This document shows, piece after piece, positions 1-64,000 of a DNA stretch of 64,000 bases (within the stretch, counting starts at the first letter, position 1; each line of letters begins with the position of its first letter). Below the pieces are notes generated by a model that was not told where the DNA came from, ran no database searches, and saw nothing but the letters and a program-made list of their open reading frames with translations. The stretch lies in contig NC_081365.1 in assembly GCF_030684315.1 (NCBI RefSeq), positions 32,143,394-32,207,393 of the forward strand, given 5' to 3'. This DNA is from Stegostoma tigrinum. Its lineage: Eukaryota. Position numbers and translations under genes: made by a program.

Positions 1-349
1 GCTATTCCCTGGTATTGTGAGGTAGCAGCACTAAACACTGTGCCACCATGCTGCAATGCAAATTACCTGTTCAATTAATCTACCATCTGCTTATTTTCTA
101 CTATAATTCCCTCAGACTCACTTGCTACAGAACCATTTTTATTATTACAGTTGGTTATTATTATTATCTATTTTCATATTTCTAGCCAGTTTCCCCTCAT
201 ACACTCGATTTTCCCACTGATTTTTAGGTCAGTCTTTGTTGCTCTGTTATATGTTCTGTTGAAACTTCTGACCTGCTACCCATTTTTGTGCAATTATACA
301 TATATTCTATTAAAGTTTCATACTATCTCTAACTTTTTTTAGTCATCAC

Positions 350-685
350 AGATTGTGAGTCTTAAATGGGTGCATGTGGCTAGGATATTTACTCTCACAG
401 GAGAATGTAGAACTAGAGATTGCTGCTTCAAATTAAAGGTCACCCATTTAAGTCAGGATAAGCAGAATTCTTTTTCTCTCTCACTGAGTGTCATGGAACT
501 CTCATCCTGAAAAAGTGGTGGATGTAGAGTCCTTGAATATTTTTAAGGGAAAAGTAAATAGATGTTTGATGAGCAGGATCATTGGGTCTATGTGCAGCAA
601 TCAGATCAATCTTACCTTATTGATTTTCAGAGCAGCTTCTAGTGTCTGAATGTTCTACTTTTTTTCCTAATCTTATGCTTGCGTA
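350..685 (+). mobile_element. Degenerate CR1 LINE 3' fragment
   Basis: Similar to the CR1 ORF2 end and 3'UTR seen at 52500-52865. Confidence 0.55.
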
Positions 686-853
686 TTTGCAATTCCTTCC
701 CCAAATTTCTGTTTCTCTACTTCCTTTTCATAATATTTCCCTTAAAAACTTCCCCTTTGACACTTAAAACAAAATGATTTAATTCTTAAGTTCTGCTTTA
801 TGATATGTTATTTGACATAGTTTTCAATGCCTGTCCACAATAATTCTCAACAG

Positions 854-958
854 GTTCTGCCAGCAACAGAGGATTGTGGATATTACCAACAGTTAGTGGC
901 TTAATTGCGTTGATGGTGTGTGTGGTTATTGCAATATTTTGCACATGTACAATTTCAA
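854..958 (+). CDS. Transmembrane exon of an unidentified single-pass membrane protein (upstream exons lie outside the window)
   Basis: Acceptor ctcaacAG ends at 853 and donor GTAAGT starts at 959; 105 nt, phase 1-1. Translates (G)SASNRGLWILPTVSGLIALMVCVVIAIFCTCTIS, a hydrophobic helix with juxtamembrane Cys. Not in the ORF track. Confidence 0.75.
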
Positions 959-1799
959 GTAAGTAGCCACATTTTTCAGATTTAAATCTAACTTTATTTT
1001 AATCCCAAATTGTTTTCTGTAGGTCGTACCTTTGAAATGTTGTACTGTTGTTGGTAATCTGCTCCTCTGTCAGATTGCCTCCTGTTTTTGATTTCCGTTC
1101 CCATAGCGCTTGTTGGCACTTCTGTCACCTCCACCAGATTCAGCCCGTTAAATCTGTTACTGTCTCTGTAGACGCAGCCAAAACCTCCTGACTATTTCTG
1201 GCATTTTCTGTTTTTATTTCACATTTCCAATATCTGCTATAGTTTGGTCTTGTAAAGTATAACTACCTTCATATAGTTCCACTCCTATGTATCTGATCTT
1301 AGTCACACAATCTCTTGTCTTTAAACCCCGTATGACATTCCCCTTCCCTGTCTCTTTCACCTCTTCAATCCAACTTCTTCGACCACCGAGCTCACCTTTC
1401 CTCTGATCCTAGCTTGTTCATTTTCTCTTTCTTTTCTCACTTTTGAAAGTTTTGGCTTCAACTGCTAAGCCCCAATATTTGTCATGTCTTTTATAGAGTC
1501 CTCCAATTTACACTTCTTCATTTAAGGCACTCCTTATAACTTATTTCCTTGAATAAGCTCTAATGACCTGTCCTAATTCCATTTCTTTTGAAGTGGCATT
1601 CTTTATTCTTTGCATTTCTGCAAAATATCTTCAAGCACTGTGAGATGTTAGAGTGTAGTTTCAATATTAAAAGCAACTGAATGACTTGCTCGGTCACTCC
1701 AAAGGGCATTAATTACTCTTGCTATTCAGAAAGCCCAGAAATGTGCTTCAGACATAATTAAATCAATGCATTTTGAGGTGGGTGAGGTAGCAGTTATAT

Positions 1800-2800
1800 A
1801 TGAACAAGGAGTAAGAATAGGCCACTCAGCCCTTTGAGCCTGCTCCGTCATTCAGTGAGATCACCGCTGATCTGATTTTAACCTCAACTCTGCACTTCTG
1901 CATACCCCTGACAATCTTTCACCCTCTTGGTAATCGAGAATCTATCAATCTCTGCCTTAAAAATATTTAAAGATTCTGCATCCACTGCCTTTTGAAGAAG
2001 GGAATTCCAAAGACTCATTGGAGTGAAGAAGGCTGAGAGCTGACTTGATAGAGGCATCGAAGATGATGAGGGGCTTAGACAGAGCGGATAGCCAGAGACT
2101 TTTTCCCAGAGTGGAAATGACTATTATAAGGGGCCATAATTTTATGGCGATTGGAGGAAGATATAGAGGAGATATCAGCGTTCTTTACACAGAAAGTGGT
2201 GGGTACATGGAATGTGCTGCCAGCGATGGTAGTGGAGTCAGATACATCAAGGACACTTAAATGACTCTTGGACATGCTCATGGATGATAGAACAATGTGT
2301 GTATGCAGGGTAGTTTGATCTTAAGGTAGGATAATAGGCCGCCACAACATCGTGGGCCAAATGATCTTTATACCTTTTGTAGAGAAGAACTCAGGGTTTC
2401 TTTTAGTGGCTTGAGAAGTATTTATCCCTCAACAAACATCATTAAAACATAGAATTATCACGGCTGTCATCGGTTGACTCTACATGGAACCTTTTCCTTT
2501 AATTGCTTTAATGGGAGGTCTTACAGTGTAGTCATAATGGTGAAGGTTGAAGAAGAAGGAAACATTTCTTCACCCACAGAATGGTGAGCCTATGGAATTC
2601 ACTACCACAGGAAGTGGTTAAGGCCAAAACATTGTTTTTTTTTTCAGGAAGGAGTTTGACATAGCCCTTGTGGTTAAAGACATCGAGAGATATGGAGGGA
2701 TTAGAGTATTGATCTCGATGATCTGCCACAATCATATTGATTGATGGATCAAGCTCGAGGAGTTGAATGGCCTACTTCTGCTCTTATTTTCTATCTTTTT
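1800..2800. mobile_element. Cluster of CR1 3' fragments (- at about 1800-2018; + at about 2020-2375 and 2525-2800), intronic
   Basis: RRLR.DLIE..K.MRGLDR.D..RLFP remnants and gaatggcctacttctgctc 3' tails. Confidence 0.7.
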
Positions 2801-3190
2801 ATGAAGATCTGGGTTTCAGTGCCATGTTGGAACTTGTTGGCCACGGCAGGAGCTCTGGTTCAACAGATTGGTAATGAGCCTGGGAATCCTTTCTTTACTT
2901 TCTCATTAGTCCCCAAAGGGTAAAACATTAGTGTGAAGTTATATTCAAAAAGAAGTTACTTCATAGCACGTTTATGGCATTTTATGTTTTCATTTCAGAT
3001 TTCTGAAACTGCATTTTTTCTTCTATGTTTGCTATTTAACAAACATTTCTATCAACATATTAAAGTTATCTTCTTTCAATATTGAAGCAAGCTCTGCACA
3101 TTGCTGTTGACTTTATTTTCCTTATTACAATCTTTGATTTCTTTTGATTATTAAGCTTCTCTAAATGTTTTCCTGTTTGTTTTGCTGCAG

Positions 3191-3315
3191 AAAAAGATGC
3201 TTCATCATTAAAGAAAGCAGCTGACCCTGAAAGTGAACAGCATGCGAGAGGAGAACTAAACAATGACGATAATGTCGTCTACTCACTGCTAGGCCAATAC
3301 CCTTGCAATAATTGA
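3191..3315 (+). CDS. Terminal cytoplasmic exon with ITIM, same gene as 854-958
   Basis: Pyrimidine-rich acceptor tttgtttttgctgcAG ends at 3190. Phase 1 joins the TM exon in frame: KKDASSLKKAADPESEQHARGELNNDDNVVYSLLGQYPCNN*. VxYxxL at 3274-3291, TGA at 3313-3315. Confidence 0.7.
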
Positions 3316-3437
3316 GCTGACAATCTATTTCATCAAAGGCTTTCTATAGCATTATTCAAAATGTTTCAAGGCTCCTGTGCAATTCTGGCATGAACATTAC
3401 AAAAACTGTTCACCCATTCTTAAAGTTGATGTCAACT

Positions 3438-3443
3438 AATAAA
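3438..3443 (+). promoter_or_regulatory. Candidate polyadenylation signal of the ITIM-bearing gene
   Basis: AATAAA about 120 nt after the stop codon. Confidence 0.35.
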
Positions 3444-5378
3444 ACTTCACTAACAGGCTGTAATTTTGAGAATCAGAAAGTGTAACAGTGAATGGGAGAC
3501 ACAAAACACAGAGATAGATCTCTGCTGCACTTTCCCATGCGATCAAATGAGATACAAAAGACCTTTCAGTTTTGTAAATGCAAAACATGATAGAAATTGA
3601 AGATCTGTTAATCCACTGTATCCATTCTTCCTGATAATTCTATACTTATCATTAAATCCCATGTACCTTTATATTATGCGGAATTACATTAAGCTCTGAA
3701 TAATTATGACTTGAAATAATTTGTTGCTATCCACAGATTTAAGCAAACTGTATTGTGACAGTTGTGGAAGTGCTACCTGCTGCTGCCTCACTTCCTGACC
3801 GCAATAGCCGTCCCCCTACTGGAAGGAACTGCTGCTTTCTGCTCCTTGCTGCTCACTGTGACTGCATTTTTCATTGGATTTCCCTGCTCTGTTCTGTCTT
3901 TATTGCCATTTCCAAGAGATGAGAAATGGAGGTGGTGATAGGCCCAAAAATATGGGGTGGGGGTTTGGTGGGGTGGGGGTGTGTGTGATATTTTCCAAAT
4001 TGAACAAAAGTGCATGGAATTGCTGCATTGTATTTTAAGCAACAGATTGCAAGTTTTCAGTGGCCACAGCCTCCAGTCTGGATAACTCTGCCTTGGCTCC
4101 CCCAGCGAACATCTCAAATTTGTATCTATTTACAAAGTCTCAGTTTACCATTACTTCCATCTATTGGTGCAACCTTTGTGAGATAAGAACTGTTTTTTTG
4201 CTGAGAAAAAATTCTGTGATGAACATACATTGTGAAGACAAAAATCAAAGGTGTTGTAGAAATAACACAGTAAAGTGAAAACTATGTCAGCAAAAAAGGA
4301 GGAGGCTGTCCTCAATGATCTAGGAGGTGGGAAACAGCTTCTTTCACCTGCAGGAAACCTTATCCAAGTGGATTCATCTAGCTCTGCTTTATCAAGTGTT
4401 AACAAGTTGTGAATAGATACTGACCATAGAATTTATATGAGAATGAGGTTACTTGAGCCAATCAGCATTTAATTCCACTCAAACCTCCTTCTAACTTTCT
4501 TTATTTAACTTTATCCACAAATCCTTCTCCCTGACCTAATGTACTTACATAGCCTTCCATTAAATGTATCTGTGAGCTGAATTTTATGCCTTTTTTGGTT
4601 AAATCCATGTTGCATCCTATTTTCTGATGCCGGAAAACCATGGTGGTCGAAAATCAGCCGTGGTTCCATTGAATGGCACAGCAGGAGCAAGGGCCAAATG
4701 GCTCAATCCCGCTCCTGCTTCTTATGGTTGTATATGTGCAGACTCTCTTTAATAGGCAGCGAACATTGAAAAAGAACAAACTGCCTGGGTCATGCAAACT
4801 GCACACAGTATTGACAGGATCTTGTGTTCAGAGTCTGTAGGCAGGTTGGCAAACTAGGACTCAATGCTAGAGCTGAATGGGCTACACAAAAATCATGCAG
4901 AAGAAGTGTAAAGCAAAAATGGCATTGTCCCATTGCTCTGCAGGGATATAGGCAGGTTGTGATTCAAGGATTATGATCTCCATGCCGATAATTTGGCCAA
5001 AGTAATTTTCTGATTATGCAGTTAACTACTGATTTTCAAGACACCTATTAGCTCATTCCTTAGCCTTTCTCATCTCCAAATGAAAAATATCTGACCTTGA
5101 TGGCACCGTCTTCGGTTCCTTTCTTATTTTTACATTAAATGCCATATACAACACATACTGATATCGTATATAACCCAATACAGTGCAGTATAAATTCTGT
5201 TCCTCTCAGTTTTCAATCCTCCTTGAAATATAATATCTTCAATTCTGATGATTAATTTTAAATGTTAAATCCAGATTAATAAATTGGCATCGGTCTCCGT
5301 ACAATGGAGAGCATCATATTAAAAGGGCAATGATGAAAGGGTTTTCTCCAAACTTAACGAATAAAAGGAGTAAAATGT

Positions 5379-5599
5379 ATATAGGACGTCCACGATTTAT
5401 GAACATCTGACTTATGAATGCTTGTACTTATGATTGCAATCCTATACAGTAGTGTCATATTAAAGATCTGACATTTGAACATTCCCTGTGCTTATATAAA
5501 TTCTTTTATAGTGTTATGCATTGTGTTCTGACTTGCCTATGAATTATCTTGTGAATGAGCTCAAGAACTGAAACGATTTGCATCCCAGGATGGTTTGTA
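5379..5599. mobile_element. Degenerate Tigger/pogo-like non-autonomous DNA transposon
   Basis: TA-flanked, with repeated (g)acttatgaa subterminal motifs and loosely inverted ends. Confidence 0.4.
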
Positions 5600-5973
5600 A
5601 TTGTTCAAATATATTTTGCTTAGTTCTCAAGACACATTAATCTAGAAATTCAGCCATAAAGGCTCCAATATCTGTGTGCTAGCAGACCTGTGAAACACCA
5701 ATGCAGAGGGCAGGGAACATACACAGATTTTCAGCCTGTAGAGTACTTGCCACAACACCTCATTTTGATATTATGCTTTTGCATTTTGTGAATGAGGGGC
5801 AAAAATTGTTTGAGGACCCCATTGTAAGATTGGTTGACAAAAAAAAAATCAATGGAAGCAACTGTTGTATAAAGTAGTGGCTCTTGGAGAGTGAATGATG
5901 AGCTGTATTGAGTTCCACCAAACCTGCTGATGTCTCAATCTTTTGGTGGAGAAACAGGTAGACTTGCATGAGA

Positions 5974-7295
5974 GATAATGGGAACTGCAGATGCTGGAGA
6001 TTCCAAGATAATAAAATGTGAGGCTGGATGAACACAGCAGGCCAAGCAGCATCTCAGGAGCACAAAAGCTGACGTTTCGGGCCTAGACCCTTCATCAGAG
6101 AGGGGGATGGGGGGAGGGAACTGGAATAAATAGGGAGAGAGGGGGAGGCGGACCGAAGATGGAGAGTAAAGAAGATAGGTGGAGAGGGTGTAGGTGGGGA
6201 GGTAGGGAGGGGATAGGTCAGTCCAGGGAAGACGGACAGGTCAAGGAGGTGGGATGAGGTTAGTAGGTAGATGGGGGTGCGGCTTGGGGTGGGAGGAAGG
6301 GATGGGTGAGAGGAAGAACCAGTTAGGGAGGCAGAGACAGGTTGGACTGGTTTTGGGATGCAGTGGGTGGGGGGGAAGAGCTGGGCTGGTTGTGTGGTGC
6401 AGTGGGGGGAGGGGATGAACTGGGCTGGTTTAGGGATGCAGTGGGGGAAGGGGAGATTTTGAAACTGGTGAAGTCCACATTGATACCATATGGCTGCAGG
6501 GTTCCCAGGCGGAATATGAGTTGCTGTTCCTGCAACCTTCGGGTGGCATCATTGTGGCAGTGCAGGAGGCCCATGATGGACATGTCATCAAGAGAATGGG
6601 AGGGGGAGTGGAAATGGTTTGCGACTGGGAGGTGCAGTTGTTTTTTGCGAACTGAGCGGAGGTGTTCTGCAAAGCGGTCCCCAAGCCTCCGCTTGGTTTC
6701 CCCAATGTAGAGGAAGCCGCACCGGGTACAGTGGATGCAGTATACCACATTGGCAGATGTGCAGGTGAACCTCTGCTTAATGTGGAATGTCATCTTGGGG
6801 CCTGGGATGGGGGTGAGGGAGGAGGTGTGGGGACAAGTGTAGCATTTCCTGCGGTTGCAGGGGAAGGTGCCGGGTGTGGTGGGGTTGGAGGGCAGTGTGG
6901 AGCGAACAAGGGAGTCACGGAGAGAGTGGTCTCTCCGGAAAGCAGACAGGGGAGGGGATGGAAAAATGTCTTGGGTGGTGGGGTCGGATTGTAAATGGCG
7001 GAAGTGTCGGAGGATAATGCGTTGTATCCGGAGGTTGGTAGGGTGGTGTGTGAGAACGAGGGGGATCCTCTTGGGGCGGTTGTGGCGGGGGCGGGGTGTG
7101 AGGGATGTGTCGCGGGAAATGCGGGAGACGCGGTCAAGGGCGTTCTCAATCACCGTGGGGGGAAAGTTGCGGTCCTTAAAGAACTTGGACATCTGGGATG
7201 TGCGGGAGTGGAATGTCTTATCGTGGGAGCAGATGCGGCGGAGGCGGAGGAATTGGGAATAGGGGATGGAATTTTTGCAGGAGGGTGGGTGGGAG
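5974..7295 (-). mobile_element. Young 5'-truncated Penelope-like retroelement (Neptune-type) with 13-bp TSD
   Basis: Open 289-aa ORF (6323-7192) with Cys linker FPCNRRKCYTC and GIY-YIG endonuclease VVYCIHCTRCGFLYIGETKRRL..RFAEH. GACTTGCATGAGA is repeated at 5961-5973 and 7296-7308. Confidence 0.92.
6069..6100 (-). ncRNA. Minimal type I hammerhead ribozyme motif in PLE terminal repeat
   Basis: Minus strand ctCTGATGAagggtctaggcccGAAAcgTCag: intact CUGAUGA, GAAA and GUC cores, stem II, palindromic stem III. Confidence 0.75.
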
Positions 7296-7570
7296 GACTT
7301 GCATGAGATCCTGATGGAGACTGAAACAACACGCCTGCCTTGTGATAGCTTGAGCTGTGCTTAATTTTTTAATGTCAATTTAACTGACTTATTTCAATAA
7401 ACTACATTTTGTTATGTCAGACAAGTACCTCTTCTTGTTAAGACTTTATAGCAGTCCATGCTCTATCATTGATTATACACATACTCTTACACTCAGTGTG
7501 GAAAGGGGCATTAGTGGTAGTGAAGTATCTCAATAGCAAGCCACCAGTGATTGGTAACCAAAAGATAAAA

Positions 7571-8329
7571 GGTTGCAGACTTGCTCACCAAGACGGTGTG
7601 TTTGATTGCAGACGTTTCGTTACCCTGCTAGATAACATCGTCAGTGAGCCTCTGGTGAAGCGTTGGTGCTCTGCCCCACTTGTTATTTATATGCCTCAGT
7701 TTGCTGGGGTGGCTGGTATTACTTCTGACTCAGTTGCTCATTGGTTTGTATATTGGGTCCAGTTCAATGTGTTTGTTGATGGAGTTCCAGTTGGGATGCC
7801 AGGCCTCCAGGAATTCCCTGGTATGTCTTTGTTTGGCTCGTGCTATTATGGATGTGTTGTCCAGTTGAATTTGTGTCCTTTGTTGGTGTGTGTTGAGACC
7901 AGTATCTCTTGGTAGCTGGTTGGCGTTTGTGTATCCTCATTGTCAGTTTTCTTCCAGTTTGGTCTATGTAATATTTCTCACAGTCCTTGCATGGTATTTT
8001 GTATATTACTTAAGTTTTATTGGCTGTGGGTATCGGATCCTTTATGTTCATCAGTAGCTGTTGCGGGGTGCTTGTTGGTTTGTGGGTTACCCTGATACCT
8101 AGGGGTCTGAGAAGTCTTGTGATCATCTCTGATATGTCTCTGATGTACAGTAGGATGGCTAGTGTGTCTGGCTGTGTCGTATCATCTTGTTGTGGTCTGC
8201 CTTGGAGGTAACATTACTGACTGATGTTACCTATCAGGGTGATGAAACGTCTACAATCAAACACACCAGCTTGGCAAGCAAGTCTGCAACCTGATCCACA
8301 ACCCAAGCTACAAATCTGCTCAAAAACAG
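7571..8329 (-). mobile_element. Poseidon/Penelope-type PLE fragment with inverted terminal repeat and 9-bp TSD
   Basis: Minus-strand VIYKIPCKDCEKYYIDQTGRKL..RIH (GIY-YIG remnant near 7920-8010). 7571-7646 recurs inverted at about 8213-8291. AAGATAAAA at 7562-7570 and 8330-8338. Confidence 0.8.
7609..7646 (-). ncRNA. Minimal hammerhead ribozyme motif (second PLE family)
   Basis: caCTGACGAtgttatctagcagggtaacGAAAcgTCtg: 6-bp stem II of different sequence, same catalytic core. Confidence 0.7.
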
Positions 8330-8869
8330 AAGATAAAACAATAACATTCAGCAGTGATATAAATTAGCTTCCAAATTGCAATTACCATTTTATATTAGCA
8401 CCCAAAGGGGAAACTATGCCCTCTTTAATAAGCTAAAGACTAATTAAAAGAGATTTTGTTTATGAAGTTAGATTTGAAATGTAATTAGCAAAAGAAATGC
8501 AAAGATCTAATTAGTGTAAAGGTGAAATCCATAACAATGGGCCAAATATCATGCTTTTTCAGCCAAGTGCGAGTTGCACTAAAATTTTGTAGATAATCTT
8601 GTTGTGAGACCCAAGTTTTCTTACTGTTATTGTAACAAACTTGCCAAAATAATTGCTGACACTTCCCCAATGGTGTCTTGCTGGATTATCACCCCAACCT
8701 ACCATGTGCTGCTCCCAATCAACGCATCACTCAGCAAATATCCATCATAAGGCCAGCTTCTGACCAAGGCTCTTCTGAAAGTCCACAATACTCCAGGAGG
8801 AGCGATGATATCAGCAGTTGCGCTGCTTTTTTTTGGACACTGTGAGAAGAGATCACTGGGGAGGGAAAG

Positions 8870-9075
8870 ATGCCAATGTGTTTCTTTGACAAAGTCCTGG
8901 AAAGCCTTTTCGAGGAGTGATGCGACAAACAGGTGTCTTCTGGAGAACTGTCAGAAGAGGCAATGCCACCAGACACAGCCTGGTTAGAGCTCACCACCCA
9001 GCTCAGTGTCATACCGAGGGTGAAGAGAACTAGGCTGCATTGCCAAAAGAGTTCAATTGATCTTCTCTGTCCCTT
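8870..9075 (+). mobile_element. PIF/Harbinger Myb/SANT-like ORF remnant
   Basis: FFDKVLESLFEE*...AWLELTTQLSVIPRVKRTRLHCQKSSIDLL resembles the F.D..LE.L...AW.EVA..VS....RT..QC.KR..DL pattern; contains an in-frame stop. Confidence 0.5.
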
Positions 9076-10570
9076 CAGGGGAGGTGCTGCATCCTGCATT
9101 CATTTCCCTCACATTCACTCTATCTCAGTGACTGCACCCACCTACCTCCAGGCTCATGCTGACCTCCCTTTTTGTGGTTTGTAGTAGCCTCCCTCGCACC
9201 GTCATTATCTACCATCCTCTCACAATATCAACCCTGAATCAGCTTCATGTTGTGTTCTCGCTCCTTAATAGGAAAAATTTAAAGGGTTGGATAGCATGTG
9301 CAGCAGCAGTCAGAAGCAGGTTCCATTAATACTTGCTAATCTTTGTTAAAGCCAGTTCTGTGACTTTAATTGCTGTTCTTTTATCCTAATATATGACTGG
9401 TCCGGCCATTGGTTGTCAAAGCCTTGAGCTGCCTGACCTTCCGTTATGGCCTGTTAGTATCTTTCTAGCCATTGTTGCAACAGACCCTGGGACATTCTCT
9501 GCTGGTTGCCCTCTTCTCTGTCGCTGCATCAAAACGTATTTGGTGCATGAGACCCATCCCTCTGTCTGAAGTGAACTGCAAGTAGAAGGCTGGTAAAGAT
9601 GTGGCCAGCGTTTTCTACTTGGCCTTTGTTTTTGACTTGCTGGATATGGACAATTAGGAAGGGCATTGCTGTTAGTCAATCACAGCTGGTCTCCACCCAC
9701 CATACTGTAGCCAATCCACATGTTGACGTGGACTCCTTTCCCTGCTGCAGCACCTTTAACCTGGCCATAAACACTCTGACTGGGAGCTGCAAGTCATCAC
9801 CCTGCATCTGCCTTTTGACCTTTTCATTTCCCCTGATTCTTGTTCTCCTTGATTTTCCCAATCTCACTACTGAACCGCTCTCAAGCATCCTTAATCTCCC
9901 CCCATCAGGCTTGACTTGCATTCAGCAGAGACTGGCTACCCCTCTACAGTTCAACTCCGTTCCTCTGTCCCTCACTACCCTTCTTAGGGCTGCTATGACC
10001 TAACCACCCTCCTTCCTTGGGCAGCCATGCTGTGACGCCACTGGACAGCATCCACCTGTCTTTTCTCAGCTAATCATTTCCTAACCTCCCTGGGTATCCA
10101 TCACTCCACTCAACAGCTCAATCTCCTCTCACTTGGTACAACAAAGTTTCTTTCACGACAAACAACTCCTACTGACTCCAAGTCCATCAGGGAGAACACC
10201 TCATTTGTTGAATGCCACAGTCATGAATCTGATTGCATGAGTTTCTCATTTGCTATTTACTGGCACAAATTTAATCTGACTGTCTCATGTTCCAGTGAGA
10301 ATGCAAATGTAATAGAATAGGTTCCTGACATTTAACAACAAGTTCCTTCAACTTATCACCAACCAGACTGCCAAGTTTCACTCCATTGTCAGGAAGCTGA
10401 CATTTTGTCTCATGCATGATGAAATGTATAGCCCATCTTGTCCCTGCAACATTAAATTCCACCCTTCATGATATGAGTTCACAAATTAGTGAGAGGGATG
10501 TATGGTGTTGTGAGCTCCCATGTGCTTTTGCATTTATGGAATCATACAGAATAGAAAAGGCCCCACAAGT

Positions 10571-10865
10571 CAGCGCAGTGGCTCAGTGATTAGCACTGCA
10601 GCCTCACAGCACCAGGGACCCAGGTTCGATTCCAACCTCTGGTGACTGTCTGTGTGGAGCTTGCACGTTCTCCCCGTATCTGTGTGGGTTTCCTCTCACA
10701 CTCCAAAGATGTGCAGGCTAGGTGGATCGGCCATGTTAAATTGCCCATAGTGTTCAGGGGCAAGTGGGTTATAGGGGGATGGGTCTGGGTGGGATGTTTT
10801 AAGAGGCGGTATGGACTTGTTGGGCCAAAGGGCCTGTTTCCACACTGAAAGGAATCTAATCTAAA
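10571..10865 (+). mobile_element. HE1-type tRNA-derived SINE
   Basis: A box tggctcagtga, B box ggttcgattcc (10623-10633), body gactgtctgtgtggag..gcacgttctcc, CR1-like tail ending aatctaatctaa. Confidence 0.85.
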
Positions 10866-11401
10866 TCTCTACCACTAAATCTACACTTTAGTCCCAAGTT
10901 CCAGCACTAGGCCCATAGCTTTGAGTATTACAATCTTTCATATGCTCACCATGCATTTCTTAAAGGCTGTGAAGTTTAAAGGCAGTACATTCCAGACCCC
11001 CAGGTCCAGGTGAAAACCATCTTCCTCAAAAACCCTCTAAACCTCCTGGGCCTTTCACTTTGAAATTTCCCCCCTCGGTTGAGCCCAGAACACAAACTGG
11101 AAGAATACATGCAGAGATGTCCTTGAGCTGAGATGATGGGCCTCCCACAACGACAACTATATTCCTTTGTGGCAGGTATACCTCAAATCAGTGAAACAGG
11201 TTTCTCCTTGATTCTCATTCATTCCAGTTTTGTTAGGGCTCCTTGATGCCACATTTAATTAAACACAACCTTGATGTCAAGGGAAGTCACTCTCACCTGA
11301 CATCTGGAATTCACCTTTTCTGTCCATGGTTAAACTAAAACTTTAATGAGGGCAGAAACTGATGGCCCTAGTGGAGCCTAACTAAGTATCAGTGAACAGA
11401 T

Positions 11402-13122
11402 CAGAAATAGTAAGAACTGCCGATGCTGGAGTCAGAGATAACACAGCGTGGAGCTGGAGGAACACAACGGGCTAGACAGTATCAGAGGAGCAGGAAAGCT
11501 GATGTTTCGGGTCAGGACACTTCTTCAGAAATGGGGGAGGGGAAAGGGATCTCAGAAATGAACAGAGAGGGGGTTGCTGGGGAAGGTAGGTGGGATGGTG
11601 ACAGGTCAGTGCAGGCAGGGAGTGGTGGGGATTGGTCAGTGAGGTGGGAGGAGTGGATAGGTGGGAGAGAAGATGGGGAGACAGGTTGTGTCAGGTCAAG
11701 GAGGCGGGGATGAGAGGGAGCGTTGGTCATGGGATGAGGCCAGGGATGGGGAGATTTTGAAACTAGTAAAATCCACATTTAGGCCATTGGGCTTTAGGCT
11801 CCCAAGGTGGAATATGAGGTCCTGCTCCCCCAGTTTCCTGGTGGTGTCGTGATGACGCTGGAGGAGGCCCAGGATGGACATGTCACCCAGAGAGTGGGAG
11901 GGGTAGTTGAAATGGCTTACAACTGGAAGGTGATGTCGTTTGTCGCGAACAGAGAACAGATGCTCTACAAAGCGGTCTCTGAGCCTCCACTTGGTCTCAC
12001 CGATATAGAGGAAGCCACATTGGGAGCAGCGGATATAATAGACCACATTAACGGATGTGCAAGTGAACGTCCTTTTGAGGTGGAAGGTTTTTTTGGGGCC
12101 TGGGGCGGGGGTGAGGGAGGAGGTGTAGGGGCAGGTGGAGCACTTCCTGCGGTTGCAGGGGAAAGTGCTGCGTGTGGTGGGGCTGGAGGGGAGTGTGGAG
12201 CGGACAAGAGAGTCAGAGAAAGACCGGTCCCTACGGAAGGCAAATAGGGGTGGGGAGGGAAATATATCCGTCGTAGTAGGGTCGGATTGCAGGCGGCAGA
12301 GAATGATACATTGAATATGGAGGTTAATGGGGTCATATGTGAGGGGAAATCTGTTTTTTTTGTTGTGGCGAGGGGGCCTGAGTGCAGTGGTGTAGGAATC
12401 GCAACAGATGTGGTCAAGAGCATTTTCGACCACTGTGTGGGGGAGGAAAGTTGTGGCCCTTGAAATAGGAGGACATCTGGTATATACATGAGTGGAACGC
12501 CCCATCTTAGGAGCAGAGGCGGAGGAATTGGGAGTAGGGATTGCATTCTTGCAGGAAGGTGGATGAGAGGTGGCGTAATCTAGGTAGCTGTGGGAGTCGG
12601 TGAGTTTGAAATAGATGTTGGCTTTGAGGCGGTCACCAAAATGGAAATGGAGAGACCCAGGAAGGAGAGGGAGGTATTGGATATGGTCCAGGTAAATTTG
12701 ACATTGTGGTGAAAGGTGTTAGTAAATTTGATGCCTGAGTGTAGATTGGAGCCCACTGGGGATGATCTGGCTCCATAGGCAGGTGCTGAGAAAGGCAATG
12801 TGGCTGTAGTACCTTGTTGCTTCAGTACGTGGGCCAAGCAGTTTCAGGGCCAAAGAGGTTACCGCAGGGTTGCAGTGTGAGAGGGATCCACTGAAGTTTT
12901 CCCTGAGGGAGGAGGGTAACTTCTTCAAGATGGGTATCCCGAGAAGAGGCTTCACGGTGGGTTATAACTCACTCAGAGATAGCAAGAACTGCAGATGCTG
13001 GAGTCTGCAGATTCTCCCTTCCTCTTCCACGTTTCTGAAGAAGGGTCCCAACCCGAAATGTCAACGTTCCTGCTCCTCTGATGTTGCCTGGCCTGTTGTG
13101 CTCCTCCAGCTCCACACTGTGT
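11402..13122 (-). mobile_element. Neptune-type PLE with inverted 5' terminal repeat and 15-bp TSD, inserted in an older LINE
   Basis: ORF 11696-12505 has GIY-YIG VVYYIRCSQCGFLYIGET; an RT C-terminal remnant extends to about 12730; the terminal repeat recurs in + orientation at about 13010-13126. TATCAGTGAACAGAT at 11387-11401 and 13123-13137. Hammerhead motifs at 11499-11530(-) and 13033-13064(+). Confidence 0.88.
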
Positions 13123-13302
13123 TATCAGTGAACAGATTGTCACTGAACTAGTGCTGATTGATAGCACTGTTGATAATACTTTCCATCATTTTACTGATGC
13201 TCAAGCATAGACTGACATAGAAATAGTAGGATTTGACCTACTTTTCATGTATAGGAAATACCTGGGCAATTTGACATATTATTGGGTAAATGCCAATGTT
13301 GT

Positions 13303-13485
13303 AGAACATAGAACATAGAACATAGAAAAGTACAGCACAGTACAAGCCCTTCGGCCCACGATGTTGTGCCGTGGAATAATCCTAATCCAAAAATAAAATA
13401 ACCTAACCTACATTCCCCTCAATTCACTGCTGTCCATGTGCATGCCCAGCAGTCGCTTAAATGTCACTAATGACTCTGCTTCCAT
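13303..13485 (-). mobile_element. CR1 3' end with (agaacat)n microsatellite tail
   Basis: agaacatagaacatagaacatagaaaagtacagcacag followed by antisense CR1 3'UTR. Confidence 0.7.
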
Positions 13486-13959
13486 GACTTGAAGTATTGG
13501 AACTTGGTTCGGGATTTCGCAAGTTCTGGAACAGAAGGCTGAATACCATTGCCAAAATATTTGGGGGTGCCATGGGAGAGGCATAGTTGGTGATGACACT
13601 GTGTCAATGTTGCAGCATTGTCAATGAACTAATAACTGAGAGGCCCAGATGCACATGCATTTACAACCCACCATGAAAGATAATGAAATTAGAATGCAAT
13701 TAATACATCTGGAACTAAAATTAATTAGAATTATAACCTTAAAATCATTGTTAGTTTTCATTAAAAATATTTGGTTCACTTTAGGGAGGAAAATGTGCCA
13801 TCCTTACCTGGTCTGGCACACATATGGCTCCATACCCTGGCAATGTGGTTATCTCCTCACTGGCCCTCTGAAGTGACCTTGTTCATGATTCCCCTATTCT
13901 GTAAAAGAACAAAGAGAATTTTCGTCAGCGCCCACAGCTTTTCCAGTATCCAGTACACT

Positions 13960-14860
13960 TAGCCATTTCTAGATATTATGTGGAGTGAACTAATTTGGCA
14001 GAAGACAGGCATCTGTGATGCTGGAGACTTCTAGAGGAGGACAAGATGGGTCATCCACTTGGCACTTCTGGCTGAAGATATAAATGTACCTGCCTTATCT
14101 TACGTACTGATGCGTTGGGCTCTTCCATCATTGAGAATGGGGATATTTGTGGACCCTCTTCCTCCACTGAGTTGTTTAATTGTCCACCACAATTCACAAC
14201 TGAGCGTGGCAGCTCTGCAGACAGTATATTAATCCACTGGCTGTGGAATCACTTATCCCCGTCTATCATTGCTGCTTCTGCAGTTTGACATGCAAGTAAT
14301 CCTGTTTGGTAGCTTCACCAGGTTGATAGCTCAGTTTCAGGTGTGCCTGTGCTGCTCCAAGCACTCTCCAGTGAAGTAGAGTTGACCCCCCTGGCTTGAT
14401 GGTGTTGGTAGAGTTGGGCAACTGTCAAGTTGTGAGGTGCAGATGTGTTTGAATACATTCTGTTGCTGCTGATGGCACACAGCACCTCAAGGATGTCCAA
14501 TTCTTGAGTTGCTAGATCTGTTTGAAGTCTATCCCATTTAGTTCAGGCAAGATGGTGGATGGTATCCTCAATATAAAAATTGGACTTTGTCTCCACAAGG
14601 ACTGTGTGGCGGTCACTTTTGCAAGTACTGTTACAGGTAGATGCAACAACAGCAGGCAGATTAGTGAGGATATGGTGAAGTATGTTTTTTTCCTCTTGTT
14701 AGTTCCCTCACCACCTGCAACTAGACTGAGTCTAGCAGCTATGACTTTTGGTACTTGACCAGCTCAGTCAGTAGAGGTCCTGCCAAACCAGTCTTGATGA
14801 TGGATATTGAAAGCTCCCACACACAGAACAGATTTTACACCCTTGCTACACTCAACCCTT
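13960..14860 (-). mobile_element. Old LINE (CR1/L2-group) ORF2 remnant; related pieces at about 11100-11400, 13130-13300 and 45775-46210
   Basis: The segment catccacttggcacttctggctga..atg and its flanks recur at 14070 and 46030; frames are disrupted. Confidence 0.55.
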
Positions 14861-15754
14861 CCTCTTTTCTTCAGTTTTGTAATGATTTGAATTAAATTAT
14901 TGGGTCATTTCAAAGGGCAGTTAAGGGTCAACCAGATTGCTGTGCATTTGACATTGCATCTCACCCAGATTAGGGTAAAGAGAGCAGATTTTTTTCTGAA
15001 ATGGGATTAGTCAATCAGGAGGACTGTTATGGAAAAGGTAAAACAAAACAGCAAAACTTGTGAATGACACTTACTGGTCTGGCTTGTCTTTTCCAAAATT
15101 TCAAAGTGGAGTTCCAGTAAATGTCATTTTCAAGTATTATTGGTTATCCCCTTCTTGAGCCAATGAACAATATTTTCACAGTTATATGAGACTTTTAAGA
15201 GTAGATGTTTGAGATTCAAGTTCCACCACCTGACAAATATGGGATTACAACGCCTGGAGCAATATCTCAATTGTTCCCAGCAATAATAAAATCACGTCAA
15301 CAATTCTTTCTCTTTCACACTCAGTCGTTGCTATAAAGATATGCGATATATTCAGTGTGAGTAAAAACTAGGTGTGTCAGTTTGTTTTATAATGGGAGTG
15401 GATTGTTCCAAACGTGAGTTGCTCTTCAAGTCGGCTTAAGCATGTTAAAGTTTAGTGAATAGTAAAAAGGGACTAAAATGTTAAAGAAACAGGACAAAGT
15501 GGACTGAAAGAGATCTGGAAAATGTAAGTAAGCTGATTTTAAACATTATGAAAGCTGTAATTGAATTAAAATTATGCTGTGGCTTGATCCTTAGTGCTGG
15601 ACTTTGATTGATTTGAAAGTTCATATGACAGTGTGGCATGATTTTATTTATTCAAGCTTGATTTAAGCATGTCTGATTTTCACAGACACACAACTTCCTG
15701 AATTGTCACAGATGTAAGCAAGATTTTTTTTAACTTAAAAAGAAAATTGGGTGG

Positions 15755-17097
15755 AATCTAAGACAATAAGGCGTAGAGCTGGGTGAACACAGTAGGCCAA
15801 GCAGCATCTTAGGGGCAGAAAAGCTGACGTTTCAGGCCTAGGCCCTTCATCAGAAAAGGGGGAGGGGAAGGGGTATCTGAAATAAATAGGAAGAGATGGG
15901 GAAGCGGATGGAAGATGGATAGAGGAGAAGATAGGTGGAGAGGAGACAGACAAGTTAAAGAGGCGGGGATGGAGCCAGTAAAGAGAGCATAGGTGGGGAG
16001 TTAGGGAGGGGATAGGTCAGTCCAGGGAGGACTGACAGGTCAAGGGGCGTGATGTGGTTAGTAGGTAGGAAATAGGGGTGGGGTTTGAGGTGGGAGGAGG
16101 AGATAGGTGTGAGGAAGGACAGGTTAGGGAGGTGTGGGCAAGCTGGGCTGGTTTTGGGATGCAGTGAGGGGAGGGGAGATTTTGAAGCTTGTGAAATCCA
16201 CATTGATACCATTGGGCTGCAGGGTTCCCAAGCGGAAAATGAGTTGCTGTTCCTGCAACCTTTGGGTGGCATCGTTGAAGCACTGCAGGAGGCCCATGAT
16301 GGACATGTCGTCTAAGGAATGCGAGGGGGAGTTGAAATGGTTCACGACTGGGAGGTGCAGTTGTTTATTGCGAACTGAGCGGAGGTGTTCTGCAAAGCTT
16401 GGTTTTCCCAATGTAGAAGGGGCCACAACGGGTACAGCAGAAACAATATAATAAAGTGTGAAGCTGGATGAACACAGCAGGCCCAGCAGCATCTCAGGAG
16501 CACAAAAACTGACGTTTCGGGCCTAGGCCCTTCATCAGAGAGGGGGATGGGGTGAGGGTTCTGGAATAAATAGGGAGAGAGGGGGAGGCGGACCGAAGAT
16601 GGAGAGAAAAGAAGATATGTGGAGAGGAGAGTTTAGGTGGGGAGGCAGGGAGGGGATAGGTCAGCCCAGGGAAGACGGACAGGTCAAGGAGGTGGGATGA
16701 GGTTAGTAAGTAGGAAATGGAGGTGCGGCTTGGGGTGGGAGGAAGGGATGGGTGAGAGGAAGAACAGGTTAGGGAGGCAGAGACAGGCTGGGCTGGCTTT
16801 GGGATGCAGTGGGGGGGAAAAAATATCTTTGATGGTGGGGTCAGATTGTAGATGGTGGAAGTGTCGGAGGATGGTGTGTTGGATCTGAAGGTTGGTGGGG
16901 TGATTTGTGAGGATAAGGGGGATTCTCTTTTGGTGGTTATTGCGGAGACGGTGTGTGAGGGATGAGTTGCGGGAAATGCGGGAGACATGGTTGAGGGTGT
17001 TCTTGACCACTGCGGTGGGGGGGATGTTGCGGTCCTTGAAAAACGAGGACATCTGAGATGTGCGGGAGTGGAATGCCACATCCTGGGAGCAGACGTG
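15755..17097 (-). mobile_element. Partial-tandem array of Neptune-type PLE fragments (units at about 15755-16445 and 16450-17097)
   Basis: Two terminal-repeat copies closely similar to 6000-6360, GIY-YIG C-terminal ORF 16124-16492, and internal deletions near 16398 and 16815. Confidence 0.88.
16509..16540 (-). ncRNA. Minimal hammerhead ribozyme motif (another intact core at 15824-15855)
   Basis: ctCTGATGAagggcctaggcccGAAAcgTCag; stem II is a perfect palindrome (gggcctaggccc). Confidence 0.75.
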
Positions 17098-18539
17098 GGT
17101 GGGATCTAATGTGAGTATAAGTGAGGTGGGGTATGTGGAGTTTAGTAGAATTGAACAAGAAGTTTGTTGAGGCTCAGCTCAATGCCAGGATTATCTGTGG
17201 GAAGGGCTTGTGTGGTGTGGGCGGTGGTGGCTGGGTGGGTAATTGGGGTTATCCTCAGTTAACAGCACCCTGGCTTCGTATGATGGTGGGACAGTGGTGG
17301 TGTGAACATCCATACTGGGCGTGGACTCCTCATACGCCAGGGGCCAGATGGAAAGGTGGGCAAATGCAGGATCATGAAGGAGGGCTGGTAGATGTGAAAC
17401 CTGCTGGGTTTACAGAAAAAAGCTGCCAGGAAATGTGCTCAGATACTTGGGGCTTTCCCAAGATGTTGAGGCAGAGTCTACAAGCCACTGACTGAGGTCC
17501 TCCCACTGTCACCTTCCATCATGTTGGAAAACAAAAGTATGCAATCAGGAAGAAAATGTTTCTGACAACACTTGGAGTGAGCAGGGTTAGTGACTCGACC
17601 AGTGAGAGAGGAGCCTCTAGTCCCCGTTGACTTGAGGGCATTTAAAGGAAAGAACCTTGCACACAGCCCCATGTACTGTATCGGGCATGCCTATGGGGTC
17701 CCAGTTCCCTAGCCACCTTAAGGGATTGCCCGTCCTCTGTGTGTTGCATCATCCTGCCACAGGCATCACTGAACAATTCAGTCACCCCAGCACTTTTGGA
17801 TACAGAGGCTGCAAAGGAATTTGGATGTTGTATAAGGACGGCCTAAAAGGGCCCTGAGTGTCAAGGCCATTGGGTCATTGTGTGCCAGGCCTCTGCCTGA
17901 TCTCCCTCCACAGTGCCCAGATACCTGGGGCATTTCTTCCTTCAAAAGCCAAGGAGCTGCCACAGTGAGGTGCTCACCAGCTTGTGCTCCCACACTCTCT
18001 AAGGTTCCCACTGAGGTGTCAGTATCAGAGCCGGTGGGCAGTACAGGAGGCAGCCTTTATACTCTCATCCTCAAAGGCAGGAAATGCGACTTTTGGGAAA
18101 GCTGGGCATTCCACCACAGTCATGATAGACAAGCTGGCTATGAGGCTGATGATGTGGCCAGTAGATAGCAGTCCTGTGCAATAGATGACGATTACAATAA
18201 GGTTAATGTGATATTTGTGGTGGAGTGATGAGTGGTACTTATTCACTTGACAGAACATGGATGTCTCAGCATCCTCTTAAGGGCTTCTTCTGCGAGAGCA
18301 GGGTTCTCTCTTCACAGGGGCTAATGTGGAAGCTAATGCCCGGCACCATCACATGTACAGGGGCTCTCTCTGCTCTGTGATGGGCTGCCTTCTCCTGGAA
18401 TGATAAAAAAGGAGGGATTGAGGGAGATCAAGGTGGATGGCGCAGCTCTTAATGATGGTGCACTTGGATGAAAGGTGGTGAGGAGTTTTCGAGGGAGTGA
18501 GTAGGCTACACAAAAACATGACGGGTTATTGGTGTGGGC

Positions 18540-19960
18540 TGGAGGTATGGATTTGGAATGATAGTACATTAGTGTGGCTGAAGGATTGGCTACCACAAGA
18601 CAGAGAATTTGGGTAACGGGGGCATTTTCAGGATTGCAACCTTTAATCAGTAACACGCCACAGGAGTGATCAGTGCTAGGGCCATGAATGTTTATTAATT
18701 TTATAAATGACTTGGATTGGGGAGCCGAATGCACTCGCACCAAGTTTGCATATGACACAAAAAGGAAAGCAAGTGATGAGAATTTTACAAAAGAGTTTGC
18801 AGAGGGATATAGACAGGTTAAGTAAGTAGGCAAAAACTTGGTGATAAAGTGCAATGTTAGCAAATGTGAGGTTATGCATTTTGGCAAAGAGAAAAGAGGC
18901 ACTGAATGCAATTTAAATAAAAAAGACTGCAGAGAGTTACAAAACAGAGGGATTTGGGAACCTTTGTGAATAAATCTCGAAAAGTTAGCAAAAAGTTCAG
19001 AAACTAATAAGGAAGATAAATGGAATATTAGCCTTTATTTCAAAGGGAATGGGATATAAAAATAGAGTGATTTTGCTGAACTGCGAGGCACCAATCACAA
19101 TTCAACTGGGCTACTTAATCTTACCTAATCAAGACAAGTGATATGTAGGGACAGGCTTATAAGGAGAGATTGACTAATTTGGGCCTGTACTCATTGGGGC
19201 TTAGGAAAATTAGATGGGGCCTTCTTGAATATACAAGATTCTTAGGGGAATTGACAGGGTAGATAGGAAAAGTTTGATTCCCCCTGTGGGACAGTCTTGG
19301 TCCAAAGGGCATTATCTCAGCATAAAGTGCAGCACAGAGATAAGCAGTGTAGTGATTAAGTAAAATTCTTTACCACAGAGTGTTGTCAGGCCTCAGTCAC
19401 TAAGTGTGTTCAAAACTGAAATAGACAGCATTTTGAACGGTTAAGAAATAGATAACAACAAAGGTTATTGGGTAAGCAACGGCCTAGTGGTATTATCGCT
19501 GCACTGTTAATCCAAAGACTCAGATAATGTTCTGGGGACCCAGGTTTGAATCCCGCCATGGCAGATCATGGAATTTGAATTCAGTAAAAAAATCTGGAAT
19601 TAAGAATCTAATGATGACCATGAATCCATTGTCAATTGTCAGGAAAAACCCATCTGGTTCACTAATTTCCTTTAGGGAAGGAAACTGCCATCCTTACATG
19701 GTGTGGCCTACATGTGACTCCAGACACACAGTAATGTGGCTGACTCTGAATTGCCCCCTGGGAAATTAGGGATGGGCAATGAACACTGCCTAGCCAGTGA
19801 TATGCTCATCCAATGAATGAATAAATAAAAATAAATAAGGTTATAGCCAAGAAGAAGGAAAGTGTAGTTGAAGACTATCAGCTCAGCCATGATTTCTTTG
19901 GATGGCAGAGCAGTCTTGATGGGCTGAATGGCATATTTATGTCCCTGCATCTCATAGTTT
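18540..19960 (+). mobile_element. Degenerate CR1 RT C-terminus and 3'UTR, interrupted by a SINE
   Basis: TPQE*SVLGP..F..FINDLD, KFAYDTK and KCEVMHFG remnants of CR1 RT motifs. Confidence 0.8.
19469..19836 (+). mobile_element. Full-length SacSINE1/Deu-type SINE with 8-bp TSD
   Basis: tRNA-like head (ggcctagtggta..ggtttgaatccc), core ctggttcactaat.tcctttagggaagg..ctgccatccttac, tail (aatg/aata)n. AAGGTTAT at 19461-19468 and 19837-19844. Confidence 0.8.
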
Positions 19961-20584
19961 AATAGTTTTAGATGGGAGCCTCTCTGCAAATTAGACTCAA
20001 CTTGCTTTTGGAGTATTGGTGAAATTACTTTTCAAGAAATGATATAAATGTTGTGAATATGAATGATTAATGAATTGGGTAGCACTTGAATTTGAGTGCA
20101 AGCAGGAGAGAAGACCCCACAAAATTATCCAGAGAAAACATCTTCCGATGACACCCAATGCACTAGGAATGTTAATTACATCTGAAAATGTGAGTTAGTG
20201 ATGAAAATGAAGAAAGTTGAGTGATGGGAATGCTAGTTGAGTCCAGAGAGCTGGAGGAATAAAAATAAAGGATTGGCGTGTGACTAGTGACTAGTAACAG
20301 ACTGCAGTCTCCAAGTAAAGCCAGAAAGATCCTTCCAGTTTCATCTAGTTTAAAATTCAGTAAATTACAACCCTGTATTTTGTTGACGATATCATATCAG
20401 ATGATGTGGCCAACTTTGTACAGTAGTCTGCAACAGGAACACACATCCCTGATTTGCATGAATGATATGCCTAATGGTTAGATTCAAACAGCTAATGTTG
20501 TCTGCTTTGGAGAACCCAAAAAGATTCTCAGAACCATATTTGCAGTCACTGTCACATTTATACAATTTAAGTGGGTACTGAAAA

Positions 20585-20766
20585 ATCTCCACAAAGGCAG
20601 GCGCACCGTCACCAAGTCACCCTTTATTTACATGCAGAGAGTCCTTTATACTGATACAGCTCCCTCAGAGCCAGCTCTCAGAACCTTTGACACTCCAGTT
20701 CTTATCTGCCAGCTGGAGCTCCTTGATTGGAATAGATTTATAGCCCCAATCTGAGAACTCATATTA
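20585..20766 (-). mobile_element. Gypsy 3' LTR, split by a CR1 insertion (continues at about 23391-23425)
   Basis: LTR-like sequence with AATAAA on the - strand; gagaactcatatt rejoins tattctatgaggtc..ctggctgacctcat after the CR1; adjacent to Gypsy pol. Confidence 0.55.
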
Positions 20767-23390
20767 GACCAAAAGACATAGGAGCAGAAATTAGGCCATT
20801 CATCCCAAAGTCTGCTCCACCATGGCTGATAAGTTTCTCAAACCCATTCTCCTGTTTTCTCCCTGTAACCTTTGACACCCTTGACAATCAAGAACCTATC
20901 TATCTGCGTTTTAGATATATTCAATGACCTGGCCTCCACAGCCTTCTATGGCAGTGAATTCCACAGATTCACTACTGTCTGGCTTTCTCCTCATCTCCAA
21001 TTGAAGAGGTCTTCCCCTTACTCTAAGGCTGTGCCCTCAGGCCCTAGCCTCTCCCACCAATGGAAATATCTTCCCAACATTCACGCTGTCCAGGCCATTC
21101 AGTGTTCTATAAGTTTCAAGTAGATTCCTCCCTCATCCTTCTAAACTCCACGGGTACAGACCCAGAGTCCCCAAATGTTCCTTCAGCCTTTCATTCCTGA
21201 AAACGTTCTTGTGAACCTCCTTTGGACCCAGTCCAGAGCCAGAATATCCTTCCTGAGGTATGGGCCACAAAATTGCTCACAATATCCTAAATGTGGCCTG
21301 GCTAGAGCTTTATAAAGCCTCAGAAATACATCCCTGCTTTTATAGTTTAGTCCTCAGGAAATAAATGCCTTTCTAACCATCGATTCAAGTTGCAATTTAC
21401 CTTAAGAGAATCCTGGACTAGGACTCCCAAGTCCCTTCAGATTTCTGAATTTTCTCCCATTTAGAAAATATGCCTCTGTTCTTCTTACCAAAGTGCATGA
21501 CCTCATACTTTCTCACATTGTATTCCATCTGCCACTTCTTTGCCCACTCTCCTAACCTGTTTAATTCTTTCTACAGTCTCCCCACCTTCTCAATACCACC
21601 TGACACCCCACCTATCTTTCTATAACCTACAAACTTAAGCAGACTGCCCTTAGTTTCTTCATCTAGATCACTAATATATGAAGTGAAAAGTTGTGGTACC
21701 AACACTAATCCTTGTGGAACATCACTAGTCACCGTTTGCCATTCTGAGAAGGACCCTTTTAACCACGTTGCCTGCTTTCTGCCAGACAGCCAGTCTTCTA
21801 TCTATGTCTGTACCTTGCCTCTAACACCATGGGCCCTTAACTTACTCACCAGCCTCCTGTGTAGCACTTTGTCAAATGCCTTCTGGAAGTTCGGGTAGAT
21901 AACATCCATTGGCTCTCCTAGGTCTAACCTGCTCATTATGTCCTCAAAGAATTCTAACAGATTTTTCAGACATGACCTCCTCTTGAGGAAGTCATACTGA
22001 CTTGTCCTATTTTACCTTGCACTTCCAAGTATTCAGAAATCTCATCCTTCACAGTGGACTCCAAAATCTTACCAACAACTGAGGTCAGGCTAATCTGCCT
22101 ATAAGTTCCTGTCTTTCGCCTCAATCCCTCCTTAAACAGAGGGTTTCCATTAGTGATTTCCAGTCCTCCGGGACCATTCCTGACTCCAGTGAATCCTGAA
22201 AGATCACGACTAACATTATCTCAACAGCTATCTCCTTTAGAACTCTGGGGTGTAGCCCATCTGGTCCAGGTGATTTATCCACCTTCAGCCCTTGCAGTTT
22301 TTCTAGCATCTTCTCCTTGGTGATGGCCACCATACTCATCTCTGTCCCCTGACCCTCTTGAATTTTTGAGACATTACTTGTGTCTTCCAAAGTGAAGGCT
22401 GACACAAAATGCTTGTTCAGTTCTTCTGCCATTTTTTCTATCATTTTTACTTTGCCACTGTCATTTTACAACAGCCCAACGTCCACTTTTGCCTTTTTGT
22501 TGCCCTTTATATATCTAAAAAAGACTCTTGCAATCTTGTTTATATTACTGGCTAGCTAACCCTCATGTTTAATCTTCTCTCTCTTTATTTCATTTTTTTG
22601 TTGTCCTCTCTTGGTCTTTGTAGGCTTCCCAATTCTCTGGATTCCCACTGTCCTTCGGAACATTATATGTTTTCTCTTTTGCACTTACGCAGTCCCAGAC
22701 TTCCCTTGTCAATCATGAATGCCTTGTCCTCCCTTTAGTATGCTATTTTTTCGTGGGGGTGAATTTCTGTTGTGTCTCCCAAATCACTCCCAGAAACTTG
22801 TGCCATTGTTGTTCCACTGTCTTTCCTGCTAGGCTCCTCTTGTAGTCAATTCTGGCCAGCTCCTCCCTCATACCTCTGTAGATGCCTTTTTTCAACAGTC
22901 ATACTGTTATACCTGATTCCAGCTTCTCCCCATCAAATTGCAGAGTAAATTCTATCAGATTATGGTCTCTGCCTCCTCAGGGTTCCTTCATCTTAAGCTC
23001 CCTTAGCAAGTCTGCCTCATTGCACACACTATATTCACAATTGCCTGTTCCCTTGTGGACTCCACCACAAGCTGTTCCAAAAAGCCATCTCATAGACATT
23101 TCATAAATTTCTTTCCTTGTAATCCACTACCAACCTGATTTTCCCAGTGCACTGTGTAATAAAATCTCACACGATCACTGTAACCTTGCCTTTCTTACAA
23201 ATCTTTTCTATCTCCTGGTATATATTCTGTCCCACTTCTTGTTTACAGGTTGGAGGCTTTTATATAATTCCCATTGTGGTCTTTTTTAAGCTTTGCATTT
23301 CCTCAACTTCTACCCACACAGATTCTACATCATTTGACTGTACATCATTTTTTGCTATTGATTTAATTTCATTTTTTACTAAAAAGTAAG
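20767..23390 (-). mobile_element. CR1 LINE, about 2.6 kb, internally deleted and degenerate
   Basis: MAEELNKHF.SAFT.ED and KSPGPDGLHPRVLKEIA..IFQDSLESGMVPEDWK (22121-22444); CR1 3' tail at the 20770 end. Confidence 0.9.
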
Positions 23391-23429
23391 TATTATTCTA
23401 TGAGGTCGGCCTGGCTGACCTCATAGATT

Positions 23430-24985
23430 TTGCTCCTGCATCATTTGTGAGTTTGCATCGTTCATGTCGTCTCTGATCTTGTTTAAGACCATTGCACCTA
23501 CCTGAAGTTTATACATCATTGGACCTGACCTCGAATTGGGCATGTTTCTTACCCACACAGGGCCATTCCTGTGGTTTCAACACCAAACCTCATCCCCTGA
23601 AGTAAACTGCCTCTCTCACTTAGCAGAGTCTTGTGTCCGGTATTAGTGTTCCTGATGCCATTTCACCCTCTCCCTCAGGTCCAGAAAGATCAGATTTAAC
23701 CTGGTGCAGAGTCTTCTCTCCATCAACAACTCTGCTGGAGCTATCCCTGTAGCTGCACAAGGGCTGGCCCTATAATCACTTAGGAACCAGGGCAGTTTGG
23801 TATCTGGTTAAGCTGTAGACTGCTCCTTTAAGAACTGTGACAGTTCTTCCTGCCAGACCATTGAATGATGGATGGTATAGAGCTGTCCTTGTATGTCAAA
23901 TACCATTCAATAGTAGGAAACACTCAAATTCCCTGCTGGTAAATGATGGTCTGTAATCTGTGACCAATACTTCTGGAAGTCCATATATTGCAAAGAATGC
24001 ATGCTGCTTTTCTGTCATCATCCCGTGCTTGATGAATGAACTCTGTGAATGTCCAGCCACTTTGAGTGGGCGTCCACAATAGCTAAGAACGTCAAGCCCA
24101 TGAAAGGACCTGCATAGATGATATGTAACCAAGCCTAGGGTTTACCCCACCATTTCCAGGAATGTGGGGGAGGTGCAGGTAGTAATCTTTGATCTTGTTG
24201 GCACTCTGGGCATTGCCCCCGCTGAAGTGGCGCTGTCTGCATGCAATCCTGGCCACTATACATGACTTTGCACCAACACCTTCATTTTGGAAACCCCCGG
24301 ATGCCCCTGGTGGACTTCAGCCTGTACCAGATGGTGACCTTTGCTCGAAACAGTCACTCTAGCTGCCCATAATAATAAGCCAGGCCTTGTGGTGATCTGG
24401 TCTCTTCAAGTCCAAAAATGTTTCAATTCTGGTTATGATGGCCCTATCACCACCAGTTGTTTCAATTTTGCCAGGACTGGGTCATTCGGTGTCTAATGTC
24501 TGATATTGTCAGCCGTGACTGGAAGTGTGTCCAGAACATTTGTAACCATTACGGACTCTTCAACTGGTGGAACCACCACTGGTATCTGCCAGCAGGAGGC
24601 AGCTCAAGCCATCCACATTTATATGCATTTAGTATTATAGCCCACCACATAATTTGGCCTGAACCTACGGGCAGCACTGCCTTGTCTTCTTTAAGTAAGC
24701 CTAGCAGGGGTTTGTGGTCCATTATTATTACAAATTTATGTCTGTAAAAGGTATTGGTGGTATTCCTGACTCCAAATGTGTATGCAAATCCTTCCTTCTC
24801 TATCTGGGCATATTTACCCACTGTATTAGCCATGTTCCTAGATGCATATGCTATTGGGCGTTCCTCTCCATTGATCTATCACTGCCCCAACGCAGAATGG
24901 GGAAGAATCTCACATCAGCAGCAGATCTAATGTGGAGTTACAGTTTGCCAACTGGATGGTGACTGTTCCTTCACTTCCCTGGTAG
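23430..24985 (-). mobile_element. Gypsy LTR retrotransposon pol remnant (RNase H and integrase)
   Basis: YAQIEKEG..F.V..DHKPLLGLL (RNase H); FAIYGLPEVLVTD..PSFTSREF..FL..NGI.H.R.A.YHPS.NGLA.R (integrase); many stops and frameshifts. Confidence 0.88.
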
Positions 24986-26814
24986 CAGCAGGAAATTGTA
25001 ATATTAGTGAAGTATGAAAGGATGAAGGAAATTTAATGTAGGTGGCACAAAAAGGAGAAACATTATTGTGTAACTTTTGGATAAAGAATTATCTCAATCA
25101 CTGCAAGAATTGAAAGAGATCTCAGCAGTGGCTAGATACTTCTGTCTATGGGGAGCGGGAAAATACAACCAGTGGGTTACCTTAGCAACGTGCTGTATGG
25201 TTAATAAGATGAGTCTGCAGCGATACCTTGAGAAAGCCCACTAAGACTCATAGGAAAAAAACCTTCCGTGAAACTCATATGGATTTCTGGTAAGATTCGC
25301 ACCATTAATGGCCTGAATTTGGTTTTCACTTCTTCCTGTTCCTTTCTTCTGCTTGTCTTCCAACAGACCAGAACCCAGTCAAGGGACCTCTTCATAAGCT
25401 GGAACTTCTCCAAGACACCTGACACTGATGCTGCACAGTTCACTGCAGGGGCACAAAGTTCTCCTGGAGTTACAGGTGAATTCACGTAAACAACACACCC
25501 TCATGAATCAGCTGTGATTAAATGGTGGAGCAGATCTGATGGATCGAATGGCCTAATTCTGCTCCTACATCTTATGGTCTTGCGAGAGGAATAAAGAGTT
25601 CACCTAAAGTTCTGCTCAAAATTCTTCCTTAAACTATAAGCAGATTGCCTATTTTTCCTCCTGTTGATTTTACAGCCTGGCTTTAAATTTATTTTGCGAA
25701 CTCAGATTACAACGTAAAGACCAAAATATCGTAACACTGAGTTTCGCTGCTGCACAACTGGTTTCACCCTCTGTCACCAAATATCATCTGCTATAAGTGC
25801 TGTTAGATCTCACTCTGCTTGGCTGATATTACCCAATTCTCTTGGGTCATCCTGAGTGACAAAGCTACTATTAACTGGTTACCATATATCCCTCATCTAA
25901 GCCCTCCATCCTGTCATCTAACGGGCTTTCAAATTAATTTATGGGTTTCTTCCTCACCATTAAAGACCATCCATTTGACTGCCACTGCTGCTTCCTTGAT
26001 TTTCCTTGCTCTCGATGTCATATGCATTCCCATCTCCTACCATATATTTAGCTACTGATCCATCTGCTTTCCTATCTTCATTTGACTTAAAGAAAGTACA
26101 CATTGTCTCTAAATTGCTTGGAAATATCCTCAGATTACAAAAGACATTTTTAAGTAAAAAACTTCCTTTTCTTTCATCTCTTCACATTTTCTTTTCTTTT
26201 GCTGTCAGTGAACACTCCAAGTCAAGTTGTCTGTGAGATTCCTTATTTGTTTTCTCAACACTATTGCTAGTAAATTCCTGAACATTCATTTCCACAGCTG
26301 GTCCCCAATGATTGGTTCCCTTACTTCAGTTTCATAGCCTCTGTCGTCAACCTCCTGCACAATGTTCATCTTCAATTATCTTTTCTCATTTACATTCCTT
26401 CCTTCTCCAAACATCTGAAACATTTTGTTACCTTCCATATCTGTGCACATCTTTTCCACAAATCTGTTCAGATCCTTCCAATCAGGTTTTTGCCCCTCCC
26501 ACAGAATTGAAATGGCTTTGAACTACATTACACCAGTGACAAAACGTAAACAGTACTTGACATAAAAATAAATTGCATGCAGAGGTCATGAAAGGTGTAT
26601 AAAGATGCAATCCTGTCTTCCTCTCTGTGCTATATTTTCTCCCTTCCTCCTTTTCTCCCTTCCTTGCTTCCATCATGAATGAAATTTTCTATGTGTGTTT
26701 GCAAAATGCATAATGTTCATTTCATCACTCCTGCTTAGTTTAGTGGCCAGCCCAGACTTTCAATATCCTGCCTTGACCCAAGAAACATAGGTATTAACCC
26801 TGTCCTCCTGAATT

Positions 26815-26985
26815 GTTTATTTATTTATGGGATGTGGGCATCACCAGTGAGACTGGCAGTTATTACCCTTTCCTATTTGCCCAGAGGACAATTAGGAGCC
26901 AATCACATTGCTGTGGGTCTGGAGTCACATGTAGGCCAACTCACGTAAGGACAGTAAAATGCTGCCTCTAAAGGACATGAGAGAA
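26815..26985 (-). mobile_element. SacSINE1-type SINE 3' fragment
   Basis: Antisense of the 19650-19830 segment (cacattgctgtgggtctggagtcacatgtaggcc). Confidence 0.7.
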
Positions 26986-27353
26986 TAGGTCTGGGCTGAT
27001 GCCACAGCTGTCCTTGAGTGTGTCATAATATGTCCGAATTTGTTGCTTTGAATAAAAGAGAATCCACTCACTCTGGACATTGGACAAGATAGCCCTGAGC
27101 ACTATCCTGCAAGTGTTGAGTGCAGGCCATAAACTAACCAATAGCCACTATGTTCTCATGGAATATTGTGCAACTTATGTGCTATAGATGTATTTGTTCA
27201 GTTGATTTTCTTTCATAATTTTTTCAACAGTAGAACGATGACTCTTAAGGAATGTCCTGACCTCTTCACTGAGAATAAAAAGATTCTGCCTTCTACATTA
27301 TATGTGGAGATATATTTAAATGCAGCCTATTGAGAACAGAAAGAAGCACAAGG

Positions 27354-27417
27354 ATGTTATGCCAAGTACTCTGCTTTTACGTTCTTGCAATTTTGCAACT
27401 CCAGGCTGTGACTACAG
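27354..27417 (+). CDS. HHLA2: HHLA2/B7-H7-like coding exon 1: signal peptide
   Basis: ATG at 27354 (aggATG, purine at -3); MLCQVLCFYVLAILQLQAVTT(G); phase-1 donor AG|GTAACA at 27418, in frame with the IgV exon. Confidence 0.8.
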
Positions 27418-27894
27418 GTAACAACCTATTTTATTGACATGTTATATTTACATGTTGACTTATGCTATAAAATTTTTCAAAGTTAAATTAGCTATAAACT
27501 CTTAAAAATGACAGAGAAATTAATGTAATAAAGTAGAAAATTGCAGAACATCTTTTTTACACATTGTGTTAATAATTATCAACAGCTTTACCACAACTGA
27601 TTACTGAGTGTTTACCAATGGTGCCTGTAAATAGTTCATGTTTCAAACTATTGGGTCCATTGCTCTTTATTTACTAGCACATCTGGAGGTGTGCTAGAAT
27701 AATGATCTTATAATATTCTTTAATAGAGAATTAGACAAGTGTTTTAAAAAATAAAAAAGTATTAAGGATATGGAAAATGAAATTAGAAAGGTAGATATTA
27801 ACATTTGGTCACAACCCTTTTTTAATAGAAAAGAGGCCATGCCTCTAGCAAAAATAGTTTTCATTAAATAGAACCGACATGTGGGGCAACCCCA

Positions 27895-28758
27895 CAACTA
27901 AAGAGATATTTCCCTCCCTACCCCTATCTGCCTTTTGCAGGGACTGCTCTCTCCGCAGCTCCCTCATCCACTCCACACTCCCCACTAAGCCTTTCTAACA
28001 CCAGCACCTTTCTCTGCAACTGCAGAAAATGCTACTCCTGTCCCTACACCTCACTCCCCTCATCTCCATTCAAGGTCCAAAATAAAGCTTCCACATTAGA
28101 CAGGGGTTCACCAGCACATCCCTCAATTTGGTCTACTACATCTGCTGCAAGCAATGTGGCCTCCTCTGCATTGGTGAGACTAACATAGACTCGGAGACCA
28201 TTTCGTACATCATTTGTGCTCTGTACGCAACAAACAACAACATCTGGTTGTCAACCATTTTAACTTCCCCTCCCACTCCCTGGGTGACATGTAGATCCTG
28301 GGCTTTCTCCAGTGTCACAATGATGCCACATGCTAACTACAGGAGAAACACCTCATATTCTGCCTTGGGAGCCTACAGCCCGATGGCCTAAACCTAGAAT
28401 TTACCAGTTTTAAAATCTCCCCAACCCAGGCCCAATCCCATGTCTAAGCCTCCCTCTCATCCCCGCCTCCTTGACCTGAGGCATCTGTCCATTTTATCTC
28501 CCACCTATTCATCCCACTGACCAATCCCCACCATTCCCTAAGTGCACTAACCTATCACCATTCCACCTACCCTCCCCAGCACCACCCCTCCTCTCTCTAT
28601 TTACTTCCCAGCTCCCTAGCCCTTCCCTATTTCTGAAGAAGGGTCCTGATCCAAAACATCAACTTTCCTGCTCCTCTGATGCTGCTTGGCCTGCTGTGTT
28701 CCTCCAGCTCCACACTGCGTTATCTCTGACTCCAGCATCTGCAGTTCCTGCTATCTCT
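27895..28758 (+). mobile_element. Degenerate Neptune-type PLE in HHLA2 intron
   Basis: VYYICCKQCGLLCIGET; terminal repeat ends ctccagcatctgcagttcctgctatctc; damaged hammerhead at 28633-28660. Confidence 0.85.
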
Positions 28759-29223
28759 AAGTGACAATATGTCCTAAACAGGGTTTAGCAGGGAGGAGAA
28801 GTAGATGGTTTCAGGTGGCCCTGTTATTTTATGCAGTTAATTTGTTGACCCCTTCTTAACAAAGAAGTCCAGGAGCTTCTCATATATTTTGTTAGATACA
28901 GAAATGAAGAAGTAGAGGAAAGAGGTTTAAGAAAATGGTTTTGCAGAAACGTTAGGAAACCTGTGGTTATCTGTGCATACTGGCAATGTTCCTGGAATAG
29001 TACAAATCAATTTTACATGCCAAAATTCTAGATTTAACCTCTATTTTGTTAATCAGTTCCAAAAGCCAGCCTCTAAACAGTGATTGACACTGTGCATAAT
29101 TATTGCTGGTGAACATTCACTTTATAATTAATTAACATGATCTATTTTTGAAATTTGGATCATAAATTTCAAGCATATTCTTTTCAACAATAAAGATAAA
29201 CCTTTTGTTCTCTTTTCTTTTAG

Positions 29224-29550
29224 GTGGGAGCATAATAGGTATCATTTCCAAGGATGTCGTTTTGCCATGTAAATTTCAACCAACACAAATATCTGAAGTA
29301 GTGCTTCACTGGATGCGCATTGCACACCCTACAAACATTGTAGTTCACAGCTTTTATCGAGGAAAAGATCAGCTATTGAAACAAGATCAAAGCTACAGAG
29401 GAAGAACAATGCTTTTTGAGAATGAGATAATGAGAGGAAATGCATCGCTTCAGCTTTCAAGAATTAACAAGAATGATGAAGGAAAGTACCAATGTTACAT
29501 CAGTTTGTCTAAAGGGAAACAAGAAATTGACATCTTGCTACAAGTGGCTG
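29224..29550 (+). CDS. HHLA2: HHLA2/B7-H7-like coding exon 2: B7/butyrophilin-type IgV domain
   Basis: Acceptor tcttttcttttAG and donor G|GTCAGA; 327 nt, phase 1-1. Motifs DVVLPC, VVLHW, VVHSFY..KDQL..QD.SYRGRT.LF, GNASLQL and DEGKYQC are typical of B7-family V domains. Confidence 0.9.
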
Positions 29551-29779
29551 GTCAGAAATATGTAATTTTCCATTGAAAATGTCTTCTATGAATTAAGTTA
29601 CAATTTTAAAAAACCTACAGAATGTGAAAATGTTTAACACTTAACAAGGATTTAAAGAACAAAATTTGAAGCATAATATCAAATTAAACTTTAAATAATA
29701 CTTATCTAAGAAAATGGAAACAGGAGGTCAGTCAACGCTATTCAATTAGATCAGAGCTGATCTTTACCTCAACTCCATT

Positions 29780-30545
29780 CATCATAAGAACATAAGAAGT
29801 AGGAATAGGTTGTTCTGTTTCTTGAACTGACTCCACCATTCATTGAGGTTTTCGCTTATCTCATACTTGAACAAAATTTTCATGTTGCAATCCCTGTGCC
29901 CCTTAATGTTTTAACATCTATAATTCTATCAATCTCAGTCTTGAATATACGCAATGTCGGAGCCTCCACGGCCAGTGGTGTAGAAAATTCCAAAGATTCA
30001 CCATTCTCTGAGTGAAAAGCACCTCCACCTCTCAGTCCTAGTTGGCCATCCCATATCCTCAGACTATGTCTCCTGGCTCAAGATGCCACAGGCAGGGGAG
30101 ATATCCTCCCTGCACCTACTTTGTCTATCCCCTTAAGAAGGTTTTATTTTTGAAAGAGAATTTCTCATGCGTCAAACCTTAATAGAATGCAGGCCATTCT
30201 ACGTAACCTTTCGGACAATCTTTCTAATCCAGAATTTAACTTGTTTAACTTTTGTTGCGCTCGAAGGCAAGTAGCTAAGAAAACCATGACTGCACACAAT
30301 ATTCTGTGGTCTCACAAAGCCTTTTTATACTTGTAGCAAAACATTTTTACTTCTATACTCAAATTCTCATATAGTAAAAGGTAACATATTACTTGCCTTG
30401 TTAATGGTTTCTGTACCTGCATGTTGACTTTCAGAGACTCGTGAGCAAGAATATCCAAGTGTCTTTAATACTCACACTTCTAGTTTCTTACTATTTAAGA
30501 AATATTCTGTCTTACTATTTTTCCTAACAAAACAGGATAACTTGC
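29780..30545 (-). mobile_element. CR1 3' fragment
   Basis: cataagaacataagaagtagga tail and antisense CR1 ORF2 end. Confidence 0.7.
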
Positions 30546-32629
30546 CTAACTTGTAAAATGAGGCACCACTTTCCTTTATCTGCCATGTCGGGGCAATTGT
30601 CAGGCACCCATACAAGACTGCTCAGGACCAGTGTTGCTTGTCTGGTACTCAATGTTCTTTTAAAGATGATGCTGGGTCCAGGGATGTCAGCCCATTGTAG
30701 GATATCCCTGCAGCAGAGAGTTTTTCTATGTATTGTGAGTGGTAGAATGGTGCTAGATTCAGACAAGTGGAGCAGCACAGGAGTGGGTCATACAGTTAGT
30801 GGGATATGTTTGGTAAGATGCAGCTATTAAACTTACAAGGCTTTGTGGAGAGAAATAATCCATCAAACTTGAAGAAACTAACACTTTGCCGAAAAGATGT
30901 AAGATTATAGACTTACTTTGTCAAAACATATATTTAAATACATGGAGTAGGCCATTTGGCCCCTCAAGCCTGCTCTGCCATTTAACAATTGTTGATCTGA
31001 CTGTAACTTTTAAACTACCTTCCTATCCCTGATAATCTTTCATCCTTTGCTTGTCAAAACCTATCCACCTCTGCCTTGGATTTGTTAAGTTTATTTCCTT
31101 ATTTCCTTTTATTCTCCTGACTTCACTGTTAATGTATCCACATTTGCTTTTCCCAATCTTCATTTTTACATATCTACAAAAGCTTCTTTGATCAGTTTTT
31201 ATGCTTCATGCTATTTCACACTCGTGTTTTATTTTTTCTTTCTCAATCTTTATGATGGTCCCCCTTTTCAAAATTCTAAAATGCTCAGGCTTACCATTTG
31301 TTGGAACATTTACATGTCTCTTTCTTTGATCTAATACAAATCTAATATCGTTGACATTTTTAAACCACAGTTGGAAAACTTTCTTTGCCTGACTTTTGTG
31401 CATTAAAGGAATGTATTTTTGTTGTAATGTTTAGATTTAAACCATTTCCTGTTTACCATTAGACATTTTAATATACTTTCCTTACCCACCGTCATTTGCC
31501 CATTATATCTTCACGTTTTCCTTTGTATACGTTGAAGCATCTATTTTTGAGTGAACTACATTGCTTTCATTCTTAATCAAAAATTCTACCATATCAAGTT
31601 TACTCTTTTCTAAAGTCTCCTTTAGAGCAAGATTATTAATCAACCCTTTGTCATTGCACAATTAAAAAACATCCACCTTCGATCCATATCTCAAAGACAC
31701 CCTGGAAATGTAGAAGGACACTTATATACAACTTTCGATATGGTGTTGCGGAATAGTTTGAGTAAATTGAAAACATCTCAAAAGATGTAGACCACTAATA
31801 CACTTAGATGAGAATGTAAAAGTTCAGTATATGGCCAACGCAATGCTCATTTATGGATCTGACTTTAGGATGCAATGCCTTAGAGACTGATAAGTATCTT
31901 GGAAAAGGATAAGATAAAAGCTTGATGGGAAACGTGAGCATGAGAAGGGCTAGTCTTGCGGGCACCATTTCTCATGTTTGTTTTATAACAGGATGCTTGA
32001 TATTGAGCTTGGGCAGTAAGTGAATTGGCATTAATGCTGAAGCTCAAGTAAATCAATGATTTTGTCACATCTGACAGAATGTATAAAGTTTTAACTCATT
32101 CAAAACTAACCACCCACAGAGTCAAAATTGGCTTATCTCCCAGTTTTTTAGCAGGAAGAGAAAGAGGCAAGAAGCTTCTACAACTAAGTTTTCCCTCAAA
32201 TTGTATCATTCAAGACTCTTTTCTTCATAAAAACACGTTTTAATGTTATTTATTTGAGTTACGGCAATATTAATTCTTTTAATTGTTTCTGGAGTTAATC
32301 ACCATTGTTCCTCCGAAGAGTCAGACATGTTGCTGAGTCCTGACAGGAGAATTAATCTATTGTTCTGCAATCTAAGAAAAAATAGTCAGGAAATCAAATT
32401 TCATATTTAATGAACAGTTAGCATTTTCACTAATCCTATACATATTACCACAATTCCATTAAGGTTATAAGCCTTTAGTGCATTATAAAAATACAGCACT
32501 ATCCAGAATGTTTGGTGTGCAGTGGCATTTATTTGCCTCTGAGATAAAAGTCCAGACTTTGATTTTCACTCCAGGATTTGATGACCATGGAAGGTGTGGA
32601 TGTTATTTGCCTAAACATATATGTAAATA

Positions 32630-34570
32630 CACAGAAACATGGACTAGGCCATTTGGCCCCTCAAACCTGCTCTGCCATTTAATAAGATTATGGTTGATCT
32701 GACTGTAAACTCAAATCCACATTCCTACCCTGATAATATTTTCACTCCTTGCTTACCAAGAATCTATCCCCCTGTGCCTTCAAAGTATTCAAAGTCTCTG
32801 TTTCCACCACCATTTTAGGAAGTGGGTTTCGAAGACTCATGTCCCTCTGAGAGAAAAACATTCACCCAATCTTCGTTTTAGTGGGTAGCCGCTTATTTGT
32901 AAATAGTAACTCCTAGCTCTAGATTACCCTATGAAAGAAAACATTGTCTCCACAGCTGTCCTGTCATGATTTTATGTATCTTATATATTTTAATCAGGCT
33001 GCCTGTTTCTCTTCTAAACTCCTGTAGATACAAGGTAGACAAACAGGAGGCTGGAAGAACACAGTAGGCCAGGCATTATCCGGAAGAAAAGAGAAGTCAA
33101 TGTTTCAGGTCTTACCCTTCTTCAGGATGGGATGTGGGGATAAGGGGAGCTGCAGATAAATGGAGAGGGGTAATGGGGTAGCAGGTTGGTGGTGGTAGGT
33201 GGATAGCGGTAGTAGGTATGACGTGGGGGGTTGATGGCAGGGATGAATCCAGACCTCCCTACTGTTGTATCTACTACTGGTGCCCACTTATTACCATCAA
33301 TTGGCTATCCCTCTGTCTCCATCCCTCTTTTTATCTGCAGCTCCCCTCTAACTCCACATCCAGTCCTAAAGATGGGTAATACCGGAAATGTTGACTTCTC
33401 TTTTCCTCTAGATGCTGCCTGGCATGCAGTGTTATTATCTGCTCAACTTAGATTTACTCATTTATGCAGGAAGGTGCCCAAATCCCTCTGAACTGCAGGT
33501 TTCTGCAGTTTTTTTTCTATTTACATAATATTCAGCTCATCTACTTTTCTTGCCAAATTGCGCAACCTCATATTTTCCCATATTATATTCCATCTGCCAA
33601 GGCTTCGTCCACTTACCATCTGTCTATAACCCTCTGTAGATTCATCCTCACCACTTGCCTTCCTATCTATTCTTTGTGTTTTTCACAAATTTGCCAATGG
33701 TGTATTCACATTCCTCTTCCAAGACATTAATACATATATAAGTAATTATGGTTCCAGCAATGACCCTTGTGGTACTTCACTAGTTAAAGGTTGCCATCTT
33801 GAAAATGCCACCCCTTATTGCAAAATCTCTGTCTTCTATTAGTTATCCAATCCTCTAGCCATGCTGATGTATTACCTCCAACACTGTGGGCTCTTTTCTT
33901 ATGAAGTAATCTAATGTGTGGTACCTTATCGAACGCCTTTTAGGAATCTAAAAATATTATATCTACTGCCTCCCTAATATCTATTCTGCTTTCTTCCTCT
34001 TCAAAGAATTCTAATCGAGTTATCAGGCATGACTTCTCTTTCATAAAGTCCTATTGATTCTGCTTGATTTATTTTATATGTTTCTAAATGCTTTGCTGAT
34101 AAAACCTTTGTGATAGATTCTAATGTATTCCGGTTTGCGTATAATAAACTAGCTGGACTGTAGCTTCCTGTTTTTGTCTCCTTTCCTTTTTGAATAAAGG
34201 GTGTTACATTAACAGTTCTCCAATCCTCCATGAGTTTTCTATAATTTAAGATCCCTTGAAAGATTACTATCTGTGGATCCACCATCTCTGTACCTACTTC
34301 CTTTAATAGCCTAATATGCAAACCATTAGATACAGGGATTTATTGGCTTTAACTTCAATAGTATTTTTTTTCTTATGAGAGTTTTTGATTCATAATAATG
34401 TAGCAATTTTGGAATGCTATTTGTGTCTTCTAACAAAATATTTATTCAACTCTTCTGCCACTTCCTGTTTCACCATTATTAATTCCCCAGCTTTGTTCCT
34501 TAAGGGATCTAAGTTCCATATCCTTTGGCTTACTTATCCATGTTCTATGTCTTTTCTTTTGGTTTTTCTT
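32630..34570 (-). mobile_element. Degenerate CR1 carrying an inverted PLE terminal-repeat pair at about 33031-33430
   Basis: HIRLLKEV..IFQ..L...EDWRTVNVTP (34001-34321); PLE ends face in opposite directions inside it. Confidence 0.8.
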
Positions 34571-34589
34571 TTACTTTTGTAAGAGGAAC

Positions 34590-35990
34590 AGTTTCCTAAA
34601 TGGTAAGCATTTCAACAGTGTAGAAATACAAAGGAACCCAGATGTCCTTGTCAGTAATTTTCTGAAGGTTTACATGGAAGTGTAGGAAGTAATTGGTAAA
34701 TTGGTAAAGGGTAAATGGTAGAGTAGCCTTTAATGCTAAAGGATTGAGTTACAGAAGTAACAAAGCCTTGCTTCAATTGTATGGAGCCTTTATTCGATTA
34801 CACCGATGTTACATGTTGCTGCTTTGTTCTCATCAAGTCATAGTCATACAGCACAGAAACAGACCCTTCTGTCCAACCAGTCCATGGCCGAACCTAATCC
34901 CACATGAAACTAGTCCCACCTGCCTGCTCCTCGCTCATATCCTTCCAAATCTTTCCTATTCATGAACCAATCGAAATGTCTTTTAAACATTGTTATTGTA
35001 TCTACATCCATCACTTCCTCAGGAAATTCGTTCCACACACGAACCATCCTGTGTAAAAAATATGCCCCTCATGTCTATTTTAAGTCCCTGTCCTCTCGCC
35101 TTACGAATGTACCCCTTAGTTTTGAAATCCTCTTACCTTGGGAAAAGACAACTACCATTAACCCTATCTATACCCCTCATGGTTTTATAAAATTCTATAA
35201 AGTCACCTCTTAACCTCTTACGCTCCATTGAAAGAAGTCCCAGTCTATGCATCCTTTCTTTTTTCATTATCATGAGAAAGATATGACCATATAGAATGAA
35301 TGTGTAGAGGGAGTGCAATGAAGGTTCACCAGACTTGTTCCTGGGATAGTGGGACTCTTCGATGAAGAGAGATTGGAGAGACTGGGCTTGTATTGTTTGA
35401 AGATAGCAAGAACTGCAGATGCTGGGGTCAGTGACAGCACAGCGTAGAGCTGGAGGAACACAGCAGGTCAGGCAGCTTCAGAGGAGCAGGAAAGTCAATG
35501 TTTCAGTTCTAAAGAAGGGTCCCAATCTGAAATGTTGATTTTCCTACTCTTCTGATGTTGCCTGACCTGCTGTGATTCTCCAACTCCACACTGTTGTTTC
35601 TGTATTCTTTAGAATTTTGAAGAATGAGGGGTGATCTCATTGAAACCTATTAAACACTTAAAGTGACACAAGGATAGGTGCAGGTAGTATGATTCCCCCA
35701 GCTAGGGAGTCTAGGCCTAGGGTACACAATTTCAAAATAAGGGGGATCCACTTGGGACAGAAATAAAAAGAATTTTCTTTACACGGAGTGTTGTGAATCT
35801 TTTGAAGTCTCTACCTGAGAGGGCTATGGAAGCTCAATCATTGAGTATGTTTATAGCAAAGATTGGAGGTTTCTAAATGAAATCGACATAAAGGGGTATA
35901 GAGATAATGTGAGTAAAAGGTGTCGAAGTTGAATGAATGGTATAGTGGTCTTAGCAGATTGAATGGCCCATTCTTAGCCCCATGTTCCTC
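34590..35990. mobile_element. Nested CR1s: + host (about 34590-34805 and 35285-35990) with a - CR1 3' end (about 34835-35250) and a PLE fold-back (about 35402-35600)
   Basis: LLQLYGAFIRLH and LGL.S.E.RR.RGDLIE motifs occur on both strands. Confidence 0.75.
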
Positions 35991-36002
35991 TATAACTTGC
36001 CA

Positions 36003-36322
36003 TGGCAGCACAGTGATTAGCACTGCTGTCTCACAGCGCCAGCAACCTGCGTTTGATTTCAGCCTTGGGTGACTATCTGTGTGGAGTCTGCACATTCTGC
36101 CCATGTTTGCATGGGTTTCCTCCCACCGTCGAAAAATGTGCAGGTTATCTGGGTTGACCATGATAACTCGCTCTGTAGTGTCCAGGGATGTGTGGATTTA
36201 GATGGATTAGCCACGAGAAATATGAGAATAGGGTGGGGGCTGGGTCAAGGTGAGATGCACTTCAGAGGGTTGGTGCCAATCCAATGGGTCAAATAGTCTC
36301 TTTCTGTACAGTACGGATTCTA
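36003..36322 (+). mobile_element. HE1-type SINE
   Basis: ggcagcacagtgattagcactgctgtctcacagcgccag head and conserved body. Confidence 0.8.
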
Positions 36323-36729
36323 ATTTGCACATGGTAATGCAGAGGAAACTTTGAATCATTAGTACATTTGATTGTTAAGCTTTTGACAACCTAATATTGC
36401 AAAACAAAATTACAGGTAAATTGTTTTGACTATAGTCATGGCTCAGATTTGTTTTGCATTGTTGAAATTTTGTTCATAATTGGAGATTTCCAGAAAAATA
36501 TTGACAACATATTTACTTATATTCAGCAATACTATATAATCTTTCCGTGCATATGTATTGAGAGGCATTAAAATAAATGTTGGGTAGTTTTCACTCTCTA
36601 AACCCTTGTGATTTATCACATAACAGTCTTTCTATGAAAACTTCTTTCAAATCCATCACTTCAAGTAAACTTTGGAATGCCCCTACTATTCTTTTGTTTT
36701 ATCTTAGTTTCTGTTATCCATACATATTG

Positions 36730-37990
36730 TGAAACAGTTACACCAAAATGATTCTATTCAGCCTATTGTGTCCACGCTGAATCACTGAAGAAGCAGTTCA
36801 CCCATTGCCACTTCCCTGACTTCTCCCCATAGCTCTGTAAAGGCTTTCCCCTTCAGCAAATGATCTATTTCATGCTTGAAAGTTTTATTTGACCTAACCT
36901 CCACCACATCCTTAGACAGTGCATTTCATATCTTAATCAATCATTTTGTGAAAGAGGTTTTCTTCACGTCGTTATTGCTTTATTCCTGAGTTACTTTAAA
37001 TCTATGACTTCTGATTCTCAATCCTACTACTAATGGAACAAATTTTCTCTGTATGAAGGGTCTAGGCCTGAAACGTCAGCTTTTGTGCTCCTGAGATGCT
37101 GCTTGGCCTGCTGTGTTCATCCAGCTCCACACTTTGTTATCTTGGATTCTCCAGCATCTGCAGTTCCCATTATCACTTCTCTCTGTATCTACTCTGTTAA
37201 GACACATCATGATTTTAATAACTCTGTATCAAACTTCCTCTCCATCTTCTCTTCTCCCAGGAAAACAGCTCTAATTTCTCCATTCTTTCATTGTAACTTA
37301 TGTCCCTCATCACTGCCTCCATTCCTGTGAATCTTTCTCTGTGCAATTTAATGACGTTTTGCGTCCTTCCTAAGTATGGTGTTAGAAGCTGAACCTAACA
37401 CTCCACCTGGGGCTACCGCGGTTTTCAAAACAAAGTTAGCACAATTTCTTTGCTTTTCTTTTCAATGCCCTCATTGATAAAACCCAGGGTGCAGCTTGCA
37501 TTATTAACCATGCTCTCAATCCCTCCTGTCACCTTTAATAATTTGTACACATATACGTTCTGTTTCACTCTTCCTTTAGAATTGTGCACTTTATTTAATG
37601 TTATCTTTCTTCATTCTTCCTCACAAAATGGATCACTTCACCCTTCCCTGCGTTAAATTTCATCTGTCACTTATCTGTCCATTCCACCAGCCCATCCACA
37701 TTGCCCATCTCATAGATCACAATATTTTCAAGTGTTGTAACACCTACAAATTTTGAAATTGTGCCCTGCAAGACCTAAGTTATTAATACATATCTGGAAC
37801 ATCGATCTAAGGGAAACTCCACTATAAATCTTCCCTGTGTCTAAAACTAAATGATCACTACTTCACTTTGTTTCTTGTCTGTCAATAAATTTTAGATCTA
37901 TATTGCCTCTCCCCCTTTCATTTCATGAGTTCTAACTTTGCTCACAAGGCTGTAGTTCCAGCACTTCATGAAATTCTTTGGAAATACCTT
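36730..37990 (-). mobile_element. Old CR1 fragment hosting a small PLE tip
   Basis: Antisense CR1 ORF2 and 3'UTR similarity. Confidence 0.6.
37055..37179 (+). mobile_element. 125-bp PLE 3' tip with 9-bp TSD
   Basis: Nearly identical to the reverse complement of 5974-6093; TCTCTGTAT at 37046-37054 and 37180-37188. Confidence 0.85.
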
Positions 37991-38214
37991 GTTTTTACAG
38001 GTTAATATAGTACTTTATATCAATCTTGCATACAATTATTTATTCGCACATAAATTCCTTCTTAGAAGTCAGTGTATTTTAGCTTTATGATACAATTTAT
38101 AGCATGCAATAGTGAAATCAGCAGATGATTTTATATTTGTCCAGGTTTTTACTCCAATTAAATTTACATTAAGCTGTATTAATATGGAATCAATGCTTTA
38201 CTGTTTCTTTTCAG

Positions 38215-38508
38215 CTCATTGGAAGAATGCAACATTATATCCCCCAAATATGCTATCTACCACAACTGAAGTAATCAATATTGTGTGTTCTGCATTTGGC
38301 GTTTATCCAAAGCCATTGTTGGTATGGCAAGATGATAATGAGAATAACTTAACACAAAATGCAAATTTGGAAGTGGCTACTGATCCCCAAGGTCTTTTCA
38401 ATGTTAAGAGTATGTTGAAGATTAATCAAACATCAGACATGACCTACAAATGTAATATCAAGAATGAACGAATGCAGCAGTCGTGGAATGCAACCTGGAA
38501 AATGAAAG
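38215..38508 (+). CDS. HHLA2: HHLA2/B7-H7-like coding exon 3: CD80-like IgC domain
   Basis: Acceptor tttcttttcAG and donor AG|GTGACA; 294 nt, phase 1-1. Motifs IVCSAFGVYPKPLLVW, GLFNVKSML and YKCNIKN. Confidence 0.9.
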
Positions 38509-40339
38509 GTGACAATTGATAAATAATCCTTAAAAATATTCCCAAACCTTATTTCACAGGCATGTAAAATATTACAGAGTTGTTGTAGTATTTGAATTGG
38601 ATACATAATGGTGGCTAAGCAGCACCTGTAATTGCATTATTTGCTGTGGTTCATACTTTTCTTTTTGTCAAAATAAGTGAAGATGCTGGTATACATTTTT
38701 TTTTCTTATATACCTGGGGTCAAATTTGAAGAAACATCTCGTGCTTTGCATTATGTTATCCAAAATATCAAGTCAGTTTATGGAGATTTTGTTTTGCTCA
38801 AGTCAAGTTAAAATGAATATACTTTAACTGGGGAGTAAGGCATTAAAGTATTTTATTTTGTATTTTATTTTGATTTATTTTAGTTTGTTTTGAAGAGTCT
38901 GGGAAGGAGATCAAGAAAGAGCAACACTCTGTATATTAATAATGCATTTAGTGTGAAGAAAGAATTGCAATTACTTTGCCATGTCTACATGCAGATTCCT
39001 GGTAGCATAAAGCCGGTAAAAATGGCCATTTGAATTAATGGTAAAGGGTATTGGGACTAACAAAGCCTTAGTTTAGAAGCAGACCAATCCAAGGTGCAGG
39101 TCACCCTTCCAGCATTACTCCAACCCCAAACCATCAGCCAGTATTGTGGATGATCACAGTGGAAGCACTCCTGTGGAAATAAAGACAATCTGGAGACCTG
39201 CCAATTGGCTAGGATCTTCCATATCTGCATATGCTGGTTGATGGCTTTTAATTCTTTCACTTTGGAGGATAAATAATGGTGGATTGAACAACAGTGGAAA
39301 GCCTTAACTTTAAACTAATCACCCTCTTCATTTTACCATTTTTCACTTAATTTCCCATAAGATACTGAAGCCCATGGTTTGTGACTTTAGTTCCACACCT
39401 TTGTGCTTCATCTAAATTCTAGTTGCATGTCATAAAGGAAGAAAGCAAATATAGCAACAAAAAAAATTATCATACCTTGCCTAATGGAATGCCATTTGGA
39501 TCCGCTGAATATTGATCCAGGCAGACAATACTATCCATTAAATGATGGGATGTAAAACATACTCGATACCTGATTCAATCAGTTTCCCAACAGGAGACCT
39601 AGATTAAAATTGTCCAATTGGAGCATGAACGCATCCGTCATACTAAAAATGCTATAAAATGCCTTGTCTCTTCTTGGACGTTAAATGACTTACTGTGTCA
39701 TTTCAGTGTTTTCTGTTTTTTTAAAATTAGGTTTATAACACCAGTAGTATTGTTTCATTTTAAGCATTACATAAATACGACAGATGGGCTACCTATTTTA
39801 ATACTTCAGCTCCTGTCTAAGATCAATCCTGAATTTGAGGTGTCAAAGAATATGAAGTGGCTGGAACACCCATGCAATGCCTTCTCTTCCTCTTCTTATT
39901 TGTTGACTTATTCACTTCCTACAATATTCTCCACATCATCTAAATAGAGAAATAAATAGTATATCCTCCAATGGATTCACATCCTACAGCAAGATGTAAT
40001 ACTATCTTCCTTAATACAGAGGTCTCACAAGTTTCCTGCACTGTTATCAGACATTTTGATGAATTTTCAAGGGATCAGTGTGTCTTTAAGTTCCTGGAGG
40101 CCTTTAAGGCCCATAGCAGTAGATTTACTTCCTAACACGTTTTGGGCATGTTCTAATATTGATACACAGTACACAAGTACAACTCTAAATTGTTTGAAGC
40201 CAAACAGGTTAGCTTTGAGTTAGACATTGTATGTTTTTGATTGAGAAGGTCAGCCATTTTGCCACATTTAGAATTTATCCCTCTTTCCCTTGTTTTCTGA
40301 ATGTTTTACAACAATGCAGTTTAAAAGAGAGACCTTGAG

Positions 40340-40712
40340 GAGACAGTGGTTTAGAGATGATGGCATTGGTCCAAGTAATCTTGAGGCCAGAGTAACAATC
40401 TGGGACACAGGTTCAGATCTCACCGAGGCAGTTGGTGGAATTTAAATTTAATCAATCAGTCTCGAATTGAAAGTCAGTACTTAGGAATGATGACAATGAA
40501 ACTATAATCAATTGTGGTAAAAAGAAAATCACAAATGGCTCCCAATAAGGAAGAAAATCTGGCATCCTTACCTGGTCCTACCGATCTGACTCTAGATGCA
40601 CAGCAATGTGGTTGACTTTGAAATGGTGCAGCAAGCCACTCAGTTCAAGTGCTATTAAGAATAGGCAAAAAAAGTACTGGCCTTGTTAGGGCTGCCCACA
40701 TCCCATGAAAGA
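40340..40712 (+). mobile_element. SacSINE1-type SINE
   Basis: Colinear with 19469-19836. Confidence 0.7.
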
Positions 40713-41088
40713 ATACATTTAAGGAAGATGTTCGGAACTGTTGCCTGAATATCCTTGGCCCACGCCTTATTGGAAGGCTTCTGACTTTATCACTGAGGGA
40801 ATCAATTATTGTTGCTAGAATTGTGCTATTTTCTTGTTACCTTTTCCCCTTTTAATTTATGATTAGTTTGCAATCCTGTTTGTTTGAGTTTCTTTTCACA
40901 GTGCACAATACAGGTATAAGATTGCACCTCTTGCATCACTGTAATTGCAATTGCATATGTGCATGCAAGAGCTGCCCTAGTGTTGTGGCACAATTAATCA
41001 CAATCATTACATAACAAATTCTTCAGTTTTTGGACTATGGGAAAATGGGAAAAAGTCAAATGACATCATGTTTGTTTATTTTTTTTAG

Positions 41089-41400
41089 GCAGATTAAACA
41101 CAACCGAGAGCGAAACCATTATAATTACTTGTGACGATTTCTTCAATTTCGATCAAAACGTCACAATTACGTGGAGGTTTAGGAAAACAGAAACTTCTCC
41201 TTCAACGAAAATCTGCAAATCAGTTCAGCAGCAAGGCAATGTAAATACAAATTGTCCAACCACTCAATCAGAAATGCCAAACACTCAGAAATTTTCATCC
41301 CTTGTACTGCAAAATGTAACTCCAAATATATCAGGAGAATATACCTGTGAAATCAGCACCAAAGATGCAGTGCAAGTATTCACCTACATTCTAATAATAG
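41089..41400 (+). CDS. HHLA2: HHLA2/B7-H7-like coding exon 4: membrane-proximal IgV-like domain
   Basis: Acceptor ttttttttAG and donor AG|GTAAGT; 312 nt, phase 1-1, open frame: GRLNTTESETIIITCDDFFNFDQNVTITWRFRKTETSPSTKICKSVQQQGNVNTNCPTTQSEMPNTQKFSSLVLQNVTPNISGEYTCEISTKDAVQVFTYILII. B-strand Cys, C-strand Trp and GEYTC are present. Not in the ORF track. Confidence 0.88.
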
Positions 41401-44400
41401 GTAAGTTATCAATAATGTTATGGTTACAGATCAAAGCTTGATAAGTTATATAATAATACTTGATTCAGCTAATGTACCTGTGTTTAGTAATGTACTTGTT
41501 ACAGGTTTTAAAAAAACAGTAATTTCTTGCTGCTGCTTTTATTATTTTGGATCAGAGCATGGGCAGTTGTGAACCACATGGCTGGAAATTTTTGGAGCTG
41601 TATAGAGATTATTAATTTATTTTGAATTTACTTAATTCATTTTGAATTTGAGACACATTGGGAAAGCCTGTCTTCTGCTCAGTCTGCACTGCATTTGAAC
41701 CCAGTTTCCTCTGATAAAGACTGGAAGGCCACAACATACATCCTCATCTTCAGATCTTTAGGTTGCCATTGTCCTTGGTGTTGTTGAGTGATCTGAAGAA
41801 GAGGAAAGGGAAGAGGATTCTTTGAAAGCAACCAGGCTGAATGATTTTTTTTTCTTGCTTGTACGAAATGAATATCATTGTTGGAAATATTTTTGATAAC
41901 ATTTGGTTTACAAGCATTCATCAGTATTTGCCTCCACCTTATGATATTTATCTATTCCTGACTTAGGTTTGAATTATGTGACAAATACATCTGCATATAG
42001 CTGAATAAAGAAGCATACTGCTAAATGTCACCATGTCTTGTTTTAACTTTGTGCTCATTAGGACAAATGCAAGGATGCCAAACTTCAAATAATCAGAACA
42101 ACTTACATTATGACTGAGAAGGGTGCTGATTGGTTGTCAAATAATTTCTGATCGGGCAAAACATGAAATTGTGAAAGGGCCAAAGAACTGTAGGTTCTCC
42201 AATCTTCCTGGTAATTCATAAAAGGTGCAGGTCGTTGAGACCAGTCACCAACTCAAGTTATTTAAATCGCCATCTTAGATTTGTCTCTGCCCATTCCCTG
42301 TCTAAATCTGTTTTTATTGAGAGCTGTCACATTCCTGGTAAGAGGTAAATGGACTGAGGAGCAGACCTATTTCATTTTCTCTTAAGTGGGAACACTGAAG
42401 TATTAAGTCCCAAAAAATAGACACAGGAAAGAGAAAAATGAAGCAGTATTGATCAGATGATGGGTCTAAAATAAAAGGAGGCCTCCAATCAGACCTGGAG
42501 AGAATGGAATGCTTTGCATATGTTCACATGTTAAATTTACACCTAGCACCTTGGCAGATTCTTTAAACATGATTTTCTTACAATTTTACCGCATGCAACT
42601 TGGGATCAGATACCAGACAAACAGGACAAACAAGATCTACTGCCAGCTGCTACTATGGTGTAAAGTATAATTATTGGGCAGGAAGTGAAACCAAAAGAAA
42701 AATTGAACTAGCTATATTGACAAAGAATCAAGTGATATCTTCAATTTAATTTGTAGGGAAATTCTGCAAGGAAAATTATTTGAATGTGATACCTGGTGTC
42801 AAGATCCCAGTTTCTTTTTTACATGCATATTTCTTAAAGACATTAATTTTTTAAGACCGATTTTCAGGAGGCTGGGTTGCACATCCATCACAGCAACAAT
42901 GAACAAACATTCATCACTTACAAACAATTTGTACTGAACTTTCCTGTGGAGACCTTGTGACTCAATAAAAACAAGTCTTCAACAACAAACAAAAATGCAA
43001 GAGCATTTCGAATGGCAACAAGTGACAATCTAAAGAAGTAACAAGGCATATGGTTTAAAATGTGTATCTTAAGAAAGGTCTGAAGGAAGAAGTGGAAAAT
43101 CAATAAAGAGAAGGATTTAAGAAATTCCAGAACTTGTTTCCAATAGAGTGGGGGATAGGGATGAACAAGAGCCCACTGTCAGAGGAATGAGGAGTATGGA
43201 AGCAATTTTACAGGGTTGGAAGATGTTACGGGGATAAAAACTGCAATTTGGAGATATTAAAATATAAAGGTAAGAAGTGAGTTGAAGAGACTGGGGAGTG
43301 TTTTGGTAACAAATGTAATTCTGTACGGACAGACTAATTGATGTATTCACCTTAGTAAGTGATAGTGGGCAGTTGGAAGTTAGAATGAGAGGGTGGCCTA
43401 TTGGAAATCTAGAGTGGATCAATAACATGTGAAGGATATTTCAGCTGCAGATGTGCTATAGTAAAGCTGGGGTTAGTCGATGTTTTGGAGGTGGAAACAA
43501 GCACGCTTTATGATGATGAGAAAATGCCACTGGCAACTTGGATTTAGAATTAAAAAGAGTATAAAGGTTGCAAACATAATGCTTTATCTCAATACAATTG
43601 CCAAAGAGAGGAACAGAGTCTGGAACAAATACCAATACCCAACTTTTATATGTGGTGATGGAATGATAGTAAATCAAATTAAAGAATCTATTAATGCATT
43701 TAAAGTACTTCTTAAATCTTTCTTACCCAGATGAATCTAGGAGTGGATTTAGTTTTGTGCTATAGTCTAAGTGAAAGGTGTATGCTGTGGAGTGGTAACT
43801 TAAACAATGAAAGTCTGCCAACTGCATGAATTAATAAAGCAAAAGTGCTATATAACAACTATAAGATTTAGTCACTTTGTAGTACAAAACCTGAGAAATG
43901 CTGACAGAAGACAAATTTTGTGGAACCTTTAGTCATACATGCATCAGGACAATTTGCAGGATTACCAATGCCAGAGGAAAACTGCCACTTACACTGTACA
44001 AGAGGATGGTCTTTGAATGTGCAATGAATTATATTTACAACCATTTTTGCATTGTCAGTTCAGCTCACAGCATGGTGCAATGGTGTGTATTCAAAGTAAA
44101 ATATGGTAATAGACAGGGCCCTGTTGTTTGCGGATAGAAAGAACATTCATACTCACTATCTGTTTTAACTCAACATAGTTGACAGCTTTTCGCCGCCTCA
44201 TTTCTCAGGGGAATAATTTGACTAATCACTGTCACTCTGACCTGTTTAAAACTTAAACAAAACCAGGCAGTTAACAATGATCATGAATTGGTGCATGCTC
44301 CACAGCAATATCTCTATAAGCCAGAGTCCACGTGTCAAACAATTAGCAGTCTCCGCTCACAAAGCATTAATGTTAGTTCTTCCCTTTAATTAGCATTCTT

Positions 44401-44699
44401 GTGAAATGCCCTGATTAGTATAAGCTGAAATGTTACAACAAAATATCAAAGCACATCCCTTTTGATGCAATATGTCAGTTACTCAGCTGGTCTATTACCT
44501 TCTTTAAGTTGGTGCTCATGCTGAGGCTAAAGCAGAATGCATGATGGAGACATGATCTTTGTTATCAGAGTGTAGCATATCTCACTGTGTGGAGTGGTTG
44601 CGGTCTGCACCTGCAGGGTATGCCACCACTCATTGTTCTGAGCAGAGAACCTGCTTTGTTCCTTATGTTCCCTGTGTTAGTCATTTCCAGCAAATGGCA

Positions 44700-45720
44700 T
44701 GTGCCCAGTGCTGATGGAATGTGGCTGCCTTCCCAAGGTGAAAGCAGATGCAGCAAGTCCAGGGCCAGCAGCAAGCCCAGGAGCAGCAGCAGATCCCCAT
44801 GGAGGATAAAAAGCACCCTGATCAGGGGATCTGTCACAGTCCCAAGGACCCTCAAGATGCAGAATGTCCACAGAAGGTCCCAAGCTTCTCGCCCTTAATT
44901 TCAATTCCTGGGAATGAACAAGGCACAGTATCAACACATGCTCCCTCTGTCCCAGGACACTGTGATGGAATGATGCCGGATGATAGAGCGGGACAAGTGC
45001 TGCAGGAATGGAGGGCCATCCACTCGTTGTGACTGTGAAAGTGGGAACAGCATTAAACCCTGCAGGGAGCGACATGTAGCTGTGTGGACTTTTTGTCGTG
45101 TTTCCACAAATGCATCAGGGCAGTGGCTAATAATATCAGGGCAAGGTCACACTGATTCATTTTGTTTCCCAATGCTGAGGTCAGTACTGCAGCCCAAAAA
45201 GTAGGATTCGAGAACACATCTGCCTTCCTCCAGGTACAGGGTGCCATTGACTGCTCACATGTGGCACTAAGAGGACAATATCACGACACTGTGAAATATA
45301 TCAGCAGGAGGAGGAAACATTCCATTGACGTTCTAGTGAATCTGTGATGACTATCACCACTTCCCGGAGGGGCGTGCACACTACCTTGGCAGTTGCCACG
45401 TGTCCTACAGCCTGGAGCACTCTCATGGCCCTATTGCACTTGGGGGTCCAGGAATTTTACAAGACAGGTTACTAGGGAACAAGAGCTACTCACTGGCACC
45501 ACAGCTCTTGACAGCATTCTGTGACCGCTCAAATGAAAAAGAGCACAAATTCAATGTTGCCCGTGACTTGACCATTGCGATGGTGGAGCAGATGATAGGA
45601 GCTACTGAAGATGTGGTTCTGCTACATGGACTGACGTGAACAGGTGGCCCTTCCATATAGTGCAGATAGATTGTCTCACAACACCCTGGTGCGCTGTGCT
45701 CTGTACAATTGGATGAGAAT
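44700..45720 (+). mobile_element. PIF/Harbinger (HARBI1-like) DDE transposase remnant in HHLA2 intron
   Basis: F.QVQGAIDCSHVAL..Y.SRRRKHSIDV, GSCH.SY, LLGNKSY.L.P.LLT, VEQMIG/LLKMWF and CALYNW. Stops at 45345-45350, a frameshift near 45600, and the second catalytic D changed to N. Confidence 0.8.
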
Positions 45721-46874
45721 ATGGAAGCAATCTTGATCAGATGACAATTGTCTGAGTTGAATGTCCTAATATTTGTGGACAGGATACACCTGGGAAACTT
45801 TCCATAGTGTCAAGTAGATGCCAGTGTTGGGTCTGTACTGGAAGAGTTTGGCCATTGGTACAGCAAATCTGGAGCAGAAGCTGTCAGTACTGTTGGTGGA
45901 ATGTTGTTGGGGCCATAATTTTTGCAGTACCCAGTACCTTCAGCCTTTTTTTGACATCACATGAGAAATAGTCAAATTGGCTAGACTGACACCAGTGATG
46001 CCAGGAACCTGAGGAGAAAGCAAGATGATTCATCCACTTGGCACTTCTGGCTGAGGATGGATGCAAGCCTTTTCTTTTGCAGTAATATTGCGGGGCTCTG
46101 CTATCATTGATGGTGGCGATATTTGTGGAGTCTCCTCCTCTTGTTAATGCTTTAGTTGTAATTCACGATCGACGTGACAGTACCGCAGAGCTTAGATTTG
46201 ATCTTCATACTTTAAATTTAGTCTTAAACATCATCTCATATCAAGGTTGTCCATATTTAAGTTTGCAAATATTTAATCCTCATTCTGGGCTGTAAAGAAG
46301 CATCATATTTTTAAATGAAAATATATTGAGGTGAAATTACATTTGTCATACAGGCTACAAAAAACAACTTCAAGATTAATTGCTTTTAAACTGTATTTAA
46401 CTTAGTAAAATATTCCAATATGATTCACAGGAACATTATAAAACAAAAAAGTGAAAGAGCAAAATTTTGAGAAATAAAACAGCAAGGCCAAAACTTGGTC
46501 AAAAATAGCTCTACTGATTTTAAAACTTTTCAGCCTCTTTGTTAAAATAAAAGTTAAGGAATTTTATAATGTTGGTACATTCATATGTAACCATTATTCT
46601 TATATTTTTGACTCAATTATAACATTCACCAAGAGTTTTTAAAATCATGAAAACCATAACCTTCTGATCAGCTCTGTCTAGTGGACACATACAATCACAG
46701 TGCAGTGATAAATTGTCTTTTTATAGTATTGTAGTATGTTCAATAAACAATGAGAAACACGCAGATAAACCGAGATAATCTAATGGGGATACTTTTGACA
46801 ATTGAAATTCCTACCCTATATTTTCATTCATTTTATTACATGTTGCCAAGTTGTAAAGAACTATTAGAAACACC

Positions 46875-47093
46875 AGAGATAGTAAGAACTGCCGATGATG
46901 GAGTCAGAGATAACGCAGTGTGGAGACGGAGGACCACAGCAGGACAGGCAACATCAGAGGAGCAGGAGACTTGATGTTTTGGGTCAGGATACTTCTTCAG
47001 AAAATGAGATTTTCTGAAGAAGCATCCCGACCCAAAACATCAACTTTTCTGCTCCTCTGACGCTGCCTGGCCTGCTGTGCTCATCCACCTCCA
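46875..47093. mobile_element. Palindromic PLE terminal-repeat mini-element
   Basis: 85-nt inverted arms (46921-47005 and 47009-47093, about 12 mismatches) around a 3-nt loop, gag. Confidence 0.85.
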
Positions 47094-47502
47094 TATTCAT
47101 AACAACAGCCAGCTGATATTGAGGTCCATGTGTTGTGTAAATATGTAAACAGATAAATATCATATAATTAAATATTTAAAATTAATGATAATAATATCAA
47201 TTCGATACTCTATGTATTGATTGCCCAATTTTTGAAGAATATTTTGATATTCACCCTTAAAGTGCCTTTTACTCAATTGTTACATCAATTATTATCCTAG
47301 TTTTACCCTCACAATTCAATTTGAAATAATTTTCCAGAATTATCTTTTCTGTAATATTTTATGTATACCACATTAAGATCATCTCTCAGTCACTTGTGTT
47401 TGAGATAATGTTTCTCCAGTCCTGTTGGCTCCGACAGCAACACTGCAATCTGGATTGATATCAAGGAGATGGTATCAGCAATCTTGATTTTTTTTTAAAA
47501 GA

Positions 47503-47912
47503 TTAGATTCCCTAGAGTGTGGAAACAGGCCCTTCAGCCTAATAAGCCCACACTGCCCCTTGGAGCATCCCACCCAGACCAAAAAATTGCTAAATTGCCC
47601 ATGGTGTTCAGGGGTGTGTGGGTTATAGGTAGATGGGTCTGGATGGGATGGGGCAATGTGGACTTGTTGGGCCGAAGGGCCTGTTCCCACACTGTAGGGA
47701 ATCTAAATCTAAACACTACAGATAATTTAGCGTGGCCAATCCACCTAGCCTGCACATCTTTGGACTGTGGGAGGAAACCGGAGCACCCAGAGGAAACCCG
47801 CACAGACACAGGGAGAACATGCAAACTCCACACAGACGGTCACCCAAGGCTGGAATCGAACCCAGGTCTCTGGTGCTGTGAGGCTGCAGTGCTAACCACT
47901 GAGCCACCGTGC
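47503..47912 (-). mobile_element. HE1-type SINE with an internal inverted copy of its 3' part
   Basis: - tail 47503-47580, + tail 47589-47712, - head and body 47721-47912 (B box ggttcgattcc on -). Confidence 0.8.
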
Positions 47913-48074
47913 TATCCCTAAATCATCCTCATAAAGTCTTGTCTGCATTGTTTCAGTATTTGAATGCTCCTCACAGAACAGAGCTGATCACAGTACTTAA
48001 GGATATACTGTACGCAAGCGTAACATCCTTTGAATACTATTCTAACATTTAGTCTAACATTTCACCAACTTATT

Positions 48075-48452
48075 GACTTATTTCTTGATTGGAAAGTCAG
48101 TGTCATTTACAAGACCAGTATTCGTTGCCCATTCCCAGCTGTCCTTGAACAGAAGGGGCTGCTGGGCTATCAGAGTATTAAAGGTCAATCACAGCATTGT
48201 GGGCCAGGAGTCACACATAGGCCAAACCAAATAAGGCCAACAGATTTCCTTTCCTAAAGGGTATTAACAAACCAGATAGGTTTTTAACAACAATCAATAA
48301 TAGTTTAGTTTCACCATTGTTAGCTTTCAATCCAGGTTTTGCTTTCATTAGCTTAACTAAAATTCCATCAGCTGCCACAACAAGATTTGAATCCATGATC
48401 CAAGAGCATAAGCTTAGGGTGTGGATTATTACGCCAGTGACATTTCCACTAC
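48075..48452 (-). mobile_element. SacSINE1-type SINE
   Basis: Antisense colinear with 19469-19836. Confidence 0.7.
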
Positions 48453-48680
48453 ACAATAATATTTGTGATGGGGTACATTAGCCCTTCCTTACTTCCATAT
48501 CATCAATGCAATAAACACCTCATCCAATTGTTTTGTTTTGTGTATACTTATTTTCCATTTTCCAACATTTACAGTTGTATTTTTATTTAAATTCTCTATT
48601 TGTTTAGTGTTAAATTTACAGGTTTGTTGTACGTGTGAATTAAATGAAGTTTGTTAAAGTTTGTTTTGTTCAAATTTCAG

Positions 48681-48868
48681 ACTCAGGAATGCAAAATGAA
48701 CCACCAAGTTATCGCCAACATTTTGCAGTAATGGCCAGCTTTGCTGTGTTTATAGTCCTCCAAATAGGATTACTGTTTGGTTACAAAAAAGAAACTGAAA
48801 AGGAAGAGGAAAGACGAAGAAACCTAAATCCTATGGAAATATCTGCTGCTGCACCTGCATTGAACTGA
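48681..48868 (+). CDS. HHLA2: HHLA2/B7-H7-like coding exon 5: stalk, TM helix and short tail
   Basis: Acceptor ttcaaatttcAG, phase 1: DSGMQNEPPSYRQHFAVMASFAVFIVLQIGLLFGYKKETEKEEERRRNLNPMEISAAAPALN*. The five exons sum to 1185 nt, i.e. 394 aa plus stop. Confidence 0.8.
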
Positions 48869-48984
48869 GTGATTGCAGCTCCTTGTGCTTAAAATCATGG
48901 GCTTAACTTTGTCAGCACAATGAAGTCAGCATTTTACAAACAAAACCATAGTTTGACAGTTGCACAAATGTAAGTCATTTCTCA

Positions 48985-49275
48985 TCATAGAATCCCTACA
49001 GTTTGGAAACAGGCCCTTTGGCCCAACAAGTCTACACCGATTCTGAGAGCATCCCACCCAGAACCATCGTCTCATTAACCTACACATCCCTGAATACTAC
49101 GGGCAATTTAGCATGGCCAACCCACTGAGCCTACATATCTCTGTACTGTGGGAGGAAACCCACACAGACATAGAGAGAATGTGCAAACTCCACACAGACA
49201 GTCACCTGAGGGTGGAATTGAACTTTGGCCTGTTGTGCTTTGAGGCAGCGGTGCTAACCACTGAACCACTGTGCT
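48985..49275 (-). mobile_element. HE1-type SINE, antisense, just past the HHLA2-like stop codon
   Basis: Reverse complement of HE1 head (gcacagtggttcagtggttagcaccgctgcctca) and tail. Confidence 0.85.
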
Positions 49276-49774
49276 GTGCACCTCCCCCTACCTCGTCATG
49301 AATGGACTTGGCCTACTAAACCTACTTGTTATATATCAGAGTCACACGAAAGACTGGAGAAACATTGTCTCACACACAGTTGACTGACAGATGATCTTAA
49401 TGAGGTATACATAAAACATTATAGAAAGATAATTCTGAAAAATTATGCCAAACTGAATTGTGAGGGTAAACTTAATTGATGTAACATTTGAGTAAAAGAG
49501 TCTTTTAGGGTGAAAATCAAAATATTCTTCAAATATTGTGCAATCAATGCAAAAAATAGAAAATTGATATCGTTATCACTAATTTTAAATATTTAATTAT
49601 ATGACGGGATAAATATTACGTAATTACATAACACAATGACCTCAACACAGGTAAGATGAGTCCCTAATGGTTCTCTACAAATTGGCAGGTTGTGATTTTT
49701 AAAATGTATTACACACAACAAAGTATATCAAAGCAGAAGAAAATCGTGGCATGAAATACATAGAATTAGATGAA

Positions 49775-49780
49775 AATAAA
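49775..49780 (+). promoter_or_regulatory. Candidate poly(A) signal for the HHLA2-like gene
   Basis: AATAAA followed by T/GT-rich sequence, about 0.9 kb after the stop. Confidence 0.4.
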
Positions 49781-50009
49781 GATATTTAAATTTTTAACTT
49801 GTTGTAGATTTTAAATCATACAAAGTCTAAGATTTGCGTCATGACTTTCCTTCCCAGTTAGCATGACTGGAGAGTGCATTTTGGATACGACCATAATGAA
49901 GAAATCTATAATCAATGTATGAAGATAATGAAATGCTGGTCCCACTTGACAACAGCAATCATGCCCCCGTTCTTTCAAAGCCACAACGTTACCCCCTTCA
50001 GCCAATAGG

Positions 50010-52056
50010 TTCACACATGAGCAAGGAACAAGAGTAGGCCACTTGGCCCCTTTAGTCTGCTCCACCCTTCAATAAAATCATAGCTGATCTGATTTTAACC
50101 TCAACTCTGCATTCCTACGTACACTCCATAATCTTTCATCTCTTTGCTAATCAAGAATCTAGCTACCTCTGCCTTAAAAATATTTATAGACTTTGCATCT
50201 GCATCTTTTGAGGAAGGGACTTCTTCAGACTGAAAACCCGCAGAGTAATTTCTTTTCTTCATCTGTTTTAAATGGGAGCCCCTTAGTTTTAAACTATGAC
50301 TTTAGTTCTAGATCCTTCCGTATCCTTTCAATATCCATCTGGTCAAATCCCCTCAGAATCTTATATCAATTAGGTCACCTCTGATTCTTCTTAACTGTGA
50401 AGGATACAGGACTATCCTGTACAGCCTCTCTTCAATTTGCTGATTCCAGATTCTGGTCTAGTAAACCTTCTTTGAACTACTTCTAATACATTAACAGTGA
50501 ATATAATGTTCAGTATTCTACACGATACTCCAGATGTGGTCTCACCAATGCCCTGTATAATTGAAGCTTAACCTCATTACTCTTGCATTTAATTCTCTTT
50601 ACAATAAAACATATCAATCTATTAGTTTTCCTGATTATTTGCCATACCTGCAAACTAACTCTCCATAAATCATGAACCAGGTTGCCCAGATTTCTTTGCA
50701 TCTCAGAGATCTACATCCTCTCCCCACATTGATAGCATGCTTTTTAAAAATTCTGTTAAAATGGACATTTTCACACTTCTCTGCATTATACTCCAATTCC
50801 TAGATCTTTGCCCATTGACTTATTTCATCCATATCCCTTTGTAGACTTTAATGTCCTCTTCACAACCAATAAGTTGGTTAAACAACTTCCCTTTGATAAA
50901 ACGATGTTGACTCTGCCTGATGACTTTGAACTTATCCTAGTGCCACATTATAATATCTTTAATAATCGCTTCTATCACCTTCCCTACGTGTCTGGTTTGT
51001 TGTTTCCTGCCTTCTGCCTCCGTTTTTTGAATGAAGGAGTTAAATTAGATAGTTTCCAAACTAAACAAACTTTCCCCAAATCAGATCAATTTTGAAAACT
51101 TAAAGCCAATGAATCAACAATCTCCCTAGCTATTTCATTTCATGCCCTAGGGTGAAAGCCAACAATTTCCTCAATACTATTGGCCTAGTGATTATAATTT
51201 TAAGATTTTCCTGCCCTTTTAATTACCAATTTATAGCTATTCCTGGAATGCTCTCTATCTTCTTTAGTGAAGAACAAGGCAAAATATATGTTGAAGTCAT
51301 CATCTTTATCCTCCGTTATAAAAGGAGTCTGGGAAATTAATAGAATCATAGAGTTACACAGCGCATAAATGGTCCCTTCAGTCCAACTCATTTGCATCAA
51401 CCAAATATCCTGAATTGATCTAATCACATTTGCCAGCATTTGGCTAATATCCCTCTAAACCCTTCTTATTCATGCAACCAGTTGACTTTCAAATGTTGTA
51501 ATCCTGCCCACCTCACCTACTTCCTCTGACAACTATTCCATATATGCACCATCACCCTCCACATGAAAAAGTTCCCCATTAGATCCTTTTTAAATCTTTC
51601 CCCTCTCACCTTAAACCTATGCCGTATAGTTTTGGACTCCCCTACCCTAGGAAAATTGCCTTGGCCTTCCACCCTATCCATGCCCCTCATGATTATATAA
51701 ACGTCTATAAGGTCACACTTCAGCCTCCGATGCTCCAGCCTATTCAGACACTCCCCATAGCTCAAATCCTCTATTCTGTCAACATCCTTGTAAATCTTAT
51801 CTGAACCCTTTCAAGTTTAACATCCTTCCTACAGCAGGGAGAGTAGAATTGCATACAGTATTTCAAAAGTGGCCCAACAAATTTCCTGTACAGTTGCAAC
51901 ATGACACCCAACTCCAATACTCAATGCAATGTCCAATGAAGGCAAATGTGCCAAATGCCTTTTACACCACCTGTCTACCTGCAACTCCACTTTGAAGAAA
52001 CTATGCACCTGCACCCCTCTCTGTTCAGCAACTCCCCCCAGGGCCCTACCATTAAC
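50010..52056 (-). mobile_element. Two consecutive antisense CR1 fragments (about 50010-51335 and 51340-52056; the latter resumes at about 52870-52910)
   Basis: LQLYRALVRPHLEY (50510-50701) and SYGECLNRL..RRLKCDLIDVY (51517-51765). Confidence 0.85.
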
Positions 52057-52867
52057 TGTGAGTAAATGTGAGGTTTTGCACTTTGGAAAAAAGAATACAG
52101 GCATGGACTATTTTCTAAATGGTGAGAAAATTCGCAAAGCAGAAGTACAAAGGGATCTGGGAGTGTTGGCCCAGAATTCTCTAAAAGTTAACTTGCAGGT
52201 AGAGTCTGTAATTAAGAAAATGAATGTAATGTTGTCGTTTATCTCAAGACGGTCGGAATATAAAAGCAGCGATGTGCTTCTGTGGCTTTATAAAGCTCTA
52301 GTTAGGCCCCATTTAGAATACTGTGTCCAATTTTCGGCCCCACACCTCAGGAAGGACATACTAGCCCTGGAGTGCGTCCAGCGGAGAGTCACATGGATGA
52401 TCCCTGGAATGGTAGGTTTAATGTATGATGAACGGCTAAGGATCCTGGGATTGTACTCATTAGAGTTTAGAAGGTTGAGGGGAGATCTAATAGAAACTTA
52501 CAAGATAATGTATGGTTTAGAAGGGGTGGACGCTAGGAAGTTGTTTCCGTTAGGCAGGGAGACTAGGTGCCGTGGGCACAGCCTTAAAATTAGAGGCGGT
52601 AAATTTAAAACTGAAATGAGACGACATTTCTTCAGCCAGAGAGTGGTGGGCTTGTGGAATTCATTGCCACGGAGTGCAGTGGAGGCCGGGACGTTGGATG
52701 CCTTCAAGGCAGAGATCGACAAATTCTTGATCTCAGAAGGAATCAAGGGCTATGGGGAGAGTGCAGGGAAGTGGTGTTGAAATGCCCACCAGCCATGATT
52801 TAAATGGTGGAGTGGACTTGATGGGCCGAATGGCCTTACTTCCACTCCTATGTCTTATGGTCTTGTG
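52057..52867 (+). mobile_element. Young 5'-truncated CR1 with uninterrupted ORF2 C-terminus, nested in an antisense CR1
   Basis: Open frame SKCEVLHFG..QRDLGVL..LYKALVRPHLEYCVQF..RRLRGDLIETYK..FFSQRVVGLWNSLP to the stop at 52780; 3' tail atgtcttatggtctt. Confidence 0.92.
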
Positions 52868-53221
52868 GTATAATTCCTGCCGTGGTTTGCCTTGCCAAAA
52901 TGCAACACATGTGCAAATTCAGATGATATGAAAATTGGTGTGATGATAAATGGTCAGGACAGCCTTAGATTGTAGGACAGTATAGAAGGACTGGTCAGCT
53001 AGGCTCCCTTGTTCCCCAAAGGCCCTATTCTTTCTCTGGTCATCCACTCCCCCTTAATATACTTACAGAATATCCTGGGATTCTTCCCAATCTTACCTAC
53101 CACTTTCATTTTAAAGAATGTCCCTTTGCTCTCCAAATTGCTTTTTTATTTCCGCCCTGACTTTTGTATATTCCACTCGACCTCCACTGATTTATTCCCG
53201 TTGTTCTTTAAGCTTTTAGCA

Positions 53222-55800
53222 GGTGCAAAGAACAATATAGCACAGGAACAGGCCCTTCACCCATCCAAGCCTGTGCTGCCACATTTTGCCTTTCCACACT
53301 AAAACTGTCTTCAATTATTTCACTTCATCTATTCCCTTCCTTTTCATATATTTGTCCAGTGCTTCTTGAATGCTGCTATTATGTCTGTTTCCACCACCTC
53401 CTCTAGCAACAGGTTCCAGGCACTCACCACCCATCATGTGAAAAATATGCGTCACACATCCCTTTTAAAGTTCAACCCCCACCGTACCTTAAACCTGTGT
53501 GTCCTGGTAATTGACCCCTCTACCCTGGGAAAAAGCCTCATACTTTCCACTCTATCCCTGCCATTCACAATCTTATAACCTCCTATTAAGTCGCCCCTCA
53601 ACCTTCTACGTTCCAGTGAAAACAAACCCAGTCTAGTCAAACTTTTTTCATAGCTAAAATCCCCCATACCAGGTAACATCCTGGTAAACCTTTTCTGTAC
53701 CCTACTCCAAAGCATCCATATCCTTCTGGTGGTGTGAACGGAACTGTGCACAATATTTCAAGCGTGGCCTAACTGAAGTTCTATAAAGCTGCAGCATAAC
53801 TTGTCTATTCTTATACTCAATGCCCCTCCTGATCAAGGCAAGTATGCCATAAGCCTTTTTAACTACCTTATCTACCTGCACTGTCACCTTCGGTGATTGA
53901 TGCACCTGCATACCAAGATCCCACTGCATATCAGTGCTTTCAAGAGTTCTACCATTCACTGTATCATTTCCATTTGAACTTCCAAAATGCATTATCACAC
54001 ATTTATCTGGATTAAACTCCATTTCTCTGCCCATGCCGCCAACTAATCAATATCCTGCTATATCCTCCGACAGTCCTCCTCATTATCTGCAACTCCACCA
54101 ATCATTGTATCATTCACAAACTTACTAATTAGGCCAGTTACATTTTCCCCCAAATCATTTATGTAGATCACAGACATCAGAGGTCCCAGCACTGATTTCT
54201 CTGCCTATATTTCCAGTCCCTGATATTCCTAAACATCACTGGTTCCCTAGGCTTGTTGCTCTAACATGTCACCCTAAAAGAAACATTTTGGGGCTGTAGT
54301 CTCTCAAATTCCTTTTTGAACACCCTGATTGTTCTAAAATTTTCTCAAAAGGAACTGTTCCTAGCCTAATTTGGCTTGATTGTCTTAATTTAATAAAATC
54401 CACTACTGCTCAATCCAAACCCCCTTTTTTGCAGGCCATTCCTTTCCTTTTCCTTAACAATATTTAGATCATACTGTTTGTGGTCACTAAAATGCTCCTC
54501 CACTGCCACCTCAACCGCCCGCTGGCTTCATGCCCCAGAATTAGGTCCAGCATTGTCTGTCTCTTGTTCAACCTTCTGGATGTTGGCAGAAAATGTATCC
54601 TGAATACATTTCAAGAAATTCACCCCTTCCAACTCCTAGACTATATCAGTTAAGTATCAGGAAGTTCAATCTTCTGAATATAATTACTATTATCCTTATT
54701 ACACACCTTAGTGAATTGTCATCGTAGTTGCTCCTCTATTGCCCATTACCTGTTTGGAGGCCTATAAAACACTGCCATCAATATGACTGCACCCCTTTGT
54801 TTTCCCCATAAGCCCTACCCACATAGCTCCCCTTAAAGACCCTTCCAAGATATCATCACTCCTCGTGGCAGCAAATGACTTAATAATGCAACACCACTTC
54901 CTCTCTTATACTCTTGTCTGAGGATCCGACATTCTAGAATGTCGAATTGTCATTACTGCCCTTTTCTGAATCTCATCTCTACAATAGTAATAATATCACA
55001 ATTAACACTCATAACTCATCTTTCATACCTATAAAACTGCCAGCATTAGATTCAACCTAGCTTCGCCTTACTCTCTTGAATTGCAAGATGTCTTAATTCT
55101 CTCTGCCCTGGTTCCTGTATTATATCATGCTGTGCCTCCTCACAATGCTGAACCAGTTTAAACCTCAAACAATATTAGCAATCCTACCTGCAAGGGTATT
55201 GGTCCTATTTTGGTTCAAGTGCTGACCATCTGCTTGTATCGGTCCTACCTTCTCCATAAACAGCTGTAGTGATCCAAGACTCACAATCCCTCCCTCCTGC
55301 ACCAACTCCTGAGCCAGGAGTTCATCATCTCCATTCTCTTATTTCTGTACTCACAGGCAAATAGAATCATGGTAATCCAGAGACATCCTGCTTTTTATCT
55401 ACTGCCTAGCTTGCTAAACTCTTGATGCAAGATATCATTCCCCCATTCTATATATGTCATTAATACAAACATTTCCCATGACCACTAAATTAACACACTC
55501 CTCTTCAGGATGCCCTGCAGCCAGTTACATCCCTGACCCAGGCCTCAGGGAGGAACACACCATTTGCTGGAGGTTATGTCCATAGCTGCAAAAACACCTG
55601 TCTGCACACCTGAGTCTTTCCCTTGGACTATGGTTCCTCCTTGTGCAGCTGGGCCACCCAGCTGTGAACTTTGACTTTGCTGTGTTTCCCATTGGAATCT
55701 TCACTGTTATCATTTTCCAACATAGAAAAAAATATCATTGGGATGCCCTCTGCAGTTTTCCTGTCTGTCTGTGTCACCGCTTTCCTCTGCCTAGTGGTCA
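53222..55800 (-). mobile_element. CR1 3' fragment (about 53222-54200) and older CR1 5'/endonuclease-region remnants
   Basis: MEFNPDKCVIMHFG..WDLGMQV..LQLYRTSVRPRLKYC and RLGLFSLERRRLRGDLI. Confidence 0.75.
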
Positions 55801-56573
55801 TCTATTCACTCTCTGATATTTCAAAGAAGCTGCAGGCAATGGCCTGAGCTCTCCTGCCATATTCAGTTAAATTTAAAAAAACTTTAAGAGTACTGAGGAA
55901 TAAAAAACTCTTACTCTTTAGATCCAGTATGCAAAGAAAAACCAAAGATCATGCAACAAAGTATAAATCACAATAGATTAGAAAATAGTAAATTCAAAAT
56001 GTTAAGAAAAATACTCACGTACTATTTACCCAATGTGTCACACAGGCACATTCATCCAAAACGTGCATGGACATTTTGGATTTGATGGTGGTACTATCCA
56101 GGAAAGGCATATCATCTAAATGGCCTATATCAACTTTTGGTCCTGCTCAAGGTCATCCACTCCATTCATTGTGTATTTGTGGTGAGAATTAGAAATTTGT
56201 CAGTGCATCACATTTTTTTCTGTTGCCGCCCTCAACAGTATTCTTTTATAATTTTCTGTGAAGTGTAGCCACCTTGTCTAACTGAGCACAACTTGAAACG
56301 GCTGCACCTTCTCACACAAACCACCCAATGGTATCTGTGCCATCACCATCTTCATAAAAACAAAGAAATTAGCAGAAGTGGCCACTTGGCTCCTGGAGTC
56401 CGCTTTACCATTCAAATCATGGCTATTCCTATTATTCCACATTCCATCTATCCTGCATATCTCTTCACCCAATTGACTATCAACAGTCTACTGACCTTTG
56501 CTTTTAAAAAATAGTCAAAGGCTCTACTCCCACTGGCGTTTAAGGAAGACAGTGCCAGAGACCCTCCCACTCA

Positions 56574-57735
56574 CGTAGGATCAAGCAAAAATCCCCAATA
56601 TTTCAAATACAGGACAAAACCCTGGACTTTTCAAAACTTTTAGAAGGGACAGCTGGACCTAGTTCTGTGGGAAATACATTAACACAACCTACCTCATGGA
56701 GATTGCTGTCTGAAACTATTGTTCAGCCTGGAATTCCAATTTACACCTCCACTCTAAAAAGGACAATGAACCGAAAACAACAGACTCCAGCCCAAGACAG
56801 CTTTTATACCTCAGGCCTGCAGAGATACCAGACATGCAACCTCAATCAAAATCACTTCACACATACTCTAACCAACAGCCAAATAACTTCAGAAGGAAAT
56901 ACCACAGTACAATGAAAATCACAGATTTGGTGCAGAGATAAGGGGCCCACAATCGGTATAACTGCCAGCCCCGATCTCATCTGCAACAACTCCCAACGAG
57001 ACCTACCAGGCCTGGCCTGTTCTGAACCAAGAAAACTGACAGCAAGAACAGAAACCGACCACGTCCAGCAGAATTAAAGTGCAACAACTCTGAGAAACAA
57101 CTGACTCAACCAACACTGCAAGTCCTCAGACACAACCTGAGGTGAAAACCAGCCCCGCAAAGCCAGCAGAAAATAATGAAAACCAGGTACTTACTCGAAA
57201 GATTCAATATGCACCCTAAGAGGTCAGTAGACTCAACACAAACTGAAAAACCTACATAGTCTAAAGTTTTCATTCAGGTTCTGGATATGGCAAGCTGGAA
57301 CATCCAGGCACGCTTCAAAACCATGTTTGAGTGGTGGAGACCTCAAAGTTTCAACTTAGCCTGCAAGGAGGGGAAGGCAGGTGATGACAATGCATTGGGA
57401 CTTAAAGCATAGGAAGTCTGATTAAATAGTCTGAACTTAAACACTGTTGTTTTGTCTGTTTGTCAGTAGGATAGTACTCTAACAACGTTAATCTAGTTGA
57501 TAGTGTATTCAAAAGTACTACTGCTATCTTGTATAATTAATTATTTTATTCCATCACCTATTCTCTTGCACTATATATATTTCCTTCAGATTCATTTGGT
57601 CTGAAACATCCGTCTGCTGCCACGTCTCTATTTCGCATTCCCTAAGTAAAAGTCAAGTCCAGTACTAAGGGTCTGGGAGCAATTTAAACTGCTTAAAGAT
57701 CAGAAAGTAACTGATTGTAAAACCAGAACTCTACA
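56574..57735 (+). mobile_element. Probable solo LTR, about 1.16 kb, inserted in a CR1 3' fragment
   Basis: Termini cGTAG..CTACA (degenerate TGTAG..CTACA), 4-bp flanks CTCA/CTCT, and CR1-like sequence on both sides. Confidence 0.45.
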
Positions 57736-58849
57736 CTCTCCAAAAATAAGATTATGCCTTGAATCAGTGAATATTTTAAAAGTAAAAAAATTTGAAACAA
57801 TGCCTCACGTTCTAGATTTTCCCACAAGAAATTATTTCCATATCCATCTTGTCAAAACCCCTCAGGATTCTGATATTTAACAACTTCAGATGTATTATGA
57901 AACATCTCTGAAGCAGAAGGAATTTGAACATGGGCGTTTTACCCCAGTAGGCACATTACCACTGCGCCAGAAGAGTCCTGAACCATCACATTTCAATTAA
58001 ATAAACTCACTTGTGAAGTGCCATTCACCACTCGAAAACCCAAGTGTACATACTGATATCAAAGTATCTGGTCTGATCGTATGATGAGTTTTGTGACAAT
58101 ACGCCATTTAAAGAGTAGGGTATTGTGGTCCAGTAGCATCCCTACTTCTGGGCCAGAGGCCTATGGATCATAACATGCCAGAATGTTGATTTTAAAAAAA
58201 ATCTACACCCTTGAAAAAAGGCATTTAGATTAAATTGAGGAAAAAACCTCTAGGGACTGTCAAAACAAAATCATGCTGCTGCCTGAAGTCTTTATGGGAT
58301 ATAAAAGGGATGAGTATTGGAAAGAGAAGTTATCCATAAAAAAAATCTTGCCTTTGAAATGAACATGACCAAGTGTCATATGAAATATGGCTGGTTTTAT
58401 ACTTAATTGTCACTAGGTAGCTGGGAATTCTTTACCTTCCTAACTCCAATGGTCACGTAGTCGAAACTATCAAACTCCAATGTCTTCTCTCTTCTGTAGT
58501 TCTAAGGTGTTAAATAACCTAAAAGCCACGGCTGGTTCTTTTCCCACAATGAGAAAAGATCACATCTGAACAACTACAATGGCATGCATTCAACCATGGA
58601 ATGATGCTTTAGGGAATGATGTGAAATTGCATAGGATTGAAAGTGGAAGTAATGGATGAACAGCTTGGGATTTCAGGAAATGCAGTCAATAAATAAATTA
58701 ATTAATTGTATGACAATGCATCAGAATACAGTGCAGCTTTTCCCTGGTAAGGAAAAATTTTAAAGTTTAAACACCAATCTTCTAAAAAAACAAAATTCAA
58801 GCATTTAAGTATGGTATGAATGATAGTTTGCATTTAATTTCAAGTACAT

Positions 58850-58855
58850 TTTATT
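58850..58855 (-). promoter_or_regulatory. Candidate CIP2A poly(A) signal
   Basis: TTTATT on + (AATAAA on -) about 1 kb past the stop, at the end of repeat-free AT-rich UTR-like sequence, with a TGTA element upstream in transcript sense. Confidence 0.5.
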
Positions 58856-59834
58856 TTTTTAAAATGTTATTTTCTCTATGGGTAGAAGGAAGAAAAATAA
58901 AGATATAACAATTTATGGCTGTACATAACCAATTGAAAATGAAACAGTACGTCTAAAAATGACAGGCTCATGACAGTAGCAAAATTCATTACAAAGGTGA
59001 ACAGGAATTAAACAAATGATAGGAATGTTCAACTCCAACTGTTTCTTTGTATTTTCAGTAGAATAATGTTGGTTATTTTAAATACAAATTCAGCACATTG
59101 ATTTTTCTTACATTCAAAGCAGTGCTTTCCCAATTTGATCAGGGACATTTCTAAAAACATTGAAATGCATATAAAATCTCCATTCATTTTCATCTTGCTT
59201 AAACTGCTAAATAGCACGATTAAGATATTTTTAACAATTAAGATAAAATGGATTCCTTCTGGAATGACATAGCAATGATGCATTTGGCATCAGAATCTAG
59301 GACAGTACACTGAAAACAAAATCAAGTCTGATTCTAATATAGCTGAAGAATTCTTGTACTGCATTTCAGCGGGGCACAAAATTGCTCAAATATGAAACAG
59401 CTAATTTCCAACTCTGAAGTCATATCTACTCAAAAGAAACAGTACTGGCCAAATAACACATGTTTTGGCCCAAACCACCTACACAAGTTAGTCAGATTAT
59501 GGCCAGAGGATGTAATATGTTGAGACTGACAATGCAATCAACCAAAAATATAGCTTGGAATCATCACATCACATTTAAAGATTAGAATTTCCTAGTTTGC
59601 TAAGTCCTTGTTAGCAATTGTGCTTAAAACAGTACAATTCAAAAAAATAGCATCTTCAAACATTCAAATCTGAAACAAACCCTTCTTAAATACTAATGGT
59701 TACAAATTCTTTCTTACAAGTAATTTACAGTTTTAATCCCTTAGGGTGAATATTTAATGCATCAGATACAAAGACTACAAGCAAACATTGGTATCATTAC
59801 CCATTTCTCTAAAAATTAAAAATCACAAACGTGG

Positions 59835-60005
59835 TTACAGACTGAGATTTACTGTATTTGATTGTAGTTTGCTACTACTCAGACTGTGAATCATTGCTAT
59901 CATTTGAGAGTGCTTGTTGAGTTCATCCTGTTGGGCTTGGACAAGGGCTTCTTTTTGCTGCAATTGTGCTTCTACTTGGGATTTCTGCACTTCTAAGGAT
60001 GACAA
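59835..60005 (-). CDS. CIP2A: CIP2A (cancerous inhibitor of PP2A, KIAA1524) last coding exon
   Basis: Minus-strand acceptor tgtcttgccctgcAG, phase 0. [56 protein letters not shown] matches the CIP2A C-terminus as I recall it (..[29 protein letters not shown]). Synteny with HHLA2 agrees. Confidence 0.92.
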
Positions 60006-60809
60006 CTGCAGGGCAAGACACAAAGTTAACATTAATTGTAATAGACAGCTCTGTAGAACACAGATTAATAATGTAAAACAAAACTAACATGCAAATTTCT
60101 GCTCCAAAACAAAATGATTGCCTCACACAGGGGGCTGGAGAGAAAAATGGCACATGATAACAGAAATTAGTTTCAAATAAATAGAAATGATGAAATTCAA
60201 AGGTGCTCTTAGATAAAACTATTGCATTCAATTCCATGTAACTGAACAATTTTAATACTTTCACCAAAAGCCTGGTTTAGATTTTGGGTTTTGGGCACAT
60301 CAGCATCCCAAGTGCAAACTGAATTCAAAATTACACTAGCTTTTTGTTTACTTAAGTTTCCATTCACGTTCATTTACATGTCACCAAATGCAAAATCTGC
60401 TATGAACCATCACTACCAGACAATGCTTTGGAAATTTTTTTGTAAGAAATAGGTCAAAGAATTTTTTTTTAAGCAGTAACCTGTCGTAGTTTTATTATTG
60501 CAGCTGAAAATGGGTTTATCACTGAAATATCTTTACACAGAATCTGGTTCAACAGTTATGACTACAAGTAAAATAAATAAAAGATTATTCACTAGTTTTA
60601 CTGGCATACATTAGTCTGTTTCTTAGTTATTTTTCAAGCTATGGCCAGCCTTGTAAACAAAAGTAGAAATAAAAAATTAATTTTAAGAGTCTGCCCTAAG
60701 GCCCACTAGAGGAGAAATGGTCAGAAAGCATCAATAATGATTAGTTTCATCTGTACACAGACAGTTTTGTGAACAAAACACTGTGGAAACTAGACATGCA
60801 TTTGAATTC

Positions 60810-61425
60810 AAGTCATTGTCGTAAAGCTCTACAGCATGGAACAATGCTCTTCAGCTCATTCGTCTGCATCAATCAAAAACAAGCACCCGATTATACTAAT
60901 ATCATTTTTGAACACTTGGCCACTTTTGAGCACTTGTATGCCTTGTCACTGCAAGTAAAATATTTCTCAAACGTTATGAGAGTCACTACTTCTACCACTC
61001 TTACAGACAGTGAGTTCCAGATTCCCAACACCTTTTCTGTGGAAAAAAAAGACATTTTCCTACATCTCTTCTAAACCTCCTGCCCTTTACCTTAAATATA
61101 TTCCCTCATTCATTGATTCCTCCACCAAGATGAAATGTTTCCTCCTGTTCACGCTGTCCATGCCTCCAATCTTATATATCTCAATCATGTCACCCACAGT
61201 CCCCTCCACTCCAAGGAAAACAAGCCCAATCTGTCCAATTACTTTTCACAGCAAAAACTCTCCAACGCAGGCAACATCCTGGTAAATCTTCTCTTCACCC
61301 TCTCCAGTGCAATCACATCCCTCCAATAATACAGATCCCAGAACTACACACAATATTCTAGCTGTGGCCGAACCAACATTTTATATAGTTCCCACATCAC
61401 TTTCCTGCTCTTAAAATCTCTGCCT
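60810..61425 (-). mobile_element. CR1 3' fragment in CIP2A last intron
   Basis: VMWELYKMLVRPQLEYCV and downstream ORF2/3'UTR similarity. Confidence 0.8.
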
Positions 61426-61547
61426 TGGCAAAGGCATTTGAAACTCCTTGGTCTTGTGCATTGTTTGATCAATTGCACTGGCAAAAAGAAAACGATGTAA
61501 CCCAGAAATCCCAAACCAATAAATGTAATCAAATCATCCATGAGCTT

Positions 61548-62095
61548 CAGAAACAAAGTTGCTGGAAAAGCTCAACAGGTCTGGTAGCATCTGTGAAGGA
61601 AAAGACATAGTTAACGTTTCAGGTGCGGTGACCCTTCCTCAAAACTGATGGCAGCTGGGAAAACGTCAGTTTATATGCAGAAAAAAGGGAGGGGGATGGG
61701 TTTGGGAGTAAACGATTGAATAGAGCCTAAACAGAGAGAAGAGCAGTTGGACAAGGAGTTGATAATGATCAGGCTAAGGGTGAATAGTTGTTAATGAGGA
61801 CTATTAGTGACAAACAACAGGTGGCGTGTAACAACAGGCTATGTGGTAACAAGGCCTGGTGTATGGAGTAGGGGGCTGGGACATGGGAGAGTTCAGGCCT
61901 TAAAATTATTGATGTAGGATCCCCAAGGGGAAAATGAGGTGCTGTTCTTCCAGCTTGCGCTGAGCTCTGTTGGAACACTGCAGCAAGCCAGAGACAGACA
62001 TGTTGGCCAGGTAACAGGATGGCGTGTTAAAGTGGCAGGCAACAAGTAGTTCAGGGTCTTTTTTGCGAGCAGAACGTAGGTGTTCTGCTAAGTGT
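61548..62095 (-). mobile_element. PLE 3' fragment (distinct subfamily) in CIP2A last intron
   Basis: HLAEHLRSARKKDPELLVACHFN..RKLEEQHLIF.LG; terminal repeat has a damaged hammerhead TTGAGGAagggtcaccgcacctGAAAcgTT near 61611-61645. Confidence 0.8.
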
Positions 62096-62512
62096 AGGCT
62101 GGGTGACGTTATGAACATTACTACAAACTGAAAACAGAATGAAACATTGCTCAATATCTTGCAGAGTTTTGGTTTAAAAGTATGTTAAATGGCAAACGCT
62201 TGACTATATGCAAAATGTTAAAAATGTACTTTTTCAGAAAGCTAAATAGTAATTAAGTGAAATCAATTTTGCTGTCAATTAAAAATAAAATTTCTGGTGT
62301 AATTTAGAACAGAAAGCATTGGAATAATTCAGCAGGGCTGGCAGCATCTGTGGTGGGGGAAACAAAGTGATCTTTTGAGTTGAATATGGCTCTTCTTCTG
62401 TGAGTGGTTAGTTCATTTTGTTGGAAGCAACTCACGTCTTGGTTCCCAAAGCCTATTTGCCATCTATAAAGCACAAGTCAGGAGGGTAATGAAATAAACT
62501 CTTGAGAGTGTG

Positions 62513-62791
62513 GCAACACAATGGCTCTGGTTAGCATTGCTGCCTCACAATGCCAGGGATCTGGGTTCAATTCTATACCTAAGGGGACTGTCTGTGTGGG
62601 TTTCTTCTCACAGTCCAAAGATGTGCAGGTGAATTGGCCATGCTAAGTTGCCCATAGTGTGCAGGCTAAGCCAATTAGCCATGGGAAATTCAGGGATAAG
62701 GTTCGGGGTGGTTCTGGATGGGATTCTCTTCAGAGGGTCGTTGTGGATTCGATGGGCCAAATGGCCTACTGCCACACTGTAGAGATTCTAT
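62513..62791 (+). mobile_element. HE1-type SINE
   Basis: tggctctggttagcattgctgcctcaca..gggttcaattc head and CR1-like tail. Confidence 0.8.
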
Positions 62792-63565
62792 GAAGAAGCT
62801 CAAGGCTATCTTAGACAAAGTAACCTTCTTGACTGGCAGCCTAAAGACAACCCTCCTTAACCATTCCCTCCATCATAAATGCAGAGTGACAGCAGTGTAT
62901 ACCATTTAAGCATGCACTATAGCAAAGGAGCCCAGGGGAGTGGCTATCACCTTCCAAACCTGCAAACTCTACCATGTAGAAGTACAAGGGCATGCAAACA
63001 TCATGTGCCATTTCTCAAGTCGCACAGTAATTTTTTTTATAATCCAAATTCAGAAGAACATATCATATTAAAGGATTTCTCAATTGCACTCATCAAGCAT
63101 TATTAAGGCTCTTAAGTCTGAATGCTAATTTACACAGAATTAGGACATGAGCTCAAACTTGGAAAGGGGCAGCTATCCAAAAAAATTGAGAGAGAATTTA
63201 TCAAACCATCCTGGCTGTGTTCAAAGCAGTGGTTAGGAAATGTTCTCCTCTTTTTGGGTATACTATTGTTCAAAGCAGCCACTTTACATCCCCAATTAGA
63301 TTTTAGACACAAGGCAGTAAAACAGCTTATATTCTCTTGGTTAAAAATCCGATACACTGGTCTCTCCTCCAAACAGATTTGCATCCCCTGTAATCAGAAA
63401 TTTACTTTCACTATCAAATAGCTAGACATCATTGTGATAACTCTGTACTTTTCAGACTAATGCAATGTCTCTGTATAACCCCAAACTAGTTATCACGATC
63501 ATTACATGCAATTCTCTAATCTCCTGAAAGGCAGACTGAATAACCATTCTAAAGACATCATTTAC

Positions 63566-63705
63566 CTTAATACTGAGCTCTTTCCTGGCTATTTCCGTTT
63601 TGCTAAGCTCCTTTTGGAGAACGTCAACAGCTTCTTCTAGGTTCTCTTTGTCCTTCTCTGATAGCTTTGTTTTTTCTTGTTGTGCCTGGAGCTTTTGTTC
63701 TAAAC
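63566..63705 (-). CDS. CIP2A: CIP2A penultimate coding exon (coiled coil)
   Basis: Acceptor tgtttgccAG and donor AAG|GTAAAT; 140 nt, phase 1-0. LEQKLQAQQEKTKLSEKDKENLEEAVDVLQKELSKTEIARKELSIK joins the last exon in frame (human ..LRKELSRTEQIRKELSIK). Confidence 0.9.
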
Positions 63706-64000
63706 CTGGCAAACATTAGAGAAAAATAATTTAGTGGCTTGAGATTAATACGCAAAGTGAAAATATTGCAATTCATTATTCTCTTTTGTATTTGATGCCC
63801 TTTTCCCACTGTGAAGCAGTTTCACATGTAAAGAGGTGGTGAATTAACCTGGTGCTTGAGATTTTCCAGTCCATCATGATGCAAACTGTACAAATGATTA
63901 AATGGAACCTTGTACTTGAGCTGCTCTTTACTGGCCTCTTCTTTTCTACAGCTATACCTTCAAGTTAGCTTGTTTCTTAATTCAATATTAGTACCGATAC

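What the first reader, a model, noticed from the sequence alone, without database searches (positions are those of the whole stretch)
854..3315. Unidentified ITIM-bearing membrane protein directly upstream of, and co-oriented with, a B7-H7/HHLA2 ligand gene
Seen: two exons absent from the ORF track splice in phase to give a TM helix, juxtamembrane Cys (FCTC) and a tail of about 44 aa with acidic residues before VVYSLL, a consensus ITIM (I/V/L/SxYxxL/V). Phase-1 junctions fit Ig-superfamily gene structure. Established: in human the gene upstream of HHLA2 is IFT57 rather than a receptor; the inhibitory HHLA2 receptor KIR3DL3 belongs to a mammalian gene family; and human 3q13 holds the inhibitory Ig receptors BTLA, CD96, TIGIT and CD200R. 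Inference: this is either an elasmobranch inhibitory receptor linked to a B7 ligand (a candidate ancient checkpoint pair) or a tandem B7 paralogue that gained a signalling tail. I do not recognise the tail as any named gene, and the ectodomain is outside the window.
Basis: partly seen in the sequence, partly recalled or inferred. Interest (0 to 1): 0.8.

Follow-up and report, generated by a model that had tools for sequence, protein, structure and literature searches.

The report
Shark inhibitory receptor gene's last exons
The two small exons are real: they are the membrane anchor and inhibitory-type tail of an undescribed shark and ray immune receptor with an antibody-like outer part, whose tip loop matches CD28H (the known partner of HHLA2) and which lies next to an HHLA2-like gene.

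Summary
Observation confirmed. Exons 854-958 (membrane helix) and 3191-3315 (tail, VVYSLL, stop) have canonical splice sites and phase 1. A contig from a related shark's run joins 958 directly to 3191.

The tail exon alone retrieved a bamboo-shark protein. From it I reached 17 elasmobranch proteins, whose NCBI names are inconsistent (Ig light chain-like, SIRP-like, tapasin-like). The full-length proteins are signal peptide, one VJ-type V domain, one C1-set domain, membrane helix and tail. The tip loop motif Y-x-C-x-x-S-I-E-I-P-P-P is the published signature of elasmobranch CD28H.

The tyrosine and the Leu at +3 are invariant in all 11 sharks and rays. Position -2 is Val in six sharks (canonical ITIM) and Ala or Thr in the sawshark and rays.

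A second gene type in sharks keeps the ectodomain but has a conserved Arg in its membrane helix and no ITIM, which gives the look of a paired inhibitory/activating family. C1 domains group by species and V domains by type.

It is not a B7 paralogue, CD28H, SIRP or UrIg. I found no paper describing it.

The downstream gene is a B7-family V-C-V gene. Its HHLA2 orthology and any binding between the two proteins remain untested.

The scan had already noted this gene's V and C1 exons on the adjoining DNA (s1-882333, s1-882382).

The parts
854..958 (+). Penultimate coding exon of the type A receptor gene: end of the stalk, membrane helix (LWILPTVSGLIALMVCVVIAIFC) and juxtamembrane CTC-TIS-K. Phase 1 in and out.
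   Evidence: splice sites, frame. (contig pieces start at 852 and join 958 to 3191). (tblastn of P0001 67%, P0004 59%). (aligned with the TM of nine orthologues).
959..3190 (+). Intron of 2232 nt. Positions 1800-2800 are high-copy interspersed repeat.
   Evidence: skipped by the X2 contig. Summed contig depth reaches thousands to tens of thousands over 1801-2800.
3191..3315 (+). Last coding exon: cytoplasmic tail of 41 residues and stop (TGA 3313-3315).
   Evidence: phmmer of this exon alone finds P0001 at E 3.3e-08, 74% identity.
3274..3291 (+). Codons for V-V-Y-S-L-L, the ITIM-type tyrosine motif. The Tyr codon is 3280-3282.
   Evidence: Tyr and Leu(+3) are invariant in 11 elasmobranch species. 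Position -2 is V in 6, A in 4 and T in 1.
3316..3548 (+). At least the first part of the 3' UTR. AATAAA at 3438 and ATTAAA at 3651.
   Evidence: the spliced X2 contig runs on to 3548, plus 26 unaligned letters. (poly(A)-like hexamers).
29224..29550 (+). Neighbouring B7-family gene, first IgV exon (phase 1/1).
   Evidence: V-set 5e-08. (PDB best: CD276 1.3e-25, VTCN1 2.6e-21, then MOG and butyrophilins). (AG/GT boundaries).
38215..38508 (+). Neighbouring B7-family gene, IgC exon (phase 1/1).
   Evidence: C2-set_3, butyrophilin-type Ig-C, 8.8e-14. (CD276 2.6e-21, CD80, ICOS ligand)..
41089..41400 (+). Neighbouring B7-family gene, second V-like Ig exon (phase 1/1). This gives the V-C-V order typical of HHLA2.
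   Evidence: V-set 6.6e-08. (no informative PDB hit)..
48681..48868 (+). Neighbouring B7-family gene, membrane helix, short tail and stop.
   Evidence: acceptor AG at 48679-48680; FAVMASFAVFIVLQIGLLFGY; stop at 48866-48868.

Best explanation
Positions 854-3315 hold the last two coding exons of a gene for a type I membrane receptor that is conserved across sharks and rays. I call it type A.

Shown in orthologues: signal peptide; one non-rearranging VJ-type V domain; one C1-set domain of antigen-receptor type; a membrane helix ending in C-T-C-S-I-S-K-K; and a disordered tail of about 44 residues. The V domain's FG loop carries the invariant motif Y-F-C-x-x-S-I-E-I-P-P-P followed by G-x-G-T-x-x-x-V. 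The tail carries one conserved tyrosine motif, (V/A/T)-(I/V)-Y-x-(L/M)-L-G-Q, about 10 residues from the C-terminus.

Inferred: after ligand binding the tyrosine is phosphorylated by a Src-family kinase and recruits an SH2 phosphatase (SHP-1/2 or SHIP), which dampens activation of the cell that carries it.

Sharks also have a type B paralogue. It has the same ectodomain, a conserved Arg in its membrane helix, and a tail with D-D-E-F-E and no ITIM. That is the look of an activating partner that signals through an ITAM adaptor, so the two form a paired inhibitory/activating receptor family. The C1 exon appears to be kept alike between the two genes within each lineage.

The ligand is unknown. 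The V-C-V B7-family gene 26 kb downstream is a reasonable candidate only because the FG loop matches that of elasmobranch CD28H, the known HHLA2 receptor family.
For: Exons, frame and splice sites. Spliced contig 958->3191 in a relative, and use of the acceptor at 852-854.

The tail exon alone finds GCC24402.1 of Chiloscyllium punctatum. From there come the whale-shark V-C1 protein and 17 elasmobranch proteins.

Pfam on P0003: C1-set 5.8e-19, V-set 6.9e-16, V-set_2 (ICOS) 1.1e-08.

The AlphaFold model of P0004 shows a signal helix, V at 29-141, C1 at 145-240, a helix at 246-283 and a tail with pLDDT below 40. The two-domain fold matches Ig light chains.

E-I-P-P-P is invariant in 10 of 10 V domains. 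The same motif is reported as the CD28H signature, and as E-I-P-P-P only in chondrichthyans and reptiles (PMC11599192).

CD28, CTLA-4 and ICOS are among the top 60 of 6388 PDB matches to the V profile.

Motif conservation table. Type B Arg in the membrane helix.

In the V tree type B forms a clade (100/100). In the C1 tree type A and B pair by species (93/91, 92/82, 100/98, 100/99).
Against: No RNA evidence from the window's own species. The runs of the relative are only guessed to be RNA.

The zebra shark's own V and C1 exons lie outside the window. I know them only from untested first-stage notes.

Position -2 of the motif is Ala or Thr in Pristiophorus and all four rays, which is outside the ITIM consensus. 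What is strictly conserved is YxxL-G-Q.

There is a single tyrosine motif only. Phosphatase binding, cell type and ligand are untested.

The CD28H likeness rests on a loop motif, a Pfam hit and rank lists. TCR alpha V domains score higher than CD28 against the V profile, Foldseek does not discriminate, and I could build no phylogeny with CD28-family sequences.
Confidence: 0.72

Rival explanations
1. The conserved YxxL is mainly a tyrosine-based sorting signal (YxxPhi binding AP-2), as YVKM is in CTLA-4. The receptor would then act by regulated endocytosis or ligand removal rather than by recruiting a phosphatase.
For: Only Y and Leu(+3) are invariant. The ITIM-defining -2 position varies V/A/T. 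The V domain is CD28-family-like, and CTLA-4 works this way (established knowledge). The tail has a single motif.
Against: Six shark species keep the full ITIM consensus V-x-Y-x-x-L. An activating-type paralogue with a charged membrane helix is the usual companion of true ITIM receptors. The two functions are not exclusive.
Confidence: 0.18
2. It is a member of the SIRP family (SIRP-alpha/beta-like paired receptors), which is an already known kind. NCBI names two of the orthologues this way.
For: The V(J)-C1 architecture, an ITIM-type tail in one form and a basic residue in the membrane helix of the other resemble SIRP-alpha/beta. NCBI names P0004 and P0014 'tyrosine-protein phosphatase non-receptor type substrate 1-like'.
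Against: There is one C1 domain, not two, and one tyrosine motif, not four. No SIRP chain is among the top 60 PDB matches of the whole protein or of the V profile. The E-I-P-P-P loop is a CD28H-family mark. NCBI names for the same orthologue group are inconsistent (kappa, lambda, tapasin-related, uncharacterized).
Confidence: 0.05
3. It is a tandem B7/HHLA2 paralogue that gained a signalling tail.
For: It lies next to, and is co-oriented with, a B7-family gene. B7 proteins are also V plus C.
Against: The orthologue V domain has a J-like strand and matches TCR, JAML and the CD28 family, not B7. The C1 domain matches Ig/UrIg constant domains. The TM and tail exons do not resemble those of the neighbour. 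tblastn of the family against the neighbour's IgC exon gives only E 0.01.
Confidence: 0.02
4. In the zebra shark itself the gene is a silent or decaying copy. Only relatives express it.
For: No RNA run of this species was available. No zebra-shark type A protein appeared in the word searches, only type B P0009. The exons are no better conserved than the intron against organism A: about 92% against 91%.
Against: Both exons are open, with intact canonical splice sites, stop and motif. A first-stage note reports intact V and C1 exons upstream (untested).
Confidence: 0.05

Closest known systems
CD28H (TMIGD2) and its paralogues CD28HL1-3 (Quiniou et al. 2024, PMC11599192)
   Same: Non-rearranging V domain with the FG/CDR3 motif Y-x-C-(polar)-x-x-x-E-I-P, here E-I-P-P-P as in skate and epaulette-shark CD28H, followed by G-x-G. 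Type I membrane protein with a tyrosine motif in a short tail. CD28HL3 of bony fishes carries an ITIM (for example IVYSLI in bichir). CD28H binds HHLA2, and this gene lies next to an HHLA2-like gene.
   Different: All nine described CD28-family members have a single V domain, while this family adds a C1-set domain. The tail has YxxL instead of CD28H's Y-x-N-x. The published synteny groups (fsd1/stap2; man2b; slbp/tacc3; prkab1b) do not involve an HHLA2 neighbour. CD28HL3 was reported as not found in Chondrichthyes.
SIRP-alpha / SIRP-beta paired receptors
   Same: VJ-like V domain on C1-set domain(s). An inhibitory form with an ITIM-type tail and a partner with a basic residue in the membrane helix. 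Ectodomains are kept alike between the two forms.
   Different: One C1 domain instead of two. One tyrosine motif instead of four. Arg instead of Lys in the partner's helix. No SIRP among the best sequence matches. CD28H-type loop.
UrIg / UrIg2, non-rearranging shark antibody-like genes (Flajnik et al. 2023, 2025; PDB 9DMX)
   Same: Elasmobranch-restricted so far. Non-rearranging VJ exon followed by a C1 domain. UrIg2 is the best PDB sequence match of P0004 (5.7e-32; 47 bits over the end of the V domain plus the C1 domain, residues 110-239).
   Different: UrIg proteins have three or more C domains. UrIg2 was studied as a disulfide-linked homodimer whose C2-C3 part resembles IgG Fc, and both genes lie in the MHC or the antigen-receptor complex. 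This family has one C1 domain, a membrane helix and a signalling tail.
KIR3DL3, the primate inhibitory receptor of HHLA2
   Same: If the neighbour is its ligand, this would play the same role: an ITIM-bearing counterpart to the co-stimulatory CD28H.
   Different: Unrelated ectodomain (three KIR-type Ig domains) and a mammalian gene family. The analogy is functional only and untested.
NITRs of bony fishes (novel immune-type receptors)
   Same: V domain with a J-like motif, ITIM-bearing inhibitory forms, and activating forms with a charged membrane helix.
   Different: NITRs have a V or V plus I-type domain and no C1 domain or E-I-P-P-P loop, form large multigene clusters, and are known only from bony fishes (my own knowledge, not tested here).

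Membership tests
CD28 family, CD28H subgroup (as defined in PMC11599192) | CDR3/FG-loop motif Y-x-C-(E/K/Q/N)-x-x-x-E-I-P(-P-P) followed by G-x-G | tested here: met
   E99, I100, P101, P102, P103 and G111 are invariant in 10 of 10 V domains. Published motifs for skate and epaulette-shark CD28H were read.
CD28 family, CD28H subgroup (as defined in PMC11599192) | [quoted passage not shown] | tested here: not met
   A C1-set domain follows the V domain (Pfam 5.8e-19; model). The paper's abstract states that each of the nine members has a single V domain.
CD28 family, CD28H subgroup (as defined in PMC11599192) | Cytoplasmic Y-x-N-x motif (GRB2/GADS type) | tested here: not met
   The tail has (V/A/T)-(I/V)-Y-x-(L/M)-L and no Y-x-N.
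CD28 family, CD28H subgroup (as defined in PMC11599192) | Conserved synteny with fsd1 and stap2 | tested here: inconclusive
   Within the window the downstream neighbour is a V-C-V B7-family gene, followed by an unidentified coiled-coil gene.
CD28 family, CD28H subgroup (as defined in PMC11599192) | V domain groups with CD28-family V domains in a phylogeny | not testable with these tools
   No CD28H-family sequences could be fetched. The V-region word search returned only this family. Indirect signs: Pfam V-set_2 1.1e-08; CD28 1.4e-08, CTLA-4 3.5e-07 and ICOS 3.8e-07 in the PDB list, though TCR alpha scores higher.
ITIM-bearing inhibitory receptors (functional class) | Cytoplasmic (S/I/V/L)-x-Y-x-x-(I/V/L) in a type I membrane protein with an Ig ectodomain | tested here: met
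   The window encodes VVYSLL. The motif is VVY or VIY-SLL in six sharks. It is not met at -2 (A or T) in Pristiophorus, Pristis, Mobula, Amblyraja and Leucoraja.
ITIM-bearing inhibitory receptors (functional class) | Phosphotyrosine-dependent recruitment of SHP-1, SHP-2 or SHIP, and inhibition of activation | not testable with these tools
   Needs biochemistry.
Paired inhibitory/activating receptors | A closely related ectodomain on a partner that lacks the ITIM and has a charged residue in the membrane helix | tested here: met
   Type B proteins P0012, P0015 and P0018 have W-T/A-I/T-V-L/V-R in the helix and a D-D-E-F-E tail. The C1 domains of A and B are near-identical within species.
SIRP family | V-C1-C1 ectodomain, and several ITIMs in the alpha form | tested here: not met
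   One C1 domain and one tyrosine motif. No SIRP chain in the top 60 PDB matches.
UrIg family | V-C1-C2-C3(-C4) antibody-like chain | tested here: not met
   One C1 domain followed by a membrane helix. The similarity to 9DMX covers the end of the V domain and the C1-type domains.
   A G-x-G-T-x-x-x-V strand is present. There are no B7 chains in the top 60 for the V profile. Pfam C1-set at 5.8e-19 compares with C2-set_3 at 1.7e-05.
HHLA2 / B7-H7 (for the downstream neighbour) | IgV-IgC-IgV ectodomain, membrane helix and short tail | tested here: met
   Four phase-1 exons in that order on the + strand.
HHLA2 / B7-H7 (for the downstream neighbour) | Sequence orthology to HHLA2 rather than to B7-H3 or B7-H4 | tested here: inconclusive
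   The best PDB matches are CD276 and VTCN1. No HHLA2 chain is among the 60 shown. A 2026 study clusters human VTCN1 with HHLA2 (PMC13262535).

The most novel reading that the evidence does not exclude
Type A (inhibitory) and type B (activating) are receptors for the neighbouring V-C-V B7 protein. They bind it through the CD28H-type E-I-P-P-P loop. Elasmobranchs would then keep a receptor and its ligand physically linked: a VJ-C1 receptor, built like an antigen-receptor chain, that fills the inhibitory-HHLA2-receptor role primates later filled with KIR3DL3. This would also bridge the CD28 family and the VJ-C1 ancestors of antigen receptors.
Probability: 0.2. Interest if true: 0.85.

Novelty: new variant of a known kind. 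Interest (0 to 1): 0.62.

Why it matters
Co-stimulatory and co-inhibitory receptors of the CD28 family are described as single-V-domain proteins. Non-rearranging VJ-C1 genes are sought as relics of the antigen-receptor ancestor. This family combines both: a V domain carrying the CD28H loop signature sits on an antigen-receptor-type C1 domain.

The family comes in an inhibitory and an activating-type version. In the zebra shark the inhibitory gene sits 26 kb from a V-C-V B7 gene of the kind that CD28H binds.

It is conserved across sharks and rays, yet it is annotated under four unrelated automatic names, and I found no paper on it.

If the neighbour proves to be its ligand, this would be an old, genetically linked checkpoint pair. 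It would also show that HHLA2 had an inhibitory receptor long before the primate KIR3DL3. Even without that, it widens the known architectures of the CD28 family and adds a paired-receptor system to cartilaginous fish.

Tried and rejected
1. Pfam on the two exons alone gave nothing.

2. Only the tail exon was sent to the big search. Its second hit, P0002, is a low-complexity repeat protein and was discarded.

I therefore could not fetch the bamboo-shark, whale-shark or white-shark loci, check linkage to the V-C-V gene in other species, or read the zebra-shark upstream exons.

4. The V-region word search (P0004 residues 25-142) was meant to reach CD28H through the shared word EIPPP. It returned only five family members.

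5. Foldseek of the V model gives generic antibody and TCR V domains, with CTLA-4 among them, and does not discriminate. The Atlas feature search puts a PD-1 family cluster first (0.96), which is a lead only.

6. PDB searches of the neighbour's exons did not show HHLA2.

7. The minus-strand coiled-coil exons could not be named by Pfam or PDB, so synteny with human 3q13 (MYH15, CIP2A) is untested.

8. CD28H sequences printed in the paper's supplement were read by eye only and put into no tool, because they are not stored sequences.

9. Flajnik et al. 2012 (PMC3709836) is not held.

10. Readings rejected: B7 paralogue, SIRP, UrIg, CD28H orthologue (see the membership tests).

No N stretch was met.
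Full report
**The observation.** The window is vertebrate DNA. Earlier notes of this scan call the genome zebra shark. That fits my results: DNA runs of 'organism B' hold 80-88% of the sampled words, and the closest proteins come from other carpet sharks.

Exon A is 854-958, between ...ctcaacAG| and |GTAAGT. Exon B is 3191-3315, after ...ttgctgcAG|, and ends in TGA. Both junctions are phase 1.

- Exon A encodes (G)SASNRGLWILPTVSGLIALMVCVVIAIFCTCTIS.
- The split codon gives K.
- Exon B encodes KDASSLKKAADPESEQHARGELNNDDNVVYSLLGQYPCNN and a stop.
- VVYSLL (3274-3291) fits the ITIM consensus.

**Splicing.** No run of the window's own species is on record as RNA. Two small runs of a related species were offered. 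The tool calls it organism A and guesses the runs to be RNA; it is about 91-92% alike.

- In X2, one 1613-nt contig lies on 852-958 and goes straight on at 3191-3548. That is exactly the predicted junction. Another 1122 nt of the contig lie upstream of the exon and off the window.
- In X1, a contig covers 852-1191 and leaves the window sequence at 852. The acceptor is therefore used while the next intron is still present.

A joined form like this can only come from spliced RNA or from a processed copy. Intron pieces are also present at lower depth in X2, which fits RNA with some unspliced precursor. It was tested in a relative, not in the zebra shark.

**What the gene is.** Pfam sees nothing in either exon. 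phmmer of the 40-residue tail exon against 1.84 billion representatives gave one real hit, P0001 (E 3.3e-08, 74% identity). P0001 is GCC24402.1, 'hypothetical protein chiPu_0002802' of Chiloscyllium punctatum. It is a visibly broken model: half a V domain is fused to the end of a C domain. It does carry the same membrane helix and tail (...DDNVVYSLLGQYPCDI).

A word search with P0001 found the whale-shark protein P0003. A word search with P0003 found 17 proteins from 15 elasmobranch species. tblastn of these proteins on the window hits only the two exons. First-stage notes on the adjoining window describe a V exon with an FEIPPP loop 5.9 kb before the window, and a C1 exon (untested by me). 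The whale-shark orthologue has exactly ...VDFEIPPPSQS....

**Architecture**.

- A signal peptide.
- One V domain: Pfam V-set 6.9e-16, and V-set_2 'ICOS V-set' 1.1e-08. It has a second cysteine pair. It has an invariant Y-F-C-x-x-S-I-E-I-P-P-P followed by a J-like G-x-G-T-x-x-x-V-E-A.
- One C1-set domain (5.8e-19), with F-Y-P-x-x-I-x-V-S-W-F and Y-S-C-Q-V-N-H.
- A short stalk.
- A membrane helix ending in C-T-C-S-I-S-K-K.
- A tail that AlphaFold leaves disordered (pLDDT below 40).

The two-domain ectodomain matches Ig light chains by fold (Foldseek about 1e-14). By sequence its best PDB match is UrIg2 (9DMX, 5.7e-32), followed by Ig heavy-chain constant domains.

**The tyrosine motif across species**.

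| Species | Motif |
|---|---|
| Zebra shark, bamboo shark | NVVYSLLGQ |
| White shark | NVIYSLLGQ |
| Catshark | TVIYSLLGQ |
| Smooth-hound | TVIYSLLGP |
| Sevengill shark | EVIYSLLGQ |
| Sawshark | HAIYSLLGQ |
| Sawfish | NAIYLMLGQ |
| Devil ray | DAIYSLLGQ |
| Thorny skate | HTIYLLLGQ |
| Little skate | HAVYHLLGQ |

The Tyr and the Leu at +3 never change, and the motif always sits 8-12 residues from the C-terminus. Position -2 is Val in six sharks, which gives a canonical ITIM. It is Ala or Thr in the sawshark and the rays. What is strictly conserved, though, is YxxL-G-Q. That also fits an AP-2 sorting signal of the CTLA-4 kind, and I keep this as the main rival for the mechanism.

**A partner gene.** Six of the 17 proteins, all from sharks, form a second type, type B. 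It has the same V-C1 ectodomain. Its membrane helix carries a conserved Arg (W-T-I-V-L-R-S-M..., W-T-I-V-V-R-L-M..., W-A-T-V-L-R-L-M...). Its tail has D-D-E-F-E and no ITIM.

- In a V-domain tree, type B is one clade (100/100) and galeomorph type A another (96/95).
- In the C1 tree, A and B of the same lineage pair up: white shark 93/91, sawshark 92/82, smooth-hound 100/98, carpet sharks 100/99.

So the C1 exon appears to be homogenised between the two genes while V, helix and tail stay distinct. An ITIM form plus a form with a charged helix and a shared ectodomain is the classical picture of paired inhibitory/activating receptors. Pairing of type B with an ITAM adaptor is an inference.

In three species the A and B proteins come from contigs of the same length: 118.5 Mb, 91.9 Mb and 6.3 Mb. 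The two bamboo-shark genes are numbered 2799 and 2802. A first-stage note places a similar V-C1 gene 96 kb upstream of this window (untested).

**Relation to known families.** Quiniou et al. [quoted passage not shown] They report E-I-P in the CDR3 loop as the CD28H mark, with E-I-P-P-P only in chondrichthyans and reptiles. Their table gives YICQASIEIPPPPTTYGNG for little skate and YVCEVLIEIPPPVMYMSGNG for epaulette shark CD28H. The consensus here is YFCQxSIEIPPPxxxAKGxGT.

The loop is therefore CD28H-like, but three other defining features fail:

- there is a C1 domain;
- the tail lacks Y-x-N-x;
- none of the published synteny groups involves an HHLA2 neighbour.

CD28HL3, the ITIM-bearing paralogue of bony fishes, was not found in Chondrichthyes by those authors and has a different loop.

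Against the PDB, the V profile matches JAML and TCR alpha best (about 9e-12), then CD28 (1.4e-08), CTLA-4 and ICOS (about 4e-07). No B7 and no SIRP is in the top 60. Foldseek does not discriminate. I could obtain no CD28H-family sequences for a tree. 'CD28H-type loop on a VJ domain' is therefore shown, and 'member of the CD28H clade' is not.

UrIg and UrIg2 (PMC12227049) are V-C1-C2-C3 antibody-like chains, which is a different architecture. SIRP has two C1 domains and four tail tyrosines.

Six literature searches found no description of this family. NCBI's automatic names for one orthologue group are kappa-like, lambda-like, SIRP-like, tapasin-related-like and 'uncharacterized'.

**The neighbour.** Four phase-1 exons on the + strand encode IgV (29224-29550), IgC (38215-38508), a second V-like Ig (41089-41400), and a membrane helix with a short tail and stop (48681-48868). 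V-C-V is the HHLA2 architecture (established knowledge).

By sequence the first two domains match CD276 (1.3e-25; 2.6e-21) and VTCN1 (2.6e-21) best. No HHLA2 chain is among the 60 shown, and the third domain matches nothing informative. A 2026 survey clusters human VTCN1 with HHLA2 (PMC13262535), so this result is compatible with HHLA2 but does not prove it.

The next gene, on the minus strand (exons at 59838-60083 and 63455-63715), is a coiled-coil protein I could not name. Synteny with human 3q13 is therefore untested. The distance from the type A stop codon to the neighbour's first Ig exon is 26 kb, and that interval is largely transposon sequence.

**Mechanism, and what is shown or inferred.**

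- Shown: the exons, the splice junction (in a relative), the architecture of the orthologues, conservation of the motif, the partner type, and the position next to a V-C-V B7 gene.
- Inferred: phosphorylation of the tyrosine and recruitment of SHP-1/2 or SHIP; adaptor pairing of type B; palmitoylation of the juxtamembrane cysteines; possible dimerisation through the C1 domain, which would bring two ITIMs together.
- Speculative (about 0.2): that the neighbouring B7 protein is the ligand.

**Tools and rules.** V-domain stretches typed are unchanged parts of stored proteins.

**Verdict.** The gene is the inhibitory-type member of an undescribed elasmobranch VJ-C1 paired-receptor family with a CD28H-type loop. 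It is a new variant of known kinds and is of real interest to comparative immunology. The ligand question remains open.

Noticed in passing
Not in the window: proteins P0009, P0010, P0011, P0012, P0015, P0018. A first-stage note places a similar gene about 96 kb before the window start.: Type B paralogue. It has the same V-C1 ectodomain, a conserved Arg in the membrane helix and a D-D-E-F-E tail without an ITIM. It was found only in sharks in this sample. C1 domains of A and B group by species and V domains by type, which suggests gene conversion limited to the C1 exon.
   Followed up: partly
window 3988-5971: In both runs of the related species this stretch downstream of the stop codon is covered by long contigs at higher depth (19 and 35-47) than the coding exons (13 and 23). 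It is either a long 3' UTR of the receptor gene or a separate transcript. Contigs cannot show the strand.
   Followed up: no
window 29224-48868: The V-C-V B7-family gene matches CD276 (B7-H3) and VTCN1 (B7-H4) best among solved structures, and not visibly HHLA2. Its third Ig domain is very divergent (best PDB E 9e-04).
   Followed up: partly
window 59838-60083 and 63455-63715, minus strand: Two exons of a coiled-coil protein, the first being the last coding exon (...[14 protein letters not shown]). The gene is tail-to-tail with the B7 gene. It was not identified by Pfam or PDB. It would decide synteny with human 3q13 (MYH15 or CIP2A).
   Followed up: partly
window 6000-17200 and 27800-28800: Several copies of retroelement ORFs carrying the GIY-YIG-like signature ...GETKRRLGDRFAEHLRSVR..., as in Penelope-like elements, in both orientations. 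GC rises to 0.52 there.
   Followed up: no
window 1800-2800 and 5801-6000: Very high-copy interspersed repeats. Summed contig depth reaches tens of thousands inside the receptor gene's last intron, and over 800,000 at 5801-6000, where many contigs join to other repeat copies.
   Followed up: no
Proteins P0003 (whale shark), P0001 (bamboo shark), P0016 (thorny skate): The public gene models of this family are often faulty or alternative. P0003 ends after the C1 domain in GEKKSIHCIC without a membrane helix (a secreted isoform, or read-through into the intron). P0001 fuses half a V domain to the end of C1. P0016 carries about 95 extra residues between the C1 domain and the tail and lacks the usual membrane helix.
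   Followed up: no
window 946 (exon A): In the related species T>C changes the second cysteine of C-T-C to Arg, as in the bamboo-shark protein (CTRS). Only one juxtamembrane Cys is therefore conserved across the family.
   Followed up: partly
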